NCBI GenBank assembly: GCA_041665545.1
Contig: JBAYIQ010000005.1
Span: 1-58,197 of the forward strand
Direction: 5' to 3'
Source of the DNA: Patescibacteria group bacterium
Lineage (GTDB): Bacteria > Patescibacteriota > Patescibacteriia > UBA1558 > GWA2-36-10
Length of the DNA stretch: 58,197 nucleotides
The notes beneath the pieces were generated by a model. It was not told the DNA's origin. It was given only the letters and a program-made list of their open reading frames with translations, and did not search any database. How positions within the stretch are numbered: the first letter of the stretch is position 1; each line of letters begins with the position of its first letter. The translations under genes were made by a program, and so were the position numbers. Of the stretch, positions 1 through 58,197 are shown piece by piece.

Positions 1-227
1 AATCGTTACCAAATACACCTCAAAGAGGTGCAATTACGTTACAACACTCGCAATCCTCAGAAACTACGCTTACTTGTTAGAAAAATGTTACGTTTTGATG
101 ATAAATAGTAGGCCAGACCGCTTTGACAAGGGGGCTTATTCCTCTTCCCAAACACTTCAAGAGGGCTAGATGTTCCTCCCCTGTCAAGGGGAGGTTGGAG
201 GGGTTAAAAGATTGGGCTAGTAAAGTT

Positions 228-266
228 TTTCAACAAAAAGAAAAGCTCAGTCCCCGTGGACTGAGC
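228..266 (-). terminator. Rho-independent terminator of the Cys-rich ORF
   Basis: 9-bp GC-rich stem GCTCAGTCC (245-253) / GGACTGAGC (258-266) with a 4-nt loop. On the minus strand it is followed by CTTTTCTTTTTGTT. Confidence 0.6.
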
Positions 267-286
267 CTGTGATTGGAAAGACCGTG

Positions 287-538
287 CTACTCGGTCTTCT
301 GAGAAGCCAGAAAGACCGAGCAGTGTTTGTGATGCTCTCCCATGCAGCCATTCTTGATGCGGTGCCCGCAAACGCAGGTACTGCAACAAGGCAAACAGTG
401 CTTGGCCATGGACTGGCCGTCACTGCCTATGGTGTGGCACAGACAAAAGCATTCGTGTGGATCGACATAGCAACTGTCGCTGGAGCCCATCCTCAACTTG
501 TCGGCGATCAAGTCGCCAATTGGCTTAAGGTTGCGCAT
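287..538 (-). CDS. Small Cys/His-rich protein (83 aa), function unknown
   Basis: ORF-track protein MRNLKPIGDL... has 11 Cys and 7 His. GGAGG lies 6 nt upstream of the ATG (minus-strand read AAGAGAGGAGGTCAGTAATG). The coding region is locally GC-rich and has its own terminator. The overlapping plus-strand ORF 269..544 has no SD and a GTG start. Confidence 0.55.
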   Translation of the reverse strand: MRNLKPIGDLIADKLRMGSSDSCYVDPHECFCLCHTIGSDGQSMAKHCLPCCSTCVCGHRIKNGCMGEHHKHCSVFLASQKTE

Positions 539-592
539 TACTGACCTCCTCTCTTAGTTTTGAATTTCTTGGAAGAACCTATTAATAACGAT

Positions 593-621
593 AGCTTATC
601 GTCTAAAAAAACAAATGTCAA
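593..621 (-). promoter_or_regulatory. Putative sigma70-type promoter for the Cys-rich ORF
   Basis: Minus-strand TTGACA (616-621), 17-nt spacer, TAAGCT (593-598). The -10 is weaker than the other promoters in this window. Confidence 0.35.
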
Positions 622-641
622 TAAAAAAAACGCCGGCTGAA

Positions 642-682
642 GAACCGACCCGCGAGGTCGACGCGACCTCGCGGGTCGGTTC
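642..682. repeat. Perfect 19-bp GC-rich hairpin
   Basis: GAACCGACCCGCGAGGTCG, loop ACG, CGACCTCGCGGGTCGGTTC. It sits just upstream of the cassette promoter and is flanked by A8 and T4 runs. Confidence 0.8.
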
Positions 683-693
683 TTTTCACAAAA

Positions 694-729
694 CAAAAAC
701 CCCCGCACTACTAGGCGGGGGTTTTATTT
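694..729 (-). terminator. Bidirectional-looking terminator downstream of ORF 738..1268
   Basis: Stem CCCCCGC (699-705) / GCGGGGG (714-720), flanked by an A-run and a T-run. Confidence 0.6.
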
Positions 730-737
730 TAACTTTT

Positions 738-1268
738 TTATTTATAACTATTAATCATTTCCATGACCTTGGAGTCGGACGGCAGATCTTCAAAACCGAA
801 AACTTTTTGGCGATTGACTGCTAGCCAGCCAGCAGAGTCATCTCCTCGTTTTTTAAGAACCTCTACACTTTCGGTGCTCGGCTCTCCTCCTTCTTCGGTC
901 GCTGGCTTGTCCACAGTTTGCGTATCAATAAAATAGACATCACTAAGATAAATATTGTACGCATCTTCTTTGGCAACTTTGGCATAATATACTATGTTAT
1001 TTTCTAAATAAATTATTTTATAACCAGCTTCGGCGACTGGCTTCTTGGTCTTCTGCTTGTCAAACATTAAAAAAGCAGACAAGGCCAAAATCAGGATAAT
1101 TAGTAGTAGATAAACTCCGGTAAAATTTTTCTTTTTACCAGTATTGGATTTGCGAGCCACAAAATCTTCAAATTCCATTATTTCCGGCTCGGCTTTTAAT
1201 CTGGTAGTTTCTTTTTTAGTGGTGCTTTTTGCGCGAGGCATAAATTTGTGTTTAATTGCTAATATCAT
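738..1268 (-). CDS. Hypothetical membrane-anchored protein
   Basis: 176-aa ORF with a Lys-rich N-terminus and one hydrophobic helix (GVYLLLIILILALSAFLMF). I recognised no motif. The start codon is uncertain because there are several in-frame Met. Confidence 0.5.
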   Translation of the reverse strand: MILAIKHKFMPRAKSTTKKETTRLKAEPEIMEFEDFVARKSNTGKKKNFTGVYLLLIILILALSAFLMFDKQKTKKPVAEAGYKIIYLENNIVYYAKVAKEDAYNIYLSDVYFIDTQTVDKPATEEGGEPSTESVEVLKKRGDDSAGWLAVNRQKVFGFEDLPSDSKVMEMINSYK

Positions 1269-1323
1269 AGCAGATATTTTAAAATTTTACAAAATTAATT
1301 GTCTGTACTAATATATAATCAAG

Positions 1324-2397
1324 ATGAAGAAGGGCGATTTTTATTTTTATTTACTTTCCCAGGCCAAAATATCGGCTCGTCTTTTTTGGCGACTACAAAG
1401 CTCTTTTGTTGACAGTAAAAGCATTGTCGACAAGGCCAAGATTGACAATCCCCTAATTCCAGCCAAGCTAGCCCAAGAAATCAAACGAGTTTGCGTGGAA
1501 GAAGAATCTCTGGCCCAAAAATTCGAACAACTAGAAAATTATTTTACTATTTTGGATGATTGCTACCCCAAATTACTCAAACAGATCTATGATCCACCTT
1601 TATTTTTATTTTATTCCGGAAATCTAGAGTTATTAAAAAGTGACTATCTGCTCAGCATGGTTGGCTCGCGGCACACCACGCATTATCACCAGCAAGCAAG
1701 CGAAAACATAATTGGCGAATTGGCTGGCTCGCCACTAATAATAGTCAGTGGCTTGGCCATGGGTCTTGACGCTATCTGCCACCAAACGGCTTTGAAAAAT
1801 AATTTACCAACTATCGCTGTCTTGGGCTCGGGAATGGATCAAGCCAGTTTTTATCCTAAAATAAATTTTGCTTTAGGACAGGAAATAATAAAACAAAATG
1901 GTTTGATATTGTCGGAGTACCCCAATGGCACCAAACCAGCCCTGCATCACTTCCCCAGACGCAATCGAATATTAGCGGGTTTGAGTCGAACCACGGTCGT
2001 GCTCTCTGGCGCTCTGAAATCTGGGACACTAATCACAGCTCAAGTGGCCTTGGATGAAGGACGAGAAGTATTTGCTTTGCCGGGCAATATCAACCAAAGC
2101 TTGTGCCATGGTCCTAACAAATTACTGCAAAACGGCGCCCACATCCTACTGTCTGGCCAAGATATTCTGAATTTCTATGAACTCACCGGACAAAGTAAAT
2201 TGCCAATTTTAAACAACATCTTCACTAATAACGAAAAAATAATTGTGGATTTATTGAATATTGAACCCTTAAATTTGGAAAGTTTGATCAACAAAATATC
2301 CTGGCCTTTGCCCACCCTACAAGCCACTTTATCGTCCTTGGAAATAAAAAATATTATCCAAACAAATAACGATGGACAAATAGAATTAAAATGGTAG
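1324..2397 (+). CDS. dprA: DNA processing protein DprA/Smf
   Basis: 357-aa ORF with the DprA core strings GSRHTT, IVSGLAMGLDAICHQ, FPRRNRILAGLS and VFALPGNI. Confidence 0.85.
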   Translation: MKKGDFYFYLLSQAKISARLFWRLQSSFVDSKSIVDKAKIDNPLIPAKLAQEIKRVCVEEESLAQKFEQLENYFTILDDCYPKLLKQIYDPPLFLFYSGNLELLKSDYLLSMVGSRHTTHYHQQASENIIGELAGSPLIIVSGLAMGLDAICHQTALKNNLPTIAVLGSGMDQASFYPKINFALGQEIIKQNGLILSEYPNGTKPALHHFPRRNRILAGLSRTTVVLSGALKSGTLITAQVALDEGREVFALPGNINQSLCHGPNKLLQNGAHILLSGQDILNFYELTGQSKLPILNNIFTNNEKIIVDLLNIEPLNLESLINKISWPLPTLQATLSSLEIKNIIQTNNDGQIELKW

Positions 2398-2470
2398 GAC
2401 TTGATAATTTTTTTACTTTGTTGTATAGTCAGCGAAATTATGTCATAATTTGTTTAAATCAAATTAGTTT

Positions 2471-4663
2471 ATGTCAAAATTAATTATTGTCGAGTCCCCA
2501 ACCAAAGCCAAAACTATCAGTGGTTTTTTGGGAAAAGAATATAAAGTGGAGTCTTCCTATGGCCATGTCCGAGATTTGCCTGTCAGCAAGCTCGGTGTTG
2601 ACGTGGAAAATAATTTCGAACCCACCTATGCCGTGCCAACCAAAGCCAAAAAAACCGTGGCCAATTTGAAAAAATTAGCCAGTAAGGCCGAGATGGTCTA
2701 CTTCGCGACTGACGAAGACCGTGAAGGAGAAGCTATTAGCTGGCACTTACAAGCATTGCTTGGTGTACCCGTCAAAAAGCAAAAAAGAATTGCTTTTCAT
2801 GAAATTACCAAAAAAGCTATTCAACAGGCCTTGGAAAATCCCCGCGACTTGGATAGTTTTTTGGTTGATGCTCAACAAGCGCGTCGCATCCTTGATCGCC
2901 TAGTCGGCTACAAGCTCTCTCCTCTACTTTGGAAAAAAGTAGCCAGAGGTCTATCAGCCGGACGCGTGCAATCAGTGGCTGTCCGATTGATAGTAGAAAG
3001 AGAAGACGAAATCAAAAAATTCGTGGCCCAAGAATATTGGACCATCGAGGGGCAAGCTGAACATGATAAGCAAGATTTCAAAATAACTGTCTTCCAACAT
3101 CAGGGCAAAACTTTGGATAAATTTGATTTGGATAAAACCAAAGCCGAAACTGCGGTTCGTGAAATAACTCCAGCCAAACTATTGGTCAGACAAGTAGAAG
3201 CCAGAGAAATCAACAAAAAGCCAGCTAGCCCTTTTACCACCTCCACCCTCCAACAAGATGCCAACCGTCGTTTTGGCTACTCGGCCAAGCAAACTATGAT
3301 GCTGGCTCAACAGCTATATGAAGGTGTGCATTTGGGCAGTGAAGGACATGGCGGTTTGATTACTTACATGCGTACTGACTCCCAAAATTTGTCCGCTGAC
3401 TTTGTGACGTCAGCTAATGAATGGATTGTCAAAAACTTTGGTGAGCAATATGCTAGTCAGGGCGGACGCAAATATCGCACCAAAGCCAAGCTAGCCCAAG
3501 AAGCCCATGAGGCCATCCGTCCAACTGATGTGACCAACACGCCTGACAAAGTAAAAGAATATTTGGATAGCCGCCAACACAAATTGTACTCCCTGATCTG
3601 GCAACGCTCTGTGGCTTCCCAAATGGTTGATGCCACTTTAGAAACCACTTCAGTAATAATTGACGCTAAAAACACGGAGTGGACTTTGAAAGCCACTGGC
3701 TCAGTAATCAAATTCCCTGGCTGGCAAAAAGTATATGCCACTGGCAGTGAAGAAAATATTTTACCAGCGCTCAAAGAAAACGATCAGGTGAACTTAAAAA
3801 ATCTGGATGCTCTGCAACACTTTACCATGCCACCTGCTCGCTACTCAGAAGCTGGCCTAGTCCACGCCATGGAAAAACTCGGCATTGGCCGACCTTCTAC
3901 CTATGCCCCGACTATTGCCACTATCGTGGAAAGAAAATATGTTGATAAAATAGAAAAAAGATTGGCCCCCACAGAAATTGGCACTGTGGTCAATAAACTT
4001 CTAGTGGAACACTTCCCCGATATAGTTGACTACAACTTTACAGCCGAGATGGAAAATGACTTAGACAAAATTGCTGAGGGCAAGAAAAAATGGCAACCAG
4101 TGATAAAAGAATTTTATGAACCATTTGCAAGACAATTAGCTATGAAAGAAAAAGAAATAGACAAAAAAGAAATTACAGAAACAGCCACTGACGAAATTTG
4201 CGAAAAATGCGCTTCGCCAATGGTTATCAAACTTGGCCGCTTTGGCAGGTTCTTAGCTTGCACCAATTATCCGGATTGCAAGAATACCAAGCCCCTAGGA
4301 GAAAACGGTGAAGCCCAAGAGCCAGAAAAAACTGACGAAGTCTGCCCCAAATGCAACTCGCCCATGATTTTCAAAACCGGGCGCTTTGGCAAATTCTTGG
4401 CCTGCTCTAATTATCCCGAATGCAAAACCACCAAGCGCGTGGAGCAAGGTACTGGCGTCATCTGCCCCAAGTGCAACAAGGGCGAGATGGTCGCTCGCAA
4501 AGGACGTGGCGGAAAATTCTTCTACACCTGCAACAAATATCCAGAATGTCAGCATATCACTTGGAGTAAACCAACTGGCGAGTACTGTCCCGAATGCAAA
4601 CAACTCTTAATCGCTGGACCAAAAGACACAGTCAAGTGCGAAGCTTGCGATTATACTAAATAA
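2471..4663 (+). CDS. topA: DNA topoisomerase I
   Basis: 730 aa. Has a TOPRIM start (LIIVESPTKAKTI), the catalytic Tyr region (GLITYMRTDS) and four C-terminal CxxC...CxxC zinc ribbons. Confidence 0.95.
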   Translation: MSKLIIVESPTKAKTISGFLGKEYKVESSYGHVRDLPVSKLGVDVENNFEPTYAVPTKAKKTVANLKKLASKAEMVYFATDEDREGEAISWHLQALLGVPVKKQKRIAFHEITKKAIQQALENPRDLDSFLVDAQQARRILDRLVGYKLSPLLWKKVARGLSAGRVQSVAVRLIVEREDEIKKFVAQEYWTIEGQAEHDKQDFKITVFQHQGKTLDKFDLDKTKAETAVREITPAKLLVRQVEAREINKKPASPFTTSTLQQDANRRFGYSAKQTMMLAQQLYEGVHLGSEGHGGLITYMRTDSQNLSADFVTSANEWIVKNFGEQYASQGGRKYRTKAKLAQEAHEAIRPTDVTNTPDKVKEYLDSRQHKLYSLIWQRSVASQMVDATLETTSVIIDAKNTEWTLKATGSVIKFPGWQKVYATGSEENILPALKENDQVNLKNLDALQHFTMPPARYSEAGLVHAMEKLGIGRPSTYAPTIATIVERKYVDKIEKRLAPTEIGTVVNKLLVEHFPDIVDYNFTAEMENDLDKIAEGKKKWQPVIKEFYEPFARQLAMKEKEIDKKEITETATDEICEKCASPMVIKLGRFGRFLACTNYPDCKNTKPLGENGEAQEPEKTDEVCPKCNSPMIFKTGRFGKFLACSNYPECKTTKRVEQGTGVICPKCNKGEMVARKGRGGKFFYTCNKYPECQHITWSKPTGEYCPECKQLLIAGPKDTVKCEACDYTK

Positions 4664-4670
4664 AATACAA

Positions 4671-4706
4671 AAAAGACTTGGGAATGACCTAGGTCTTTTT
4701 CTTTTT
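4671..4706 (+). terminator. Terminator after topA
   Basis: Imperfect hairpin AAGACTTGGG / ACCTAGGTCTT followed by TTTTTCTTTTT. Confidence 0.55.
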
Positions 4707-4753
4707 ATTGTATATTTGAACTTTTCCCCTAAAAATACTATGATAAGGGCTAT

Positions 4754-6193
4754 ATGGCTACAGTAACATTTGAGGATTTAAGGGAAATACTAGCTGACAA
4801 CTATCCGGGTGAAGACATTGGTGTCATCATCAAGGCTTTTCATTTTGCTTCTGAAGCGCACAAAGGCCAAAAAAGAAACACTGGCGAGGACTATATTTAT
4901 CACGCGCTAGCCACGGCTTACAACCTAGCCAAGATGCGTATGGATATACCCTCTATCGCCGCCGGGCTCTTACATGATGTGCCAGAAGATACTGATTTTA
5001 CTTTTGAAGAAATAAAAAATAATTTTGGCTCAGAAATATATTATTTAGTAAAAGGCGTCACCAAGCTAGGAACTTTGAAATACAGAGGCCTGGAGCGCTA
5101 TGCTGAAAATTTACGCAAAATGTTTTTGGCCATGTCCAAAGATTTGCGCGTCATCATCATCAAGCTAGCCGACAGATTGCACAACATGGAAACCCTAGAA
5201 GGTGTGCGACCAGAAAAACGTTTGCGCATTGCCCAAGAAACCATGGAAATTTTTGCGCCTATTGCCAACCGCTTGGGAATGTTTCGCATCAAAATTGAAC
5301 TAGAAGATCTGGCCTTCCCCTATGTCTATCCCGAAGAATACAAATGGGTGTCTGAACTAGTGCAAGACCGCCTGAAGACCGAAAGCAAATATATTGAAAA
5401 AATAAAAAAAACTACTCAAAAAGATTTGGCTAGACATAATATACCCTACATAATCATCAAAGGGCGAGTCAAAAGCTTGTACGGCATTTACCAAAAAATG
5501 ATCCGCAAGAATAAAGATATCAATAAAGTTTATGACTTGATTGCCTTGAGAATTACAGTCAATGATATTCCTGATTGCTACTTGGTGCTTGGTATCATCC
5601 ACAAACGCTGGACGCCCTTGAAAGGCCGAGTCAAAGATTATATTGCTCAACCAAAACCCAATGGCTACCAGTCATTGCACACTTCAGTCTTTACCGAATT
5701 TGGCAAAGTAGCCGAATTCCAAATTCGCACGCGTGCTATGGATGACGAAGCCGAATATGGTGTGGCCGCTCACAGCCGTTATAAGGAAATTGGCATTTTG
5801 GGCAAAAGAAAAAAGCCACCCAAATGGCTACAAGATTTGATGGAGATTCAAAAAACTATTACTGACAATACTGAATTTATCAAACATATAAAAAATGATC
5901 TGTTTGCCAATCAAATTTTTGTCTTTACTCCCAAAGGCGATGTCATTGAGTTGCCAGAAAATTCTACTCCTTTGGATTTTGCTTATCATATCCACACTGA
6001 CATCGGCACCCAATGCATTGGCGCCAAAATCAACGAGCAGATTGCCTCTCTGGACACACCCTTGAAGTCTGGTGATGTGATTGAAATTTTGATCAACAAA
6101 AGCCGGAAGTATCCCAATCCTGATTGGCTGGATATTGTAGTCACTAATTTAGCAAAAAACAAAATCCGCAGTCAGTTGAAGAATAAGATGTAA
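4754..6193 (+). CDS. RelA/SpoT-homologue (p)ppGpp synthetase/hydrolase, short form
   Basis: 479 aa. Contains an HD hydrolase motif (LLHDVPEDT), a RelA_SpoT synthetase core (YIAQPKPNGYQSLHT) and a TGS-like region (IFVFTPKGDVIELP). The C-terminal ACT-type domain appears to be absent. Confidence 0.85.
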   Translation: MATVTFEDLREILADNYPGEDIGVIIKAFHFASEAHKGQKRNTGEDYIYHALATAYNLAKMRMDIPSIAAGLLHDVPEDTDFTFEEIKNNFGSEIYYLVKGVTKLGTLKYRGLERYAENLRKMFLAMSKDLRVIIIKLADRLHNMETLEGVRPEKRLRIAQETMEIFAPIANRLGMFRIKIELEDLAFPYVYPEEYKWVSELVQDRLKTESKYIEKIKKTTQKDLARHNIPYIIIKGRVKSLYGIYQKMIRKNKDINKVYDLIALRITVNDIPDCYLVLGIIHKRWTPLKGRVKDYIAQPKPNGYQSLHTSVFTEFGKVAEFQIRTRAMDDEAEYGVAAHSRYKEIGILGKRKKPPKWLQDLMEIQKTITDNTEFIKHIKNDLFANQIFVFTPKGDVIELPENSTPLDFAYHIHTDIGTQCIGAKINEQIASLDTPLKSGDVIEILINKSRKYPNPDWLDIVVTNLAKNKIRSQLKNKM

Positions 6194-6223
6194 AAAAAGA
6201 GACCCTATTTTAACCCGGGTCTC
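6192..6223 (-). terminator. Terminator of ORF 6250..6609, overlapping the stop codon of the RelA/SpoT homologue
   Basis: Stem GAGACCC (6199-6205) / GGGTCTC (6217-6223), followed on the minus strand by T7 (complement of 6192-6198). Confidence 0.55.
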
Positions 6224-6249
6224 ATAGAGAGGGTTGGCGGTTGACGCCA

Positions 6250-6609
6250 TCAAAGGAGAGCTCGCCCAGTAGTACGCATCGGTATCTTCCCGATCATTTG
6301 TGTCAGGAAGAAGAAGATCGTGAAGGAGATAATCAGTGGTACGCACATTTGAAAAGTGGATGTTATCGCCATCATATAGATGAGCAAAAAACAAGCGAGC
6401 GTAATGACGATCAGAGAGGTTAGTGCCGCGAAACAGAACCTCCACGACAACGTCGACAGAGCTATCCCCCAAAGCGTCCCGGTTGCTGTGCCAAAGAGGG
6501 CGAAGGTTGTGTAATTGCATATCACGTTGTCGTTGAACACGTCGATGAAAATGCCGACGATGGTCAGCGTCGCCAACAGACTCAGGATGATAAGCGCGAG
6601 CGTCTTCAT
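6250..6609 (-). CDS. Hypothetical polytopic membrane protein (119 aa) in a GC-rich cassette
   Basis: I took the start at MKTLALIILS... because AGGAG lies 7 nt upstream. There are about four hydrophobic helices. GC is higher than in the flanks. It is preferred over the alternative-frame ORF 6149..6640. Confidence 0.55.
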   Translation of the reverse strand: MKTLALIILSLLATLTIVGIFIDVFNDNVICNYTTFALFGTATGTLWGIALSTLSWRFCFAALTSLIVITLACFLLIYMMAITSTFQMCVPLIISFTIFFFLTQMIGKIPMRTTGRALL

Positions 6610-6673
6610 GGTAGTTCTCCTCATTTGAGGAACAAACCATAGGCTGAACTGCCTAATTTTTGGTTTTCAAAGT

Positions 6674-6702
6674 ATTATATCATATATAGTACATTTTGTC
6701 AA
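6674..6702 (-). promoter_or_regulatory. Consensus sigma70 promoter for ORF 6250..6609
   Basis: The minus strand reads TTGACA (6697-6702), exactly 17 nt, then TATAAT (6674-6679). Confidence 0.7.
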
Positions 6703-6740
6703 GCCAAACCTAAAAATAGCCATTTTTGGCTATTCGCACA

Positions 6741-6827
6741 GTCATTCTGGAGCGAAGCGATAGAATCCATAAGTTTAACTTATGCTTGTAGATTCTATCG
6801 GCTCCCTTCGGGAGCCTCCAGAATGAC
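6741..6827. repeat. REP-like nested palindrome with a GAGCGAAGCGA core
   Basis: Outer stem GTCATTCTGGAG / CTCCAGAATGAC. Inner stem CGATAGAATC / GATTCTATCG. A further GGCTCCC-TTCG-GGGAGCC hairpin is present. Confidence 0.8.
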
Positions 6828-6844
6828 GATAAAATGCTAAAATT

Positions 6845-7723
6845 TTACTCCTGCAATTTATTTAGTAGATTTTTTAATTCTTCGTGAGAATAAAAATCAA
6901 TCACAATTTGACCGCGCTCGCCTCTTTTTTTGATAGAAACTTTGGCGCCAAGATTCTTGGCTAGTTTATCTTCATAAGCCACGAGAATAGGATCTTGTTT
7001 TTTTTCATTTTTATCTTTGAGCACCGTGCGGTGTGCTAACTCGTCTAGCTGTTTGACCGTCAAATCCGAGTGCAATATTTTTTTGAAAATTTTAATTTGT
7101 TCGGTCTTACCGGGGTAGCTCAAAATTATTTTGGCATGAGAAAAAGTTATTTTGTTTTCCGCTAACGCTTCTTTGATAACAATAGGTAATTGCAGTACTC
7201 GCAACATATTGGCAATGGTCGAGGGACTTTTGCTGACTTGCTTGGCAATGTCTTCTTGTGACAAACCAAACTCCTCCATCAGCCGTTTGTAACTGCCAGC
7301 TTCTTCCAGACAGTTGAGGTCATGACGCTGAATATTTTCGATGATTGATAATTCCAGCTTGTCGCGATCTGATACTTCTTTGATAATGACCGGCACCTCA
7401 GTCATGTTCAAAAGTTGCGCGGCCTTCAAGCGCCGCTCACCAGCAATCAACTGCCAAGTATCTCCCACTCTGGTTACCACCAATGGCTGGATGATGCCGT
7501 GCTTTTTGATTGACTCAGCCAGTTCATTGAGCTTGTCATGATCAAAGTTGGTTCTGGGTTGCCACGGATTAGCGCTGACCTTGTCTATTGGCACAGTGAT
7601 TACTTGCTGACCGCTGGGTGTTTCATCATCACTAAAAGTATGCGCTGAAAAATAATCACGCGCGTTGTTTGATTTTCCTTTGTTGGGTATCAATGCCCCT
7701 AAACCTTTACCTAAAGCTGACAT
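6845..7723 (-). CDS. parB: Chromosome partitioning protein ParB
   Basis: 292 aa with the ParB box IAGERRLKAAQLL and an HTH region (QEDIAKQVSKSPSTIANMLR). It lies next to parA. Confidence 0.9.
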   Translation of the reverse strand: MSALGKGLGALIPNKGKSNNARDYFSAHTFSDDETPSGQQVITVPIDKVSANPWQPRTNFDHDKLNELAESIKKHGIIQPLVVTRVGDTWQLIAGERRLKAAQLLNMTEVPVIIKEVSDRDKLELSIIENIQRHDLNCLEEAGSYKRLMEEFGLSQEDIAKQVSKSPSTIANMLRVLQLPIVIKEALAENKITFSHAKIILSYPGKTEQIKIFKKILHSDLTVKQLDELAHRTVLKDKNEKKQDPILVAYEDKLAKNLGAKVSIKKRGERGQIVIDFYSHEELKNLLNKLQE

Positions 7724-7820
7724 AAATTTTAGTTAAAAGTAGAAAGTATAAAGTAGAAAGTTTTTATAGTTTATTAAATAAAATACTTTTGGCTCTATAA
7801 TTTTACTTATTATTTTATAT

Positions 7821-8591
7821 TTATTTATTTTGATTATGCCACAATATTTCTTGAGCCAATCTCTTGTAGGCCTTGGAGCCAGCTGATTCCAAATCATAAT
7901 CCTTGATGGACAAGCCATGTGATGGGGCTTCGGCCATACGGACATTGCGTGGAATTACTGTCCGAAAAATTCGCTCGGGAAAAAATTTATACAACTCTTG
8001 AAAAACAGCGTTGGATAATTTGTTGCGACTATCGTACATGGTCATGACCGCACCCAATATTTTCAAATCTGGCTGTAAATGCTCTTTGATAAGATTGATG
8101 GTGTTCAAAAGCTGAGACAAGCCCTCCAAAGCATAATACTCACACTGCACTGGAATCAAAACTTCTCTGGCGGCCACCAAGCCATTGATAGTCAGCAAAC
8201 CCAAAGATGGTGGATTATCAATCAAAATATAATCATATAGATCAACTACTTCTTGCAAATTTTCATGCAATCTATATTCACGATTAGCTTCATTGACTAG
8301 ATCTACAGCCGCGCCAGCCAAATCCGGAGTACTAGGCGCCAGATGAAAATTGGGTTGATGAGCTTTTATCACTTCACCAATTCTGGTATTAGGGTCAATC
8401 AAAACTTCATAAATGCCTTTACTTACTTCGCGAGGATTAATACCCAAGCCCGAAGAAGCATTGCCTTGAGGATCAATGTCCACTATCAAAACCTTCTGGC
8501 CAAATTCTTTAAGCCAAGCAGCCAAATTGATGGTGGTGGTGGTTTTTCCAACACCGCCTTTTTGATTTACTACTGAGATAATCCGAGCCAT
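7821..8591 (-). CDS. parA: ParA/Soj partitioning ATPase
   Basis: 256 aa with the deviant Walker A NQKGGVGKTTTT, followed by VLIVDIDPQGN. Confidence 0.9.
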   Translation of the reverse strand: MARIISVVNQKGGVGKTTTTINLAAWLKEFGQKVLIVDIDPQGNASSGLGINPREVSKGIYEVLIDPNTRIGEVIKAHQPNFHLAPSTPDLAGAAVDLVNEANREYRLHENLQEVVDLYDYILIDNPPSLGLLTINGLVAAREVLIPVQCEYYALEGLSQLLNTINLIKEHLQPDLKILGAVMTMYDSRNKLSNAVFQELYKFFPERIFRTVIPRNVRMAEAPSHGLSIKDYDLESAGSKAYKRLAQEILWHNQNK

Positions 8592-8646
8592 AAATACCCT
8601 TTCAAGCTACCCTTATTATACTAGATTCAAGACAATCTCTCAATCA

Positions 8647-8922
8647 TCAACCATTTTTGCTAGTATAAAAAAACCGACCAACCAGCCAACCCAAACACCA
8701 GCCGGCTACTCCACCACCCAATATGTATAACTCTGACCAATCGTGCAAATAATAATTACAATAAAAAAATGCTGCCGCAAAACCAATCATTGTTCCTTTT
8801 ATGCAATAAGAAATAGTGAACTGCGAAATTTTGTAGGCCTCGCTATGTTCTTTGGGACCAAAATTTTCTTGGGGTTTTGGTTTTTCTTTATTTATAATAT
8901 GCAGTGGTGGTTTGTAAGCCAT
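8647..8922 (-). CDS. Hypothetical small membrane protein
   Basis: 91-aa ORF with two hydrophobic helices. No recognised motif. Confidence 0.4.
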   Translation of the reverse strand: MAYKPPLHIINKEKPKPQENFGPKEHSEAYKISQFTISYCIKGTMIGFAAAFFYCNYYLHDWSELYILGGGVAGWCLGWLVGRFFYTSKNG

Positions 8923-8923
8923 A

Positions 8924-10126
8924 TTAATTTAATTTATTTTGCCAATCTTTAATATAATTTTTATAGGCCTCAAGGTTTGTGTCCCCAATTGATTTTTGAG
9001 CGGGCATATCTAGGGTCATGGGATTTATTTTTGTCCCGTTTTTGACTATCTCATAATGCAAATGTGGGCCAGTAGACAAACCAGTGGATCCGACTTTGCC
9101 AATAGTCTGCCCCTGTTTTACTGCCTGTCCAACTTTTACCAAAATCTTACTCATGTGCCCGTAGTTTGTGCTATAGGTACTATTGTGCCTGATAGTTACC
9201 AAATTTCCATACCCCGCCCTACTCCAACCAGCACTTGTGACCACGCCATCACCTACTGTCTTGATCGGTGTGCCAAGAGCGGCCGCATAATCAATGGCTC
9301 GATGTCCGGTGCTGATATTGAAAGCCGAGATATATCGCTTACCGGTCGTGAAGCCCGAGCTGATGTAACGAAAGTCTACTGGATTTTTCAAAAATATTTT
9401 TTCTAGTGACTTACCTTCTGGATCATAGTAGCCATCAATCAGCTCATTATCATCGCCTGTCCCTTCATTATAATAAAATCCCTCCACGACTTTGCCATCA
9501 TTGACAAAGCGAGCAGCCATTACCTGACCCGGCATTACATACTGGCCATTTCTATAACGCTCCTCATAAATAAATTTATAAGTATCCCCCTGTCTGATGC
9601 CCATACCAAAATCAATGCTCCAAGCAAAAACATCAGCCAAGGCAATAATCGCCCGTTCATCAATACCTTGAGCCATAGCTGATTCATATAGTGAACTATC
9701 AATCGAGCCACTGACTGTCTTTATTTTTATTTCGTAATCAATCTTTTTTCTTTCAGATCTATAAGCGCCGTCAATCAAATCAATATATAGCTCTTCTTCT
9801 GAGCTAATAGCGTAAACCATTTGCCGTAACTCGCTGGTTTGCTTATCAAAGAAAAATTTTATCTCTTTACCAGCCCTGATGCTAGCCAAATCATAAATAT
9901 CTTTTGAGGCCGTAATCAAGCCATTGGTGGTGCTAGCTGATAGACCAGCATTTTCAGTAATGACTGAAAAAGTATCACCCGGATTGATAATCACCGACAC
10001 TTCTCTATACTTTGACTCTGGAGCTGGGCTTGAATCCTGGCTAAAAACGCTGTTTTTGGGTAAAAAATAAATAACGGCGCCAGCCGCCAAAAATATAAGG
10101 GCAATTATAATACTTTTTTTCAGCAT
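8924..10126 (-). CDS. M23 family metallopeptidase (secreted or membrane-anchored)
   Basis: 400 aa with an N-terminal signal/anchor and the M23 motifs HRAIDYAA and GPHLHYEI. Confidence 0.85.
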   Translation of the reverse strand: MLKKSIIIALIFLAAGAVIYFLPKNSVFSQDSSPAPESKYREVSVIINPGDTFSVITENAGLSASTTNGLITASKDIYDLASIRAGKEIKFFFDKQTSELRQMVYAISSEEELYIDLIDGAYRSERKKIDYEIKIKTVSGSIDSSLYESAMAQGIDERAIIALADVFAWSIDFGMGIRQGDTYKFIYEERYRNGQYVMPGQVMAARFVNDGKVVEGFYYNEGTGDDNELIDGYYDPEGKSLEKIFLKNPVDFRYISSGFTTGKRYISAFNISTGHRAIDYAAALGTPIKTVGDGVVTSAGWSRAGYGNLVTIRHNSTYSTNYGHMSKILVKVGQAVKQGQTIGKVGSTGLSTGPHLHYEIVKNGTKINPMTLDMPAQKSIGDTNLEAYKNYIKDWQNKLN

Positions 10127-10201
10127 ATACTATATTTTAATTAAATTATACGATTTTAGCAAACCCTATGAAAAGAGCTGGATATTATATATAATTATGC
10201 T

Positions 10202-11329
10202 ATGCGGAAAATAGGCCAAAAGCGACTAATAGTGTACCCCTTTTTGTTGGGTGCGGCTTTTATGCTGGCTAGTGATTTGCCTTTGGCACGCATTAGCTAC
10301 CCCAATGCCGACAGGACAAACCCCTCAAGCTCTACTCCGGAAAAAATATTACATTTAAAAAAACCCGACTACGTGCGGGGAATTTATCTGACTGCCTCAT
10401 CAGCCGGTAATGACAGCTACCGCCAAAAACTTATTGTTAATTTAAAAAAGGGCTACATCAATAGCGTGGTAATTGATATCAAAGATTATTCTGGCTACAT
10501 ACTTTATGATACTCAAGTTGCTGAAGTAAATGAAATCCAAGGAAAAAAAATAAGAATGGACGTCGACCAAGTAATTGATGATTTCCATGAGGTTGGAATA
10601 TACACCATAGCTCGTCAGACTGTTTTCCAAGATCCGGTTTTGGCGGAGGCCAAACCTGAGCTGGCTATGCACACCAAGGCAGGAAATATCTGGCGTGATA
10701 ACAAAAATTTGGCCTGGCTTGACCCTGGCAATGAAAAAGTGTGGGAATATAATTTGGCTATATCCCGCGAAGCAATACTTTTGGGTTTTGATGAAATTAA
10801 TTTTGACTACATGCGCTATCCCAGTGACGGCCCTATGTCTAGTCTGGACTACAACTTGCCACCCGAAAAACAAAAATACGATGTCATGAAAAGTTTTTAC
10901 CAATACTTATCCAAAAATATTTCTGGTCTGACGCCAATTTCTGTAGACATGTTTGGCTTGGTCATGGACAATGTCAAAGATAATTATGATTTAAATATTG
11001 GCCAACGCTTGATTGATGCCTTAGATTATTTTGATGACATTGACCCCATGATGTATGCTTCGCATTACCCCAAAAATTATTTGGGCTATGAAAACTCGGC
11101 CGAGCATCCGGGTGAAGTAGTCGCCTATGGACTAAAGATCAGTCAGGCCACCACTACCAATCGTCGAGCCAAAATCAGGCCTTGGTTGCAGGCCTTTTCT
11201 ATTGGTGCTGTCTATGACCAAGAAAAAATAAAAGCGCAAATCAGGGCCACTGAAGCAGCTACCAGCACTTCTGGCTGGCTATTTTGGAATGCCCGCAATG
11301 TTTATGCGGATTATATGTTTGTAGAATAA
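10202..11329 (+). CDS. Putative glycoside-hydrolase-like TIM-barrel protein (DUF4015-like)
   Basis: 375 aa with an N-terminal anchor. The strings VRGIYLTASSAG, NSVVIDIKDYSG and GFDEINFDYMRYP match my recollection of the DUF4015 family. Not checked by search. Confidence 0.5.
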   Translation: MRKIGQKRLIVYPFLLGAAFMLASDLPLARISYPNADRTNPSSSTPEKILHLKKPDYVRGIYLTASSAGNDSYRQKLIVNLKKGYINSVVIDIKDYSGYILYDTQVAEVNEIQGKKIRMDVDQVIDDFHEVGIYTIARQTVFQDPVLAEAKPELAMHTKAGNIWRDNKNLAWLDPGNEKVWEYNLAISREAILLGFDEINFDYMRYPSDGPMSSLDYNLPPEKQKYDVMKSFYQYLSKNISGLTPISVDMFGLVMDNVKDNYDLNIGQRLIDALDYFDDIDPMMYASHYPKNYLGYENSAEHPGEVVAYGLKISQATTTNRRAKIRPWLQAFSIGAVYDQEKIKAQIRATEAATSTSGWLFWNARNVYADYMFVE

Positions 11330-11331
11330 AA

Positions 11332-12087
11332 TTAGTCGCCTATTTCAATACCCACTGGACAATGATCTGAGCCCAAAACCTCATTTAAAATAAACGCTTG
11401 CTTTATTTTTTTTATAATATTTTTTGAGACACAAAAATAATCAATGCGCCAACCCACATTTCTGACCCTAGCTCCAGCCCGATAGCTCCACCAAGAGTAC
11501 TGAATTTTATTAGGATGAAGCATACGATACGTATCTTTGAAACCAGAGAAAAAAAATTTATCCATCCACGCTCGCTCTTGAGGACTGAAGCCAGCACTAT
11601 GAATATTTTCTTTTGGCCGAGCCAAATCAATTTCCTGATGAGCCACATTAAAATCGCCACAAACTATTAGTGGTTTTTTTGTGGCTAATTTTTTTAAATA
11701 GGCCAACAACTTGTCATTCCATTTTATTTTCCAAGGCAGACGCCTCAAATCATCTTGAGCATTAGGAAAATAAATATTTACTAAATAATATTTGCCGATA
11801 TCCAAAACCAATATTCTACCCTCATCATCCCATGATAATTTTGGCAGGGCTCTGGCCACCAAACCATCTCTGACCAAAATTGCTGTGCCACTATATCCTG
11901 GCCTTTCCGCTGGATTCCAAAACTCTTGATAGCCCGCAAAATCAAACTGCTCTTTGTCTCTGGCGCTATGTGATATTTTTATTTCCTGCAAACACAAAAA
12001 ATCGCTTTGGGATTTTTTTAGAAAACTAATAAATCCTTTTTTAACAATTGCCCTAATACCATTTACATTAAACGATAAAATTCGCAT
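11332..12087 (-). CDS. xth: Exodeoxyribonuclease III / AP endonuclease
   Basis: I trimmed the start to MRILSFNVNGIRA..., the canonical ExoIII N-terminus. The C-terminus has SDHCPV. The 12 extra codons in the ORF track (to 12123) run into an inverted-repeat element. Confidence 0.85.
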   Translation of the reverse strand: MRILSFNVNGIRAIVKKGFISFLKKSQSDFLCLQEIKISHSARDKEQFDFAGYQEFWNPAERPGYSGTAILVRDGLVARALPKLSWDDEGRILVLDIGKYYLVNIYFPNAQDDLRRLPWKIKWNDKLLAYLKKLATKKPLIVCGDFNVAHQEIDLARPKENIHSAGFSPQERAWMDKFFFSGFKDTYRMLHPNKIQYSWWSYRAGARVRNVGWRIDYFCVSKNIIKKIKQAFILNEVLGSDHCPVGIEIGD

Positions 12088-12193
12088 CCCGTTAGAAATT
12101 CTCTTTACACTTTTTTCTGCCATAAAATTAAATATACCCTATTATTTTACTGATGATTATACGGCCTGCTAAAATAAATTTCTAACGGGACGC
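12084..12193. repeat. ~110-bp inverted-repeat intergenic element, copy B
   Basis: Arms are GCATCCCGTTAGAAATT (12084-12100) and AATTTCTAACGGGACGC (12177-12193), with one mismatch. The left arm contains the xth ATG. Confidence 0.8.
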
Positions 12194-12382
12194 ATAAAAA
12201 TTATTTTACTTTTTGTTGTCGCACTGTCAAACTACGCCGAATTATAAAATTCGAGGGGGTGCGGTAAGCAGGCCGTCCTTTTCTATTGCCAACTTTATGG
12301 TGCTGTTTCATGTTATAATTATAGCACATCATTGAATAATGACTCTATTACAGTAGCCAAGCGGGTTAATGAGATAGTGGCA

Positions 12383-12411
12383 TTGACTTTATGTAATATA
12401 TATTGTAAAAT
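12383..12411 (+). promoter_or_regulatory. Sigma70-type promoter of the tRNA cluster
   Basis: TTGACT (12383-12388), 17 nt, TAAAAT (12406-12411). Confidence 0.65.
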
Positions 12412-12428
12412 CATCTGTGTTTAATTGA

Positions 12429-12482
12429 GCCGAAGTGGCCCGCCCGGCGCGCCAATGGCGCACCTTTGGCGGATGAGTAGCT
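12429..12482 (+). ncRNA. Leader module: copy of tRNA-Leu nt 1-11 plus a GC-rich nested hairpin
   Basis: GCCGAAGTGGC (12429-12439) is identical to 12543-12553. It is followed by CCGCC-CG-GCGCC-AAT-GGCGC-ACCTTT-GGCGG. Confidence 0.6.
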
Positions 12483-12542
12483 TGTTTCAATCAACTTTGG
12501 TTTAATTAAAAAAGCACGCTTAGAATTTATAATTTACTTTAA

Positions 12543-12629
12543 GCCGAAGTGGCGGAACTGGCAGACGCGCTGGACTCAAAATCCAGTGACCGCAAGGTCG
12601 TGGAGGTTCAAGTCCTCTCTTCGGTACCA
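12543..12629 (+). tRNA. tRNA-Leu(CAA), class II, CCA encoded
   Basis: Cloverleaf folded by hand. Acceptor GCCGAAG/CTTCGGT, anticodon loop CTCAAAA, long variable arm, T-loop TTCAAGT. Confidence 0.9.
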
Positions 12630-12784
12630 CTCGATTCGCCTTTTGCTTCGCAAAAGTCTCACTCGCGGTCTACGGTGCTTATCGCACCTCCGACCATTTC
12701 ACAATAAATAATCGAGTGCCCTGCCATTCGGCCCTGAGGGGCCTCAGGCCCTGAACGGGAGCGAACGAAGTGAGTCGAAGGGCA
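12630..12784 (+). ncRNA. Conserved structured RNA directly 3' of CCA, copy 1
   Basis: Long-range stem CACTCGATT / AATCGAGTG that includes C75-A76 of the tRNA. Hairpin CTTTTGC-TTC-GCAAAAG. Hairpin GGTC..GGTGC-TTATC-GCACC..GACC. A further GC-rich hairpin has a GAGCGAACGAAGTGAGTCGA core. Confidence 0.6.
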
Positions 12785-12796
12785 TAAACAATTTCA

Positions 12797-12843
12797 GGGC
12801 CGTTAGCTCAGTTTCGCCCACAGGGCGACCACCCAGTGGGTGG
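12797..12843 (+). ncRNA. Leader module: copy of tRNA-Ala nt 1-17 plus two GC hairpins
   Basis: GGGCCGTTAGCTCAGTT (12797-12813) is identical to 12895-12911. It is followed by TCGCCC-ACA-GGGCGA and CCACCC-AGT-GGGTGG. Confidence 0.6.
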
Positions 12844-12894
12844 GGCTAGTCATGTTGATTTGCTCATTAAAGTTTTTACAAAAAATTATTCTTT

Positions 12895-12971
12895 GGGCCG
12901 TTAGCTCAGTTGGCTAGAGCGCTTCCATGGCATGGAAGAGGTCGCAGGTTCGACCCCTGTACGGTCCACCA
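12895..12971 (+). tRNA. tRNA-Ala(GGC), CCA encoded
   Basis: 77-nt hand-folded cloverleaf with the G3:U70 identity pair and anticodon loop ATGGCAT. Confidence 0.9.
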
Positions 12972-13061
12972 TAAACCATTCGCTACGCTCAGGTTTATGG
13001 CACTGCCATTTTATTTAGGGCAGCGCCGTGAACTTGAGGAGCGTAAGCGACGAATAGTTCA

Positions 13062-13138
13062 CGGGGTGTGGCGCAGTTGGCTAGCGCGCACGCATGGGGT
13101 GCGTGAGGCCGGAGGTTCAAGTCCTCTCACCCCGACCA
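13062..13138 (+). tRNA. tRNA-Pro(GGG), CCA encoded
   Basis: 77 nt. Acceptor CGGGGTG/CACCCCG, anticodon loop ATGGGGT with G37. Confidence 0.9.
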
Positions 13139-13155
13139 ATTTATAAATTAATCGG

Positions 13156-13233
13156 GGCAGGGTAGCTCAGTTTGGTTAGAGCGTGGGACTCATAAGCCCG
13201 AGGTCGTGGGTTCGATCCCCACCCCTGCTACCA
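13156..13233 (+). tRNA. tRNA with CAU anticodon (elongator Met or Ile2; not resolvable by eye)
   Basis: 78 nt. Acceptor GGCAGGG/CCCTGCT, anticodon loop CTCATAA. Positions 31:39 are an A-G mismatch. Confidence 0.8.
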
Positions 13234-13342
13234 CTCGATTCGCCTTTTGCTCCGCAAAAGTCTCACTCGTGGTCTCCGGTGCTTATCGCACCTCCGACCA
13301 TTCTCCATATCATGAATCGAGTGTTCCGAGCGAAGTCGAGGG
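13234..13342 (+). ncRNA. Conserved structured RNA directly 3' of CCA, copy 2
   Basis: Near-identical to copy 1 across the core (CTCGATTCGCCTTTTGCTCCGCAAAAGTCTCACTCGTGGTCTCCGGTGCTTATCGCACCTCCGACCATT...GAATCGAGTG), plus a GAGCGAAGTCGA hairpin. Confidence 0.6.
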
Positions 13343-13406
13343 ACATGAGATAAAGAGAAGCGCATCGAGGGACACGAGAAATCACCATTCTCCAAAAAAA
13401 AACGGT

Positions 13407-13652
13407 ATGAAAAAATTTTTCTTTTATTTTGCCCGATGTAACGATAATACCCTTTATGCTGGTTACACAAATAATATAAAAAATAGAGAAATAAAACACA
13501 ACGACGGTAAGGGCGCAAAATACACTAAATGTAGATTACCAATAAAAATAATATACTGGGAGAAATTTGATACCAGGATTGAAGCCATGAAACGGGAAGC
13601 ACAAGTAAAACGTTGGAGTAAAATAAAAAAAGAAAAATTAATAAAAAATTAA
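13407..13652 (+). CDS. Mini GIY-YIG nuclease-family protein (81 aa)
   Basis: MKKFFFYFARCNDNTLYAGYTNNIKNREIKHN... has GIY-YIG-type motifs (LYAGYT, R..H, and a Glu in REAQVKRWS). I trimmed the track ORF 13206..13652 to the Met after the tRNA and its trailer. Confidence 0.7.
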   Translation: MKKFFFYFARCNDNTLYAGYTNNIKNREIKHNDGKGAKYTKCRLPIKIIYWEKFDTRIEAMKREAQVKRWSKIKKEKLIKN

Positions 13653-13722
13653 ATTTTTTACGACGCGGGGTAGCCCGCCCGGCACGCCTACGGCGAAGCC
13701 GTGGCGGACGGGAGCAGTACCA
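13653..13722 (+). ncRNA. Leader module: 21-nt copy of the tRNA-fMet 5' flank plus nt 1-10, then a GC-rich nested hairpin
   Basis: ATTTTTTACGACGCGGGGTAG (13653-13673) is identical to 13987-14007. The following CCCGCCCGGCACGCCTACGGCGAAGCCGTGGCGGA aligns with the Leu module. Confidence 0.6.
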
Positions 13723-13736
13723 CACTGAATATGCAT

Positions 13737-13985
13737 ATGAAAATATTACTTTTTTATACTTATGTCCTAAAAAGTAAAAAAGATAACAAATTGTATGTTG
13801 GATATACCGATAATCTAAACAAAAGAATCCAAAAACATAATGATGGAAAAGTTGAATCAACAAAAAATAGAAGACCATTTACATTATTATATTTTGAAGC
13901 TTGCCTAGATAAGTATAAAGCAATAAAAAGAGAAAAATATTTTAAAACGGGCTTTGGTAGGAGATTTTTAAAAAGTAGGATATAA
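13737..13985 (+). CDS. Mini GIY-YIG nuclease-family protein (82 aa), paralogue
   Basis: MKILLFYTYVLKSKKDNKLYVGYTDNLNKRIQKHN... with GIY-YIG-type motifs. It lies entirely between the 21-bp direct repeats that flank the tRNA-fMet 5' end. Confidence 0.7.
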   Translation: MKILLFYTYVLKSKKDNKLYVGYTDNLNKRIQKHNDGKVESTKNRRPFTLLYFEACLDKYKAIKREKYFKTGFGRRFLKSRI

Positions 13986-13997
13986 TATTTTTTACGA

Positions 13998-14073
13998 CGC
14001 GGGGTAGAGCAGTTGGCAGCTCGCCAGGCCCATAACCTGGAGGTCGCCGGTTCGAGTCCGGCCCCCGCTACCA
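13998..14073 (+). tRNA. Initiator tRNA-fMet(CAU), CCA encoded
   Basis: 76 nt. C1xU72 mismatch and an A11:U24 pair (initiator hallmarks). Anticodon loop is CCCATAA, so position 33 is C rather than U. Confidence 0.85.
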
Positions 14074-14117
14074 ATTTATACAATCCGAGGTAGCTCAGTG
14101 GTAGAGCAGTTGGCTGT

Positions 14118-14703
14118 ACATTTACATCGTGTATGTGGTATACTTATTGATGTATGCCAGATACAAGAAAATATGTCGATCGTGCTGAGTATTTAAAACA
14201 AGCAGTTGCTAAACGTCGTAAAGATGTGAAAATAATGCTTGTAAAATATAAGGGCGGTAAGTGTAAGACTTGTGGCTATAAAAAATCCGTAGAAGCTCTT
14301 GAGTTCCATCATATAAATGAAAGAAAAAAGAAGTTTGGAATTTCTGGGCAAGGATTAACTAGATCTTGGAAAAGTGTAAAGCAGGAAGCTGATAAATGCA
14401 TCTTGCTTTGCGCAAATTGCCACAGGGAATTGCACGCAAAATAGTGCAGCTTCCTCAAGTAATTGAGGTTGACAAACGGGGTGAACTGTCCCGCAAAACG
14501 GGAGCCCGCCAAAGGCGGTGCCGGGAAGCCTAAGTCTAAAAGATATGGTAATCCGCAGCCAAGCCCTGAACCAGATGGTTCAGGGAAGGTTCAGAGACTA
14601 TCCGAAAGGAGTAGGCAGTATTTACTAGCCGAAGCGCCCCGCATCCTAAAAAATTATAGGATGATGATATAGTCCATCCCTTTAGGAAACTTAAGGATCG
14701 ATG
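14118..14703 (+). mobile_element. Group I intron carrying an HNH ORF
   Basis: The 5' exon ends in U and the intron ends in G. Core strings CCGCAGCCAAGCCC (14553-14566), GTTCAGAGACTA (14589-14600) and GATATAGTCC (14666-14675) match the conserved catalytic-core blocks of Tetrahymena/Azoarcus-type introns as I remember them. I did not confidently identify P1 or the internal guide sequence by eye, so boundaries are accurate to within a few nt. Confidence 0.75.
14154..14444 (+). CDS. HNH homing-endonuclease-like protein (96 aa), intron-encoded
   Basis: CKTCGY...LEFHHINE...LLCANCHRELH is an HNH motif with two CxxC pairs. The ORF lies wholly inside the intron. Confidence 0.8.
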   Translation: MPDTRKYVDRAEYLKQAVAKRRKDVKIMLVKYKGGKCKTCGYKKSVEALEFHHINERKKKFGISGQGLTRSWKSVKQEADKCILLCANCHRELHAK

Positions 14704-14747
14704 TAACCAATTGGTCGTGGGTTCAAATCCCTCCCTCGGAGCCATTA

Positions 14748-14778
14748 AAAAAATATCAACTTCTGTTGGTATTTTTTT
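14748..14778 (+). terminator. Terminator of the tRNA cluster
   Basis: Hairpin AAATATCAAC-TTCT-GTTGGTATTT followed by a T-run, immediately after tRNA-Asn. Confidence 0.6.
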
Positions 14779-14907
14779 AATCTTGGCAACACCTCCTTTT
14801 AGTCGGAAAAATTATTTATTCATTCCAAATTTTATGCCGAAGCCAAATAAAAAACCATCCTGAGTGTAAGTCGAAGGATGATTTTTTATTTTTAGTCGAT
14901 AAGTAAT

Positions 14908-15264
14908 TTACTTATCTTGTTCGTCAAGTTTGACAGCGGCTTCAGGGGTGGTAACTGATTTACTCATAACTAGGCCTTTGATAATTGCCCAGGCAATCAG
15001 CCAGTATACCAGCATAGCAAGCAAGGTTGTCCATTCCATCACGCTACCTTCCACGCGTGATATTCTGAAAACACTTAGGAATGGCCCGGCAAAAGGTGTA
15101 GTAACAACGTAAATAAAATGAGAAAAACCGGCTACTGGATTTGCGCCCAAAAATTTAAGCACAAAACGGAAGGCCAGTAAAACTTCAATGATCCCTAAAA
15201 TATACCAAACAACTTGCGTAATACGGAAAAGGGGCTTGGTACGAGGAGAATTAATTGCATCCAT
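14908..15264 (-). CDS. YggT-family membrane protein
   Basis: I trimmed the start to MDAINSPRTKPL.... The strings RFVLKFLGANP...FIYVVTTPFAGPF resemble the YggT/Ycf19 pattern. Confidence 0.6.
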   Translation of the reverse strand: MDAINSPRTKPLFRITQVVWYILGIIEVLLAFRFVLKFLGANPVAGFSHFIYVVTTPFAGPFLSVFRISRVEGSVMEWTTLLAMLVYWLIAWAIIKGLVMSKSVTTPEAAVKLDEQDK

Positions 15265-15345
15265 AATATTTTTATTAATAATAATTATAATAAAAACCAA
15301 AGAACAATACTAAATTTAAAAAAATTTTAATTTTACTACCAAGGG

Positions 15346-15498
15346 CTATTTAAGAGGATTTCTCCCTTGAATAACGCGAATCAAAAAGAAGATGACTGCT
15401 ATCACTAATAGCAGATGAATAAACCCACCAAAAACAAAATGGGTTATTATACCAAGTAACCAAAGAACAATTAGGATAATGGCAATTGTATAAAGCAT
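15346..15498 (-). CDS. Small membrane protein (50 aa), lmo0937-like; absent from the ORF track
   Basis: My hand translation is MLYTIAIILIVLWLLGIITHFVFGGFIHLLLVIAVIFFLIRVIQGRNPLK*. The LWLLG...GG.IHLLLVIAV pattern matches my recollection of that small-protein family. Confidence 0.55.
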   Translation of the reverse strand: MLYTIAIILIVLWLLGIITHFVFGGFIHLLLVIAVIFFLIRVIQGRNPLK

Positions 15499-15593
15499 AA
15501 TATATTATTAATGATTAGTAGTCGCTTATCTAGCTTGAGTATAGCGCACATCGATTTATAAAGCTACTAATGTCAATAAGCAGAAATAATTGG

Positions 15594-15623
15594 CAAACAA
15601 AAAACCCCGCTAAATGCGGAGTC
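15594..15623 (-). terminator. Terminator after ORF 15631..16044
   Basis: The minus strand reads ACTCCGC-ATTTA-GCGGGGT followed by TTTTTTGTTTG. Confidence 0.55.
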
Positions 15624-15630
15624 TTATTTT

Positions 15631-16044
15631 TTATGAAATTGGTGCGGCTGGAGGTGGTGGGGTCATTGGTGGTAAATTTGTTGGCGCTTGATTTTCAATA
15701 ATCACTGGGTCGGCAAATTTCCACCAAGCAATCATATATAGCAATAATAAAATCAAACCAACTAACATAGCTTTGCCAATATTTGAAATATCTCCAAAAT
15801 TTTCTCCCAACAAATGCAGAATAACTACATCGGAAGCAAACAAGAAGCCCAGACTAATTGAATAAACGTGGGAGACCAACATGCCAATCATAATGTAAAC
15901 ACCGCCAAAAATCATTAATGCTCCCCAGTAGTCAAATGCCTCGGTATTACGTAAATAGGTAGCTGTAAAATAAGCCAAGGCCACACTAAACAAAAATATA
16001 ATCATGCCAAAAACTATCTTGATTGTAGCATTTTTATTCATCAT
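15631..16044 (-). CDS. Hypothetical polytopic membrane protein with a Pro-rich C-terminus
   Basis: 137-aa hydrophobic ORF ending PPMTPPPPAAPIS. Confidence 0.5.
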   Translation of the reverse strand: MMNKNATIKIVFGMIIFLFSVALAYFTATYLRNTEAFDYWGALMIFGGVYIMIGMLVSHVYSISLGFLFASDVVILHLLGENFGDISNIGKAMLVGLILLLLYMIAWWKFADPVIIENQAPTNLPPMTPPPPAAPIS

Positions 16045-16169
16045 GATAATTTATCCTTTAATTTATAAATTGAAACAACAATAGCCACCACTAGACCAAA
16101 GGCAGCCGCCACAATCCTAGCCAGTTCACTCAACTCCCACAGACGTGAATACACTAACAGCAAAGTCAA
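16041..16169 (-). CDS. Possible 42-aa membrane peptide (TTG start) bridging two ORFs
   Basis: Hand translation: (M)TLLLVYSRLWELSELARIVAAAFGLVVAIVVSIYKLKDKLS*. It overlaps both neighbours by 4 nt (TTGA and ATGA). It could instead be a frameshifted C-terminus of ORF 16166..16573. Confidence 0.25.
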   Translation of the reverse strand: MTLLLVYSRLWELSELARIVAAAFGLVVAIVVSIYKLKDKLS

Positions 16170-16573
16170 TGCTCCCCAAAAATATTACTATACATAATAA
16201 CTGATCGTTGCTTCATGAAAATACCCCAAACCGTAAAAACATAAGCTACTACCATACTAATGATCATGACCAGCAAAGAATTTTCAAAAGCATCAATCAA
16301 ATAACGGATGAAAATTGGGAACATGGCGGAAATGGAAAAAATCAGCAGAGCATTGCGAACTTGAAACAATTCGGTGTGCTGAGCTGGCTTTTTTTTGTGG
16401 GTAAATGACCTGATAATCCAGATCAATAAAAAAATCCACAAAAAATTACCCAATATCATGCCTATTACACCGCCAAGATCCCCACTCCACATGACATCGG
16501 AAAAAGATATAAATATCAAACCAACGGAAAAAATCAGCAGAGGCCAAATAAAAATAAATGTTAGTATATCCAT
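16166..16573 (-). CDS. Hypothetical polytopic membrane protein
   Basis: 135-aa hydrophobic ORF. No recognised motif. Confidence 0.5.
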   Translation of the reverse strand: MDILTFIFIWPLLIFSVGLIFISFSDVMWSGDLGGVIGMILGNFLWIFLLIWIIRSFTHKKKPAQHTELFQVRNALLIFSISAMFPIFIRYLIDAFENSLLVMIISMVVAYVFTVWGIFMKQRSVIMYSNIFGEH

Positions 16574-16627
16574 ATATTTATATTATACCACTGTGAGAAC
16601 AGCTGTAAACTAACACTGTGGATAAAA

Positions 16628-18253
16628 CTACTTAATAATTAATCTTCCCTGATCAAAACTTAGCCACTTGACTGTCCCCTGTCGCAGTGCTGAGAGCAAC
16701 TCTGCTTCTGGCATAAGACGCGCTAGATCTGCGGTATAATTTTGATAATTATAATGCCACAATTCAAAATATACTTGATTGACTGTGATGGAGGTCAAAC
16801 CAGTAACTACAAAACTGCGATCAATGCTTTCCAAAAACCAACCCCGCTCATCAGCGCGCCAACGCAACAAATGTTGATTTACATTATAATTTTTTAGTTG
16901 CACATAAACCGGCAAAGACATAATCTGCGGATGACTGTCCGGGTAATATAACTCCAGGGCTTGCTGTAAATTATTTCTAAACACTTCCGCGCCCTGCAAG
17001 TTATCCGGCAAAGCCACGCTGATTACTTTGGTATCTGGCTCAAGGTGTAAGTCGGCATAACTGGCTACTATCTGCCGACTTAAAGCACCGGCCTTTGACC
17101 AAATTATATTTTTATCATTGATAATCACCATTGAACAAATTGCCATAAAAAATATTATAGCCATTTTTTTGCTAATAGTCAGTTTCAGATCAGCCAACAA
17201 AGAAATAAACCAAATCACAAAAAAAACTGTCGGCAAATACAAATATCTTTCTCCGGCAAATGTCGTGCGATGCAAACCCAAGGGTAAGACTGGCAAGCAG
17301 CTTAAGATCAATAAAAGAAAAAAATAAAGCCGTTGCTTGTTTTTGTAACGCCACAAATAAAATATGTAAAATATCAAAAACAAGACAAAGGCCCCAGCCA
17401 AACCCCAAGAATAATGATACCAAACTTTATAAAAAATGGTTTGAAAATAACCGGCACTTGGCCAAGCTAAAAAAATAATGGCTAAATTTCCTAACCATTC
17501 GTTTATCTTCAAACCCAAACTGGCTTGACCATAATAACCAAACAATTGCCCAGTAGCTTGCCAGCGTAAAATGAAAAAAATAATTAACCAGAAAAAATAA
17601 GGCAATATCTTTTTGCTAAATATTTTATTTTTTAAATATAAATTAATAAAAATAATAGCCAACGGCAGGGTCATGACAATCTCTTTGCAAAGTAACCCCA
17701 AAACAAAAAAAGTAATTGATAAAAATAGAGCTAGACGTTTTTTGGTTTCAGAAAATTTCAAGTAAAATATCAAGGACAATAAATAAAACAAAGTGCCAAA
17801 AAGATGCGGCCAGGCCGCAATCCAAGAAATGGCCTCAACTTGCACTGGCCACAACAGAAAAAACAAGCCACACAAACTAGCCCAATAAGCGGCTCTAGCT
17901 TGATACTGACCTAATAATTTTTTGGCCAAAACATAGACCAACCAAGCATTAGTAGCGTGCAAGAATATGCTAATCGCGTGATACCACTGATAATGCAAGC
18001 CAAAAAATTTCACTGCTATCTTCCAAAAAATAAACAAAAGTGGATTATAAGAGCCACCAAGTTTCAGGCCCTCGTAATTAGTAATAAAAATCGACCAATC
18101 CCAAGACCGACTTTTGGCTAATGACAACCAATGAAAATCGTCACTAACAAAAAAATTGCTCAACACTCTAAAATACAAAAGAAAAACCACTAATAAATAA
18201 CAAAACCAAATAAACATTTGGTTTTGATATAGTTTTAATAACTTGTTGCGCAT
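16628..18253 (-). CDS. GT-C-fold membrane glycosyltransferase-like protein (PMT/ArnT-like)
   Basis: 541 aa with about 11 or more TM helices, an acidic DD motif right after TM1 (FFVSDDFHWL) and a soluble C-terminal domain. The family assignment comes from architecture only. Confidence 0.4.
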   Translation of the reverse strand: MRNKLLKLYQNQMFIWFCYLLVVFLLYFRVLSNFFVSDDFHWLSLAKSRSWDWSIFITNYEGLKLGGSYNPLLFIFWKIAVKFFGLHYQWYHAISIFLHATNAWLVYVLAKKLLGQYQARAAYWASLCGLFFLLWPVQVEAISWIAAWPHLFGTLFYLLSLIFYLKFSETKKRLALFLSITFFVLGLLCKEIVMTLPLAIIFINLYLKNKIFSKKILPYFFWLIIFFILRWQATGQLFGYYGQASLGLKINEWLGNLAIIFLAWPSAGYFQTIFYKVWYHYSWGLAGAFVLFLIFYIFYLWRYKNKQRLYFFLLLILSCLPVLPLGLHRTTFAGERYLYLPTVFFVIWFISLLADLKLTISKKMAIIFFMAICSMVIINDKNIIWSKAGALSRQIVASYADLHLEPDTKVISVALPDNLQGAEVFRNNLQQALELYYPDSHPQIMSLPVYVQLKNYNVNQHLLRWRADERGWFLESIDRSFVVTGLTSITVNQVYFELWHYNYQNYTADLARLMPEAELLSALRQGTVKWLSFDQGRLIIK

Positions 18254-18254
18254 T

Positions 18255-18713
18255 TTAAAACACTAAAGCTGTAAAAAATATGGTTACTAGAATTTGAAAA
18301 GTAAGTCCAAAGGGCATAGTAAAATCATAACCAATCAAATTGTGCACTTTGACATGTAATCTATTGTACCAGCCCATAAATTTTAGATGCAGATAATCAC
18401 TAGCCATCCAAATCCAATCAGGTATCCAGGAGCCAACCAAGGCGGCTGCCAAAACATATTGATTAAAATCAATCTGGGAAGTCAAAAAAGAAAATATCAA
18501 TATTGCTGAAAAGACAACATCAACCGCGGCAATCTTAAGCTCAAAAATTTTCTGCTCGTGCTCATTTTTTTTGTGATAATCAAAATCACTATCGCCGTGC
18601 GGTAAAAAATCCAAAAAAAAGTGCATAGCAAAACCGAGCAAAAAAGCCAGCCAAGGATTGACCAACCTAGTGGTCAGCCACAAGGCCACAGAAGTATGGG
18701 CCGTCATAAACAT
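18255..18713 (-). CDS. Membrane protein, possibly a YdjM/DUF457-like metal-dependent hydrolase
   Basis: 152 aa with His/Asp-rich loops (HFFLDFLPHGDSDFDYH). Confidence 0.35.
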   Translation of the reverse strand: MFMTAHTSVALWLTTRLVNPWLAFLLGFAMHFFLDFLPHGDSDFDYHKKNEHEQKIFELKIAAVDVVFSAILIFSFLTSQIDFNQYVLAAALVGSWIPDWIWMASDYLHLKFMGWYNRLHVKVHNLIGYDFTMPFGLTFQILVTIFFTALVF

Positions 18714-18732
18714 ATATGTAGGTAGCTAATAG

Positions 18733-20031
18733 TTAATAATCTCTAAGTTTGCGCATATCCTCATGCTTTTTGATGCGCTCTAGAGCTTTGGCCTCAATTT
18801 GCCTGATGCGCTCTCTGGTCACTCCAAATTCCTGACCCACCTCTTCCAAGGTGTGCGCCACGCCATCAGTCAAACCAAAGCGCATTTCTAGAATTTTTTG
18901 CTCGCGCGGAGTCAAATCCTGAATAACATGACGAACATGATCGCTTAATAGTTTCATAGCCGCCACGCGATCGGGACTGATATTTTTTTCATCCTCAATA
19001 AAATCACCCAAAGTGCTGTCATCGTCATCATCACCAACCGAAGCTTCTAGAGAAACCGTCTCTTGGGAAATCTTGATAATCTGTCTGATCTTATCAATAT
19101 CCTCGCCCATCTCCACAGCAATCTCCTCAGGTAGTGGATCACGACCCAGTTCTTGCACCAGACGACGCTCAATTTGATTAAAGCGATTGATGGTTTCAAC
19201 CATGTGCACGGGAATGCGAATAGTGCGTGACTGATCAGCCAGAGCGCGAGTGATAGCTTGTCTAATCCACCAAGTAGCATAAGTAGAAAATTTGAAACCC
19301 TTACGATAATCAAATTTTTCTACGGCTCGAAACAGACCAATATTACCCTCTTGAATAAGATCCAATAGAGTCAAAGAACGGCCAGTAAATTTTTTGGCAA
19401 TACTGACTACCAATCTCAAGTTGGACTCAATCAATTTTTTCTTGGCTTCCAAGTCGCCTTTTTCTTTGCGCTTGGCCAGCATCATTTCTTCTTCTTGCAC
19501 TAGTAGTGTCACCTTGCCAATCTCCCGCAAATACATCTGAATAGAGTCAGCGGCAATGTCGGTCAGATCACCACGCTTTTCATCAGCTTGGATACCTGAT
19601 TTGGACACAATGTCCTCGCCCTTGATACCGGAATCCAAAATATTGCCTTCAGTGGAAATTACCTGAATAGCCAAATCTTCTAATTTATCCAAAAATTCTT
19701 CGTACTTACCAATGTAATCTTCCACATCAGTAAAGGTGCGTAAAATTTCCTCTTGAGTAACGAAGCCTCGAGAGTGAGTTTTTTTTAGCAAAGCTTGAAT
19801 AACCTCATCGCTAATCTCAGCTTTGGGGCTTTTTACTTTGACTATTACTTTACTTTTTTTAGTGACTAATTTTTTTGCGGGCTTAGTCTTCTTGAGGCCC
19901 AAATTTTTTTTCGCCGATTTTTTTTTCGGCGTTGCTTTTGCCTTGTGCGGCTTGGGTCTGCTGTGTTTAACAGCAGTTTTGAGTTTTTTATTCAATTTTT
20001 TGTGGCTTTTGGCCTTTTTTACAGTCGTCAT
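18733..20031 (-). CDS. rpoD: RNA polymerase primary sigma factor
   Basis: 432 aa. Region 2 ([40 protein letters not shown]), region 4 ([20 protein letters not shown]) and a Lys-rich N-terminus. Confidence 0.95.
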
Positions 20032-21818
20032 TAGCGCTGTAGTTTAGTTATTTCCTTATTTAATAAATTAATTTTATGGGTAATTTGGTCTTGAGTTATT
20101 GTGTCATTTTTTAGTTCGGCCTGACGCAATTGCTCAATCAAAAGCTGACGGCGCTCTTGGAATCTGTTGCTTTTCAATCTTTCCAGAGAAACATTGAAAT
20201 TGCTGTCTAGCTCCTGACCCGATAAATCAGCCATGTTTTGCTCAGCTGACATTAGTAGACGAATATACTGCTGTTTGGCCTCGACTTCCAGTTCGGGCCA
20301 ATCAATAAAATTATCTAAATTATGTTGCTTAGTATAATAGATTATTACCTTTCTGTAAAGATCTAGCAAGTCCGCTTCCATCATTTCTGGCTCCAGCTCA
20401 TTGACCAGGCGCTCCAGATAATTGTTTCGAAAAAATACAATTCCTAATAATTCTTCACTCAAAAAACTGACACTTGGTTTTTTGATGGCTATGACTTTCT
20501 TTTCGGGGCGAACATTTTCCAAGAAACTGCTGACTTGCTTGAGATCACTTTGCAAAATATCTAAAGGCAAATGCAACTTGTCAGCCAATAATTGCAAATA
20601 ATGAGATTGTTCAACCGCGCTTTTTAAATATTTTATAATCGGTAATAATTTTTGCACGGCTATTTTTTTGTGATCAGCCCGATTCAAGTCCACACCAGAT
20701 AAAATTCGCTGAAAATAATAATCCATCACTTGTATAGAATCACGCACCAATTTCAGCCATAAATTTTTATCGCTCTTTACTATGTCAGCTGGATCTTGAT
20801 TTTGTGGCAAGACCAAAATTTTCATATTCATTTCTTGAGCCCAGGCCAAAGTAATACTGCGCAAAGCGGCATTGGAGCCAGCTGTGTCACCATCAAAAGC
20901 CAAAATAACATTGTTGGTATAGCGCTTGATCAACTTCAAGTGATCAATGGTTAAAGCTGTGCCAGAAACTGCCACGGTATTAGTAGTGCCAGCTTGCTGA
21001 CTCAAAATCGCGTCAAGATTGCCTTCCACAATAATCAAATAATTTTTTTGCTTGATGGTGGCTTTGGCCAAGTGCCAACCATACAGTATTTTGCTTTTGT
21101 CATAAATATTGGTTTGCGGACTATTGATATACTTGCCACCAAAATCTTCGTCATGATAAACAATACCCTGCAAAGTGCGCGAAGTAAAAGCCACCACTCG
21201 CCCAGCTGTATCAAATATTGGAAACATCAGTCGCTTGCGAAAGCGATCCACGTAGCCACTGCCATCTTTTTTCTTTACTGAAATGCCAGCTTGAAAAATA
21301 TCGGTATCCGAAAATTTCTTGGCTTTCAAATACTGCAGAGCTTCATCCCAAGACTCGGTACTTAAGCCCAGACCCCATTTTTTTATACTGTCCGTAGTCA
21401 AACCCCGAGACAAAAGATAGTCCAAAACTTTGGCGCTGGTTTCATTTTTATCAAAAAGATTGCTCTGATATTTTTCCGCAATCAAATGATTTATTTCAAA
21501 CAAAAGATTAAAATTTTCCTTGGGTAATGATTGATAGCCAGCCAAAGAAACATTGGCTTTCTCGGCCAACAGCTTGATGGCTTCCGAAAAACTCAAACCC
21601 TCATATTCTTGAATAAAAGTAAAAATATCTCCGCCCTTGCCACAGCCAAAACAATGCCAAATTTGCTTTTCCCGAGAAACCATAAAACTGGCGGTCTTTT
21701 CATTATGAAAGGGACAACGCGCTTTGAGGTTGGAGCCAGTCGAATTCAAGGTGATATATGTGGAGATAATGTCGGCTACATCCAACTTGGCTTTTATTTC
21801 TTCAACCGGGTTCTGCAT
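20031..21818 (-). CDS. dnaG: DNA primase
   Basis: 595 aa. Zinc ribbon [11 protein letters not shown]...CFGCGKGGD and TOPRIM ([18 protein letters not shown]). The stop overlaps the rpoD start (TAATG). Confidence 0.95.
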
Positions 21819-21927
21819 CCCGTTAGAAATTTAAATAATTAAACATATAACTAAAAAAATAAAATTTATCAATAAACCCATTATTTTTTCCACTAAACCT
21901 AGTTTAATGAATTTCTAACGGGATGCA
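21814..21927. repeat. ~110-bp inverted-repeat intergenic element, copy A
   Basis: Perfect 18-bp arms TGCATCCCGTTAGAAATT (21814-21831) and AATTTCTAACGGGATGCA (21910-21927). The left arm contains the dnaG ATG (21816-21818). Confidence 0.85.
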
Positions 21928-21959
21928 TAAGCTTATATTAGGTGAAATACGATTTTTAG

Positions 21960-21998
21960 TCAAAAAGAAAGGCGCTCGAGAGGGGTTTCTCGAGCGCC
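21960..21998 (-). terminator. Terminator of ORF 22028..22444
   Basis: 10-bp stem GGCGCTCGAG / CTCGAGCGCC, followed on the minus strand by TTTCTTTTT. Confidence 0.7.
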
Positions 21999-22027
21999 GT
22001 GGATTGTTGTCGGCTACTGGCCCGCGC

Positions 22028-22444
22028 CTAGGCGTGGACCTGGTAGACCGAATTGCCCCGAGCCGACTTCCAGCTGTCCGCCGATCCGTCGCGGACCAGC
22101 GCTTCGAGGTTGGACCTCACCAACTGGAACAGAAAGAAGTTCCGCTTCTCCCACCGATAGAGGCGCCGCATGACCATGCCAGCGGTCATGGGATGCCTCG
22201 CCCTCTGCATGAGCACGAGCACGCGCTCGCTCATGGGCTGATCGACCATGATCGGCGTGAACTTGACCTCGATGGCCACACCGTCCAGTTCTCCGACGGC
22301 GAGGATCGACGCCGGACGACGATCGCGCGCCCTGCGGATGAACCTCTCGGCCACGGGGAAGACCTTCCCAGCGAAGATCGCGGGCACAGTGATCGAAAGC
22401 ATGATGATGGCGATGATGAGCACGAAAATCTCGATCGGATTCAT
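22028..22444 (-). CDS. Hypothetical membrane-anchored protein (138 aa), possibly with a winged-helix-like C-terminal part
   Basis: GGAGG lies 4 nt upstream of the ATG. There is one N-terminal TM helix (IEIFVLIIAIIMLSITVPAIFA) and the coding sequence is GC-rich. The wHTH idea rests only on the look of ERVLVLMQRARHPMTAGMVMRRLY and is weak. Confidence 0.5.
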   Translation of the reverse strand: MNPIEIFVLIIAIIMLSITVPAIFAGKVFPVAERFIRRARDRRPASILAVGELDGVAIEVKFTPIMVDQPMSERVLVLMQRARHPMTAGMVMRRLYRWEKRNFFLFQLVRSNLEALVRDGSADSWKSARGNSVYQVHA

Positions 22445-22552
22445 GACGCCTCCAATGGCTTGGGACCAGGAACAGTGACCTATATCACATTCATTGGCCT
22501 TTTATGGCCAAAATGCTTCGAAATTAATGCTTGATGAACTGTAAAACAGTAT

Positions 22553-22581
22553 ATCATAGCACAAAAAATAAAAGTTGTCAA
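22553..22581 (-). promoter_or_regulatory. Sigma70-type promoter for ORF 22028..22444
   Basis: Minus strand: TTGACA (22576-22581), 17 nt, TATGAT (22553-22558). Confidence 0.6.
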
Positions 22582-22596
22582 GCCACGGTTAAAAAT

Positions 22597-22627
22597 AACC
22601 TTCGAGGTTGCCATAACCTCGAAGGTT
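22597..22627. promoter_or_regulatory. Perfect 13-bp palindrome between the divergent promoters
   Basis: AACCTTCGAGGTT, spacer GCCAT, AACCTCGAAGGTT. It is extended by CACGG / CCGTG outer pairing. Confidence 0.5.
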
Positions 22628-22678
22628 GGCCGTGTCTACTAGTATTGCACTGATTTGTTGAACCCACGCTACAAACAC

Positions 22679-22707
22679 TTGACAAAATATTATTATTATG
22701 ATAGTAT
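22679..22707 (+). promoter_or_regulatory. Sigma70-type (extended -10) promoter for the NfeD-like/flotillin pair
   Basis: TTGACA (22679-22684), 17 nt ending in TGA, then TAGTAT (22702-22707). Confidence 0.5.
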
Positions 22708-22869
22708 AAAATGTTTTGACCAAATAGCAAAAAATTGAGCTTTTGGTTAAACCAAAAGTTCTTTGAAATGTCATACATCACTCGTAAAAACAACTAATAA
22801 GATCGAGTTTTCTGTCCACAAATCCTATGGCCACAGTGTCAGTGCAACCACGTAACGAAAGGAGTTTCG

Positions 22870-23460
22870 ATGGAACACCAGCAGACCTTCTGGCACATGC
22901 TGGGGAACGACGTGGGGATGATGACGTTCGCCGTTCTGGGCTTCATTGGCGGAGTGTTCACTTTGATCACTCTGGCCTTCGGCCACGGCGACCACAACAT
23001 CGACCACGACTTCAGCGCGGGCGACCACGACTTCAGCGCGGGCGACCACGACAACAACGCCGGCCCGAACGTGTTCTCGTTCCGCAACATCATGCTCTTC
23101 GTCACCGGCTTCGGTGGAATCGGCATGCTGGCCAAGTACCATGGCGCAAGCTTCATTGTGAGCAGCCTCTGGGGCGCTTTCTCTGGCTTCATCATGGCAT
23201 TCGTCGGCTACCTGATCTACCGCGCCCTGTACAAGAGCCAGGCGACCTCGCACATCGACAACTGTTCGCTGTGCGGTTCGATCGCTCTGGTCGAACAGGC
23301 CATCGTCGCTAACGGCATGGGTATCATCGTGGCCGGAGGCGAGATTGGCCACCTCGTTCGCCTCCAAGCCAGAACGAAGGAAGGAACCCCGGTCGCAAAC
23401 GGCCGACAGGTCCGCATCCTGAATATCAACGGGACCGAAGCTCTGGTCGAGGCCCTCTAA
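22870..23460 (+). CDS. YqiJ/NfeD-like membrane protein
   Basis: 196 aa with AAAGGAG upstream. Architecture: TM helix, acidic His/Asp repeat (HGDHNIDHDFSAGDHDFSAGDHD), further TM helices and a beta-rich C-terminal tail. This matches NfeD/YqiJ partners of SPFH proteins, and the gene sits directly upstream of a flotillin gene. Confidence 0.65.
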   Translation: MEHQQTFWHMLGNDVGMMTFAVLGFIGGVFTLITLAFGHGDHNIDHDFSAGDHDFSAGDHDNNAGPNVFSFRNIMLFVTGFGGIGMLAKYHGASFIVSSLWGAFSGFIMAFVGYLIYRALYKSQATSHIDNCSLCGSIALVEQAIVANGMGIIVAGGEIGHLVRLQARTKEGTPVANGRQVRILNINGTEALVEAL

Positions 23461-23503
23461 TCCCTGCTCCAACACACCACCGTCTTCCCAAAGGAGTATC
23501 AAG

Positions 23504-25228
23504 ATGGAACAGTCCGCACACTTCATGCAGTACCTGATCCCCGCGATCATCCTGTTCGTGCTGATCGCCTTTCTGGGTGTGATCCGCCTGGCGGCCAAGA
23601 ACTACATCAAGGTGGCCCCGAACGAGGTGGCCATCATCAGCGGCAGCCGTCACAAGACGACGGTCACGCTGCCCGGCAAGGAGAACGAGCCCCCCACTAC
23701 GGTGGTGCGCGGATACAAGCTGGTCACCGGTGGCGCCTTCTTCAAGGTGCCGATCCGCGATCGGGTCGAGATCATGAAGCTCAATCTGATCCAGATCATT
23801 GTCCAGGTCACCAACGTGCCCGCCCTCAACGGCGTGCGCGTGACGGTCAAGGGCATCGCCAACATCAAGATCCTCTCCGACCAGGCCTCCCTGGCTCTGG
23901 CCGTGGAGCGCTTCCTGGGGAACAACCTCAGCGAAGTGGAACGTGTGGCCAATCAGAACCTGGAGTCCAACCTCCGCGCCGTCGTCGGCACGATGACGGT
24001 CGAGGATCTGATCCGGGACCGGGCACAGCTCCAGGCCCAGATCCTCCGGGAAGCGGTCAGCGACATGTCCAAGATGGGTCTCGGTGTGGACCTGATGAAC
24101 GTCCAGGAGATCACGGACGAGAACGGGTACATCGAGGCCCTGGGCATGGCGCGAACCGCCGAGGTCAAGCGCGACGCAACCATCGGCAAAGCCGAGGCCC
24201 AGCGTGACGCCGACATCCGTTCCGCGGAAGCCGGACGGCTGGGCGAGACGGCCAAGGCCGTGGCTGCACAAGCCATCTCGGATGCGCAGAAGGCCAAGGA
24301 TATCCGCGTTGCCGAGAACGAGAGTCTGGTCAAGGCACAGCAGGCCAGGATCCCGATCATTGCGGAGCAGGCTCGAGCCGAGGAACAGAAGGCGCTCAAC
24401 ATCAAGACCGTCGAGGCCGATCGTGCCAAGACCGAAGCCGAGATCGCCCTGCAGCAAGCGGCTCAGCGCCGGCACGAGGCCGAGCTGAACGCAACTACGA
24501 TCATTCGGGCCACGAAGGACAAGGAGGCCCTAGTCATCGCTGCCGAGGCCAAGGCCCTGGCGGCGGAACGGGAAGGCGAAGCCTACCGCATCCAGCACGA
24601 GATGGAAGGCAAAGGTGACCAGGCCAAGCTGACTGCTGTGGCTCAGGGACGCAAGGAAGCGGCGGCGGCTACCCAGACCGAACTGGAAGCCGCGGCTGCC
24701 GGTAAGAAGGCCGGACTGCTGGCTGACGCCGAGGGTGTCAAGCAGAACGGTCTGGCCAGGGCTGCCGGAGTCGAAGCCGTTGGTGTGGCTGAGGCCACGG
24801 CTTCGGCCAAGAAGGCTGAGGCTTACACCCTGCTTGATGCCAAGGGCATCATGCTCATGCTGCTCCAGCTGTCGCCGGACGTCATCAAGGCGCTCGGCGT
24901 GGCTGTCGGCGACGCCATCAAGCCGTCGGCAGATGCCATCGGACAGGGCCTGGGTAACATCAAGGAACTGCGCATGGTGGATCTGGGTGGCGGTTCGGCT
25001 GGCGGGGCTGGCGGGGGCAATGTCCTCAATCAGTTCGTCAACCAGCCCATCCAGACCTTGTATGGCCTGATCGAACGGATGAAGGCCACGGGCATGGCAC
25101 CGGCGTTCATGAAGCTGGCCAAGGAGAAGCTCGGGCTGGATCTCACGGACGTCTTCGCTGGTGCTCCTACCCAGACGACGTCGGACGACACGCACAAGAA
25201 GGGTGGTGATGACACGGCTACGGCTTAG
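23504..25228 (+). CDS. Flotillin-like SPFH/band-7 protein (YqiK/FloT-like)
   Basis: 574 aa with AAGGAG 7 nt upstream. N-terminal membrane hairpin, an SPFH core (NYIKVAPNEVAIISG...GIANIKI) and a long Ala/Glu/Lys/Arg-rich coiled-coil region. Confidence 0.85.
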   Translation: MEQSAHFMQYLIPAIILFVLIAFLGVIRLAAKNYIKVAPNEVAIISGSRHKTTVTLPGKENEPPTTVVRGYKLVTGGAFFKVPIRDRVEIMKLNLIQIIVQVTNVPALNGVRVTVKGIANIKILSDQASLALAVERFLGNNLSEVERVANQNLESNLRAVVGTMTVEDLIRDRAQLQAQILREAVSDMSKMGLGVDLMNVQEITDENGYIEALGMARTAEVKRDATIGKAEAQRDADIRSAEAGRLGETAKAVAAQAISDAQKAKDIRVAENESLVKAQQARIPIIAEQARAEEQKALNIKTVEADRAKTEAEIALQQAAQRRHEAELNATTIIRATKDKEALVIAAEAKALAAEREGEAYRIQHEMEGKGDQAKLTAVAQGRKEAAAATQTELEAAAAGKKAGLLADAEGVKQNGLARAAGVEAVGVAEATASAKKAEAYTLLDAKGIMLMLLQLSPDVIKALGVAVGDAIKPSADAIGQGLGNIKELRMVDLGGGSAGGAGGGNVLNQFVNQPIQTLYGLIERMKATGMAPAFMKLAKEKLGLDLTDVFAGAPTQTTSDDTHKKGGDDTATA

Positions 25229-25280
25229 TAGAACTGACTGTCTCTGACGGTCTGAACTCTGAGCCAAAGCTTTCATAGAG

Positions 25281-25352
25281 GGGAGGCGGTGCTACACAGC
25301 ACCGCCTCCCACTCCAAAACAAGAGGGATCTTTCGTAACCCCTCTTTTTTTA
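25281..25352 (+). terminator. Tandem hairpins/terminator after the flotillin gene
   Basis: 13-bp stem GGGAGGCGGTGCT-ACAC-AGCACCGCCTCCC, then AGAGGG...CCCTCT followed by a T-run. Confidence 0.65.
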
Positions 25353-25400
25353 TTTTTTAACCAAAATAAAAAGGGTACTCCCTAATTACACTGTCAACAC

Positions 25401-25456
25401 AAAAAGACCCTGCACCGGAGCCACGTAAGTGGCGACTGGTACAGGGTCGATTTTTT
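25401..25456. terminator. Bidirectional terminator (serves ORF 25463..26422)
   Basis: Long imperfect stem GACCCTGCACCGG / CTGGTACAGGGTC flanked by A5 and T6. Confidence 0.55.
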
Positions 25457-25462
25457 ATACTT

Positions 25463-26422
25463 TTATTTTACTGGCACTGGTGGCGCCACTTGAACTGGCG
25501 AACCATCCTTATTGAAGGCCTGCACTTTTTGAGTCAAACACTGATAGCCAATACCATGTGGCCAGCGCGTGTCATAATAATAAGCCATGTCTTTGTTTTG
25601 AGTGTTGGCTGAAGCGTCAGTCAAAAAAGTAGTGCACAATTCATACTCCCGATCGCCTTTGACCTGGTATTTAAAAATTTCTTGAGTCTTGGGGTTTTTT
25701 AATAAATCATCACTAATATATGTGTACTCTGCTTTTAGGGCGTTAAAATCCGCTGGTAATTTTTTATATGTTTGATAATAATTATTTAAATCCTGATCAA
25801 TCTGATAAAAATTATTAGTAACCCTTTGATCAATCTGTCTGTTTCTAGCTACTTGAGGAGATTCTACTATAAACAGCGAAGCCACAAAAGTGACAATAAT
25901 CACTGCCAGTGAAGCAAAAAAGTATATTTTTATAACACTGTCTTTATAGCCAGCAGTTTTTTCCCGTCTAATATCATAAAAATAAAAGGAAAAAACAATG
26001 CCCGAAATAACCAGAGTGGTTAAAGATTTGAGAATAATTTGAGTAGTCAAAGCGCCGTTTAAAAAATTGACCAGAATAGCAATCAGAGAGCCAATCATTA
26101 CTAAAAAGGCAATGAAGATGATTAAATAAGTCAACCATTTGCGCACGCCTGATTCTTTGTCTAGCTCGCCTTTGTACAAACTGCCATAAATAAACTTATT
26201 GCAAAAATAATAAGTTGGTGTGGCAATCACTAGTGAGGCGATAGCAAACTTTAAGATATCCGAAGAAAAAGCCGCATTGTTTTGACTCAAAATATCAACA
26301 ATATATTTGTTGATCAATTGAAAAATTATTTGTCCAACGTTGACGGACACGAAGCCCAAAGCCACCAACGCTAACAAATAAAGAAACGCAAACTTCGCTG
26401 AATTGTTTTTTGTGTTATCCAT
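25463..26422 (-). CDS. Hypothetical polytopic membrane protein with a C-terminal soluble domain
   Basis: 319 aa with about six TM helices, followed by a Cys-containing tail (ELCTTF...GYQCL). Confidence 0.5.
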   Translation of the reverse strand: MDNTKNNSAKFAFLYLLALVALGFVSVNVGQIIFQLINKYIVDILSQNNAAFSSDILKFAIASLVIATPTYYFCNKFIYGSLYKGELDKESGVRKWLTYLIIFIAFLVMIGSLIAILVNFLNGALTTQIILKSLTTLVISGIVFSFYFYDIRREKTAGYKDSVIKIYFFASLAVIIVTFVASLFIVESPQVARNRQIDQRVTNNFYQIDQDLNNYYQTYKKLPADFNALKAEYTYISDDLLKNPKTQEIFKYQVKGDREYELCTTFLTDASANTQNKDMAYYYDTRWPHGIGYQCLTQKVQAFNKDGSPVQVAPPVPVK

Positions 26423-26481
26423 ATTTTTTGGTTAATTATTAATAAAGTTAAAAAATCATAAAAATAAATCGCAAAAAAATA

Positions 26482-27219
26482 TTAATCAGGTTGAGCGACT
26501 CCCCCTAAATTAGCATGTAAATTCATAAAGTACTCGTGTACAACAATAATAGACACAAATACAGCAAAACGAAATATAAGATCAAATATTGAAAAATTAA
26601 CACCCGAAATATATATTGATAAAAATGATGTGCTCGGCCACAACCAATTATTATAAACAACTAACACCGCTTGCATAATAATAAATACTAAGGAAAAAAA
26701 AGCAGCAGTCGATAAAGATTGCTTTAACAAGTCTTTTTGCCAAGAAATAATAATTGCCGCTGGCAATATAAAAAAAGGAACAAAAATAAGATAACTGCTA
26801 AACTTAAAAAAATATGGATACGCAAAGCACAGGGCTAAAACAGTAATCAATAAAAAAATGTAAAGGGAAAATAAATAGTGAAAACGATCCGAAATATCAC
26901 CAACCTGCTCGTGTTTCACAAAATATTTATAAAAAGAAATGACCCATAAAACTGTAAAAAAAGTGAAAAGTAAATTTGTCATGGCCAAAGGAGCCGCTGG
27001 AATCCGCCAATCACCACTGCTAACAAAACGACTAGCCAGTGCTATCAAGGGAGTAATGAGCGCTGTTACAATCAAGGAAAACAAAAAAACCTTGGCGCGA
27101 GCAATGCTTAGCCAAAAAAAATTTACTAATGTCGGTGGTACAAGCACCAAAGCAACCGCCATGTAATAATTGAGATTAAAAAAGACAATGCCTATGGCCG
27201 CCACAATGGTATAGGCCAT
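26482..27219 (-). CDS. Hypothetical polytopic membrane protein
   Basis: 245-aa hydrophobic ORF. Confidence 0.5.
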   Translation of the reverse strand: MAYTIVAAIGIVFFNLNYYMAVALVLVPPTLVNFFWLSIARAKVFLFSLIVTALITPLIALASRFVSSGDWRIPAAPLAMTNLLFTFFTVLWVISFYKYFVKHEQVGDISDRFHYLFSLYIFLLITVLALCFAYPYFFKFSSYLIFVPFFILPAAIIISWQKDLLKQSLSTAAFFSLVFIIMQAVLVVYNNWLWPSTSFLSIYISGVNFSIFDLIFRFAVFVSIIVVHEYFMNLHANLGGVAQPD

Positions 27220-27292
27220 TAAACAACTAATTTTTACCGTTGCTTTATTAATGTTGATAATATTATTGAAAATTATTAATAAAATTTATTGA

Positions 27293-27805
27293 TCAAGAAA
27301 CTACACCACTCAGCAATCCTTTCAAAAAAACTGAATCAAAAATCGCGCTTGTTATATATATATTATAAATATAGTGCAAGAGCACGGCCCCCATCAGGCC
27401 AAAAACAACATATTTTCTTTTTTCTAACCCAGACATTACCATCAATAAAACAGTAGAAAAATGCATGGGTAGAGGCCATAAAAATCTGGCTAAAAAAAGA
27501 TCATAATCACCCGCTCTAATAAATCCTTCCAAATAAAAAATATTTTCCCAAATACCAAAAATTAGGCCAAAGAAAAAACCCATTAACATTTTTCGGTTCG
27601 AACCAACAAGCTTTAAAATAAAAAAATAAACCACCAAGACCTTGCCTAATTCCTCAAAAACTATTGACCACGAAGGTGCCATTTTCCCCAAAAAAATCAA
27701 CAAAAGCGGTAAAAATGTAGCAAAGATAATTATCAACAATAACGAATTTTTATCGCCATCACCCAGTATTCCTTCTTTGGCTACTTGATCATTTTTCATT
27801 ACCAA
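27293..27805 (-). CDS. PrsW-like intramembrane protease, paralogue 1
   Basis: 170 aa with the motifs FEELGKVLVV, GIWENIFYLE, WPLPMHFSTV and LLHYIYN. This is the EE..K / EN..Y / H pattern I associate with the PrsW family. Confidence 0.55.
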   Translation of the reverse strand: MVMKNDQVAKEGILGDGDKNSLLLIIIFATFLPLLLIFLGKMAPSWSIVFEELGKVLVVYFFILKLVGSNRKMLMGFFFGLIFGIWENIFYLEGFIRAGDYDLFLARFLWPLPMHFSTVLLMVMSGLEKRKYVVFGLMGAVLLHYIYNIYITSAIFDSVFLKGLLSGVVS

Positions 27806-27826
27806 GTTTTTTTTAATAATAATATA

Positions 27827-28642
27827 TTATAGTATAGCACCAGGAGAAAAAACTACATACAAATATAGGCCAATAAATAAAATAGCATAAGCCAAGATAA
27901 TGGCCACATAGACCCAAGGTTTATAACCTTTGTGTTCCAGCTTGCTGTGGCCTTTGATTTTGAGTAGATTATTATATAACTGATAAGTATAGATGATAAT
28001 AAAAATACCAAAAAAGAAATCAAAAATAGAACTAACAAAATCTTGCAGTGCTTGATTTTTTATTATACTCATCAGCAAGCTGAATAAAAATAAAGGTACA
28101 AATAGGGCCAACAAACGCAAAGCCACTGCGCTCCAATAGCCCGTCACTAGCTCTTTGCTTCTTTTTACAGCTGTATAGCCGTGATAATTTTCCAAGAAAA
28201 ATACCCACATTACTAGTGAATAAAATATCAGAAAAATAAATCCGGGAACTACCAATAATATCAGCCACAACATAAGCATCAAGCCCGCCCAAAATAAAGT
28301 CAAGGAATAATTCCAAAAATATTTACCAGCTGATCGCCAAACATCTTTGACACTAGTTATATCTTTACTAACCATCAAATAAACGGCGATATTGATGCGA
28401 AAAGAAATATATAAAAGCGGTATGGCCATCAATAATGCTAGTAAAGTATTGATCACTGTAAAGTTAGGGTCATTTCTAAAAATAACAGCAATTATTGCTA
28501 ACAAAATAGCGACTAATAAGGATGGAAGAAGACCAAGCAAGGCCATTCGAATTATTGTCTTTATCTTTTCTTTGTACATTGCCCAAGAGCTTATAAACAG
28601 CTCATTGACTGGCAACAATGGTGTCATTTTTTCTGCGTCCAT
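27827..28642 (-). CDS. Hypothetical polytopic membrane protein
   Basis: 271-aa hydrophobic ORF. Confidence 0.5.
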   Translation of the reverse strand: MDAEKMTPLLPVNELFISSWAMYKEKIKTIIRMALLGLLPSLLVAILLAIIAVIFRNDPNFTVINTLLALLMAIPLLYISFRINIAVYLMVSKDITSVKDVWRSAGKYFWNYSLTLFWAGLMLMLWLILLVVPGFIFLIFYSLVMWVFFLENYHGYTAVKRSKELVTGYWSAVALRLLALFVPLFLFSLLMSIIKNQALQDFVSSIFDFFFGIFIIIYTYQLYNNLLKIKGHSKLEHKGYKPWVYVAIILAYAILFIGLYLYVVFSPGAIL

Positions 28643-28647
28643 AAAAT

Positions 28648-28824
28648 TTATTTATTATTGCAAGGTGTTGTTGGCTGAGAAGCACTCGGATTGCCGTGTT
28701 TAACCCACTGGCCTTTGGTACAAAGCCAAGTGTCCTCATCGCCACGCAACCACATCAAACCAGCTAACAAAAAAGCGGCCACTAAAAAAATGATAATAAT
28801 GATAAAAAATTTTGGTGGTTTCAT
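28648..28824 (-). CDS. Small membrane-anchored protein (58 aa), absent from the ORF track
   Basis: Hand translation: MKPPKFFIIIIIFLVAAFLLAGLMWLRGDEDTWLCTKGQWVKHGNPSASQPTTPCNNK*. One TM helix and two Cys in the exposed tail. It fills the gap between two genes on the same strand. Confidence 0.45.
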   Translation of the reverse strand: MKPPKFFIIIIIFLVAAFLLAGLMWLRGDEDTWLCTKGQWVKHGNPSASQPTTPCNNK

Positions 28825-28853
28825 ATAATGTTAATTAAATTTATTTGACCAAA

Positions 28854-29312
28854 TTAAAGCCAAAAAACAAAATAATTATTATAAAAAAAGTGAATCGCCA
28901 TAGTAATTATCATTGCTATTATAATCCAACGCCTATCGCGCCAAGCCAGCAATAACATAAAATAAACCGTCAGCAGATGCATCAAAGTCGGCCAGAAAAA
29001 ACGCCATAAATATAAACTAACAGAATTTTGTTGGGCAAAGTTTAAAAAATAAAAAATGTTTTCGGACATGGCAAAAACTAAAACAAAAACTAAAGCGCCC
29101 CAAACTCTCTGTCCTCCTTGACCAAATTTTAATACCATATAAACCACTACCAAACCCTTAGCGACTTCTTCAATTAATGCTGGATAAGGTAATAGTATCT
29201 TTTCAACAAACAATAATAACAAGGGTAATAATAAGCCAATCAATGCTAAAAAAGTAAAATAACGACTATTGTCTAGGGGCTCTGTTACTAACTTTTTTGT
29301 TACTGTCACCAT
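28854..29312 (-). CDS. PrsW-like intramembrane protease, paralogue 2
   Basis: 152 aa with the motifs LIEEVAKGLVV, AMSENIFYFLNF, WPTLMHLLTV and AIHFFYN. Confidence 0.55.
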   Translation of the reverse strand: MVTVTKKLVTEPLDNSRYFTFLALIGLLLPLLLLFVEKILLPYPALIEEVAKGLVVVYMVLKFGQGGQRVWGALVFVLVFAMSENIFYFLNFAQQNSVSLYLWRFFWPTLMHLLTVYFMLLLAWRDRRWIIIAMIITMAIHFFYNNYFVFWL

Positions 29313-29317
29313 GCTTA

Positions 29318-30307
29318 TTAATTACTCTGACTTTTGTTATTGACAAAATTATAAGTGTCCTTAGAAATTAAAGAAATCAAATCTTTGGCTTTGGCTAACT
29401 CAATATTGGAAGTCATGACGCAAATAAAATATGGATTAACCGCATGATAAACAACGCCACAGTCGTGCAAAGCATCCAATCTTTCCCCATATTTATGAGC
29501 TATCTGGACTTCCCAGGGAATCTTGGCTGACAACAAACTTTCTGCTCTAGTATCGGTTGTTAAAGACAATAAATATTCTGAATTATCTGGTGTTAAAAAA
29601 GTGGAATAATATAAAGACTTAAATAATCGGCTATACTCGCGCGGAGTAACATATTGATTGGAATTTTCTGAGATATATGGATTATTGATACCGACATGAG
29701 TAAAGACGGCGTTTAACTCCTCTGGTTGCAATTGCCTTTTCAAAATATTTTTAGCCGTGTTGTCAGATACCTTGAGCATCAGTTTCAACAACTCACTGAC
29801 TGTATAAGATTCATTAACAGTGAAGCGCTCTGGCACGCCAGCGCTTTTGTCAATATCTTCCGCCTTAACCGGCAACTTGTCATCCAAGTTAAGTTGTTTG
29901 TTCTCAATTTTTTTCATGACAGACATGGCAATGGGAATCTTCAATAAGCTAGCTGGAAAAAAATTATCTTTTTCATTGATACCCATCCACGAGCCAGTGT
30001 TGATATCTTGAATATAAATACCTAATTTTTGACTGGGACTCAAAATACTTAAATTTTTCTCCAACTGACTTTTTAAGTCAACAAAATGCAACAATATTTT
30101 ATCTGTCTCTATATTACTATCGATTGGCACCAGCTCAATTTTTTTACTAAGCAAACTATGACTAGCTAACCATTCAGTATTTTTTTTATCTAGTTCAGTT
30201 ATTTTGCTACCACTTTTATAATTGAAAAAAAATAAAATATTAGCTAAAAAAGATAACACCAAAAGCGCAATCAATATGTAAATTTTCTTAACCATAATTT
30301 TTTTCAT
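29318..30307 (-). CDS. Class-A-beta-lactamase-like serine hydrolase, membrane-anchored
   Basis: I took the start at the ATG (MKKIMVKK...); the track start at 30313 is a TTG. N-terminal anchor, SxxK (ASLLK), SDN (KVSDNTA) and a K[TY]G-like HKYGE. Confidence 0.6.
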   Translation of the reverse strand: MKKIMVKKIYILIALLVLSFLANILFFFNYKSGSKITELDKKNTEWLASHSLLSKKIELVPIDSNIETDKILLHFVDLKSQLEKNLSILSPSQKLGIYIQDINTGSWMGINEKDNFFPASLLKIPIAMSVMKKIENKQLNLDDKLPVKAEDIDKSAGVPERFTVNESYTVSELLKLMLKVSDNTAKNILKRQLQPEELNAVFTHVGINNPYISENSNQYVTPREYSRLFKSLYYSTFLTPDNSEYLLSLTTDTRAESLLSAKIPWEVQIAHKYGERLDALHDCGVVYHAVNPYFICVMTSNIELAKAKDLISLISKDTYNFVNNKSQSN

Positions 30308-30313
30308 TAACAA

Positions 30314-33300
30314 CTATTTTAGTTCTTCAGCATATTCAGCAAACACCCAGCCAACTTTATTTTCAGTTAAAGCTATTTGATACCAGCCAAATTTTTCTAA
30401 ACCCTGAGCCGCCACTTGACTAAGCAAGTCGTATTTTTCTCCGGCACTTACTTTGGCCACAACGGCTGTTTCTTTGGAAGCTTCCTGCCTGACATTGAGC
30501 CAACCAGTTGGTGTATCTTTAATAATAACTTGTTTCTTCATTAAAATATCTTCCGTAGCGGGTACTGTGCTACTAGAAGTGGAACTGGCACTTTCTGAAC
30601 CAAAACTAAAAGCCATATTATTATCAGCTAAAACAGGAATATTATCAAGCTTATTGACGTCAGTTTCAGAGGCGACGGTCACATTGTTGGCTGACCTAAG
30701 TTCGTCAGTCTTAATATATTTTGATAAATTTTGTCTAATATTAGCCAAAATACCATATTTATCAACTAACAAATACAAAACTATAAAAATCAAAACAAAA
30801 GTAATAAGCCAGACTTTATTTTGTCTGATATTTTTGAACAAGCGAGTAAAAAATTGCTTAATATAGATTAAAAAACTTGTCGATACTTTGGCCTTTGCTT
30901 CGACGCTAGCTATATTGGCTGGACTATTTTTGCTAACTGCTGCTTTCTTCTTTTTTCTGCGCCCACCAGAGGAATTCATTTTTTCCATATCAAGCGGCTT
31001 GCCAGTCAAAATATGCGACTGCAAGGCCATCTGACCATTGGCTATGGCTACTTGATGCTTCCACATGGAGAACAAGATGGTCACTAACAAACCAAAGCCG
31101 GTGACAAAAGCAATAATGATCCCCCACACCGAAATGGTCTGTATACCACCCAAGGCTCCCAAAAATCCGCGAGAGGCATCAGCTTGGCTCAATAGTGACT
31201 TCAATTCATCCAATTCTGTCTGCACACTAATAAAACTTTCTTTATTTTCTCGATAAGTCATAATTTTATCTTGCGGGGAGGCAGTATTTTCTTTTTGAGT
31301 ACGCAGAATTTTTTCTACTTTGCTATCAATATCATTTTTGAGTAATAAAGCTTGAGAAGAAAGTTGATTTTTTTCTAATTTCTTATAAAAATCATTGGCC
31401 TGCGTCTTGGCTATAGTCAAATCATTTTCAGCAATCTGCCAAATATCTCGCATTTTAATAAATTTTTTGACCGAAGCACCCGGAGCCAATTCAATCTCGC
31501 CAGCCGCATACAAAGTATCTAGCTGAACATCGTACTGAATATTGAAACCGCCATCATCCATAATGTGCTCTACTTTAGCTTCCTTTGGAAGATAAATCTT
31601 GAATGGCACTTTTTGAGCAGTCTTGGCTGGATTGGAAAGCATGATGTTCAAATCCACTGAACCAGAGGTGTACCAAGTGCTGACTATCGGAGCCGTGGCC
31701 TGCTGAACCACTTGACGCTGAACAGTGGTGACGGCTTTGTAGTCGGCTAATTTATTACGCACATATTTTATATCCGTCATATTCTCCTGCGAGATGGACA
31801 GTATTGAACTCAAAGTATCGCTATCCAGACGGCCCAGTTTGGTATTGATGTTCTGAATGGAGTTGGAGATGGTACCCATGGCTGTGAACATCTCCTCGGG
31901 CTTCACATTGTAAACATTGGTATTGTTGGTGGTACTACTGCCGGAGCCAACTTCAATATTATCAATACTTGTTTCTAGAGTAGCGATGCTAGCTTCAATA
32001 TTATCTAGTTGAGTTTTGATTAAAGCAATATCTGCCTTGATCAAAGTCACGTCGTCCTTGATGCCAGCCACATCGGACTGGATGGTGCTGATCTTAGTCA
32101 CTGGTACGGCTAATGTTTTTAAAATAGTAAAAGCGTCACTGCTAGCTGGCGCAAAGGGAAGATCTGGTTCTACTGTAATGGCTTTGGTTGTACCATTATA
32201 ATCATCTATTCTTCTGGCTACACCACTGTTTTGGCCAGAAGTAAAAGTCAGCAGTGCGTGAGCATATAAATCATTGACAGCGCTGGTAAGATTTGTGCCA
32301 AATAAAGAAATTGTCGGGCTAACTTCGGCTGTAGAAACAGCGGAGCGAATGGCAATCAAATCATTGGACAACAAATCAACTGAGTTACTCACCGCGTCTA
32401 TACTATTACCCAGTGTCGTTTCAGTGGACTGCAAATCAGATAATGTGGCTAGCGACCCACTGTCTAAATCCGCTCCTGATAAATAACGACCACTGTAGGC
32501 CCAAATAGAAGCCGCGTCCAAAGTAGCAGTATTTGAAGTCTGGGCCAAAATAGTAAAGGTGTCAGCATTGGCAGGAGCCAGAGCCAAAGCAGGATCGACC
32601 GTGATCGCCTTGGTGGTGCCATTGTAGCCCATAATCCTTCTCGCCTGACCAATATTTAAACCCGAGGTGAACAATAAGATATTATTTTTATAAAAATCAT
32701 TAGTGGCATTAGTCAAGGCAGTAGCAAATACTGTGGTTGATGGCGCCAAATCATTCACTGAAGTTTCCGAAACAATCAAGGCATTGATAATTTTATCTAG
32801 CTTAGTGCTGTTGACGCTAATAGCACTAGCCAAAACTGTTTCCGTATCTTGAATATCTGACAAAGTAGCTAAAGAACCAGAGTCTAAAGTGGCACCTGAT
32901 AAATACCTGTCGCCATAGGTCCAGATAGCGGCCGCATCAACTGCCGAGTTGGCTGTCTGCGCTAAAATAGTAAAGGTATCGGCATTAACCGGAGCTAAAG
33001 ATAAAGCTGGCGAAACAGTAACCTGTTTGCTAGCCCCGACATAATCGGTAATACGACGCGCTTGACCAGCGTTGACGCCAGAAGTAAAAACCAAGACACC
33101 GTTGTTATAAAAATCATTACTGTTGCTGGTCAAAGTTGTAATAAATTGATTATCTGAAGCGCCGGCATCATTGACCACTTTTTGTTCCACTATTAAATTA
33201 TTAATCAGCGTATTTAATTGTCCGCTCAAAGTACTTTCGGTAGATTGTATATTTGACAAAGTGGCTAAAGATCCGGAGTCTAAAGCGGCGCCTGACAAAT

Positions 33301-36300
33301 AGCGACCATCGTAGGCCCAAATAGCGGCTGCATCAAGTGAGGCATTGGCGGTTGAGGCCAAAATAGTAAAAGTATCACTGCTAGATGGAGCAACCGACAG
33401 AGCCGGAGTAATAGTCAATTTTTTGGTAGCGCCAACATAATTGCTAATGCGTCTAACCTGACCAGCATTGGATCCAGAGGTAAATACCAAAACACCGTCA
33501 TTATAAAAATCATCATTGGCATTGGTCAGGGTGGTAATAAATTCTGTGGTTGAGGGACTTGGGTCATCAACGGCTTTTTGGGCGACCAATAAATTATTTA
33601 TCAAATTGCTTAAACTATTGGCAACCGCTGTCACCTCAGCTGATGAAGCGCGAGAAGAAATAGTAGTATCAATATTGGTTTTTAATAAAGAGCCAATGCT
33701 ATTGATAGTCGTGATTGAGGTCAAAAGTGTATCCCAAACTCGTTGTGCCGTCAGATCGCCAGATGTTAGGGTGCGAGTTTCATAAGTCCAAATTTCAAGA
33801 GCTAAAGCGGCTAAACCATCATTCTCAATACTAGTAATTGTCCTGGTGCCCTCACTCCAAACATCTGATGCCGTCAAATTACTAGTGCCACGAGAAGAAA
33901 TAGTAGCATTCAAATTATCAACTATCAGTTTGCCAATAGAACCACCCGTAGAAAGCAAAGCTGATGCTATATTCCAGACTTGAGCTGGATCAGATAAGGT
34001 GACTCCACCACTCAAACTGCGGCCACCAGCTGACCAGACATCAGCCGCTGAAATATTATTTAAGGCCTGTATGTCAGCCAAAGTAGCCAAGGAGCCACTA
34101 TTCAAAGTAGCGTCAGTCAAACGACGAACATTGTACTCCCATATTTCTTGGGCAGTCGCCCCGCCACCGCCAGTAGCGCTAGAATAATAACTTAAAATAA
34201 TAAATTCATCATTGAAAGCTGGCGCATAAGGCATGGCCGCATCCACCGTAATTGCTTTGGTGGCGCCATTGTAGCTAGAAATTCTACGGGCAATACCAGC
34301 ATTCTGGCCACTCATCATAACCACCATTTGATTTTGATAAAAATTAGAAGTGGCTTGTGTCATGTCTGTCACAAAGACAGTGGCTGAAGCGGCCACATCA
34401 TTGACCAAGCCCCGCTTGATGGCCAAGCGATCATTTAAAAGTTGCCCAAAAGATCCATCAATATCAGCAAATGACCCCACTTGTGCTCCCCAAATACTAG
34501 TAGCCGTCAAGCCAGTTGACAACCACGGCACCACTGGTTGACCAGAAGAATGAAAATCCAAAGTACCAGTATCTACTGTACCCGATAAAACAGCCATATC
34601 ATCTATGTACACCGATGGCTGTCTAAAAATAATATAATCACCCATCGTGGCATTGGTCAGAGTGGTACTTAAAAGATGTGGCACTACTCCACTACCCTTC
34701 AAATACAATAACTGGGCAGTATTTTTTACAATATCAAATATCTTACCATTAGCGTCTTTAAATTTATAGCCGACCCATTGATTGGTGGTCCAACTTTTAT
34801 CAACATCCTCAACAATGATTGGCAAATAATTACCCAAGGAATCATCGATAATTTCACTGGTGCCAGAATCAGCGGCCACAAAAGCTGACTGCACGGAAAA
34901 TTTTATATCGGCAATAGCTGACTCTGTAGGCGTACCAGACACCACAAACTGTTGCCAATCATTAGCCGTGTCTTGTGCTGTCCAAGTAAGGTTGGCACCA
35001 GTCATACCCAGACCAGATAAGGTAACTGTCGGTAAATTAGTAGACCCATAATAACTATTGATATTCATATAGCCCGTAATGGCTAGTGGCTGGTTAGCCA
35101 CACCAATGACTTTGGCTGTATATTCAAGTGGCGCATCAGGATTCAGCGAATCCAGACGCCACGCATAACCACTAGCTGTGTGAGCAGTGGAATCATTGAG
35201 ACCTAACCCGGAAGTTCGCATATTACCAAAAGTGGTAAAATTAACTATGTCTTTAGTCGAGCTAGAATAATTGCCGCGAATATCAGCTCCGGGGATAGTC
35301 AGACCATAAAAATGTTCTGGTATCCTAGACATATTATTATAATCGGCCATGCCAAACAAAACCGGACTTAATAATTGAGTATTAGAGCCGGTAAATTGCA
35401 TCAATGATTCTGCTTCAAAAGTAGTGGTATTAGCTGGTATACTAATATCTGCCTCATTCCAAGAACCACGACCAAAAATACTACCACTATCCATAATACC
35501 CACATTGGCCGTGGTTTGGGCCACGCTGATTCCTGCGCCATATCCAGCTTGATTTAAGGTGACAGTATCCGAGACCGAGCCATCAAAAACATTATCAGAC
35601 ATCGTGAGGAAAGAATTACCATTGAGCCGTATACCAAAATTATTTACTGAAAAAATATTGTTAGCGATAGTCATTTTGGCTACGCCACTATTTAAATTAA
35701 CTGCTCCGCTAGTAATACCCGTCACACCATTATTATAAAACTGGCTATTAGCAATAGTGTACAAACGTCCAGACACAAAAGAAGCCGCACCATTAGCCGA
35801 GGTCAAAGCCGCATTAGTGTTGCGACATCCCATAAATATACTGCCATCAATGCCAACGTTTTGTGAAGCTGTAGCATTATAACCAGTGCCTAAAGTAGTG
35901 GCGCCAAAGTTGGTGGTCACAAAATATGCTCCCACAGTATTAGTGCCTTGAGTTTTGGCTGATACCGTATAAGCACGATCATAATAATTATAAAATACTG
36001 ACTTACTGACTGTCTGTGTTGGTTTGACCAATGTGGAAGTATAAGGATTGTTCATTATAGAAAAATTACTATACTGATTCTCAGTAGAAAGATGACTAAC
36101 GTTCAGATTCGCTAAACCTGACAAACCCACAGCTACTGTACCAAAAGCATTGCCCATGTGTATGGGCGTGGCCACTGTGGCACCGGTAGCATTTATTTCC
36201 TCATCCGACCACATGTGTATACTACGCTTGAGATTCAACACTGGCGAATTGTAAGGAGCTGAAGTAGAGTCCCGCTTGGCCTTGTGATGGAAAGTAAAAT

Positions 36301-39300
36301 TATTTGACCAGCCAGCCAAAGTGGCCGCTGTACCATTTTCTAGAAAACCAGAACCAAACTTTATCCTAGCTGATGGTGTGTATTTTTCTCCAGTATTATC
36401 CACCCATATTCTTGTGCGATCCGGATAGGTCACAACTCTTATTCTATCATTGCCCGTATCAGCACCGTTGGTAAAAATCATGGCTGGATTGCCATAGGCA
36501 TAGTCTGCCCAAACAAAACCCTCTTGAGGATTCATGGCCGCGTCAAAACTAGCGCGAAAAATATTAATACCAGTACTAGTCGCGTAGCCAGTACCGACAG
36601 TCTCACCTCCCACCCAAGCGCTGGTTGGTGGTGTAAAGTTACCCCAGTCAGTGGCCGAAGTACTGATAGAATTATCAAAAATCGCAAACTCATCCAAAGC
36701 GCCATCAAAAGGCGCAGCAAAATCATAACGATTACCGAGCTTAATCAAACCAGCGTTTATACCTCTAGTACCGACAGCCGACCCCTGACCAATGGTAAAG
36801 GCCGTGCCATTCAACCAAGCTCTTTTGGCGTTAGCTGTTTCATCCCAAGCCAAACGAAAATGATACCAAGTACCAGCGGTAGCTGAAAATGCTTGCCTTA
36901 ACAAGGTACCTTGAGCAGCGGCGGCATACAGGCCAACTTCCAAGAAACCTTCTGGGGTAGAACTGGAAGTATTTATGTGCCTGATAAATAAACGATCAGT
37001 ATCTATCTGAGCAACATTGGCTTGATCAAGCAAATACATACCATAAGGATGCGTGCTAGTAGCTGGATAACCGTTATAAGAGGGCTTGAACCAAAAATCA
37101 ATTGTGCCATTTTGTCTGGTGGTAATTGTGCCACTTTGGGCCTCAATATTATACCTAGTTGGCACCGCGCTACCAGTCAAAGTAAATGCTGGAGCTATCA
37201 TCACCGCGCTACCTATGCCATTCTGACCAGTCCAAGAACCAGTATTGCGTCGCATGTTATCCTGCAAGAGCAATTGACGCGCGCCAAATTTTGGTCCAGT
37301 CGGTGTGCCAGAATTTATACGCAAAGAGATTTCACTATTTGGCGATGTATAGGTACTACCTGCCGTAGCCGTACCAGCAGCACCAGTAGCACTACCAGTG
37401 ACATCATATTTACCACTAGTAGGGTTCCATTCGAAATCCCAAACTTCATATTTGGTATTGACACCAGTAGTAATTGGCACGCTACTATCAAGACCAAAAC
37501 TATTTCTAATAGCCGTAGAACCAATATATATCTTATCCCCTATTTCCGGATTTACTACGCCATTCCAACCACCTTTGTGTTTGATAATAAAATTAAGATA
37601 ACTGCTAGTAAAAGGAACACTCGGATAAGCCGTGCCTATCAGACCAGCACTTTCTCCGGTCACTCGCCAAGAACCAGTATTATTAAAATTATCAGAAAAA
37701 CCAAGGTCCGTGCTTAAATTATCAAATTTTACTTTATTACCCACACCAGCCGAACCAGCACCAGCATAAACACCAAAGCGACCACCTGCGTAGGTGGCAT
37801 TCGTCTGAGAAGTATCCCACGACCCTTCGGTCGGATCAGTATCACAATCTGTGGTAGCCCAAAACTTAGCATTGAGAGTGGTGCCTACGGCCTGCGCTTT
37901 GAGACAATACCAAGCAGAAGTGGCAAAGGCCTTGGAAAAAGCTGAGCCAATTACTGTCGGCACACCTGCCAAGGTAGTATATAAACCAATGGTATTGACT
38001 GCGTTAGTTTTGTTAATCAAAGCGGCATAGCCATTACCATCAATACTTTGCCTAAAAGTAAGACCTAATTTCCTATTACTACCGTCTTCCACATTATCCA
38101 TATACACCAATGCTTTGATGGTATAATCGCCATCACTCAAACTTCCATAGCTATTATGCAAAGCTATGTTGGCTTGATTTGTTTCATTGATATTTAATGT
38201 CCCGTCACTGATGTGCCAAATATAAGGAGCCGACGGCAAAACATTTACTGTACTGGCCATTCTTTGCACCTCTACCCAACCTGGGGAATTACCATATTCC
38301 AACATATACTGCTCATTGGGATTATAGGTGGCTCCTGGTGTCACAGCGCCAATCTTGGCTTCTTGCACGCCAGAAGACACGGTGATGGCTCCAGAGGAAA
38401 GTCTCTCAATACCACTCATGCCCATAGGAGTGGTCTGGTTGGTCGGAGAGGTGGTCCAAGAACTGACTGAATCAACTTTTAATCTAACCCAATAAGCATT
38501 AACTCCATTAACAGTTGTCTTGGCCGGAGTGCCAGTCAAATCATTTGGTGTCCAGGATAAAATACGACGATTGTTAGTAGCGCCATTTTCCGTCAAAAAA
38601 TTACTAGGATTAAAAGACTTCCATTGCCCGCCATTCAATCGGCTGATTGTTGCTGTTTGATCCGTGGTATAGCCCAAGGGCACCGGCTCGGTAAAGGTAA
38701 TAACGCCAGCGGCGATTACGCTAATGCGTCGATAAATAGGATCAGAATTATTATCGTCAATCATCACTACTTGATCAACACCAAAGTTAGCTTGATTGCC
38801 AGAGGTCACTGACACAGTATAAGAATTTATAGTTGTATTGGCTGACAATGGCACGGAATGTCCGGTACGCATTTGGTATTTATAAGCATCGCGGGGTGTA
38901 AAAGATGTCCAGCCAGCGCCATTATAAAATTGCCATGACAAGGAAGCGCTAGCATCCATGGCTACACCCATATTCAACTCCAAAGAATAAATCATGTTAC
39001 TACCTTGATCGCCAAAATATATAGCATCATCAGCCTCTACTGTTGGATTGGCCCCATCCACAAACATGGTCCAAGCTGATGTAGTAGCATAGTTTCCAGA
39101 AAAACCACTTGTACCATTATTATTATAAATATCAGTCAGGGGTATGGTGCCAATTTCTGCCACTTCCATATTTGGTGTGGGCAAAGAATTACGTCCACCA
39201 GCGGTAGCTAGTCCTGTCCAAACTGGAAACTGATTACCATCATCATTGGCTCCCATCCGTAAAGATGAAAAATTGTTATCAACTGCTTGGTTGGTAGCGC

Positions 39301-42300
39301 CAGCGACAGCTATGTTATCCAGTGGCTGCCAATTACCCACTACATTATCCTTGACATCTACCCAAGTATTGCCAGCATCAGCGGAATTGTTACCCAAGAA
39401 ACCCGTGTCAATATTACCATCAATATCTACAGCTAAGTCGCTTTTCATGGTCCGAAAAGCGTCTGAGCCAGCAACATAAAGATTTGTACGCCCGGCGCGA
39501 GCATTTTGTTGAGTAGCCGTAATAGCGCCAGTCATAGTATAAATACCCGCTCGCCTATCAGCTCCAGTAGGTAATTCGGTAGCTGGTCCCTTGGCCACAA
39601 AAGCACTTTGCCCCGTAGTATAGCCCACAACCAAGTTGGCTGTGACCGTAAGCGTTGTCGCATTTTCAACAGCCGCTACTATTCTAGTTGTGGGTAAAGA
39701 ATCATTATCGTCAATTATAATAGTATCACCGGGGTTAAAACCAGTAGTAGAAATTACTGTCAAAGTAGCGCTAACGGCTGTGTCAGCATTTAAATTTGTA
39801 TTGACTGCTGGACTAACATTATCCCAATATATATCTACCAGAGACGAAGCGGGAATAGCCGCTCCACTTTGACCAAAGGCCACTGAAGCATCGGAATCTA
39901 CTAATATTTTGCCAGGGATAGTCAGGCGATAATGCTTGTTAGCACTGGTATCAACATTTAGCTTGGAACCGGGGCAAACAACCGCTGATATCCAACCGCC
40001 ATTTTGTGAATAAGCCGAGTAGTTGGTACGCGTGCCTGCACCATCATTGATGGCATCACCTGACTTACCGGTGTAAGCCATAGCCGCGTCCCAATCACGA
40101 TCTATTGTTACCACGTGCTCTTGTTTGCTAGACCAGTTAAGATCATTTGTTAAAGCCGAGGCATCACCCGTATCTGGATCAGCTTTTCCATTACCAACTA
40201 TTATAAGATCACCATCAGCTGGGGCTGCGGTATTACCCGTACCGTAGGCCACAAAGAAAATGTGTCTATTGCTTAAAAAAGGATAACGAACAAGCGAAGT
40301 TGCCAAAGCTTCCATTTTAGCATAAAACAACAACACGGATGTGGTGCGCGCTAAAAGAGTTGTAGTGCCTGCTGGATTTTGAGTATGATTAAATGTGGTC
40401 CATTTCATTACCGCACCATCAGCCGGAGTACTAACGGACATGTTAGCTGAAATTTCAGCTATCTGAGCATTATCTGCTGTGTTATAACCAGTGACAAAAG
40501 CTGCGTCCAAAATAAGTGATGGCCCACCGCCACAATTAACATCTGTGCCATTTACTGTCGAAATAAAGCGAGTAACAACGACATTGGAATTATTATCCCA
40601 AATCGCGACACTGGGCGAAGTACCAACAGCCGCGGTAAATCCAGCAATACTAGCCACGCAGACTCTAGTAGTGGCTGTAGAATTTGCTGTCAATGTGGTT
40701 ATGGCTCCCTGGACTATTCTTTGTTTCCACGTAGCTTGCGCTATACTAGCATTTTTATCAGTAGTAAAACCAATCACTGTGGCGGCTGTGGTGATAATAG
40801 AAGCACCGCCCGAACAATTAGAATCAACCTCATTTACTGAAGCTACGGTTAAGGAAACAGTGGTTGTATTGGAATCCCACAAGTTTATTGTTTGATTAGC
40901 AGCAAAACCAGTTATTGAAGCCACACACAACCTAGTTGTCGCCGTAGAATTAGCAGTCAGGGTAGTAAATGGTACTCCATCGTTGACCCAGGAAGCTGCT
41001 GTACCACCAGTGGCTGGGGTAGTTAATTTTCTACTTTGGGTACCGGAAACAGAACCAGCCAATGTCCAATTTGAGCTGGCCGAAGAATAAGTGGCAGTCC
41101 AGTGTTGATTTTCGGTACGCCTTACTGTCGGCATACCAGTACCAGCTGCTGAGTTGCCAGCTACCATAGCGGTAAGCAAACCAGCAGCGCTAGAATTACC
41201 GGTCAAAACCAAAGGCATATTCACGGTTGGAGCGCTGGCGCCAGCAATATCAGTAACACCAATGGTTCTCAATGTGCCATCAACTGTAGGAAAATTACCA
41301 TAAGGAGCATTAGCGGCCCAAGTACCAAAAACAGGAGCGCCAGCGCCAAAGTTGCTAATACGAATACCGTAATGTTTGGTGGTCAATACACCCACTGCTG
41401 GATCAAAACGAAAATCAATCATAGCATGCCCAAAATTTCCTGGCGTCAAGTTTTCACCAGACAAGGCCTGATTGAACTGCCAAATAGTTTTGCGCAACAC
41501 TATTGTATCGTCTGGGTAGTTGTAAGCACCCTGAGTGCCGGTAACATATCCCGTGCAAGAGGTAGTGCAACTAGCTGTCGGAAACTCCAAAAGCTCAACC
41601 AAAATATCCGGATTTGATAAAGAAGTAGCCGTCGGATTTTCCATGGATAACATAATGCCAGACAAATCAGCGCTGGCATTGGGTTTGAAACCAATAAACT
41701 GTGAGGTGGCCAAAGTAGCATTGGCTGCCAAGGCCAAATACCCAATTGCCTGTCCACCAGCACTACCATCAGTCGTGCCACCAGGATTGATTGGGTTAAA
41801 ATTGCCAGACTCAGCATCACCGTTGACGCCGTCGCCAGAATAAGCCAAAGCCGTCAGCCAATTTGAACCACTTAAAGTGGTAGTTTGCCCAGAAACTTTT
41901 ACCAAGCCAGTGAAAGTAGCAGCATAAGCTGGTGTCCGATCTCTAAAAAGCCACTCAAAAAGTGGAGTTAAAGAAGCCACACCTAGTGTGGAAATAACCA
42001 AAAAGAAAATCATCCAGCCAGCCATCGCTCGCCTCAACAACAATTGATTTGGCTCCCTGAGTAATTTCTTAAAATCACCAAAACCAATGACCGGTGACAT
42101 GGCCTCCTGAACTTCGCGTCCTTTGGGTAATATCTTTTTTTCGTATGTTTGAGGAATATATTTAATAAATGGCTTAGCTAGCCACAACATAAACAATTTA
42201 AATTCTTTAACCCTAAAGTTAAATTTAATCTTCAGTGACTTGGGACTGGCAAATAAACTAACCGCTTTAGCCCCAAAAAATCCTAAAAATTTGACATAAA

Positions 42301-42745
42301 AAACAATTGTCGCGTACCAGACAATTTTTAATAAATAAAAAATAATTAAATATAGCGCTTTAAAAATATAAAATACCGCTTGAGCCAAGGCATTGGCTAT
42401 AAAACGCATACCTTTTTCTAAAGCTGGGGCTTTTTCTTTGATAAAATAATAAAAACGACTCAAATATTTCCAAGAAAAACGGAAAAAATTTTTCAAAAAT
42501 GGCCCTAAGTCCTCGACAATAAACTCTTTAACCATTGGAGCCAACCATTTTATAAAACGCCAACAATTTTTGAATATAAAAACCAAAACTACTGACAATA
42601 GATAGCCAACTAGCACTAATATTGAACCGACTATCTTAGCTAACCAGACCAATGAATAAAGTATAAATTCTAGAATTTTAATAATTGTTTTTCTGTGGCG
42701 GATAGATGGTTTTAGTCGCCACGAGGGAAGTAGATGTCTATTCAT
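30314..42745 (-). CDS. Giant (4143 aa) surface protein anchored at both ends
   Basis: One uninterrupted ORF. N-terminal ~270 aa have several TM helices. Then come about 3400 aa rich in Thr/Ser/Gly/Ala/Asn, with beta-helix-like (NNIFSVNNFGIRLNGNS) and LamG/concanavalin-like (GTIDFWFKPS...LDEFAIFDN) segments. These are followed by five ~135-aa tandem repeats, coiled coil, two TM helices and a C-terminal SH3b-like domain (GWLNVRQEAS...GWVFAEY). Confidence 0.85.
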   Translation of the reverse strand: MNRHLLPSWRLKPSIRHRKTIIKILEFILYSLVWLAKIVGSILVLVGYLLSVVLVFIFKNCWRFIKWLAPMVKEFIVEDLGPFLKNFFRFSWKYLSRFYYFIKEKAPALEKGMRFIANALAQAVFYIFKALYLIIFYLLKIVWYATIVFYVKFLGFFGAKAVSLFASPKSLKIKFNFRVKEFKLFMLWLAKPFIKYIPQTYEKKILPKGREVQEAMSPVIGFGDFKKLLREPNQLLLRRAMAGWMIFFLVISTLGVASLTPLFEWLFRDRTPAYAATFTGLVKVSGQTTTLSGSNWLTALAYSGDGVNGDAESGNFNPINPGGTTDGSAGGQAIGYLALAANATLATSQFIGFKPNASADLSGIMLSMENPTATSLSNPDILVELLEFPTASCTTSCTGYVTGTQGAYNYPDDTIVLRKTIWQFNQALSGENLTPGNFGHAMIDFRFDPAVGVLTTKHYGIRISNFGAGAPVFGTWAANAPYGNFPTVDGTLRTIGVTDIAGASAPTVNMPLVLTGNSSAAGLLTAMVAGNSAAGTGMPTVRRTENQHWTATYSSASSNWTLAGSVSGTQSRKLTTPATGGTAASWVNDGVPFTTLTANSTATTRLCVASITGFAANQTINLWDSNTTTVSLTVASVNEVDSNCSGGASIITTAATVIGFTTDKNASIAQATWKQRIVQGAITTLTANSTATTRVCVASIAGFTAAVGTSPSVAIWDNNSNVVVTRFISTVNGTDVNCGGGPSLILDAAFVTGYNTADNAQIAEISANMSVSTPADGAVMKWTTFNHTQNPAGTTTLLARTTSVLLFYAKMEALATSLVRYPFLSNRHIFFVAYGTGNTAAPADGDLIIVGNGKADPDTGDASALTNDLNWSSKQEHVVTIDRDWDAAMAYTGKSGDAINDGAGTRTNYSAYSQNGGWISAVVCPGSKLNVDTSANKHYRLTIPGKILVDSDASVAFGQSGAAIPASSLVDIYWDNVSPAVNTNLNADTAVSATLTVISTTGFNPGDTIIIDDNDSLPTTRIVAAVENATTLTVTANLVVGYTTGQSAFVAKGPATELPTGADRRAGIYTMTGAITATQQNARAGRTNLYVAGSDAFRTMKSDLAVDIDGNIDTGFLGNNSADAGNTWVDVKDNVVGNWQPLDNIAVAGATNQAVDNNFSSLRMGANDDGNQFPVWTGLATAGGRNSLPTPNMEVAEIGTIPLTDIYNNNGTSGFSGNYATTSAWTMFVDGANPTVEADDAIYFGDQGSNMIYSLELNMGVAMDASASLSWQFYNGAGWTSFTPRDAYKYQMRTGHSVPLSANTTINSYTVSVTSGNQANFGVDQVVMIDDNNSDPIYRRISVIAAGVITFTEPVPLGYTTDQTATISRLNGGQWKSFNPSNFLTENGATNNRRILSWTPNDLTGTPAKTTVNGVNAYWVRLKVDSVSSWTTSPTNQTTPMGMSGIERLSSGAITVSSGVQEAKIGAVTPGATYNPNEQYMLEYGNSPGWVEVQRMASTVNVLPSAPYIWHISDGTLNINETNQANIALHNSYGSLSDGDYTIKALVYMDNVEDGSNRKLGLTFRQSIDGNGYAALINKTNAVNTIGLYTTLAGVPTVIGSAFSKAFATSAWYCLKAQAVGTTLNAKFWATTDCDTDPTEGSWDTSQTNATYAGGRFGVYAGAGSAGVGNKVKFDNLSTDLGFSDNFNNTGSWRVTGESAGLIGTAYPSVPFTSSYLNFIIKHKGGWNGVVNPEIGDKIYIGSTAIRNSFGLDSSVPITTGVNTKYEVWDFEWNPTSGKYDVTGSATGAAGTATAGSTYTSPNSEISLRINSGTPTGPKFGARQLLLQDNMRRNTGSWTGQNGIGSAVMIAPAFTLTGSAVPTRYNIEAQSGTITTRQNGTIDFWFKPSYNGYPATSTHPYGMYLLDQANVAQIDTDRLFIRHINTSSSTPEGFLEVGLYAAAAQGTLLRQAFSATAGTWYHFRLAWDETANAKRAWLNGTAFTIGQGSAVGTRGINAGLIKLGNRYDFAAPFDGALDEFAIFDNSISTSATDWGNFTPPTSAWVGGETVGTGYATSTGINIFRASFDAAMNPQEGFVWADYAYGNPAMIFTNGADTGNDRIRVVTYPDRTRIWVDNTGEKYTPSARIKFGSGFLENGTAATLAGWSNNFTFHHKAKRDSTSAPYNSPVLNLKRSIHMWSDEEINATGATVATPIHMGNAFGTVAVGLSGLANLNVSHLSTENQYSNFSIMNNPYTSTLVKPTQTVSKSVFYNYYDRAYTVSAKTQGTNTVGAYFVTTNFGATTLGTGYNATASQNVGIDGSIFMGCRNTNAALTSANGAASFVSGRLYTIANSQFYNNGVTGITSGAVNLNSGVAKMTIANNIFSVNNFGIRLNGNSFLTMSDNVFDGSVSDTVTLNQAGYGAGISVAQTTANVGIMDSGSIFGRGSWNEADISIPANTTTFEAESLMQFTGSNTQLLSPVLFGMADYNNMSRIPEHFYGLTIPGADIRGNYSSSTKDIVNFTTFGNMRTSGLGLNDSTAHTASGYAWRLDSLNPDAPLEYTAKVIGVANQPLAITGYMNINSYYGSTNLPTVTLSGLGMTGANLTWTAQDTANDWQQFVVSGTPTESAIADIKFSVQSAFVAADSGTSEIIDDSLGNYLPIIVEDVDKSWTTNQWVGYKFKDANGKIFDIVKNTAQLLYLKGSGVVPHLLSTTLTNATMGDYIIFRQPSVYIDDMAVLSGTVDTGTLDFHSSGQPVVPWLSTGLTATSIWGAQVGSFADIDGSFGQLLNDRLAIKRGLVNDVAASATVFVTDMTQATSNFYQNQMVVMMSGQNAGIARRISSYNGATKAITVDAAMPYAPAFNDEFIILSYYSSATGGGGATAQEIWEYNVRRLTDATLNSGSLATLADIQALNNISAADVWSAGGRSLSGGVTLSDPAQVWNIASALLSTGGSIGKLIVDNLNATISSRGTSNLTASDVWSEGTRTITSIENDGLAALALEIWTYETRTLTSGDLTAQRVWDTLLTSITTINSIGSLLKTNIDTTISSRASSAEVTAVANSLSNLINNLLVAQKAVDDPSPSTTEFITTLTNANDDFYNDGVLVFTSGSNAGQVRRISNYVGATKKLTITPALSVAPSSSDTFTILASTANASLDAAAIWAYDGRYLSGAALDSGSLATLSNIQSTESTLSGQLNTLINNLIVEQKVVNDAGASDNQFITTLTSNSNDFYNNGVLVFTSGVNAGQARRITDYVGASKQVTVSPALSLAPVNADTFTILAQTANSAVDAAAIWTYGDRYLSGATLDSGSLATLSDIQDTETVLASAISVNSTKLDKIINALIVSETSVNDLAPSTTVFATALTNATNDFYKNNILLFTSGLNIGQARRIMGYNGTTKAITVDPALALAPANADTFTILAQTSNTATLDAASIWAYSGRYLSGADLDSGSLATLSDLQSTETTLGNSIDAVSNSVDLLSNDLIAIRSAVSTAEVSPTISLFGTNLTSAVNDLYAHALLTFTSGQNSGVARRIDDYNGTTKAITVEPDLPFAPASSDAFTILKTLAVPVTKISTIQSDVAGIKDDVTLIKADIALIKTQLDNIEASIATLETSIDNIEVGSGSSTTNNTNVYNVKPEEMFTAMGTISNSIQNINTKLGRLDSDTLSSILSISQENMTDIKYVRNKLADYKAVTTVQRQVVQQATAPIVSTWYTSGSVDLNIMLSNPAKTAQKVPFKIYLPKEAKVEHIMDDGGFNIQYDVQLDTLYAAGEIELAPGASVKKFIKMRDIWQIAENDLTIAKTQANDFYKKLEKNQLSSQALLLKNDIDSKVEKILRTQKENTASPQDKIMTYRENKESFISVQTELDELKSLLSQADASRGFLGALGGIQTISVWGIIIAFVTGFGLLVTILFSMWKHQVAIANGQMALQSHILTGKPLDMEKMNSSGGRRKKKKAAVSKNSPANIASVEAKAKVSTSFLIYIKQFFTRLFKNIRQNKVWLITFVLIFIVLYLLVDKYGILANIRQNLSKYIKTDELRSANNVTVASETDVNKLDNIPVLADNNMAFSFGSESASSTSSSTVPATEDILMKKQVIIKDTPTGWLNVRQEASKETAVVAKVSAGEKYDLLSQVAAQGLEKFGWYQIALTENKVGWVFAEYAEELK
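32090..34330 (-). repeat. In-frame tandem coding repeats inside the giant gene
   Basis: The marker AAAATAGTAAA[AG]G recurs at 32119, 32545, 32962 and 33358 (spacings 426, 417 and 396 nt). A diverged unit lies near 34192. The protein unit is F.T.LT...DFY...L.FTSG.N.G..RRI..Y.G.TK..TV.P.L..AP...D.FTIL, followed by IW.Y..R.LSGA.LDSGSLATLS. Confidence 0.85.
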
Positions 42746-42894
42746 AAAAATACAAAAATTTTATTATTTTTTATTTTTTAACTAGCTATATTATAACACA
42801 AAGTAAAAAAATCTCATAATAAATCATCAACATTAATTCTAACAAAAAACCACCGCTAATTGGTGGCTAAAAATTGCTAAAATTTATTATAAAA

Positions 42895-44175
42895 TCATGT
42901 TTTTTCTTTGATTCTCCTCTTTATTTTTCTTAATGTTATAAAAACAAAAAACCCAAACCACAAAACAAACAAAATCGCTGATAAATAGAGGGTTAAACCA
43001 TTAAATTTAGCTTGCGATTTTAACCTTTCAACTAAAGCTTGGAAATAATTATTTTTTTCTACCACAAAGTTTAAATTCATCCGCACTTCACTGGCCTCAC
43101 TTTTTGTTAATTGATCAATGGCGGTCACAGCCACAATCTGCCCCTTATAATAGCCAGCTTTCATGTCTAGGGGCATAGTAAACGCTAAATCAATATTTTT
43201 GGCCTTGCCCATTTCTAGGCTGACATTTTTTACATCAATTTTTAAAACATCTTTTTGATCATCGCTAAAATAAGCCGCTAGCTCCACATCTAAATCACGC
43301 TGACCAATGTTAACCAATAATAAATTTTTTATATCCCATATCTCACCCGGCTTGACTGTATGATCAAGATTATAGTCATTTGGTGAAAACATCAACTCTC
43401 CGCTAGCCCACGCCGAAAATGGCAGACCTAGAAAAAACAAGAGAGCAAAAAATTTAAGCAATCGACTGGTGCTATTTTTTTTACCTAGATAATGTTGCCT
43501 CTTTTTTTCTAACAATCTTTCAATCGCATACCTCAACATAGTGCGAGGCATTGTTTTATAATTTTTATCCAAAAAATTAAGCAAAATCTGCTCATCACAG
43601 CGCTTGCCAACTTCTCTCAGCATCCAACCAACGGCTTTCTGGATCAAATCGTGCTTATCGTGTAGCAAAATATTGGCTATTTTTATAGTTTCTTTAGATT
43701 GACAGTAATAAATAAATTGAAAAGTTGCTAAAATAGCTATACGCCTTTGCCAAAGATTTTTGCTTTTGGCTAATTTGTACAAAATATTTTTTGGTTTATC
43801 AGCCAAATAAGCGCCCACTATACGTGGAGCTGTCAAATCTACTAAATCCCAATTATTTATATATTTATAATTTTTTAAATACAAACCAAAAATTTGCTTC
43901 TGTTTTTTGCTATCCCCCTTTTTATATTGTTCAACCAAAATTAATAAAGCGCAAAGGCGTTCTTCATGGATTTTAGAATGCAACAACTCGCTGACTTGCT
44001 TAAGCGGTAAATCAGAGTATTGTTTAGAGACTTTTCTAATGTCGGGCACCACTACGCCAATGAATTTGTCACCCTCGCTGTATTGTCCTTTACCAGTTTT
44101 AAAAAATCTCTGCAAAATTTTGGCTTTGCTCGACTTAGATAATTTTTTTAGGTCTTTTTTAACATTGGCTACCAT
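42895..44175 (-). CDS. AlkD-like DNA alkylation-repair domain fused to a signal/TM plus exported domain plus TM
   Basis: The N-terminal ~230 aa match the DNA_alkylation/AlkD HEAT-like family by eye (ILQRFFKTGKGQYSEGDKF.G, NNWDLVD, LWQRRIAILATF, QKAVGWMLREVGK). Then come LLKFFALLFFLGLPFSAWA, a ~140-aa beta-rich segment and a C-terminal TM helix. Confidence 0.6.
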   Translation of the reverse strand: MVANVKKDLKKLSKSSKAKILQRFFKTGKGQYSEGDKFIGVVVPDIRKVSKQYSDLPLKQVSELLHSKIHEERLCALLILVEQYKKGDSKKQKQIFGLYLKNYKYINNWDLVDLTAPRIVGAYLADKPKNILYKLAKSKNLWQRRIAILATFQFIYYCQSKETIKIANILLHDKHDLIQKAVGWMLREVGKRCDEQILLNFLDKNYKTMPRTMLRYAIERLLEKKRQHYLGKKNSTSRLLKFFALLFFLGLPFSAWASGELMFSPNDYNLDHTVKPGEIWDIKNLLLVNIGQRDLDVELAAYFSDDQKDVLKIDVKNVSLEMGKAKNIDLAFTMPLDMKAGYYKGQIVAVTAIDQLTKSEASEVRMNLNFVVEKNNYFQALVERLKSQAKFNGLTLYLSAILFVLWFGFFVFITLRKIKRRIKEKT

Positions 44176-44267
44176 AAACTAATTTTAACTTAAATTCTAA
44201 ATAAACAAAAGCGACCCGCCTCGCCCTGCAGATGCAGTGGCGAGCTGAGCCGCATCAAAAAATTAAA

Positions 44268-45548
44268 TTAACTACCAAAATTCATTAATACTTCTGGTTT
44301 AAATATCATGAGCAAGCCAATGACCAACATCAAAATGCCACCAATCAATCGCGAAGCTCTGGTGTATTTGGTGGTCAAACCAGTAGCTTGTAAAGTAAAC
44401 ATAGCAATAAAGAAAACAACCAAATCATCCAGCATAAAAAAGAATATGTAGAGTAAAATATAGCCATAATAATGCCAGCCAGTCATATTATTCATGGCTA
44501 GCATCTGAGTATAAACTGCTGGAAAGCCAGCTGAGCATAATAACTCGATCAAATTGACCATAAAAGCCAAGGCCATGATACCAAACAAAGCTAACCAAAA
44601 ATTTTGATGTGAAACGTAACCCTTTAGCTTATCCATGGTTTTCTTTTTTTTCTGAACATCACCAACTTCACAGGATGCGTCTTTGTTTTTGTAAAAATCT
44701 TTGAGACTATAGCCAGCGCCCATTAAGGCAACTAGACCAATCAATATTTTTACCCAAGCTACTACTCCGATAAATAAAAAGATGTTAAGCCAAGCCACCA
44801 TAAATAGAAAATAAACCGCGGCTGAAGCTACTATAAAAGATGAGCCCAATATCCACATCCTTTTCCTGTTTTGCATACCGATCAGCAAGCTGATCAAAAA
44901 AACCAAAGTCCACATAGCGCAGGGATTGAAGCCGTCCAAAGCACCAATGATAATTGTCAAAACTGGCAAAGAAAACTTAGCCATATCAATCTTACCAAAT
45001 ATACCAGCGTCTATTTTTCCAACTGCTTTTGATTTATCTTGCTGGCTGGGATCATCTTTTTTATCAATACTTGCTTCCTCGATTATTTTTAGAGCTGGCA
45101 CTATAGAAGCCACAGAATCCGGACAAATGCCCCCCACACATTCTTTGATTCTGGCTTCTATCTTAGGAGCAGTATAGCTTTCATCAAAACCAGTGAAATA
45201 TTGATCACCAATAATAGTAAAGGGCACGCCGCCAACATTAGCTTGGAGTTTTTTAGCTACTTCAATCATCAAACTAGCATTGCTTTGATGATTCCAGACC
45301 TCAAACCTCTGTATTCTTAAGTCCGGATATTTGGACTCAATGCTTTTCAAAAATACTTCTTCTTTGGCGCAATGCGGACAGCCATCGCCCCAAAATAAGT
45401 ACAAATTTGTTTTAGCTGAGCTGGAACCAGTTATTTCTATACCTTGGTTGTTTGTTTGATTATTCTCAGAGTTGCTAAACTTAACAATCACAAAAAGAAA
45501 TACAACAACTAATAACGCTCCCAAATAAAGATACTTATATTTGCCCAT
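44268..45548 (-). CDS. Thioredoxin-fold plus DsbD/CcdA-like membrane thiol-disulfide transporter
   Basis: 426 aa. N-terminal anchor, CPHC thioredoxin-like domain, then a polytopic domain with Cys in FNPCAMW and ELLCSAGFP. Confidence 0.6.
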   Translation of the reverse strand: MGKYKYLYLGALLVVVFLFVIVKFSNSENNQTNNQGIEITGSSSAKTNLYLFWGDGCPHCAKEEVFLKSIESKYPDLRIQRFEVWNHQSNASLMIEVAKKLQANVGGVPFTIIGDQYFTGFDESYTAPKIEARIKECVGGICPDSVASIVPALKIIEEASIDKKDDPSQQDKSKAVGKIDAGIFGKIDMAKFSLPVLTIIIGALDGFNPCAMWTLVFLISLLIGMQNRKRMWILGSSFIVASAAVYFLFMVAWLNIFLFIGVVAWVKILIGLVALMGAGYSLKDFYKNKDASCEVGDVQKKKKTMDKLKGYVSHQNFWLALFGIMALAFMVNLIELLCSAGFPAVYTQMLAMNNMTGWHYYGYILLYIFFFMLDDLVVFFIAMFTLQATGLTTKYTRASRLIGGILMLVIGLLMIFKPEVLMNFGS

Positions 45549-45605
45549 ATATATTAATTTATTTTATTAAGCTTTTTTATAAAAAATTAAAACTACTAAT
45601 ATTTT

Positions 45606-46079
45606 TTAATCATCTTCTTCCTCATCATCATTGCCAACCACATTAGTATTTTGATTTGTGTTAGCTGGTGGTATGGCCACCGCATCTGTAGAAACAGTTG
45701 ATCCGATTATACCGATCTTGTAACTAGCCAAAATATTGCTAGCATTAGCCGAATGACCCTGAGTAGCAAAGGCAGCGGCAATATCGCCTCCGCAATATTT
45801 AATAATGTTTGATTGCCCACCGGGATGTGATTTTATATATGATGTCACATTATAGACATTATTGCCAGCTGTCACCCAGCAGTCAGAAGCCATATTGTGT
45901 TGGGTTACTATAGCAGTAGTTAGAGTATATGTCACTGGCGCGATATTGGCAGGATTGTTGGTTAATAAATTTCCTAGGTTGGTTAAACTTCCATTATTTT
46001 GTCTTACTAAACTATTAACAAAAAAAATGCTGACTGCTCCCCAAAAGATAAATACCGCTATAATTATTATTTTATTCAT
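45606..46079 (-). CDS. Membrane-anchored cytochrome b5-like haem-binding domain protein
   Basis: 157 aa. N-terminal TM helix, HNMASDCWVTAGNNVYNVTSYIKSHPGG (the b5-type HPGG motif) and an acidic C-terminus. Confidence 0.65.
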   Translation of the reverse strand: MNKIIIIAVFIFWGAVSIFFVNSLVRQNNGSLTNLGNLLTNNPANIAPVTYTLTTAIVTQHNMASDCWVTAGNNVYNVTSYIKSHPGGQSNIIKYCGGDIAAAFATQGHSANASNILASYKIGIIGSTVSTDAVAIPPANTNQNTNVVGNDDEEEDD

Positions 46080-46187
46080 CCGGTTAGAAATTTAAATAAT
46101 TAAACTTTTTATAACTAAAGTAAAATTTTGCTAAATAATTTTTATACATATTTCTAAATATTATCCCGTGAATTTCTAACGGGATGA
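46076..46187. repeat. ~110-bp inverted-repeat intergenic element, copy C
   Basis: Arms TCATCCGGTTAGAAATT (46076-46092) and AATTTCTAACGGGATGA (46171-46187), with one mismatch. The left arm contains the ATG of ORF 45606..46079. About 45 nt of the interior is shared with copy A. Confidence 0.85.
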
Positions 46188-46196
46188 ATATATTTA

Positions 46197-47513
46197 TTAT
46201 AACATTTTAAAAGCCTCGGGATTTATATTTTTTTTCGGAATACCTGTTCTTAGCAAAGCACTGGTCAAAGCCGACATCATGCCTACTGGCCCACAAATAT
46301 AAAAATGGCAAGCCCTAATATCAGCAACAAATTTTCCTAACTTTTCTAAATCAAAGCGCCCTTCTTTATCGGATATATAAATATTCAATTTAAATTGCGG
46401 ATAAGTTGTTTGGGCCTGCTGAAAAATATCAAGTGCCACCAAATCTTTTTCCGAAGTCACTATATAAAATAAATCCACAACACCGGCGCCAGTTTTTTTG
46501 ACACCCAAGGACTGAGCCAAACTCACAAAAGGAGTGATGCCAATGCCTCCTGCCAGCCAAATTTGATGATAATTGAGATCTAAGTTGTCGCCAAAACTAC
46601 CATAAGGTCCATCAAGCACGGCCACACTACCAACCTTGAGTTTTGCCAGCTTGGCCGTATAAGCACCAAGATTCTTGGCCATGATAGTCAAGCTGTGATC
46701 TGGATAAATTTGAGCCACTGAAAAAGGATGTTCCTCTCCTTTTTTTATATCAGGAAAGCTGACAAAAATAAATTGCCCTGGCTTGACGTCAATTATTTTT
46801 TTATCTGGCTGAAACGTGATGCTGACTATACTAGTACCTAGTTGTTCAACTTTACTCACTACAAAACGTCTAGATTTTATAGCATAACCAACCAAAAATA
46901 ATCTAACTAAATAGAGCAAAACACTAATTGATATTAACAAAATATAATAAATGGCTAACAACGGAATGCTTTTTATATCGCTGTCTATTAGTAGTGCGTG
47001 AACACCGCCAATCATCAATGGTACGGCCAAAATACTATGCAAAGATTTTAATTTTTCATATTGCAGGCGCCAAAAAAAAGTCATCAACACTAAAGCCATA
47101 AATACGAGAAGAGAAATATAGCCAAAAAGATAAGCGGTTTGAGACCAATTAGTAAAAATACCAAAAGCCGCTTGATTAGAAACTGACAAACGGCTGGCTG
47201 CCAAAAATAAAGGATGCAAAATTATAAAAGTAAAGGAAATTGTACCGAGCCAACGATGAATATTGATGACTTTTGGCAAACCATAAAAAAGCTTGTCCAG
47301 CCAGACAAAACGAGCAGACATCAGAAGCGCTAAAGAAAAAATCGATAAGCCCAACAGCCCAGATAATTTACCTAAAGTGGAAAACAAAACTGGCCAAGGA
47401 TAAAACGATCGGCTAAAAGGTACGTCTGTATACAAAATAAAAAGCGGTACTATCACAATTAGTGCCAGAATTAACAAGCTTATGTATGATTTTATGGTTT
47501 TTTGATTAACCAT
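46197..47513 (-). CDS. NOX/ferric-reductase-like flavocytochrome (FRD membrane domain plus FAD/NAD(P)H domain)
   Basis: 438 aa. Two His pairs with 13- and 12-residue spacing in TM helices (HRWLGTISFTFIILH and HSILAVPLMIGGVH). Also HPFSV (FAD), GGIGITPF (NAD(P)H) and YICGP. Confidence 0.75.
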   Translation of the reverse strand: MVNQKTIKSYISLLILALIVIVPLFILYTDVPFSRSFYPWPVLFSTLGKLSGLLGLSIFSLALLMSARFVWLDKLFYGLPKVINIHRWLGTISFTFIILHPLFLAASRLSVSNQAAFGIFTNWSQTAYLFGYISLLVFMALVLMTFFWRLQYEKLKSLHSILAVPLMIGGVHALLIDSDIKSIPLLAIYYILLISISVLLYLVRLFLVGYAIKSRRFVVSKVEQLGTSIVSITFQPDKKIIDVKPGQFIFVSFPDIKKGEEHPFSVAQIYPDHSLTIMAKNLGAYTAKLAKLKVGSVAVLDGPYGSFGDNLDLNYHQIWLAGGIGITPFVSLAQSLGVKKTGAGVVDLFYIVTSEKDLVALDIFQQAQTTYPQFKLNIYISDKEGRFDLEKLGKFVADIRACHFYICGPVGMMSALTSALLRTGIPKKNINPEAFKML

Positions 47514-47561
47514 TTATAGATTATATTATTTGTTTATTATAATTAATTATGCGCTTCTGGT

Positions 47562-47587
47562 CAAACAAAAAACAACCCGACGGGTTG
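47562..47587 (-). terminator. Terminator of the tRNA-Ser unit
   Basis: The minus strand reads CAACC-CGTCG-GGTTG followed by TTTTTTGTTTG. Confidence 0.55.
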
Positions 47588-47597
47588 AAAGTATGAC

Positions 47598-47718
47598 ATG
47601 TCTCTCGACTCGCTACGCTCGCTCAAGACACTCGATTCATGATACGAAAATGGTCGTAGGTGCTGAAAAGCACCGGAGACCACGAGTGAGTTTTTTGCTA
47701 AGCAAAAAACGAATCGAG
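47598..47718 (-). ncRNA. Conserved structured RNA directly 3' of CCA, copy 3
   Basis: The minus strand reads CTCGATTCGTTTTTTGCTTAGCAAAAAACTCACTCGTGGTCTCCGGTGCTTTTCAGCACCTACGACCATT...GAATCGAGTG, plus a GAGCGAGCGTAGCGAGTCGA hairpin. It shows compensatory changes relative to copies 1 and 2. Confidence 0.6.
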
Positions 47719-47808
47719 TGGCGGAGAGGACAGGATTTGAACCTGCGAGGGATTTTACTCCCTACTCGCTTTCCAAGCGAGCGCACTAGACCACTATGCG
47801 ACCTCTCC
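47719..47808 (-). tRNA. tRNA-Ser(GGA), class II, CCA encoded
   Basis: 90-nt hand-folded cloverleaf. Acceptor GGAGAGG/CCTCTCC, anticodon loop TTGGAAA and a long variable arm. Confidence 0.9.
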
Positions 47809-47826
47809 ATATTATAAATATTATTT

Positions 47827-47880
47827 ACGCTTTTCCCGCCCGCCCCGCAGCGCGGGGCAAGCGGGATATGCGACCTCTCC
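47827..47880 (-). ncRNA. Leader module: copy of tRNA-Ser nt 1-14 plus a GC-rich nested hairpin
   Basis: GGAGAGGTCGCATA (complement of 47867-47880) is identical to the tRNA 5' end (47795-47808). It is followed by CCCGC-TT-GCCCCGC-GCT-GCGGGGC-G-GGCGGG. Confidence 0.6.
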
Positions 47881-47900
47881 CTATTAAATAAACCTAGTAC

Positions 47901-47929
47901 AATATAAACGAAACTCACGTATTAGTCAA
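47901..47929 (-). promoter_or_regulatory. Sigma70-type promoter of the tRNA-Ser unit
   Basis: Minus strand: TTGACT (47924-47929), 17 nt, TATATT (47901-47906). Confidence 0.6.
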
Positions 47930-47960
47930 TGAGCTGTGCTTAAAAAAATTATTTACAAGT

Positions 47961-48260
47961 TTATTCTTTTTTCTTATCCAAGCGATCCAGTTTCAAAATT
48001 CTGACACCAAAATAAACAACCAAGGCAACAATAATAAAATCTATCACTGTGTTCACAAAAGCGCCAAACATAATTTTATTTTCACCAAGCTGCCAAGCTA
48101 ATTGATCTAAATTGGCGCCACCTAGCAATGAACCAATCAAGGGATTGATAATATCATTGACCAAACCAGAAACTACTTTGGAAATAGCGCCACCAAGTAT
48201 GAAACCAACAGCCAACCCAACAACTCCCTGCTCTCTAATAAAGTTTATAAATCCTTTCAT
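47961..48260 (-). CDS. mscL: Large-conductance mechanosensitive channel
   Basis: 99 aa. FINFIREQGVVGLAVGFILGGA...INPLIG is the MscL signature. Confidence 0.9.
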   Translation of the reverse strand: MKGFINFIREQGVVGLAVGFILGGAISKVVSGLVNDIINPLIGSLLGGANLDQLAWQLGENKIMFGAFVNTVIDFIIVALVVYFGVRILKLDRLDKKKE

Positions 48261-48265
48261 ATTTT

Positions 48266-48402
48266 ACCCCGTTAAATAATTTTTATCGGGTCCAGCTCGA
48301 TAAAAATTAAATTTAATTAATAATAATTAAAAAATTGAATTGTTATAATTATTTTTTTGGTTTATTTTTATGCCCCAATAAATTAAATTTATTTAACGGG
48401 GT
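48266..48402. repeat. Related inverted-repeat intergenic element, copy D (longer and diverged)
   Basis: Arms ACCCCGTTAAATAA (48266-48279) and TTATTTAACGGGGT (48389-48402). It fills the cca-mscL spacer from the cca stop codon to 5 nt before the mscL ATG. Confidence 0.6.
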
Positions 48403-49970
48403 TAATCTGTTAATAATAACTTTTCTAATTTACCCATGGCCTCTGTAACGTCTTTTATGCCAGATAATACTTGAATAATATCTTCCTGACTAAAACCACG
48501 ATTATCTCTCAATTCTCTACTCAAATATATCAAGCGCCCAATCTCTGGACCAGGGGCAAAGCCCATTTGCAAAAAATCTCTACCCCACATTATCTCTGGC
48601 GCCACTTGTCGATCAACGCCAATACTTTCAGCTTTAGCTATCAACCACTCAACTAATTCTTTTATCTTTTCCTTATCTTCTCTTCGAGTAGCTCGATAGT
48701 CAGCTTCTGACAAAAAAGCTGACTCTCTGATACTAGACGGCGCCAAATCTCTAGCCAAACGACGAAAAACACCATCTTTTATTTCACGATTTTGCAACAT
48801 GTCATTATACAAATACATCGGTCTCATGTGATGACGCACCAAAGGCAAAACTCGTGCTTCTGTGGCCCCATCTACCCTGATGCTGTCTAAAAAAACTTTA
48901 GTCAAACCAACGCTGGCCAAATCGTGACCGTGAGCAATTATTTTTCCGTCTTTTTCCTCGGTTGTTTTTGCTTTACCCAAATCATGACACAGAGTAGCCA
49001 GCATCAAAGGCCATATTTCCTGATCAGTTAATTTCTCTCGCCTAGCAATGTCCATCATTTCATCAACCGCCAACAAAGTATGCTCCCAGACATTACCTTC
49101 CGGATGAATTTTGGGGTCTTGTGGCGTTTCCTGCAAAGCTAAAAATTCTGGATGCAACTCTTTAAAAACGCCTAGCTCCACACCGGCTTGCAAACCCCTT
49201 GATGGTTTATCGGATTTTAACAAAAGCTTACGCCATTCTTCATAAATTCTCTCCTCTGATAAATGTTTTAAACTATCAGCCATGCTGCTCATCACTCGAC
49301 GACTATCCTCATCCATAGTCAAATCAAAGCGACCAATCATTTGCATGGCTCGCAATACTCTAACTGGATCTTCGGAAAATGTTTTTTCGTCGACAATCCG
49401 CAAAGTTTTATTTTTTAAATCATCTATTCCGTGATATGGATCAAATACTTGTCCAGTCAATGGATCAGCTAAAATAGCGTTGATGGTAAAATCACGACGC
49501 CGTGTTGCCTCGGATATTGACATATAAGGATCAGACTGTGCGGAAATGCCCCTTCCACGCTTTGATTCAGTTTTTGAATCGCGACGCGGTAATGACACAT
49601 CAATCTCAAAGCCGTCTTTGATAGAAAGTTTAAGAACGCTAAAGGCTTTTCCCACTTCCCCTAAACGACCAAAAGGTCGTAATAAACCTTCCAATTTATC
49701 TGCTTCTAAACCATAGACTTCAATATCAAAATCTTTTGATTCTACATCGAGCAATATATCTCGCACACTACCGCCAACCAGCAAAGCGCGTCCGCCAGCT
49801 TCCTGAACGGCCCGACAGATTCTTGTCACAGCTTCGTAAGTTTCGGCCTGTTTTTCCAAACCCCTTTCCTGCCATTCAGCAATATAGTTTTCAGGCAAAG
49901 CCAAACTGACAGCCGTGTCATCCACTTCCTTGGTTGGAATAATTTTTTCTGGTGTTTCTGAATTTGGCAT
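48402..49970 (-). CDS. cca: CCA-adding tRNA nucleotidyltransferase with an HD domain
   Basis: 522 aa with LLVGGSVRDILL...DFDIEV (the nucleotidyltransferase motif) and an HD region (LCHDLGK). Confidence 0.8.
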   Translation of the reverse strand: MPNSETPEKIIPTKEVDDTAVSLALPENYIAEWQERGLEKQAETYEAVTRICRAVQEAGGRALLVGGSVRDILLDVESKDFDIEVYGLEADKLEGLLRPFGRLGEVGKAFSVLKLSIKDGFEIDVSLPRRDSKTESKRGRGISAQSDPYMSISEATRRRDFTINAILADPLTGQVFDPYHGIDDLKNKTLRIVDEKTFSEDPVRVLRAMQMIGRFDLTMDEDSRRVMSSMADSLKHLSEERIYEEWRKLLLKSDKPSRGLQAGVELGVFKELHPEFLALQETPQDPKIHPEGNVWEHTLLAVDEMMDIARREKLTDQEIWPLMLATLCHDLGKAKTTEEKDGKIIAHGHDLASVGLTKVFLDSIRVDGATEARVLPLVRHHMRPMYLYNDMLQNREIKDGVFRRLARDLAPSSIRESAFLSEADYRATRREDKEKIKELVEWLIAKAESIGVDRQVAPEIMWGRDFLQMGFAPGPEIGRLIYLSRELRDNRGFSQEDIIQVLSGIKDVTEAMGKLEKLLLTD

Positions 49971-50032
49971 ATTAATAAAAATCAGCTAATTGTAAAAAAC
50001 AAATCACTGATTTTCAAATAACAAAATTAAAA

Positions 50033-52423
50033 TTATTTTCTTTTCCGACTTTCAACTTGCTTGATAGCCAAAGTGGTTTTGATCACTGTGTCGGGATTCA
50101 AAGAAATTGAATCAATACCTTCTCTGACCAAAAATTGCGCAAAATCTGGAAAGTCAGATGGCGCTTGTCCGCAAATACCAATTTTTCTTTTATTCTTTTT
50201 GGCTGTCTTGATTACTTGGCTGATCAAAGATTTGACGGCTTGGTTACGTTCGTCATAAACATGAGCCACAATTTGTGAATCGCGATCCACGCCTAAAGTA
50301 AGCTGAGTCAAATCATTGGAACCAATAGAAAAGCCATCAAATATCTGACAAAATTCTTCAGCCAAAATTACATTGGATGGTATTTCACACATAACATAAA
50401 CCTCCAAACCACCCACTCCCCGCCTCAAGCCGTGTTTGGCCATGATGGCCAAAACTTTTTTGCCTTCCTCGATAGTCCGACAAAATGGCACCATGATTTT
50501 CAAATTCCTCAAACCCATGTCTTCTCGGACTTTAACTAGGGCTTTGCACTCCAACTCAAAAGCCGCTATGTATTTGGGATCATAGTATCTAGAAGCTCCC
50601 CGCCAGCCAATCATGGGGTTGGACTCCACTGGCTCAAACTCGGTACCGCCAATCAAATTGGCATATTCATTGGATTTGAAATCTGACAAACGAACGATTA
50701 CATCTTTGGGATAAAAACTAGCAGCAATTCTCGCCACGCCTTCGGCTAGTCGATCCACAAAAAATTGTGTTTTATTCGGATAAGCCGCGGTTAATTTTTC
50801 AATCTCGCGCTTAGCTTTTTTATTTTTCAATTTATGGAAATTGAGTAAAGCCAAAGGATGGATTTTGATGTATGAAGTAATAATAAATTCTTCACGAGCC
50901 AAACCCACGCCATCATTGGGAATAAAACTCTGGGCCATAGCCATTTCTGGATTGCCGATATTCATCATAATTTTGGTGCGAGTTCTTTTTATTTTTTTCA
51001 AATCAGTTTCTTTGATTTGAAATTTCAACAAGCCATTATAAATATAACCACGCTCGCCTTCAGCACAACTGATGGTCACGGGTTGTTTGTTTTTGACTTT
51101 TTCCGTAGCATCAACTGTGCCAACCACACAAGGGATGCCTAGCTCACGAGAAATAATCGCGGCATGACAAGTGCGTCCACCAGCATTGGTGACAATAGCC
51201 GCGGCTTTTTTCATAATCGGCTCCCAATCTGGATCAGTCATTTCGGTAATCAACACTTCACCTTGTTTGAAGTTACCAATTTCGGCCACATTTTTTATCA
51301 CATGAGCTGGTCCCTGACCTATCATGTTACCCACTGAAGCACCTTCGGCTAACACTTTACCACTGGTTTGCAAAATATATTCTTTGAGCTTGGTAGGATC
51401 ATCTTGTGAGCGTACAGTCTCCGGACGGGCTTGCACAATATACAATTGATTAGTCAGACCATCTTTGGCCCACTCCATGTCCATGGCTTTGTTGTAGTGC
51501 TTTTCAATAATCACTGCCCACTTAGCCAGGCGAATTACTTCCTTGTCAGTCAAAACAAATTTGTGCCTGTCTTTGGCTGGCACTTTCATATCAACAGTAG
51601 CGTGAGTGCTGCCGGCAAAATTGTAAATTAATTTTTGTTCTTTTGACCCGATACGGCGACTAATAATCGGATTCAAGCCCTTTAGTAAAGTCGGTTTGAA
51701 GACATAATATTCATCCGGATTGACTTTGCCCTTGACAATGTATTCTCCTAAGCCATAAGTAGCGTTGATCAAAACCGCGTCTTTAAATCCTGACTCGGTG
51801 TCAATCGAAAACATAACGCCCGAGCTAGCTTTGTCCGAGCGCACCATTTTCTGCACGGTGATCGAAAGCTTGATAGAAAAGTGATCAAAGCCCTTGTCCG
51901 TGCGATAAGAAATAGCCCGATCTGTAAATAAAGAAGCCACACACTTGCGACAAGCATCAAGTAGGGCTTTTTCGCCTTTGATATTCAAATATGATTCTTG
52001 TTGTCCAGCAAAAGAAGCATCAGGCAAGTCTTCGGCCGTGGCTGAACTGCGAATAGCTACGTCAGTATTGACCGTCTTGAATTGCTGAGAAAGCTGATGA
52101 TAATGATTTATAATTTCTTTTTTCAAATCATCAGGAAACTCGGCTTGCAATATTATTTTTCTAATCTGAGCACCACGCTCAGACAAATTTTTCATGTCCC
52201 CAGTATCCAAATCTTTCAAAATTTTCTTTATTTTATCTTTGACGCCACTGCTGTCCAAGAAATAATCATAAGCGGCGGCTGTCACTGCATAGCCATTGGG
52301 AATTTTGACACCAACTGGCGTCAACTTGCGATACATCTCGCCCAGTGAAGCGTTCTTGCCACCGACAATGGGTATATCTTTGATACCAATTTCATTGAAC
52401 CACAAAATAAATTTTTTTGACAT
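50033..52423 (-). CDS. ppsA: Phosphoenolpyruvate synthase
   Basis: 796 aa. N-terminus GGKNASLGEM, phospho-His region GGRTCHAAIISRELGIP and a C-terminal PEP-utilising TIM barrel. Confidence 0.9.
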   Translation of the reverse strand: MSKKFILWFNEIGIKDIPIVGGKNASLGEMYRKLTPVGVKIPNGYAVTAAAYDYFLDSSGVKDKIKKILKDLDTGDMKNLSERGAQIRKIILQAEFPDDLKKEIINHYHQLSQQFKTVNTDVAIRSSATAEDLPDASFAGQQESYLNIKGEKALLDACRKCVASLFTDRAISYRTDKGFDHFSIKLSITVQKMVRSDKASSGVMFSIDTESGFKDAVLINATYGLGEYIVKGKVNPDEYYVFKPTLLKGLNPIISRRIGSKEQKLIYNFAGSTHATVDMKVPAKDRHKFVLTDKEVIRLAKWAVIIEKHYNKAMDMEWAKDGLTNQLYIVQARPETVRSQDDPTKLKEYILQTSGKVLAEGASVGNMIGQGPAHVIKNVAEIGNFKQGEVLITEMTDPDWEPIMKKAAAIVTNAGGRTCHAAIISRELGIPCVVGTVDATEKVKNKQPVTISCAEGERGYIYNGLLKFQIKETDLKKIKRTRTKIMMNIGNPEMAMAQSFIPNDGVGLAREEFIITSYIKIHPLALLNFHKLKNKKAKREIEKLTAAYPNKTQFFVDRLAEGVARIAASFYPKDVIVRLSDFKSNEYANLIGGTEFEPVESNPMIGWRGASRYYDPKYIAAFELECKALVKVREDMGLRNLKIMVPFCRTIEEGKKVLAIMAKHGLRRGVGGLEVYVMCEIPSNVILAEEFCQIFDGFSIGSNDLTQLTLGVDRDSQIVAHVYDERNQAVKSLISQVIKTAKKNKRKIGICGQAPSDFPDFAQFLVREGIDSISLNPDTVIKTTLAIKQVESRKRK

Positions 52424-52494
52424 AAATCTCTAGATTAAAAAATGACGGCACAAATAAATATCAGCCAGCCGTGTGGCAAAAATTTTATTATTTA

Positions 52495-52803
52495 TTAAAC
52501 GTTTAACTTCTCAACAAAGCGTCCTAAAATAGGCAGGCGCCAATATTTACCATGCAAAGTCTGGCTGATGCCACGCACGGCAAAATAAATTGCCAAAATA
52601 AATACTGGCCACAACAAAGGGAAAAAAGCGGCGCAGACTATTTCTAATAAAAACAAAAGTAGTCCCTGCTTGGCATGAAAATGCGCATAGGGCGAATGCC
52701 TTTTGAACATCAGGGGAAATAAGCATAAAATCCCCACATAGCTCATGGCCGCACTTACTTTGTGCTCCTCAACATCGTGCTTGTTTATTTGTATTTTTTC
52801 CAT
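52495..52803 (-). CDS. Small membrane protein, DUF4870-like
   Basis: 102 aa. The pattern AAMSYVGILCLFPL...HFHAKQG is as I recall for that family. Confidence 0.45.
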   Translation of the reverse strand: MEKIQINKHDVEEHKVSAAMSYVGILCLFPLMFKRHSPYAHFHAKQGLLLFLLEIVCAAFFPLLWPVFILAIYFAVRGISQTLHGKYWRLPILGRFVEKLNV

Positions 52804-52808
52804 AATTT

Positions 52809-53324
52809 TTACTTTTTATTTAATTTAAAAAATATTAAATTTATTATCGCTACCATAAACAAAGCCCAAATTGGCTCGACTAAAATATTGAGCCAAGCCC
52901 AGGCCTCGGGCATCATCATTACTTTCATAATAGCCACCAAAATACTAGCCACAATGACACCAGAAAAAGCCACGGCTACTATTTTTTCCCGATTCAAACT
53001 CCACTGGTAATAGCCCAAGTATAGCCACAAAAGTAGTACTAACAAACGATAAATCCAGGTCACAATCGTGATGGTCAAGATCGGCCAAAAATTTTTGATG
53101 CCCAATGACCAGAGCAGATACTCGCCTACCACCATAAGTAAAATAACTAGCAGAGAAGAAAAAACCCAACTAAAATTTCTCACATTTTTTGGCCTGAGTT
53201 TGACGACTTCTTCTTTAAGCTCATGCTCTATTTCTGGTAAGCCAAAATCTGCTACCCAAATCTCTTCGTGGATGGAAACAACTTTACCATCAATTTCCAC
53301 TTGCTCAATTTTTCCCTGCATCAT
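52809..53324 (-). CDS. Hypothetical membrane protein
   Basis: 171 aa with a soluble N-terminal part followed by four TM helices. Confidence 0.5.
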   Translation of the reverse strand: MMQGKIEQVEIDGKVVSIHEEIWVADFGLPEIEHELKEEVVKLRPKNVRNFSWVFSSLLVILLMVVGEYLLWSLGIKNFWPILTITIVTWIYRLLVLLLWLYLGYYQWSLNREKIVAVAFSGVIVASILVAIMKVMMMPEAWAWLNILVEPIWALFMVAIINLIFFKLNKK

Positions 53325-53361
53325 AGGCTTTTTTTACTTCTATATTATAACAGAAATTGCA

Positions 53362-53398
53362 GCAAAACCAAAACCCTCACTTTTCAAAATGAGGGTTT
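53362..53398 (-). terminator. Terminator after ORF 53418..55310
   Basis: Stem AAACCCTCA / TGAGGGTTT, followed on the minus strand by TGGTTTTG. Confidence 0.5.
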
Positions 53399-53417
53399 CA
53401 AAATATAGTGCTAAAAA

Positions 53418-55310
53418 TTATTGAGCAATTTTTGATAAGTCGCTATCAGTAATACCCAAAGATCTGAAGCGCATAATCTGATAAGCGGCCTCACCGTCTC
53501 TCATATAATAACGTTTACCGTCACTTGGATCGATGTACCAAGCCTCACCGCGGGATTGCACTTGAAGCACGATCTTACCTTTTAACCTGTTGGCCAATGC
53601 ATTATCACTACTCAAAACACCAGTTCCCAAAGGATTAGTGCCGGCCAAAATTTCAGCCCTATCACTGACACCATCACCATCGGTATCGGATTTATTTATA
53701 TCAGTGCCCAAGCCCTGCTCTAGTTTATTACCCAAACCATCACCATCAATATCATTATCACTGAAACGATCTTCAAAACCAATTGGTATTTTAGCTAAAT
53801 CATCATTAGTAATACCCAAGCCCGCCTCACGCATCAAACTATAAGCAGTAGTTCCGTCTTTTAGATAAAATCTTTTATCATCTTTGGGGTTGACATACCA
53901 AGCTTCGCCATGACTTTCGACCTGCAAAAGTATGCGGCCTCTAACTCTGCTCATTAAATTTTTATCCGCTCCTTGATTCATAATTCTCTCCTGTTCTCTA
54001 TTTTGAACACTGTTACCATTGTCGGCGACGCACACTCCCTCTTTATCACCGTGAGCCAAGTGAACAGCCAAAGCGCTTTGAGCAATCTCCAAAGTGTTTG
54101 TTTTACCATTGCCTACAACATGGCAAACTTTTATTTTATTATCAATCAAAACTCCGCCACCTAGAGTAGTGAAATTAATAGTAGTAGGATTGCCATATCT
54201 ATAGCTCACCTCACCAGCAACACCAGCAACTGATTTTACTTCGATGTAGTATTTTGTAAATGGTTGCAAATTATTTAAAGTAACCATACTGGCATTATAA
54301 TTTCCTGTGGCCTCGGGGCCATTCAAAACACCAGTATTAACCCAAGCCAAACCAGCCAAGGCGTCCGTGCTGGTTGCATAGCGATAATAACCATCACTAC
54401 TCATGTTAACTACTTGCCAATATACTCTGGCTGACTTTAGAGCAAGTTGATCTACTCTAGTTTTAGCAATGTCCAAGGCAGAGGTATAGTAACCCATGCT
54501 ACCAGGTACAAAGGTCAAAATCTTAGCTAGACCATACTGTGTGCCTAAAAATTTTCTGACTTGAATATAGTAAGTAGCCCCCGCCTCTAAGCCACTCAAA
54601 TCTACCTGGCTACCAAACATATTGCCAGTGACTTCTGGACCATTACTGACACCATCGCTGCGCCATGGTAAGTTGTTTAATTCACTTTGATTTTTGGAAT
54701 AACGATATTCCCCACTACTGCCAACACCAGCTCGCCAATATACACGAGTGACTGTATCTGAAATATTAGTAATTCTGCTCTCGGCAATGACTAAATATTG
54801 TGAGAAGTCAGTAATAGTTGGTGCACATCTAAAATTGGCCTGGCACCAAGAATTACTCTGATAATTAGAGGTATAAAGAGCACTGTCCGCCAGATCATGA
54901 ATGCCATCATTATTCACATCAAAAGTGCCCGCGCAACCAGCATAGAGCGCCACGTCGCTTAAATTTCGTGCGCCGTCATTATTTATATCACAAACAGCAA
55001 GACCAGTATCTGTGGTATTGCTAGAGGCCGTGGTGGCTGAACATCTAAAATTGGTCTGACACCAGGAATTACTCTGATAATTAGATGAGTATAGGGCATT
55101 GTCTATCAGATTGTGTACACCATCATTATTCACATCAAAAGTGTCCGCGCAACCAGCATAGAGTGCCACGTCGCTTAAATTTCGTGCGCCGTCATTGTTT
55201 ATATCACAAACAACTGGGCCGCTGTCAGCAGTGCCCGCTGGGGCAGTAGCCAAACTAAAACCTGGCAGAGCCATGGTCATCACCATCAGTGTAAAAAATA
55301 GTTTTTTCAT
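53418..55310 (-). CDS. Secreted multi-domain protein with dockerin-like and thrombospondin-type-3-like Ca-binding repeats
   Basis: 630 aa with a signal peptide. Two ~75-aa repeats each have two D.N.DG.....D loops. Two FN3-like segments follow. Also DNDIDGDGLGN...DTDGDGVSD, and two copies of a GEAWY..P.D.KR.Y..DG motif. Confidence 0.65.
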   Translation of the reverse strand: MKKLFFTLMVMTMALPGFSLATAPAGTADSGPVVCDINNDGARNLSDVALYAGCADTFDVNNDGVHNLIDNALYSSNYQSNSWCQTNFRCSATTASSNTTDTGLAVCDINNDGARNLSDVALYAGCAGTFDVNNDGIHDLADSALYTSNYQSNSWCQANFRCAPTITDFSQYLVIAESRITNISDTVTRVYWRAGVGSSGEYRYSKNQSELNNLPWRSDGVSNGPEVTGNMFGSQVDLSGLEAGATYYIQVRKFLGTQYGLAKILTFVPGSMGYYTSALDIAKTRVDQLALKSARVYWQVVNMSSDGYYRYATSTDALAGLAWVNTGVLNGPEATGNYNASMVTLNNLQPFTKYYIEVKSVAGVAGEVSYRYGNPTTINFTTLGGGVLIDNKIKVCHVVGNGKTNTLEIAQSALAVHLAHGDKEGVCVADNGNSVQNREQERIMNQGADKNLMSRVRGRILLQVESHGEAWYVNPKDDKRFYLKDGTTAYSLMREAGLGITNDDLAKIPIGFEDRFSDNDIDGDGLGNKLEQGLGTDINKSDTDGDGVSDRAEILAGTNPLGTGVLSSDNALANRLKGKIVLQVQSRGEAWYIDPSDGKRYYMRDGEAAYQIMRFRSLGITDSDLSKIAQ

Positions 55311-55509
55311 AATTTTTAGATAATTAATATTAAATTAATAAAAACCCTATGTATATTAATAGATTTGATATTTTTTACTATTCATAAATATAATTATAGC
55401 ATGATTTTTCGCTTTAGTCAATAAAAATAAGCCCTTTTTATTAATGAAGGACCTATTTTTTAACAAAATTTATTTTATCCCTCGATACGGCTCAAGATAT
55501 TTTTGAGTA

Positions 55510-57168
<1,659 letters not shown>

Positions 57169-57250
57169 TTACAAGTATAAAGTATAAAGTGATAGACTAT
57201 TTTTATTTTAAAATCTTTCTACTTTTTACTTTACACTTTCTACTGATTAA

Positions 57251-57526
57251 TTATTCGATCACCGCTAATAAATCGTCATGATTTAATATTTTGTGTTCCA
57301 CGCCATCTATCTTAATTTCTGAACCGCCGTATTCAGAAAAAACAACTTTTTGGCCAAGAACCAAATTTAATTTTACAATTTTTTCTCCACTGCCAATGGC
57401 AATGATTTCACCTTCTTGACGAGACTCTTTGTTGACTGTCTCTGGCAAAATAATACCCGCCTTGGTAGTTTCTTCTTTGGGTAATGGTTTGACAATCACC
57501 CTATCACCTAATGGTTTTAACTTCAT
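57251..57526 (-). CDS. groES: Co-chaperonin GroES
   Basis: 91 aa. MKLKPLGDRVIVKP...GIILPE. Confidence 0.95.
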   Translation of the reverse strand: MKLKPLGDRVIVKPLPKEETTKAGIILPETVNKESRQEGEIIAIGSGEKIVKLNLVLGQKVVFSEYGGSEIKIDGVEHKILNHDDLLAVIE

Positions 57527-57548
57527 ATTTTTTTATTAATTAATCAAA

Positions 57549-57575
57549 TTAGCACTCTCTATTTTAGAGTGCTAA
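57549..57575 (-). promoter_or_regulatory. CIRCE operator (HrcA binding site)
   Basis: TTAGCACTC-N9-GAGTGCTAA, a perfect match to the CIRCE consensus. It lies 23 nt upstream of the groES ATG. Confidence 0.9.
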
Positions 57576-57589
57576 TGATTTTTTGTCAA
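57561..57589 (-). promoter_or_regulatory. groESL sigma70 promoter overlapping CIRCE
   Basis: Minus strand: TTGACA (57584-57589), 17 nt, TAAAAT (57561-57566). Confidence 0.7.
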
Positions 57590-57612
57590 GATCACATGTG
57601 CCAAATAATATA

Positions 57613-57667
57613 GAAGGTCGCGCCAGCGACCTGAGCGTAGGCGAGCTAAGCTCGCCGAAGTCGAAGG
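57613..57667. repeat. REP-like double hairpin with a GAGCGTAG...GAAGTCGAAGG core
   Basis: GGTCGC-GCCA-GCGACC (57616-57631) and GGCGAGC-TAA-GCTCGCC (57640-57656). It is immediately followed by TTGACA (57668-57673). Confidence 0.75.
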
Positions 57668-57741
57668 TTGACAAAAACCAAGTAAAATGATTTCATTTCA
57701 ACTATAGTGAACAAAACCACATACCATTTGGGAGGTGAAAC

Positions 57742-57987
57742 ATGCGCGCCATCTACCACAAGAATCGTCTGATCAACGAACTCCATCGTCTCTTCTACGC
57801 CACCTGCGTCTGGGTCATGGACCTGCCCGACAATGTCCCCAAATTCCTGAGATACTCAAAGATGGAGCTCAAGGAGAGAGCTTCGAACACGTTTCACATT
57901 CTGCTCTTTTTCGGCGCCTATGCTCTGCTCGGCTTGATCGACCTCTTCCGTGGCCTGCGATACCGCCTTCGAGACAAGGTGCTGTGA
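57742..57987 (+). CDS. Hypothetical tail-anchored small protein (81 aa) in a GC-rich cassette
   Basis: GGGAGGTG has its GGAGG core 6 nt upstream of the ATG. There is one C-terminal hydrophobic helix (FHILLFFGAYALLGLIDLF), GC-rich coding sequence and a dedicated terminator. Confidence 0.55.
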   Translation: MRAIYHKNRLINELHRLFYATCVWVMDLPDNVPKFLRYSKMELKERASNTFHILLFFGAYALLGLIDLFRGLRYRLRDKVL

Positions 57988-58004
57988 TGCTCTTTCGACT
58001 TCGT

Positions 58005-58046
58005 GCCCTAGCTACCGATTACACACGGCGGCTGGGGCTTTTTTTT
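58005..58046 (+). terminator. Rho-independent terminator of ORF 57742..57987
   Basis: 13-bp stem (one mismatch, two G-U pairs) between 58005-58017 and 58026-58038, followed by T8. Confidence 0.65.
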
Positions 58047-58047
58047 C

Positions 58048-58071
58048 GACCCGCCGGGTGACCCGCCGGGT
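58048..58071. repeat. Tandem duplicated palindromic 12-mer
   Basis: GACCCGCCGGGT occurs twice in tandem. Each unit is self-complementary (ACCCG-C-CGGGT). Confidence 0.8.
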
Positions 58072-58197
58072 CGTCGCAAAAGAATCAAGAGCTTGGAATC
58101 AGCTGGACAGGTACTAGGTAGTTAATACCCATGTGCGTACGCTCATTGTTGTAATAACTTAAATACTTAATTAAAGCTTCTTGTAAGCTAACAAGAT

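Follow-up and report, generated by a model that had tools for sequence, protein, structure and literature searches.

An 81-codon orphan gene occupies an accessory-gene hotspot beside groESL in Patescibacteria

Hotspots of horizontal gene transfer that lack mobile elements, and whose content is replaced through recombination at the core genes on either side, have been described (Oliveira et al. 2017, PMC5635113), and competence genes have been reported to be common in Patescibacteria (PMC12455944). Here, a Patescibacteria contig stretch of 58,197 nt (the whole of the DNA analysed, hereafter the window) was examined and the interval beside its groESL promoter was compared with those of related lineages, designated A to F. 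The results showed that this interval contains an accessory 81-codon orphan gene, and that the horizontal-transfer hotspot in which it lies has no recombinase linked to it. Because related genomes carry different GC-rich cassettes in the slot, it was regarded as an ordinary gene-exchange hotspot. The explanation as a whole, in which a single-gene unit sits in an accessory hotspot whose content is exchanged by recombination without a dedicated recombinase, is considered probable. The features of the locus and of its sister cassettes are listed in Table 1.

Table 1. Features of the groES slot and of the sister cassettes, in window coordinates
Feature	Position	Strand	Details
groES promoter and CIRCE	57550-57589	-	CIRCE inverted repeat 57550-57576 overlaps -10; TTGACA 57589-57584, 17-nt spacer, TAAAAT
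GC-rich double hairpin	57613-57667		Stems 57615-57632 and 57640-57656, within motif GAGCGTAG..GAAGTCGAAGG; from folding
Predicted sigma-70-type promoter	57668-57696	+	-35 TTGACA 57668-57673, 17-nt spacer, TG 57688-57689, -10 TTTCAT 57691-57696; read from sequence
AT-rich leader	57697-57741	+	GGAGG ribosome site 57731-57735, 6 nt 5' of ATG 57742
81-codon ORF	57742-57987	+	Basic, two-helix, possibly membrane-associated orphan protein; GC 0.54, GC3 0.75
3' UTR and intrinsic terminator	57988-58046	+	Stem 58005-58038, T8 58039-58046; from RNA folding
Tandem near-palindrome pair GACCCGCCGGGT	58048-58071		Upstream edge of the slot's next (second) cassette, outside the 81-aa unit
rve-type (DDE) transposase gene, 3' end	58085-58197	-	Stop 58085-58087, runs off contig end; Pfam rve_2 E = 4.6e-5
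Sister cassette	243-684	-	21-bp perfect hairpin and T-run 632-684, TTGACA 618-613, ribosome site, terminator 243-268
Sister cassette, relA/spoT–parB interval	6192-6735	-	Hairpin and T-run 6714-6735; 12/12 consensus promoter with TG, 6702-6674
Sister cassette beside dnaG	21971-22627	-	AACCTTCGAGGTT hairpin and T-run 22597-22627, promoter 22585-22557, terminator 21971-21998
NfeD–flotillin sister cassette	22678-25350	+	Promoter and 190-nt leader, NfeD-like 22870-23460, flotillin/SPFH 23504-25228, terminators 25281-25350
Six genes with GC3 of at least 0.68	287-538, 6250-6612, 22028-22444, 22870-23460, 23504-25228, 57742-57987		

As read from its sequence, the segment 57668-58046 constitutes an autonomous single-gene unit with a predicted promoter, a leader, a strong ribosome site, the ORF and a predicted terminator. 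A first-pass annotation of the window had described a self-contained unit beside the groESL promoter/CIRCE region, and all of the parts it listed were found where it had placed them, including TTGACA, the GGAGG core before the ATG, the GC-rich 81-aa ORF and a terminator with T8. The same annotation had called the -10 element here the least convincing of the set of cassettes. The hexamer TTTCAT is indeed a poor match, but this judgement needs correction, as the conserved TG that precedes the weak hexamer suggests an extended -10. TTGACA, the spacing and TGnTTnnAT are kept in all of the five lineages A-E, and a TTGACA-17-TGnTAnnAT template is used by other cassettes. The leader region (57698-57760) showed no significant fold (z = 0.18). 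The ribosome site is conserved in lineages A, B, C and D and degraded in E, and the leader of lineage D is unrelated to that of the other lineages. RNA folding showed that the terminator stem consists of 9 + 3 pairs around one mismatch (-22 kcal/mol, z = -3.5); a consensus terminator scan had missed it because of this internal mismatch, and folding confirmed it. The 3'-UTR/terminator segment is 92-95% identical in lineages B, C and D, with wobble pairs of the terminator changed to Watson-Crick pairs in C and D, and lineage E has a different, perfect 9-bp stem. The ATG, the stop and a terminator are conserved in all five lineages. The neighbouring groES promoter scores 11/12, carries an 11-bp inverted repeat and is directed away from the cassette; the groES promoter/CIRCE segment is 85-100% identical in lineages B-E. 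Two further reading frames were rejected: an overlapping 108-aa GTG ORF (57735-58061) is open in the window only and not conserved, and the mini-ORF ATGATTTCATTTCAACTATAG in the promoter, a candidate leader peptide, lacks a ribosome site and shares sequence with the -10.

In lineages B, C, D and F, the slot is flanked by groEL-groES on one side and by Wzy_C, followed by a 314-aa gene and uvrA, on the other. The flanks in lineage E are a trace of groES and Wzy_C, and in the window the contig ends before Wzy_C is reached. The slot holds the 81-aa unit alone in lineage C, the 81-aa unit in lineages B, D and E together with a second cassette of 2-4 GC-rich ORFs (among them 150-aa and 111-aa ORFs in B), and a GC-rich NfeD–flotillin operon with no 81-aa unit in the more distant lineage F. 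In the window it holds the 81-aa unit and an IS, which replaces the second-cassette promoter seen in B, D and E; the IS junction is also present in the independent Logan assembly L009. Among the genes called (Pfam) in or beside the slot in the six lineages, no integrase or self-mobile element was found, and the sole mobility gene was the rve fragment of the window. The first-pass annotation had suggested testing whether the cassettes are variably present among strains. For the 81-aa cassette this was not the case: it occupies the same position in all five close lineages that were found and adjoins groES/CIRCE in four of them, the fifth contig (E) showing a mere trace of groES, and its dS of 0.30-0.69 matches the 0.27-0.50 of groEL (lineages A-D). 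The shared position in five lineages and the matching dS suggest that the unit has been inherited with the chromosome since the common ancestor of A-E. Synteny in all relatives combined with ordinary composition had been named as an outcome that would speak against the cassette idea; the synteny was found among close relatives, whereas the composition is not ordinary.

The window contains exactly six credible genes with GC3 of 0.68 or more, compared with a long-ORF median of 0.40. These form five transcription units at four places, each with TTGACA, a GGAGG-like site and a GC hairpin terminator, so the recurrence of this layout reported by the first-pass annotation was confirmed. Besides the 81-codon ORF and the NfeD–flotillin genes, they encode an 83-aa Cys-rich protein that matches no family (GC3 0.71, cassette 243-684), a 120-aa multi-helix hydrophobic protein (GC3 0.68, cassette 6192-6735) and a 138-aa protein (GC3 0.86, cassette 21971-22627), the last of which keeps its position beside dnaG in the relatives examined. 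A common origin had been proposed for the small accessory genes; neither a common donor nor a common origin of the encoded proteins could be shown, and the small proteins are unrelated orphans. The companion proposal of a common acquisition route was supported in one sense, as the slots are interchangeable and flanked by core genes, and the groES and dnaG slots have junction motifs in common. A ParB metagenome scan for the relA–parB and DprA slots of relatives returned one close relative only, on a 1-kb contig.

Movement between slots was seen for the NfeD–flotillin operon. In the window it adjoins dnaG, 35 kb from the groES slot; it lies in the dnaG slot in genome L102 as well, in the groES slot in lineage F and beside dnaJ in L103, and the dnaG slot lacks it in L100, L098 and apparently L096. 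Its promoter and leader are homologous between the window (dnaG slot) and F (groES slot), and the homology begins at the -35 box. The insert in the window is a 2.8-kb replacement-type insertion that replaces 125 nt of the empty site, and a search for flanking direct or terminal repeats around it found none.

The 81-aa cassette itself is a mosaic of non-nested modules, with some breakpoints inside its ORF. The upstream segment groups the lineages as ABD|C|E, the leader and N-terminal half as ABCE|D, the C-terminal tail as AB|CDE and the terminator as ABCD|E, contrary to groEL, which places B and D closest. Furthermore, the dS of ORF-b of the second cassette between B and D is 1.20, compared with 0.27 for groEL. 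The window also encodes DprA. These patterns suggest that the units are most likely exchanged when DNA that has been taken up recombines, homologously or illegitimately, with the conserved flanks and the conserved promoter and terminator modules, and natural transformation with recombination at the conserved flanks is the leading candidate for the gene-swap route. In the proposed sequence of events, the clade would keep GC-rich promoter-to-terminator gene units in a few slots bounded by core genes; the 81-aa unit would already have been in the groES slot in the A-E ancestor and would later have been partially overwritten, module by module, with no dedicated recombinase linked to the cassettes.

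The elements at the edges of the unit were also analysed. The two GC hairpins reported upstream of the promoter are present, and as RNA they fold to -27.4 kcal/mol (z = -3.6; none of 200 shuffled sequences folded as well). However, their assignment to the unit was not upheld: because the double hairpin lies between two divergent -35 boxes, it is outside both predicted transcripts, and although it is carried by lineages A, B and D, it is replaced by a different 14-bp hairpin in C and by an unrelated 80-nt GC segment in E. The label 'REP-like' applies in part. The short core motif GAGCG..(A/T)GTCGA(A/G)GG is dispersed (three occurrences in the window compared with 0.005 expected, a near-variant at 14850-14877, and further occurrences at two distant loci), whereas the complete 55-nt element remains single-copy across the window and about 1 Mb of related DNA. 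Likewise, the tandem 12-mer noted downstream is present but does not belong to the 81-aa unit, since the one copy of GACCCGCCGGGT in lineage B directly abuts the TTGACA of the second cassette; the copy in D is degenerate, and C lacks the sequence. The GACCCGCCGGGT palindrome occurs twice upstream of the promoter of a 127-aa cassette in the dnaG slot of relatives, and all occurrences of ACCCGSCGGGT in the 1.04 Mb of DNA searched, where chance alone would give about 0.1, are at junctions of the groES and dnaG slots. An IS target-site duplication was rejected as the source of the tandem 12-mer, as both copies are on the same side of the IS and the copy in lineage B has no IS. The AACCTTCGAGGTT hairpin, too, occurs at both the groES and dnaG slots, and it is an ordinary terminator in one distant genome. 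The upstream GC hairpins are probably exchangeable junction elements, either leftover terminators of neighbours or short dispersed palindromes, and the 12-mer pair is probably a junction element of the next unit, which the IS has cut off in this genome.

The 81-aa family is a new orphan protein family confined to one narrow Patescibacteria clade. Searches of 5.8e9 and 1.84e9 proteins turned up no homologues but P0002, P0003, P0004 and P0008. To this set the profile search of the 1.84e9 representative proteins contributed just two further true homologues; its three other matches were repeat proteins and were discarded as spurious. Searches of Pfam, PHROGs, PADLOC, NCBIfam and PDB sequences with the protein and its homologues returned nothing usable, a Cas8a match (E = 0.016) being noise, and IMG/VR scans for the 81-aa family and for flotillin found no relatives. 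AlphaFold2 (with three, then five sequences) predicted two helices at low confidence (pLDDT 58 and 60). The C-terminal transmembrane helix claimed by the first-pass annotation is matched by a Kyte-Doolittle 19-residue peak at residues 47-69, of 1.53-1.99 in four lineages and of about 1.5-2.0 over all five homologues, the highest peak of lineage D being in the N-terminal helix. However, D/R residues interrupt the hydrophobic stretch in lineages B and C, and each flank carries a net positive charge. The helix is thus plausible, and hydropathy suggests that the protein may be membrane-associated.

The 81-codon ORF is, by its conservation, a genuine gene with predicted transcription and translation, and several other readings of the locus were weighed against this one. 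It might be a decaying relic, that is, a once-imported gene without function that drifts near neutrality and whose promoter and terminator look conserved through recent divergence. The ORF indeed evolves 20-40 times faster than groEL at the protein level (dN 0.135-0.37 versus 0.003-0.011 in lineages A-D), its dN/dS of about 0.5 (0.45-0.55) points to weak constraint, its C-terminal half is indistinguishable from neutral evolution (p = 0.18-0.27), its N-terminal half has been replaced in lineage D, and it matches no family or fold; lineage E has lost its ribosome site along with most of its excess of GC (GC3 0.53), a state that could be early decay. However, the frame is open at 81/81/81/81/78 codons in the five related lineages with no indel among the 81-codon forms; the chance of an open frame surviving the A-C divergence alone is about 10%. 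In addition, pS exceeds pN across the ORF (p = 0.02-0.03 per pair), the N-terminal half is the more constrained (pN 0.09-0.13 versus pS 0.23-0.32), and the start codon and strong ribosome site are kept in A, B, C and D. A relic was thus judged unlikely. Still less likely is a non-coding RNA gene in which the ORF is incidental. The leader and the 3'-UTR/terminator are 77-95% conserved compared with 58-82% for the second half of the ORF, in favour of such a gene, but what is conserved includes the ribosome site, the ATG, the stop position and the codon-position pattern, no significant structure was found outside the terminator (z = 0.18 for 57698-57760), and an Rfam search of 57500-58197 at gathering and permissive thresholds gave sub-threshold noise only. 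An assembly chimera or contamination, with foreign GC-rich reads joined to an AT-rich contig, can hardly be credited in spite of the sharp switch in composition and the IS fragments at both contig ends: at least eight assemblies, which come from different projects (JGI, NCBI, ENA, Logan) and represent five diverged lineages, show the same junctions, AT-rich sequence gives way to GC-rich sequence precisely at the start codon, downstream of a host-type promoter, and the synonymous divergence of the ORF tracks that of the flanking groEL.

Two other readings concern what the unit does and how it moves. Its promoter, terminator and deviant GC, which resemble those of phage morons (PMC3594210), would suit an addiction or defence module, either a small membrane toxin comparable to type I toxins or a lysis or exclusion gene derived from a phage, comparable to prophage morons. 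The small basic protein with one hydrophobic helix and an Arg/Lys-rich tail, its fast evolution, as in conflict genes, and the adjoining IS agree with this reading; there is, however, no phage gene nearby, no match in PHROGs or PADLOC and no relative in IMG/VR, no partner gene is evident, and a consensus scan of 57700-58050 gave no convincing antisense promoter. An 81-aa protein with a long polar N-terminal helix is also atypical of type I toxins, and this reading was given little weight. The edge hairpins and palindromes might instead be recombination sites of a site-specific system that moves cassettes as integrons do or by means of a REP-type transposase, since GC-rich palindromes lie at the junctions, ACCCGSCGGGT is limited to two slot types, the AACCTTCGAGGTT hairpin occurs at both slots and homology breaks at the promoter edge. 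Such a system is equally improbable: no integrase or Y1 transposase was found near the slots in the 58-kb window or in the slot neighbourhoods of six lineages, three unrelated elements occupy the same junction, some breakpoints are inside the ORF, insertion is by replacement with no target duplication, the AACCTTCGAGGTT hairpin serves as an ordinary terminator elsewhere, and each cassette has its own promoter, unlike integron cassettes.

For the preferred reading, a single-gene unit exchanged by recombination in an accessory hotspot, the composition of the cassettes remains a puzzle. The GC3 of the 81-codon ORF is 0.75, compared with 0.32 for groES, 0.40 for groEL and a host median of 0.40, a composition that looks foreign in this AT-rich genome. 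The flotillin cassette has a GC3 of 0.74-0.88 in four hosts, compared with 0.22-0.47 for the hosts themselves. The flotillin copies share 61-72% protein identity with that of the window, which suggests an old age, and in the databases each is most similar to the others. The search for a donor of the GC-rich DNA found none, and the flotillins most similar to that of the window are themselves GC-rich genes in AT-rich hosts; a simple history of recent import and subsequent drift to host composition does not agree well with this. It is possible, though doubtful, that AT-rich Patescibacteria share a persistently GC-rich pool of cassettes, mostly envelope or membrane genes, which hop among groES, dnaG and dnaJ slots without a recombinase of their own and whose GC is actively maintained. 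Such upkeep might come from selection, from gene conversion with a GC bias at recombination hotspots, or from repeated re-seeding by a GC-rich reservoir or element that has not been seen. If real, old GC-rich cassettes in AT-rich genomes would bear on amelioration and biased gene conversion in these lineages.

For annotation, the 81-codon gene is genuine, and neither an assembly artefact nor a structured RNA. The slot beside groESL provides a compact exchange hotspot that is easy to recognise, in bacteria that are ultra-small and presumably depend on hosts. A number of the genes exchanged there appear to be related to the envelope (flotillin/NfeD, small hydrophobic proteins), a kind expected to matter for host attachment or phage resistance, and the slots offer a direct test of gene gain and swap in streamlined genomes without obvious mobile elements.

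Compared with described systems, the 81-aa protein resembles small membrane proteins of the tail-anchored or single-pass type, among them type I toxins, in its short length, its one plausible hydrophobic helix near the C-terminus and its basic tail, but it differs from them in its 50-residue polar basic N-terminal helix, in the charges inside the hydrophobic stretch (in some lineages), in having both flanks positive and in having no evident antisense partner. Like REP/BIME palindromes, the double hairpin is a short, GC-rich, imperfect intergenic palindrome whose core motif recurs in the window; however, the full element is single-copy, no RAYT gene was seen in the 58-kb contig, and several of the window's 'upstream hairpins' are terminator-like stem-loops with T-runs. 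The window units share with integron cassettes the arrays of short single-gene units, the border palindromes and the shuffling between locations. Unlike them, they have no IntI among the genes called around the slot in six lineages, carry their own promoters, have heterogeneous borders with some breakpoints inside genes, and end in a plain terminator hairpin and T-run, with no attC-type site evident (core motifs judged by eye). Like the 81-aa unit with its predicted promoter and terminator, the phage morons of HK97/HK022 (PMC3594210) are independent transcription units of deviant GC that lie between conserved genes and are patchy among relatives, but the 81-aa unit is flanked by chromosomal groESL and Wzy_C, with no prophage nearby and no PHROG or IMG/VR relatives. 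As in the transfer hotspots without mobile elements (Oliveira et al. 2017, PMC5635113), the groES slot has the same bounding core genes, fast accessory turnover, no integrase, alleles more diverged than the flanks and a host that encodes DNA-uptake functions. It differs from those hotspots in being very small (0.4-2.8 kb, 1-5 genes), in consisting of discrete promoter-to-terminator units that are uniformly much GC-richer than the host, and in that these units reappear in other slots of related genomes.

The window is one contig of a metagenome-assembled genome from Patescibacteria, and JGI 3300037810 contains an identical contig. The first-pass annotation had placed a double hairpin, TTGACA, GGAGG, an 81-aa ORF, a terminator and a 12-mer pair beside groES, and all of them were found there. 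The NCBI name of the product is 'hypothetical protein WCV69_03665 [Patescibacteria group bacterium]'. The claimed recurrence of this layout also held: six credible GC-rich genes, forming five transcription units at four places in the window, have a GC3 of 0.68-0.86 compared to a long-ORF median of 0.40. On either side the contig may end within a fragment of a transposase gene, and insertion sequence (IS) copies probably broke the assembly there.

Coordinates of the 81-aa unit, its flanks and other elements (window positions unless a related locus, L, is named)
Feature	Position	Strand	Remark
groES	57251-57526	minus	left of cassette, with groEL
CIRCE repeat			left of cassette; overlaps -10 of groES promoter
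groES -35 box	57589-57584
Two GC hairpins	57613-57667		fold -27.4 kcal/mol, z = -3.6
-35 box TTGACA	57668-57673		read from sequence
GGAGG ribosome site	57731-57735		6 nt ahead of ATG
81-codon ORF	57742-57987	plus	ATG at 57742
Terminator stem	58005-58038		T8 after; z = -3.5
12-mer GACCCGCCGGGT	58048-58071		tandem, two copies
rve-type transposase gene, C-terminus	58085-58197	minus	stop codon 13 nt past 12-mer pair; extends beyond contig end
Left-end fragment	1-108		35-aa C-terminal fragment, IS1595-like by eye; no Pfam match
Second cassette	L001 10300-11290; L012 8290-9300; L011 590-2300		promoter and leader conserved, ORF content strongly divergent
NfeD-flotillin operon	22678-25350; L014 9130-11830; L102 1200-3700; L103 120-2650
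tRNA-end repeat, 74-84 nt	12625-12698; 13229-13302; 47665-47748 (reverse strand)		76-96% identical
Group I intron	14473-14696		Rfam, 81 bits
tRNA-like 3' half	14715-14744		after intron; no tRNA called by ARAGORN; with the intron, probably an intron-containing tRNA gene
AT-rich element, about 125 nt	21811-21936; 46072-46197; 12175-12203; L010 5694-5830; L012 7670-7810		bounded by terminal inverted repeats (CCCGTTAGAAATTT...AAATTTCTAACGGG); resembles miniature transposable elements
Giant ORF, 4143 aa	30314-42745	minus	about 400-nt repeats inside it at 32.1-34.7 kb, families D1, D3, D4, D11

The 81-aa gene was recovered in five lineages of related Patescibacteria (A-E, A being the window). Where contigs extend that far, the gene order is groEL, groES, CIRCE, GC-rich element, TTGACA and leader, followed by ORF, terminator, a variable segment and a Wzy_C-family gene; on the lineage E contig, groES is represented by its last bases alone. 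The variable segment is empty in C, and B, D and E carry a second cassette, in which a TTGACA-17-TAATAT promoter of its own and a conserved leader precede two to four more GC-rich ORFs. The window IS starts at the expected position of that promoter. In lineage E, three paralogous ORFs of the second cassette each stand behind an identical 25-nt translation-initiation block, GCAGAAAGTGTAGGTGTyWrAGATG. C and D carry an insertion of a related AT-rich element (CCCCGTTAAATAA...TTATTTAACGGGG), which separates CIRCE from the groES start codon. Variable presence was seen in the contents of the groES slot (groES to Wzy_C), the more distant lineage F (groEL 85% identical) lacking the gene, but not within A-E, where the gene is kept.

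Contents of the groES slot and segment identity of each lineage to the window sequence as reference
Lineage	Locus	Source	Contents	Upstream GC element	-35 to ribosome site	Codons 1-40	Codons 41-81	3' UTR + terminator
A	window	JGI 3300037810, NCBI MAG, Logan	81-aa unit, then IS; contig stops before Wzy_C
B	L001	JGI 3300037487	81-aa unit + second cassette (150-aa, 111-aa ORFs)	0.92	0.91	0.88	0.82	0.95
C	L010	GTDB MAG CALMZN010000002.1	solely 81-aa unit	0.31	0.82	0.83	0.58	0.92
D	L012	Logan SRR30503913	78-aa unit + second cassette (156-aa, 112-aa ORFs)	0.79	0.50	0.38	0.60	0.92
E	L011	Logan SRR23086375	81-aa unit + second cassette, <=4 ORFs	0.35	0.77	0.62	0.63	0.68
F	L014, L015	JGI 3300029288, ENA	NfeD-like + flotillin operon, without 81-aa gene

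Homologue searches (5.8 billion proteins by word index, 1.84 billion representatives by full profile) returned only four other homologues, three of 81 residues and one of 78. Among the three closest lineages dN/dS was 0.45-0.55, with an excess of synonymous over non-synonymous differences (one-sided Fisher p = 0.02-0.03 per pair); constraint lay mostly within the first 40 codons, and the second half was indistinguishable from neutral evolution. No alternative reading frame was open across the relatives. As judged from these alignments, the ORF is a real, weakly constrained gene. Its near-neutral decay is a serious minority view, though an improbable one, and a non-coding RNA is unlikely because ribosome site, start, stop and codon pattern are all conserved. 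Synonymous divergence of the ORF (0.30-0.69) was similar to that of adjacent groEL (0.27-0.50), so the gene has been inherited along with the chromosome ever since these lineages last shared an ancestor; non-synonymous divergence (0.135-0.37) was 20-40 times that of groEL, and the protein is evolving very fast.

The protein had no match in Pfam, PHROGs, PADLOC, NCBIfam or PDB sequences, and AlphaFold2 models it, with low confidence (pLDDT 58-60), as a pair of long helices. It had been described as tail-anchored. Residues 47-69 are indeed hydrophobic in four of the five homologues (19-residue Kyte-Doolittle score 1.5-2.0), but Asp or Arg interrupts the stretch in some lineages, the flanks on both sides are net positive, and the top peak in lineage D is the N-terminal helix instead, leaving a tail anchor as a possibility. 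A toxin or phage moron would match the small size, hydropathy and fast evolution of the protein and has no support beyond these.

The -10 hexamer TTTCAT is weak, as had been judged at first pass, though a TG two bases 5' of it makes an extended -10, and TTGACA-17-TGnTTnnAT is kept in all five lineages with the gene. The template TTGACA-17-TGnTAnnAT is common to the other cassettes and may be no more than the usual strong promoter of the host. The divergent promoters of the 22-25 kb island (22543-22582 and 22678-22717) form a 40-nt inverted repeat, 70% complementary, and that of the island's 138-aa gene resembles the promoter at 6673-6721 (71% over 49 nt); a single module may thus have been copied to give the cassette promoters. 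Composition switches from AT-rich to GC-rich at the start codon, the promoter and leader before it being AT-rich and host-type. GC3 of the gene is 0.72-0.78 in A-C, 0.62 in D and 0.53 in E, and the simple picture of a recently imported gene that drifts towards the composition of its host agrees with these values. The flotillin cassette fits that picture poorly: flotillin GC3 is 0.74-0.88 in four lineages whose host genes have 0.22-0.47, and the copies share merely 61-72% protein identity with the window's, their nearest database relatives being each other. No GC-rich donor of the cassettes was found.

The double hairpin lies between the -35 boxes of groES and the cassette, so that it precedes each promoter and neither predicted transcript includes it. 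A, B and D carry it; in its place C has a 14-bp perfect hairpin (AACCTTCGAGGTTG...) and E an unrelated 80-nt GC segment. The arms of the C-type hairpin are the same as those at window 22597-22627, 5' of the 138-aa gene promoter, and in a distant Patescibacteria locus this hairpin is a gene's ordinary intrinsic terminator. Other window cassettes have terminator-like hairpins and T-runs directly upstream of their -35 boxes. The description as REP-like stood for the core GAGCG..(A/T)GTCGA(A/G)GG, of which the window has three copies (0.005 expected) as well as a near-variant at 14850-14877, and which is also present in two distant loci, but not for the entire 55-nt element, which is single-copy. 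We read the upstream hairpins as exchangeable junction elements, either terminators left behind by earlier neighbours or short palindromes that are dispersed, and they may insulate the units. The 12-mer pair had been wrongly assigned to the 81-aa unit: a single copy adjoins the second cassette's TTGACA in B, and the 12-mer is degenerate in D and absent from C. Its palindrome, ACCCGSCGGGT, recurs twice 5' of a 127-aa cassette promoter in the dnaG slot (DUF5671 to dnaG) of relatives, and the rest of the 1.04 Mb of Patescibacteria DNA that was retrieved does not contain it (about 0.1 expected by chance). The 12-mer, given this distribution, belongs to cassette junctions. The tRNA-end repeats begin in the last bases of the Leu-CAA, Met-CAT and Ser-GGA genes, extend downstream and are followed by GC-rich GAGCGAAGTCGAGGG-type hairpin motifs.

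Segment identities showed that the 81-aa cassette is a mosaic with non-nested module types. The C-terminal tail has two forms, FRGLRYxLRDKVL (A, B) and WxWLxxxxxNxxL (C, D, E), despite B and D being closest by groEL. Between B and D, the 111/112-aa protein of the second cassette shares 52% identity, and its gene has a dS of 1.20 compared to 0.27 for groEL. In that second cassette, D has a remnant of B's C-terminal coding sequence past its own stop codon.

In lineage F the operon in the groES slot (GC 0.59-0.68, host about 0.40) has its homologue in the 22.7-25.3 kb island of the window, at 76% and about 70% protein identity; the two leader sequences are also clear homologues, from the -35 box onwards. 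The window's DUF5671-dnaG interval holds the 138-aa gene and NfeD-flotillin; that of L100 and L098, and apparently L096, holds solely the 138-aa homologue. The operon is in the dnaG slot of L102, with flotillin split in two, and beside dnaJ (tRNA-dnaJ slot) in L103. Each cassette is thus a discrete unit, and the cassettes sit in, and shift among, a few slots between core genes. Over four lineages the operon was seen in three slots (groES-Wzy_C, dnaG-DUF5671 twice, tRNA-dnaJ), two of which adjoin chaperone genes. The 'empty' dnaG slot (L100 7180-7270, also L098 7750-7840) contains about 55 nt of AT-rich DNA bounded by inverted copies of ACCCGCCGGGTT and AACCCGGCGGGT, which could be a tiny inverted-repeat-bounded element or a pair of small terminators.

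An assembly chimera is excluded by identical junctions across many independent assemblies of diverged lineages. A hairpin-directed site-specific system is disfavoured, since the junction elements are heterogeneous, breakpoints fall within genes and a recombinase is absent; no integrase was found in or near the groES slot of any lineage. The window's NfeD-flotillin insertion replaced 125 nt of the empty site, and no repeats were found flanking it. Turnover of the cassettes would proceed through recombination at the core genes on either side, and not through a dedicated element. The original observation is confirmed and its interpretation supported in part.

What merits attention is the clean cassette architecture, the shifting of sister cassettes from slot to slot in ultra-small bacteria and a GC-richness that persists unexplained. 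Competence genes are reported to be common in Patescibacteria, as are hundreds of genomic islands (PMC12455944), and DprA is encoded within the window. Hotspots that lack mobile elements have been described whose contents are replaced through recombination at the adjoining core genes, above all in transformable species (PMC5635113), and the locus appears to match these. It consists of an orphan small gene in a horizontal-transfer hotspot of compact size, and loci of this kind are known.
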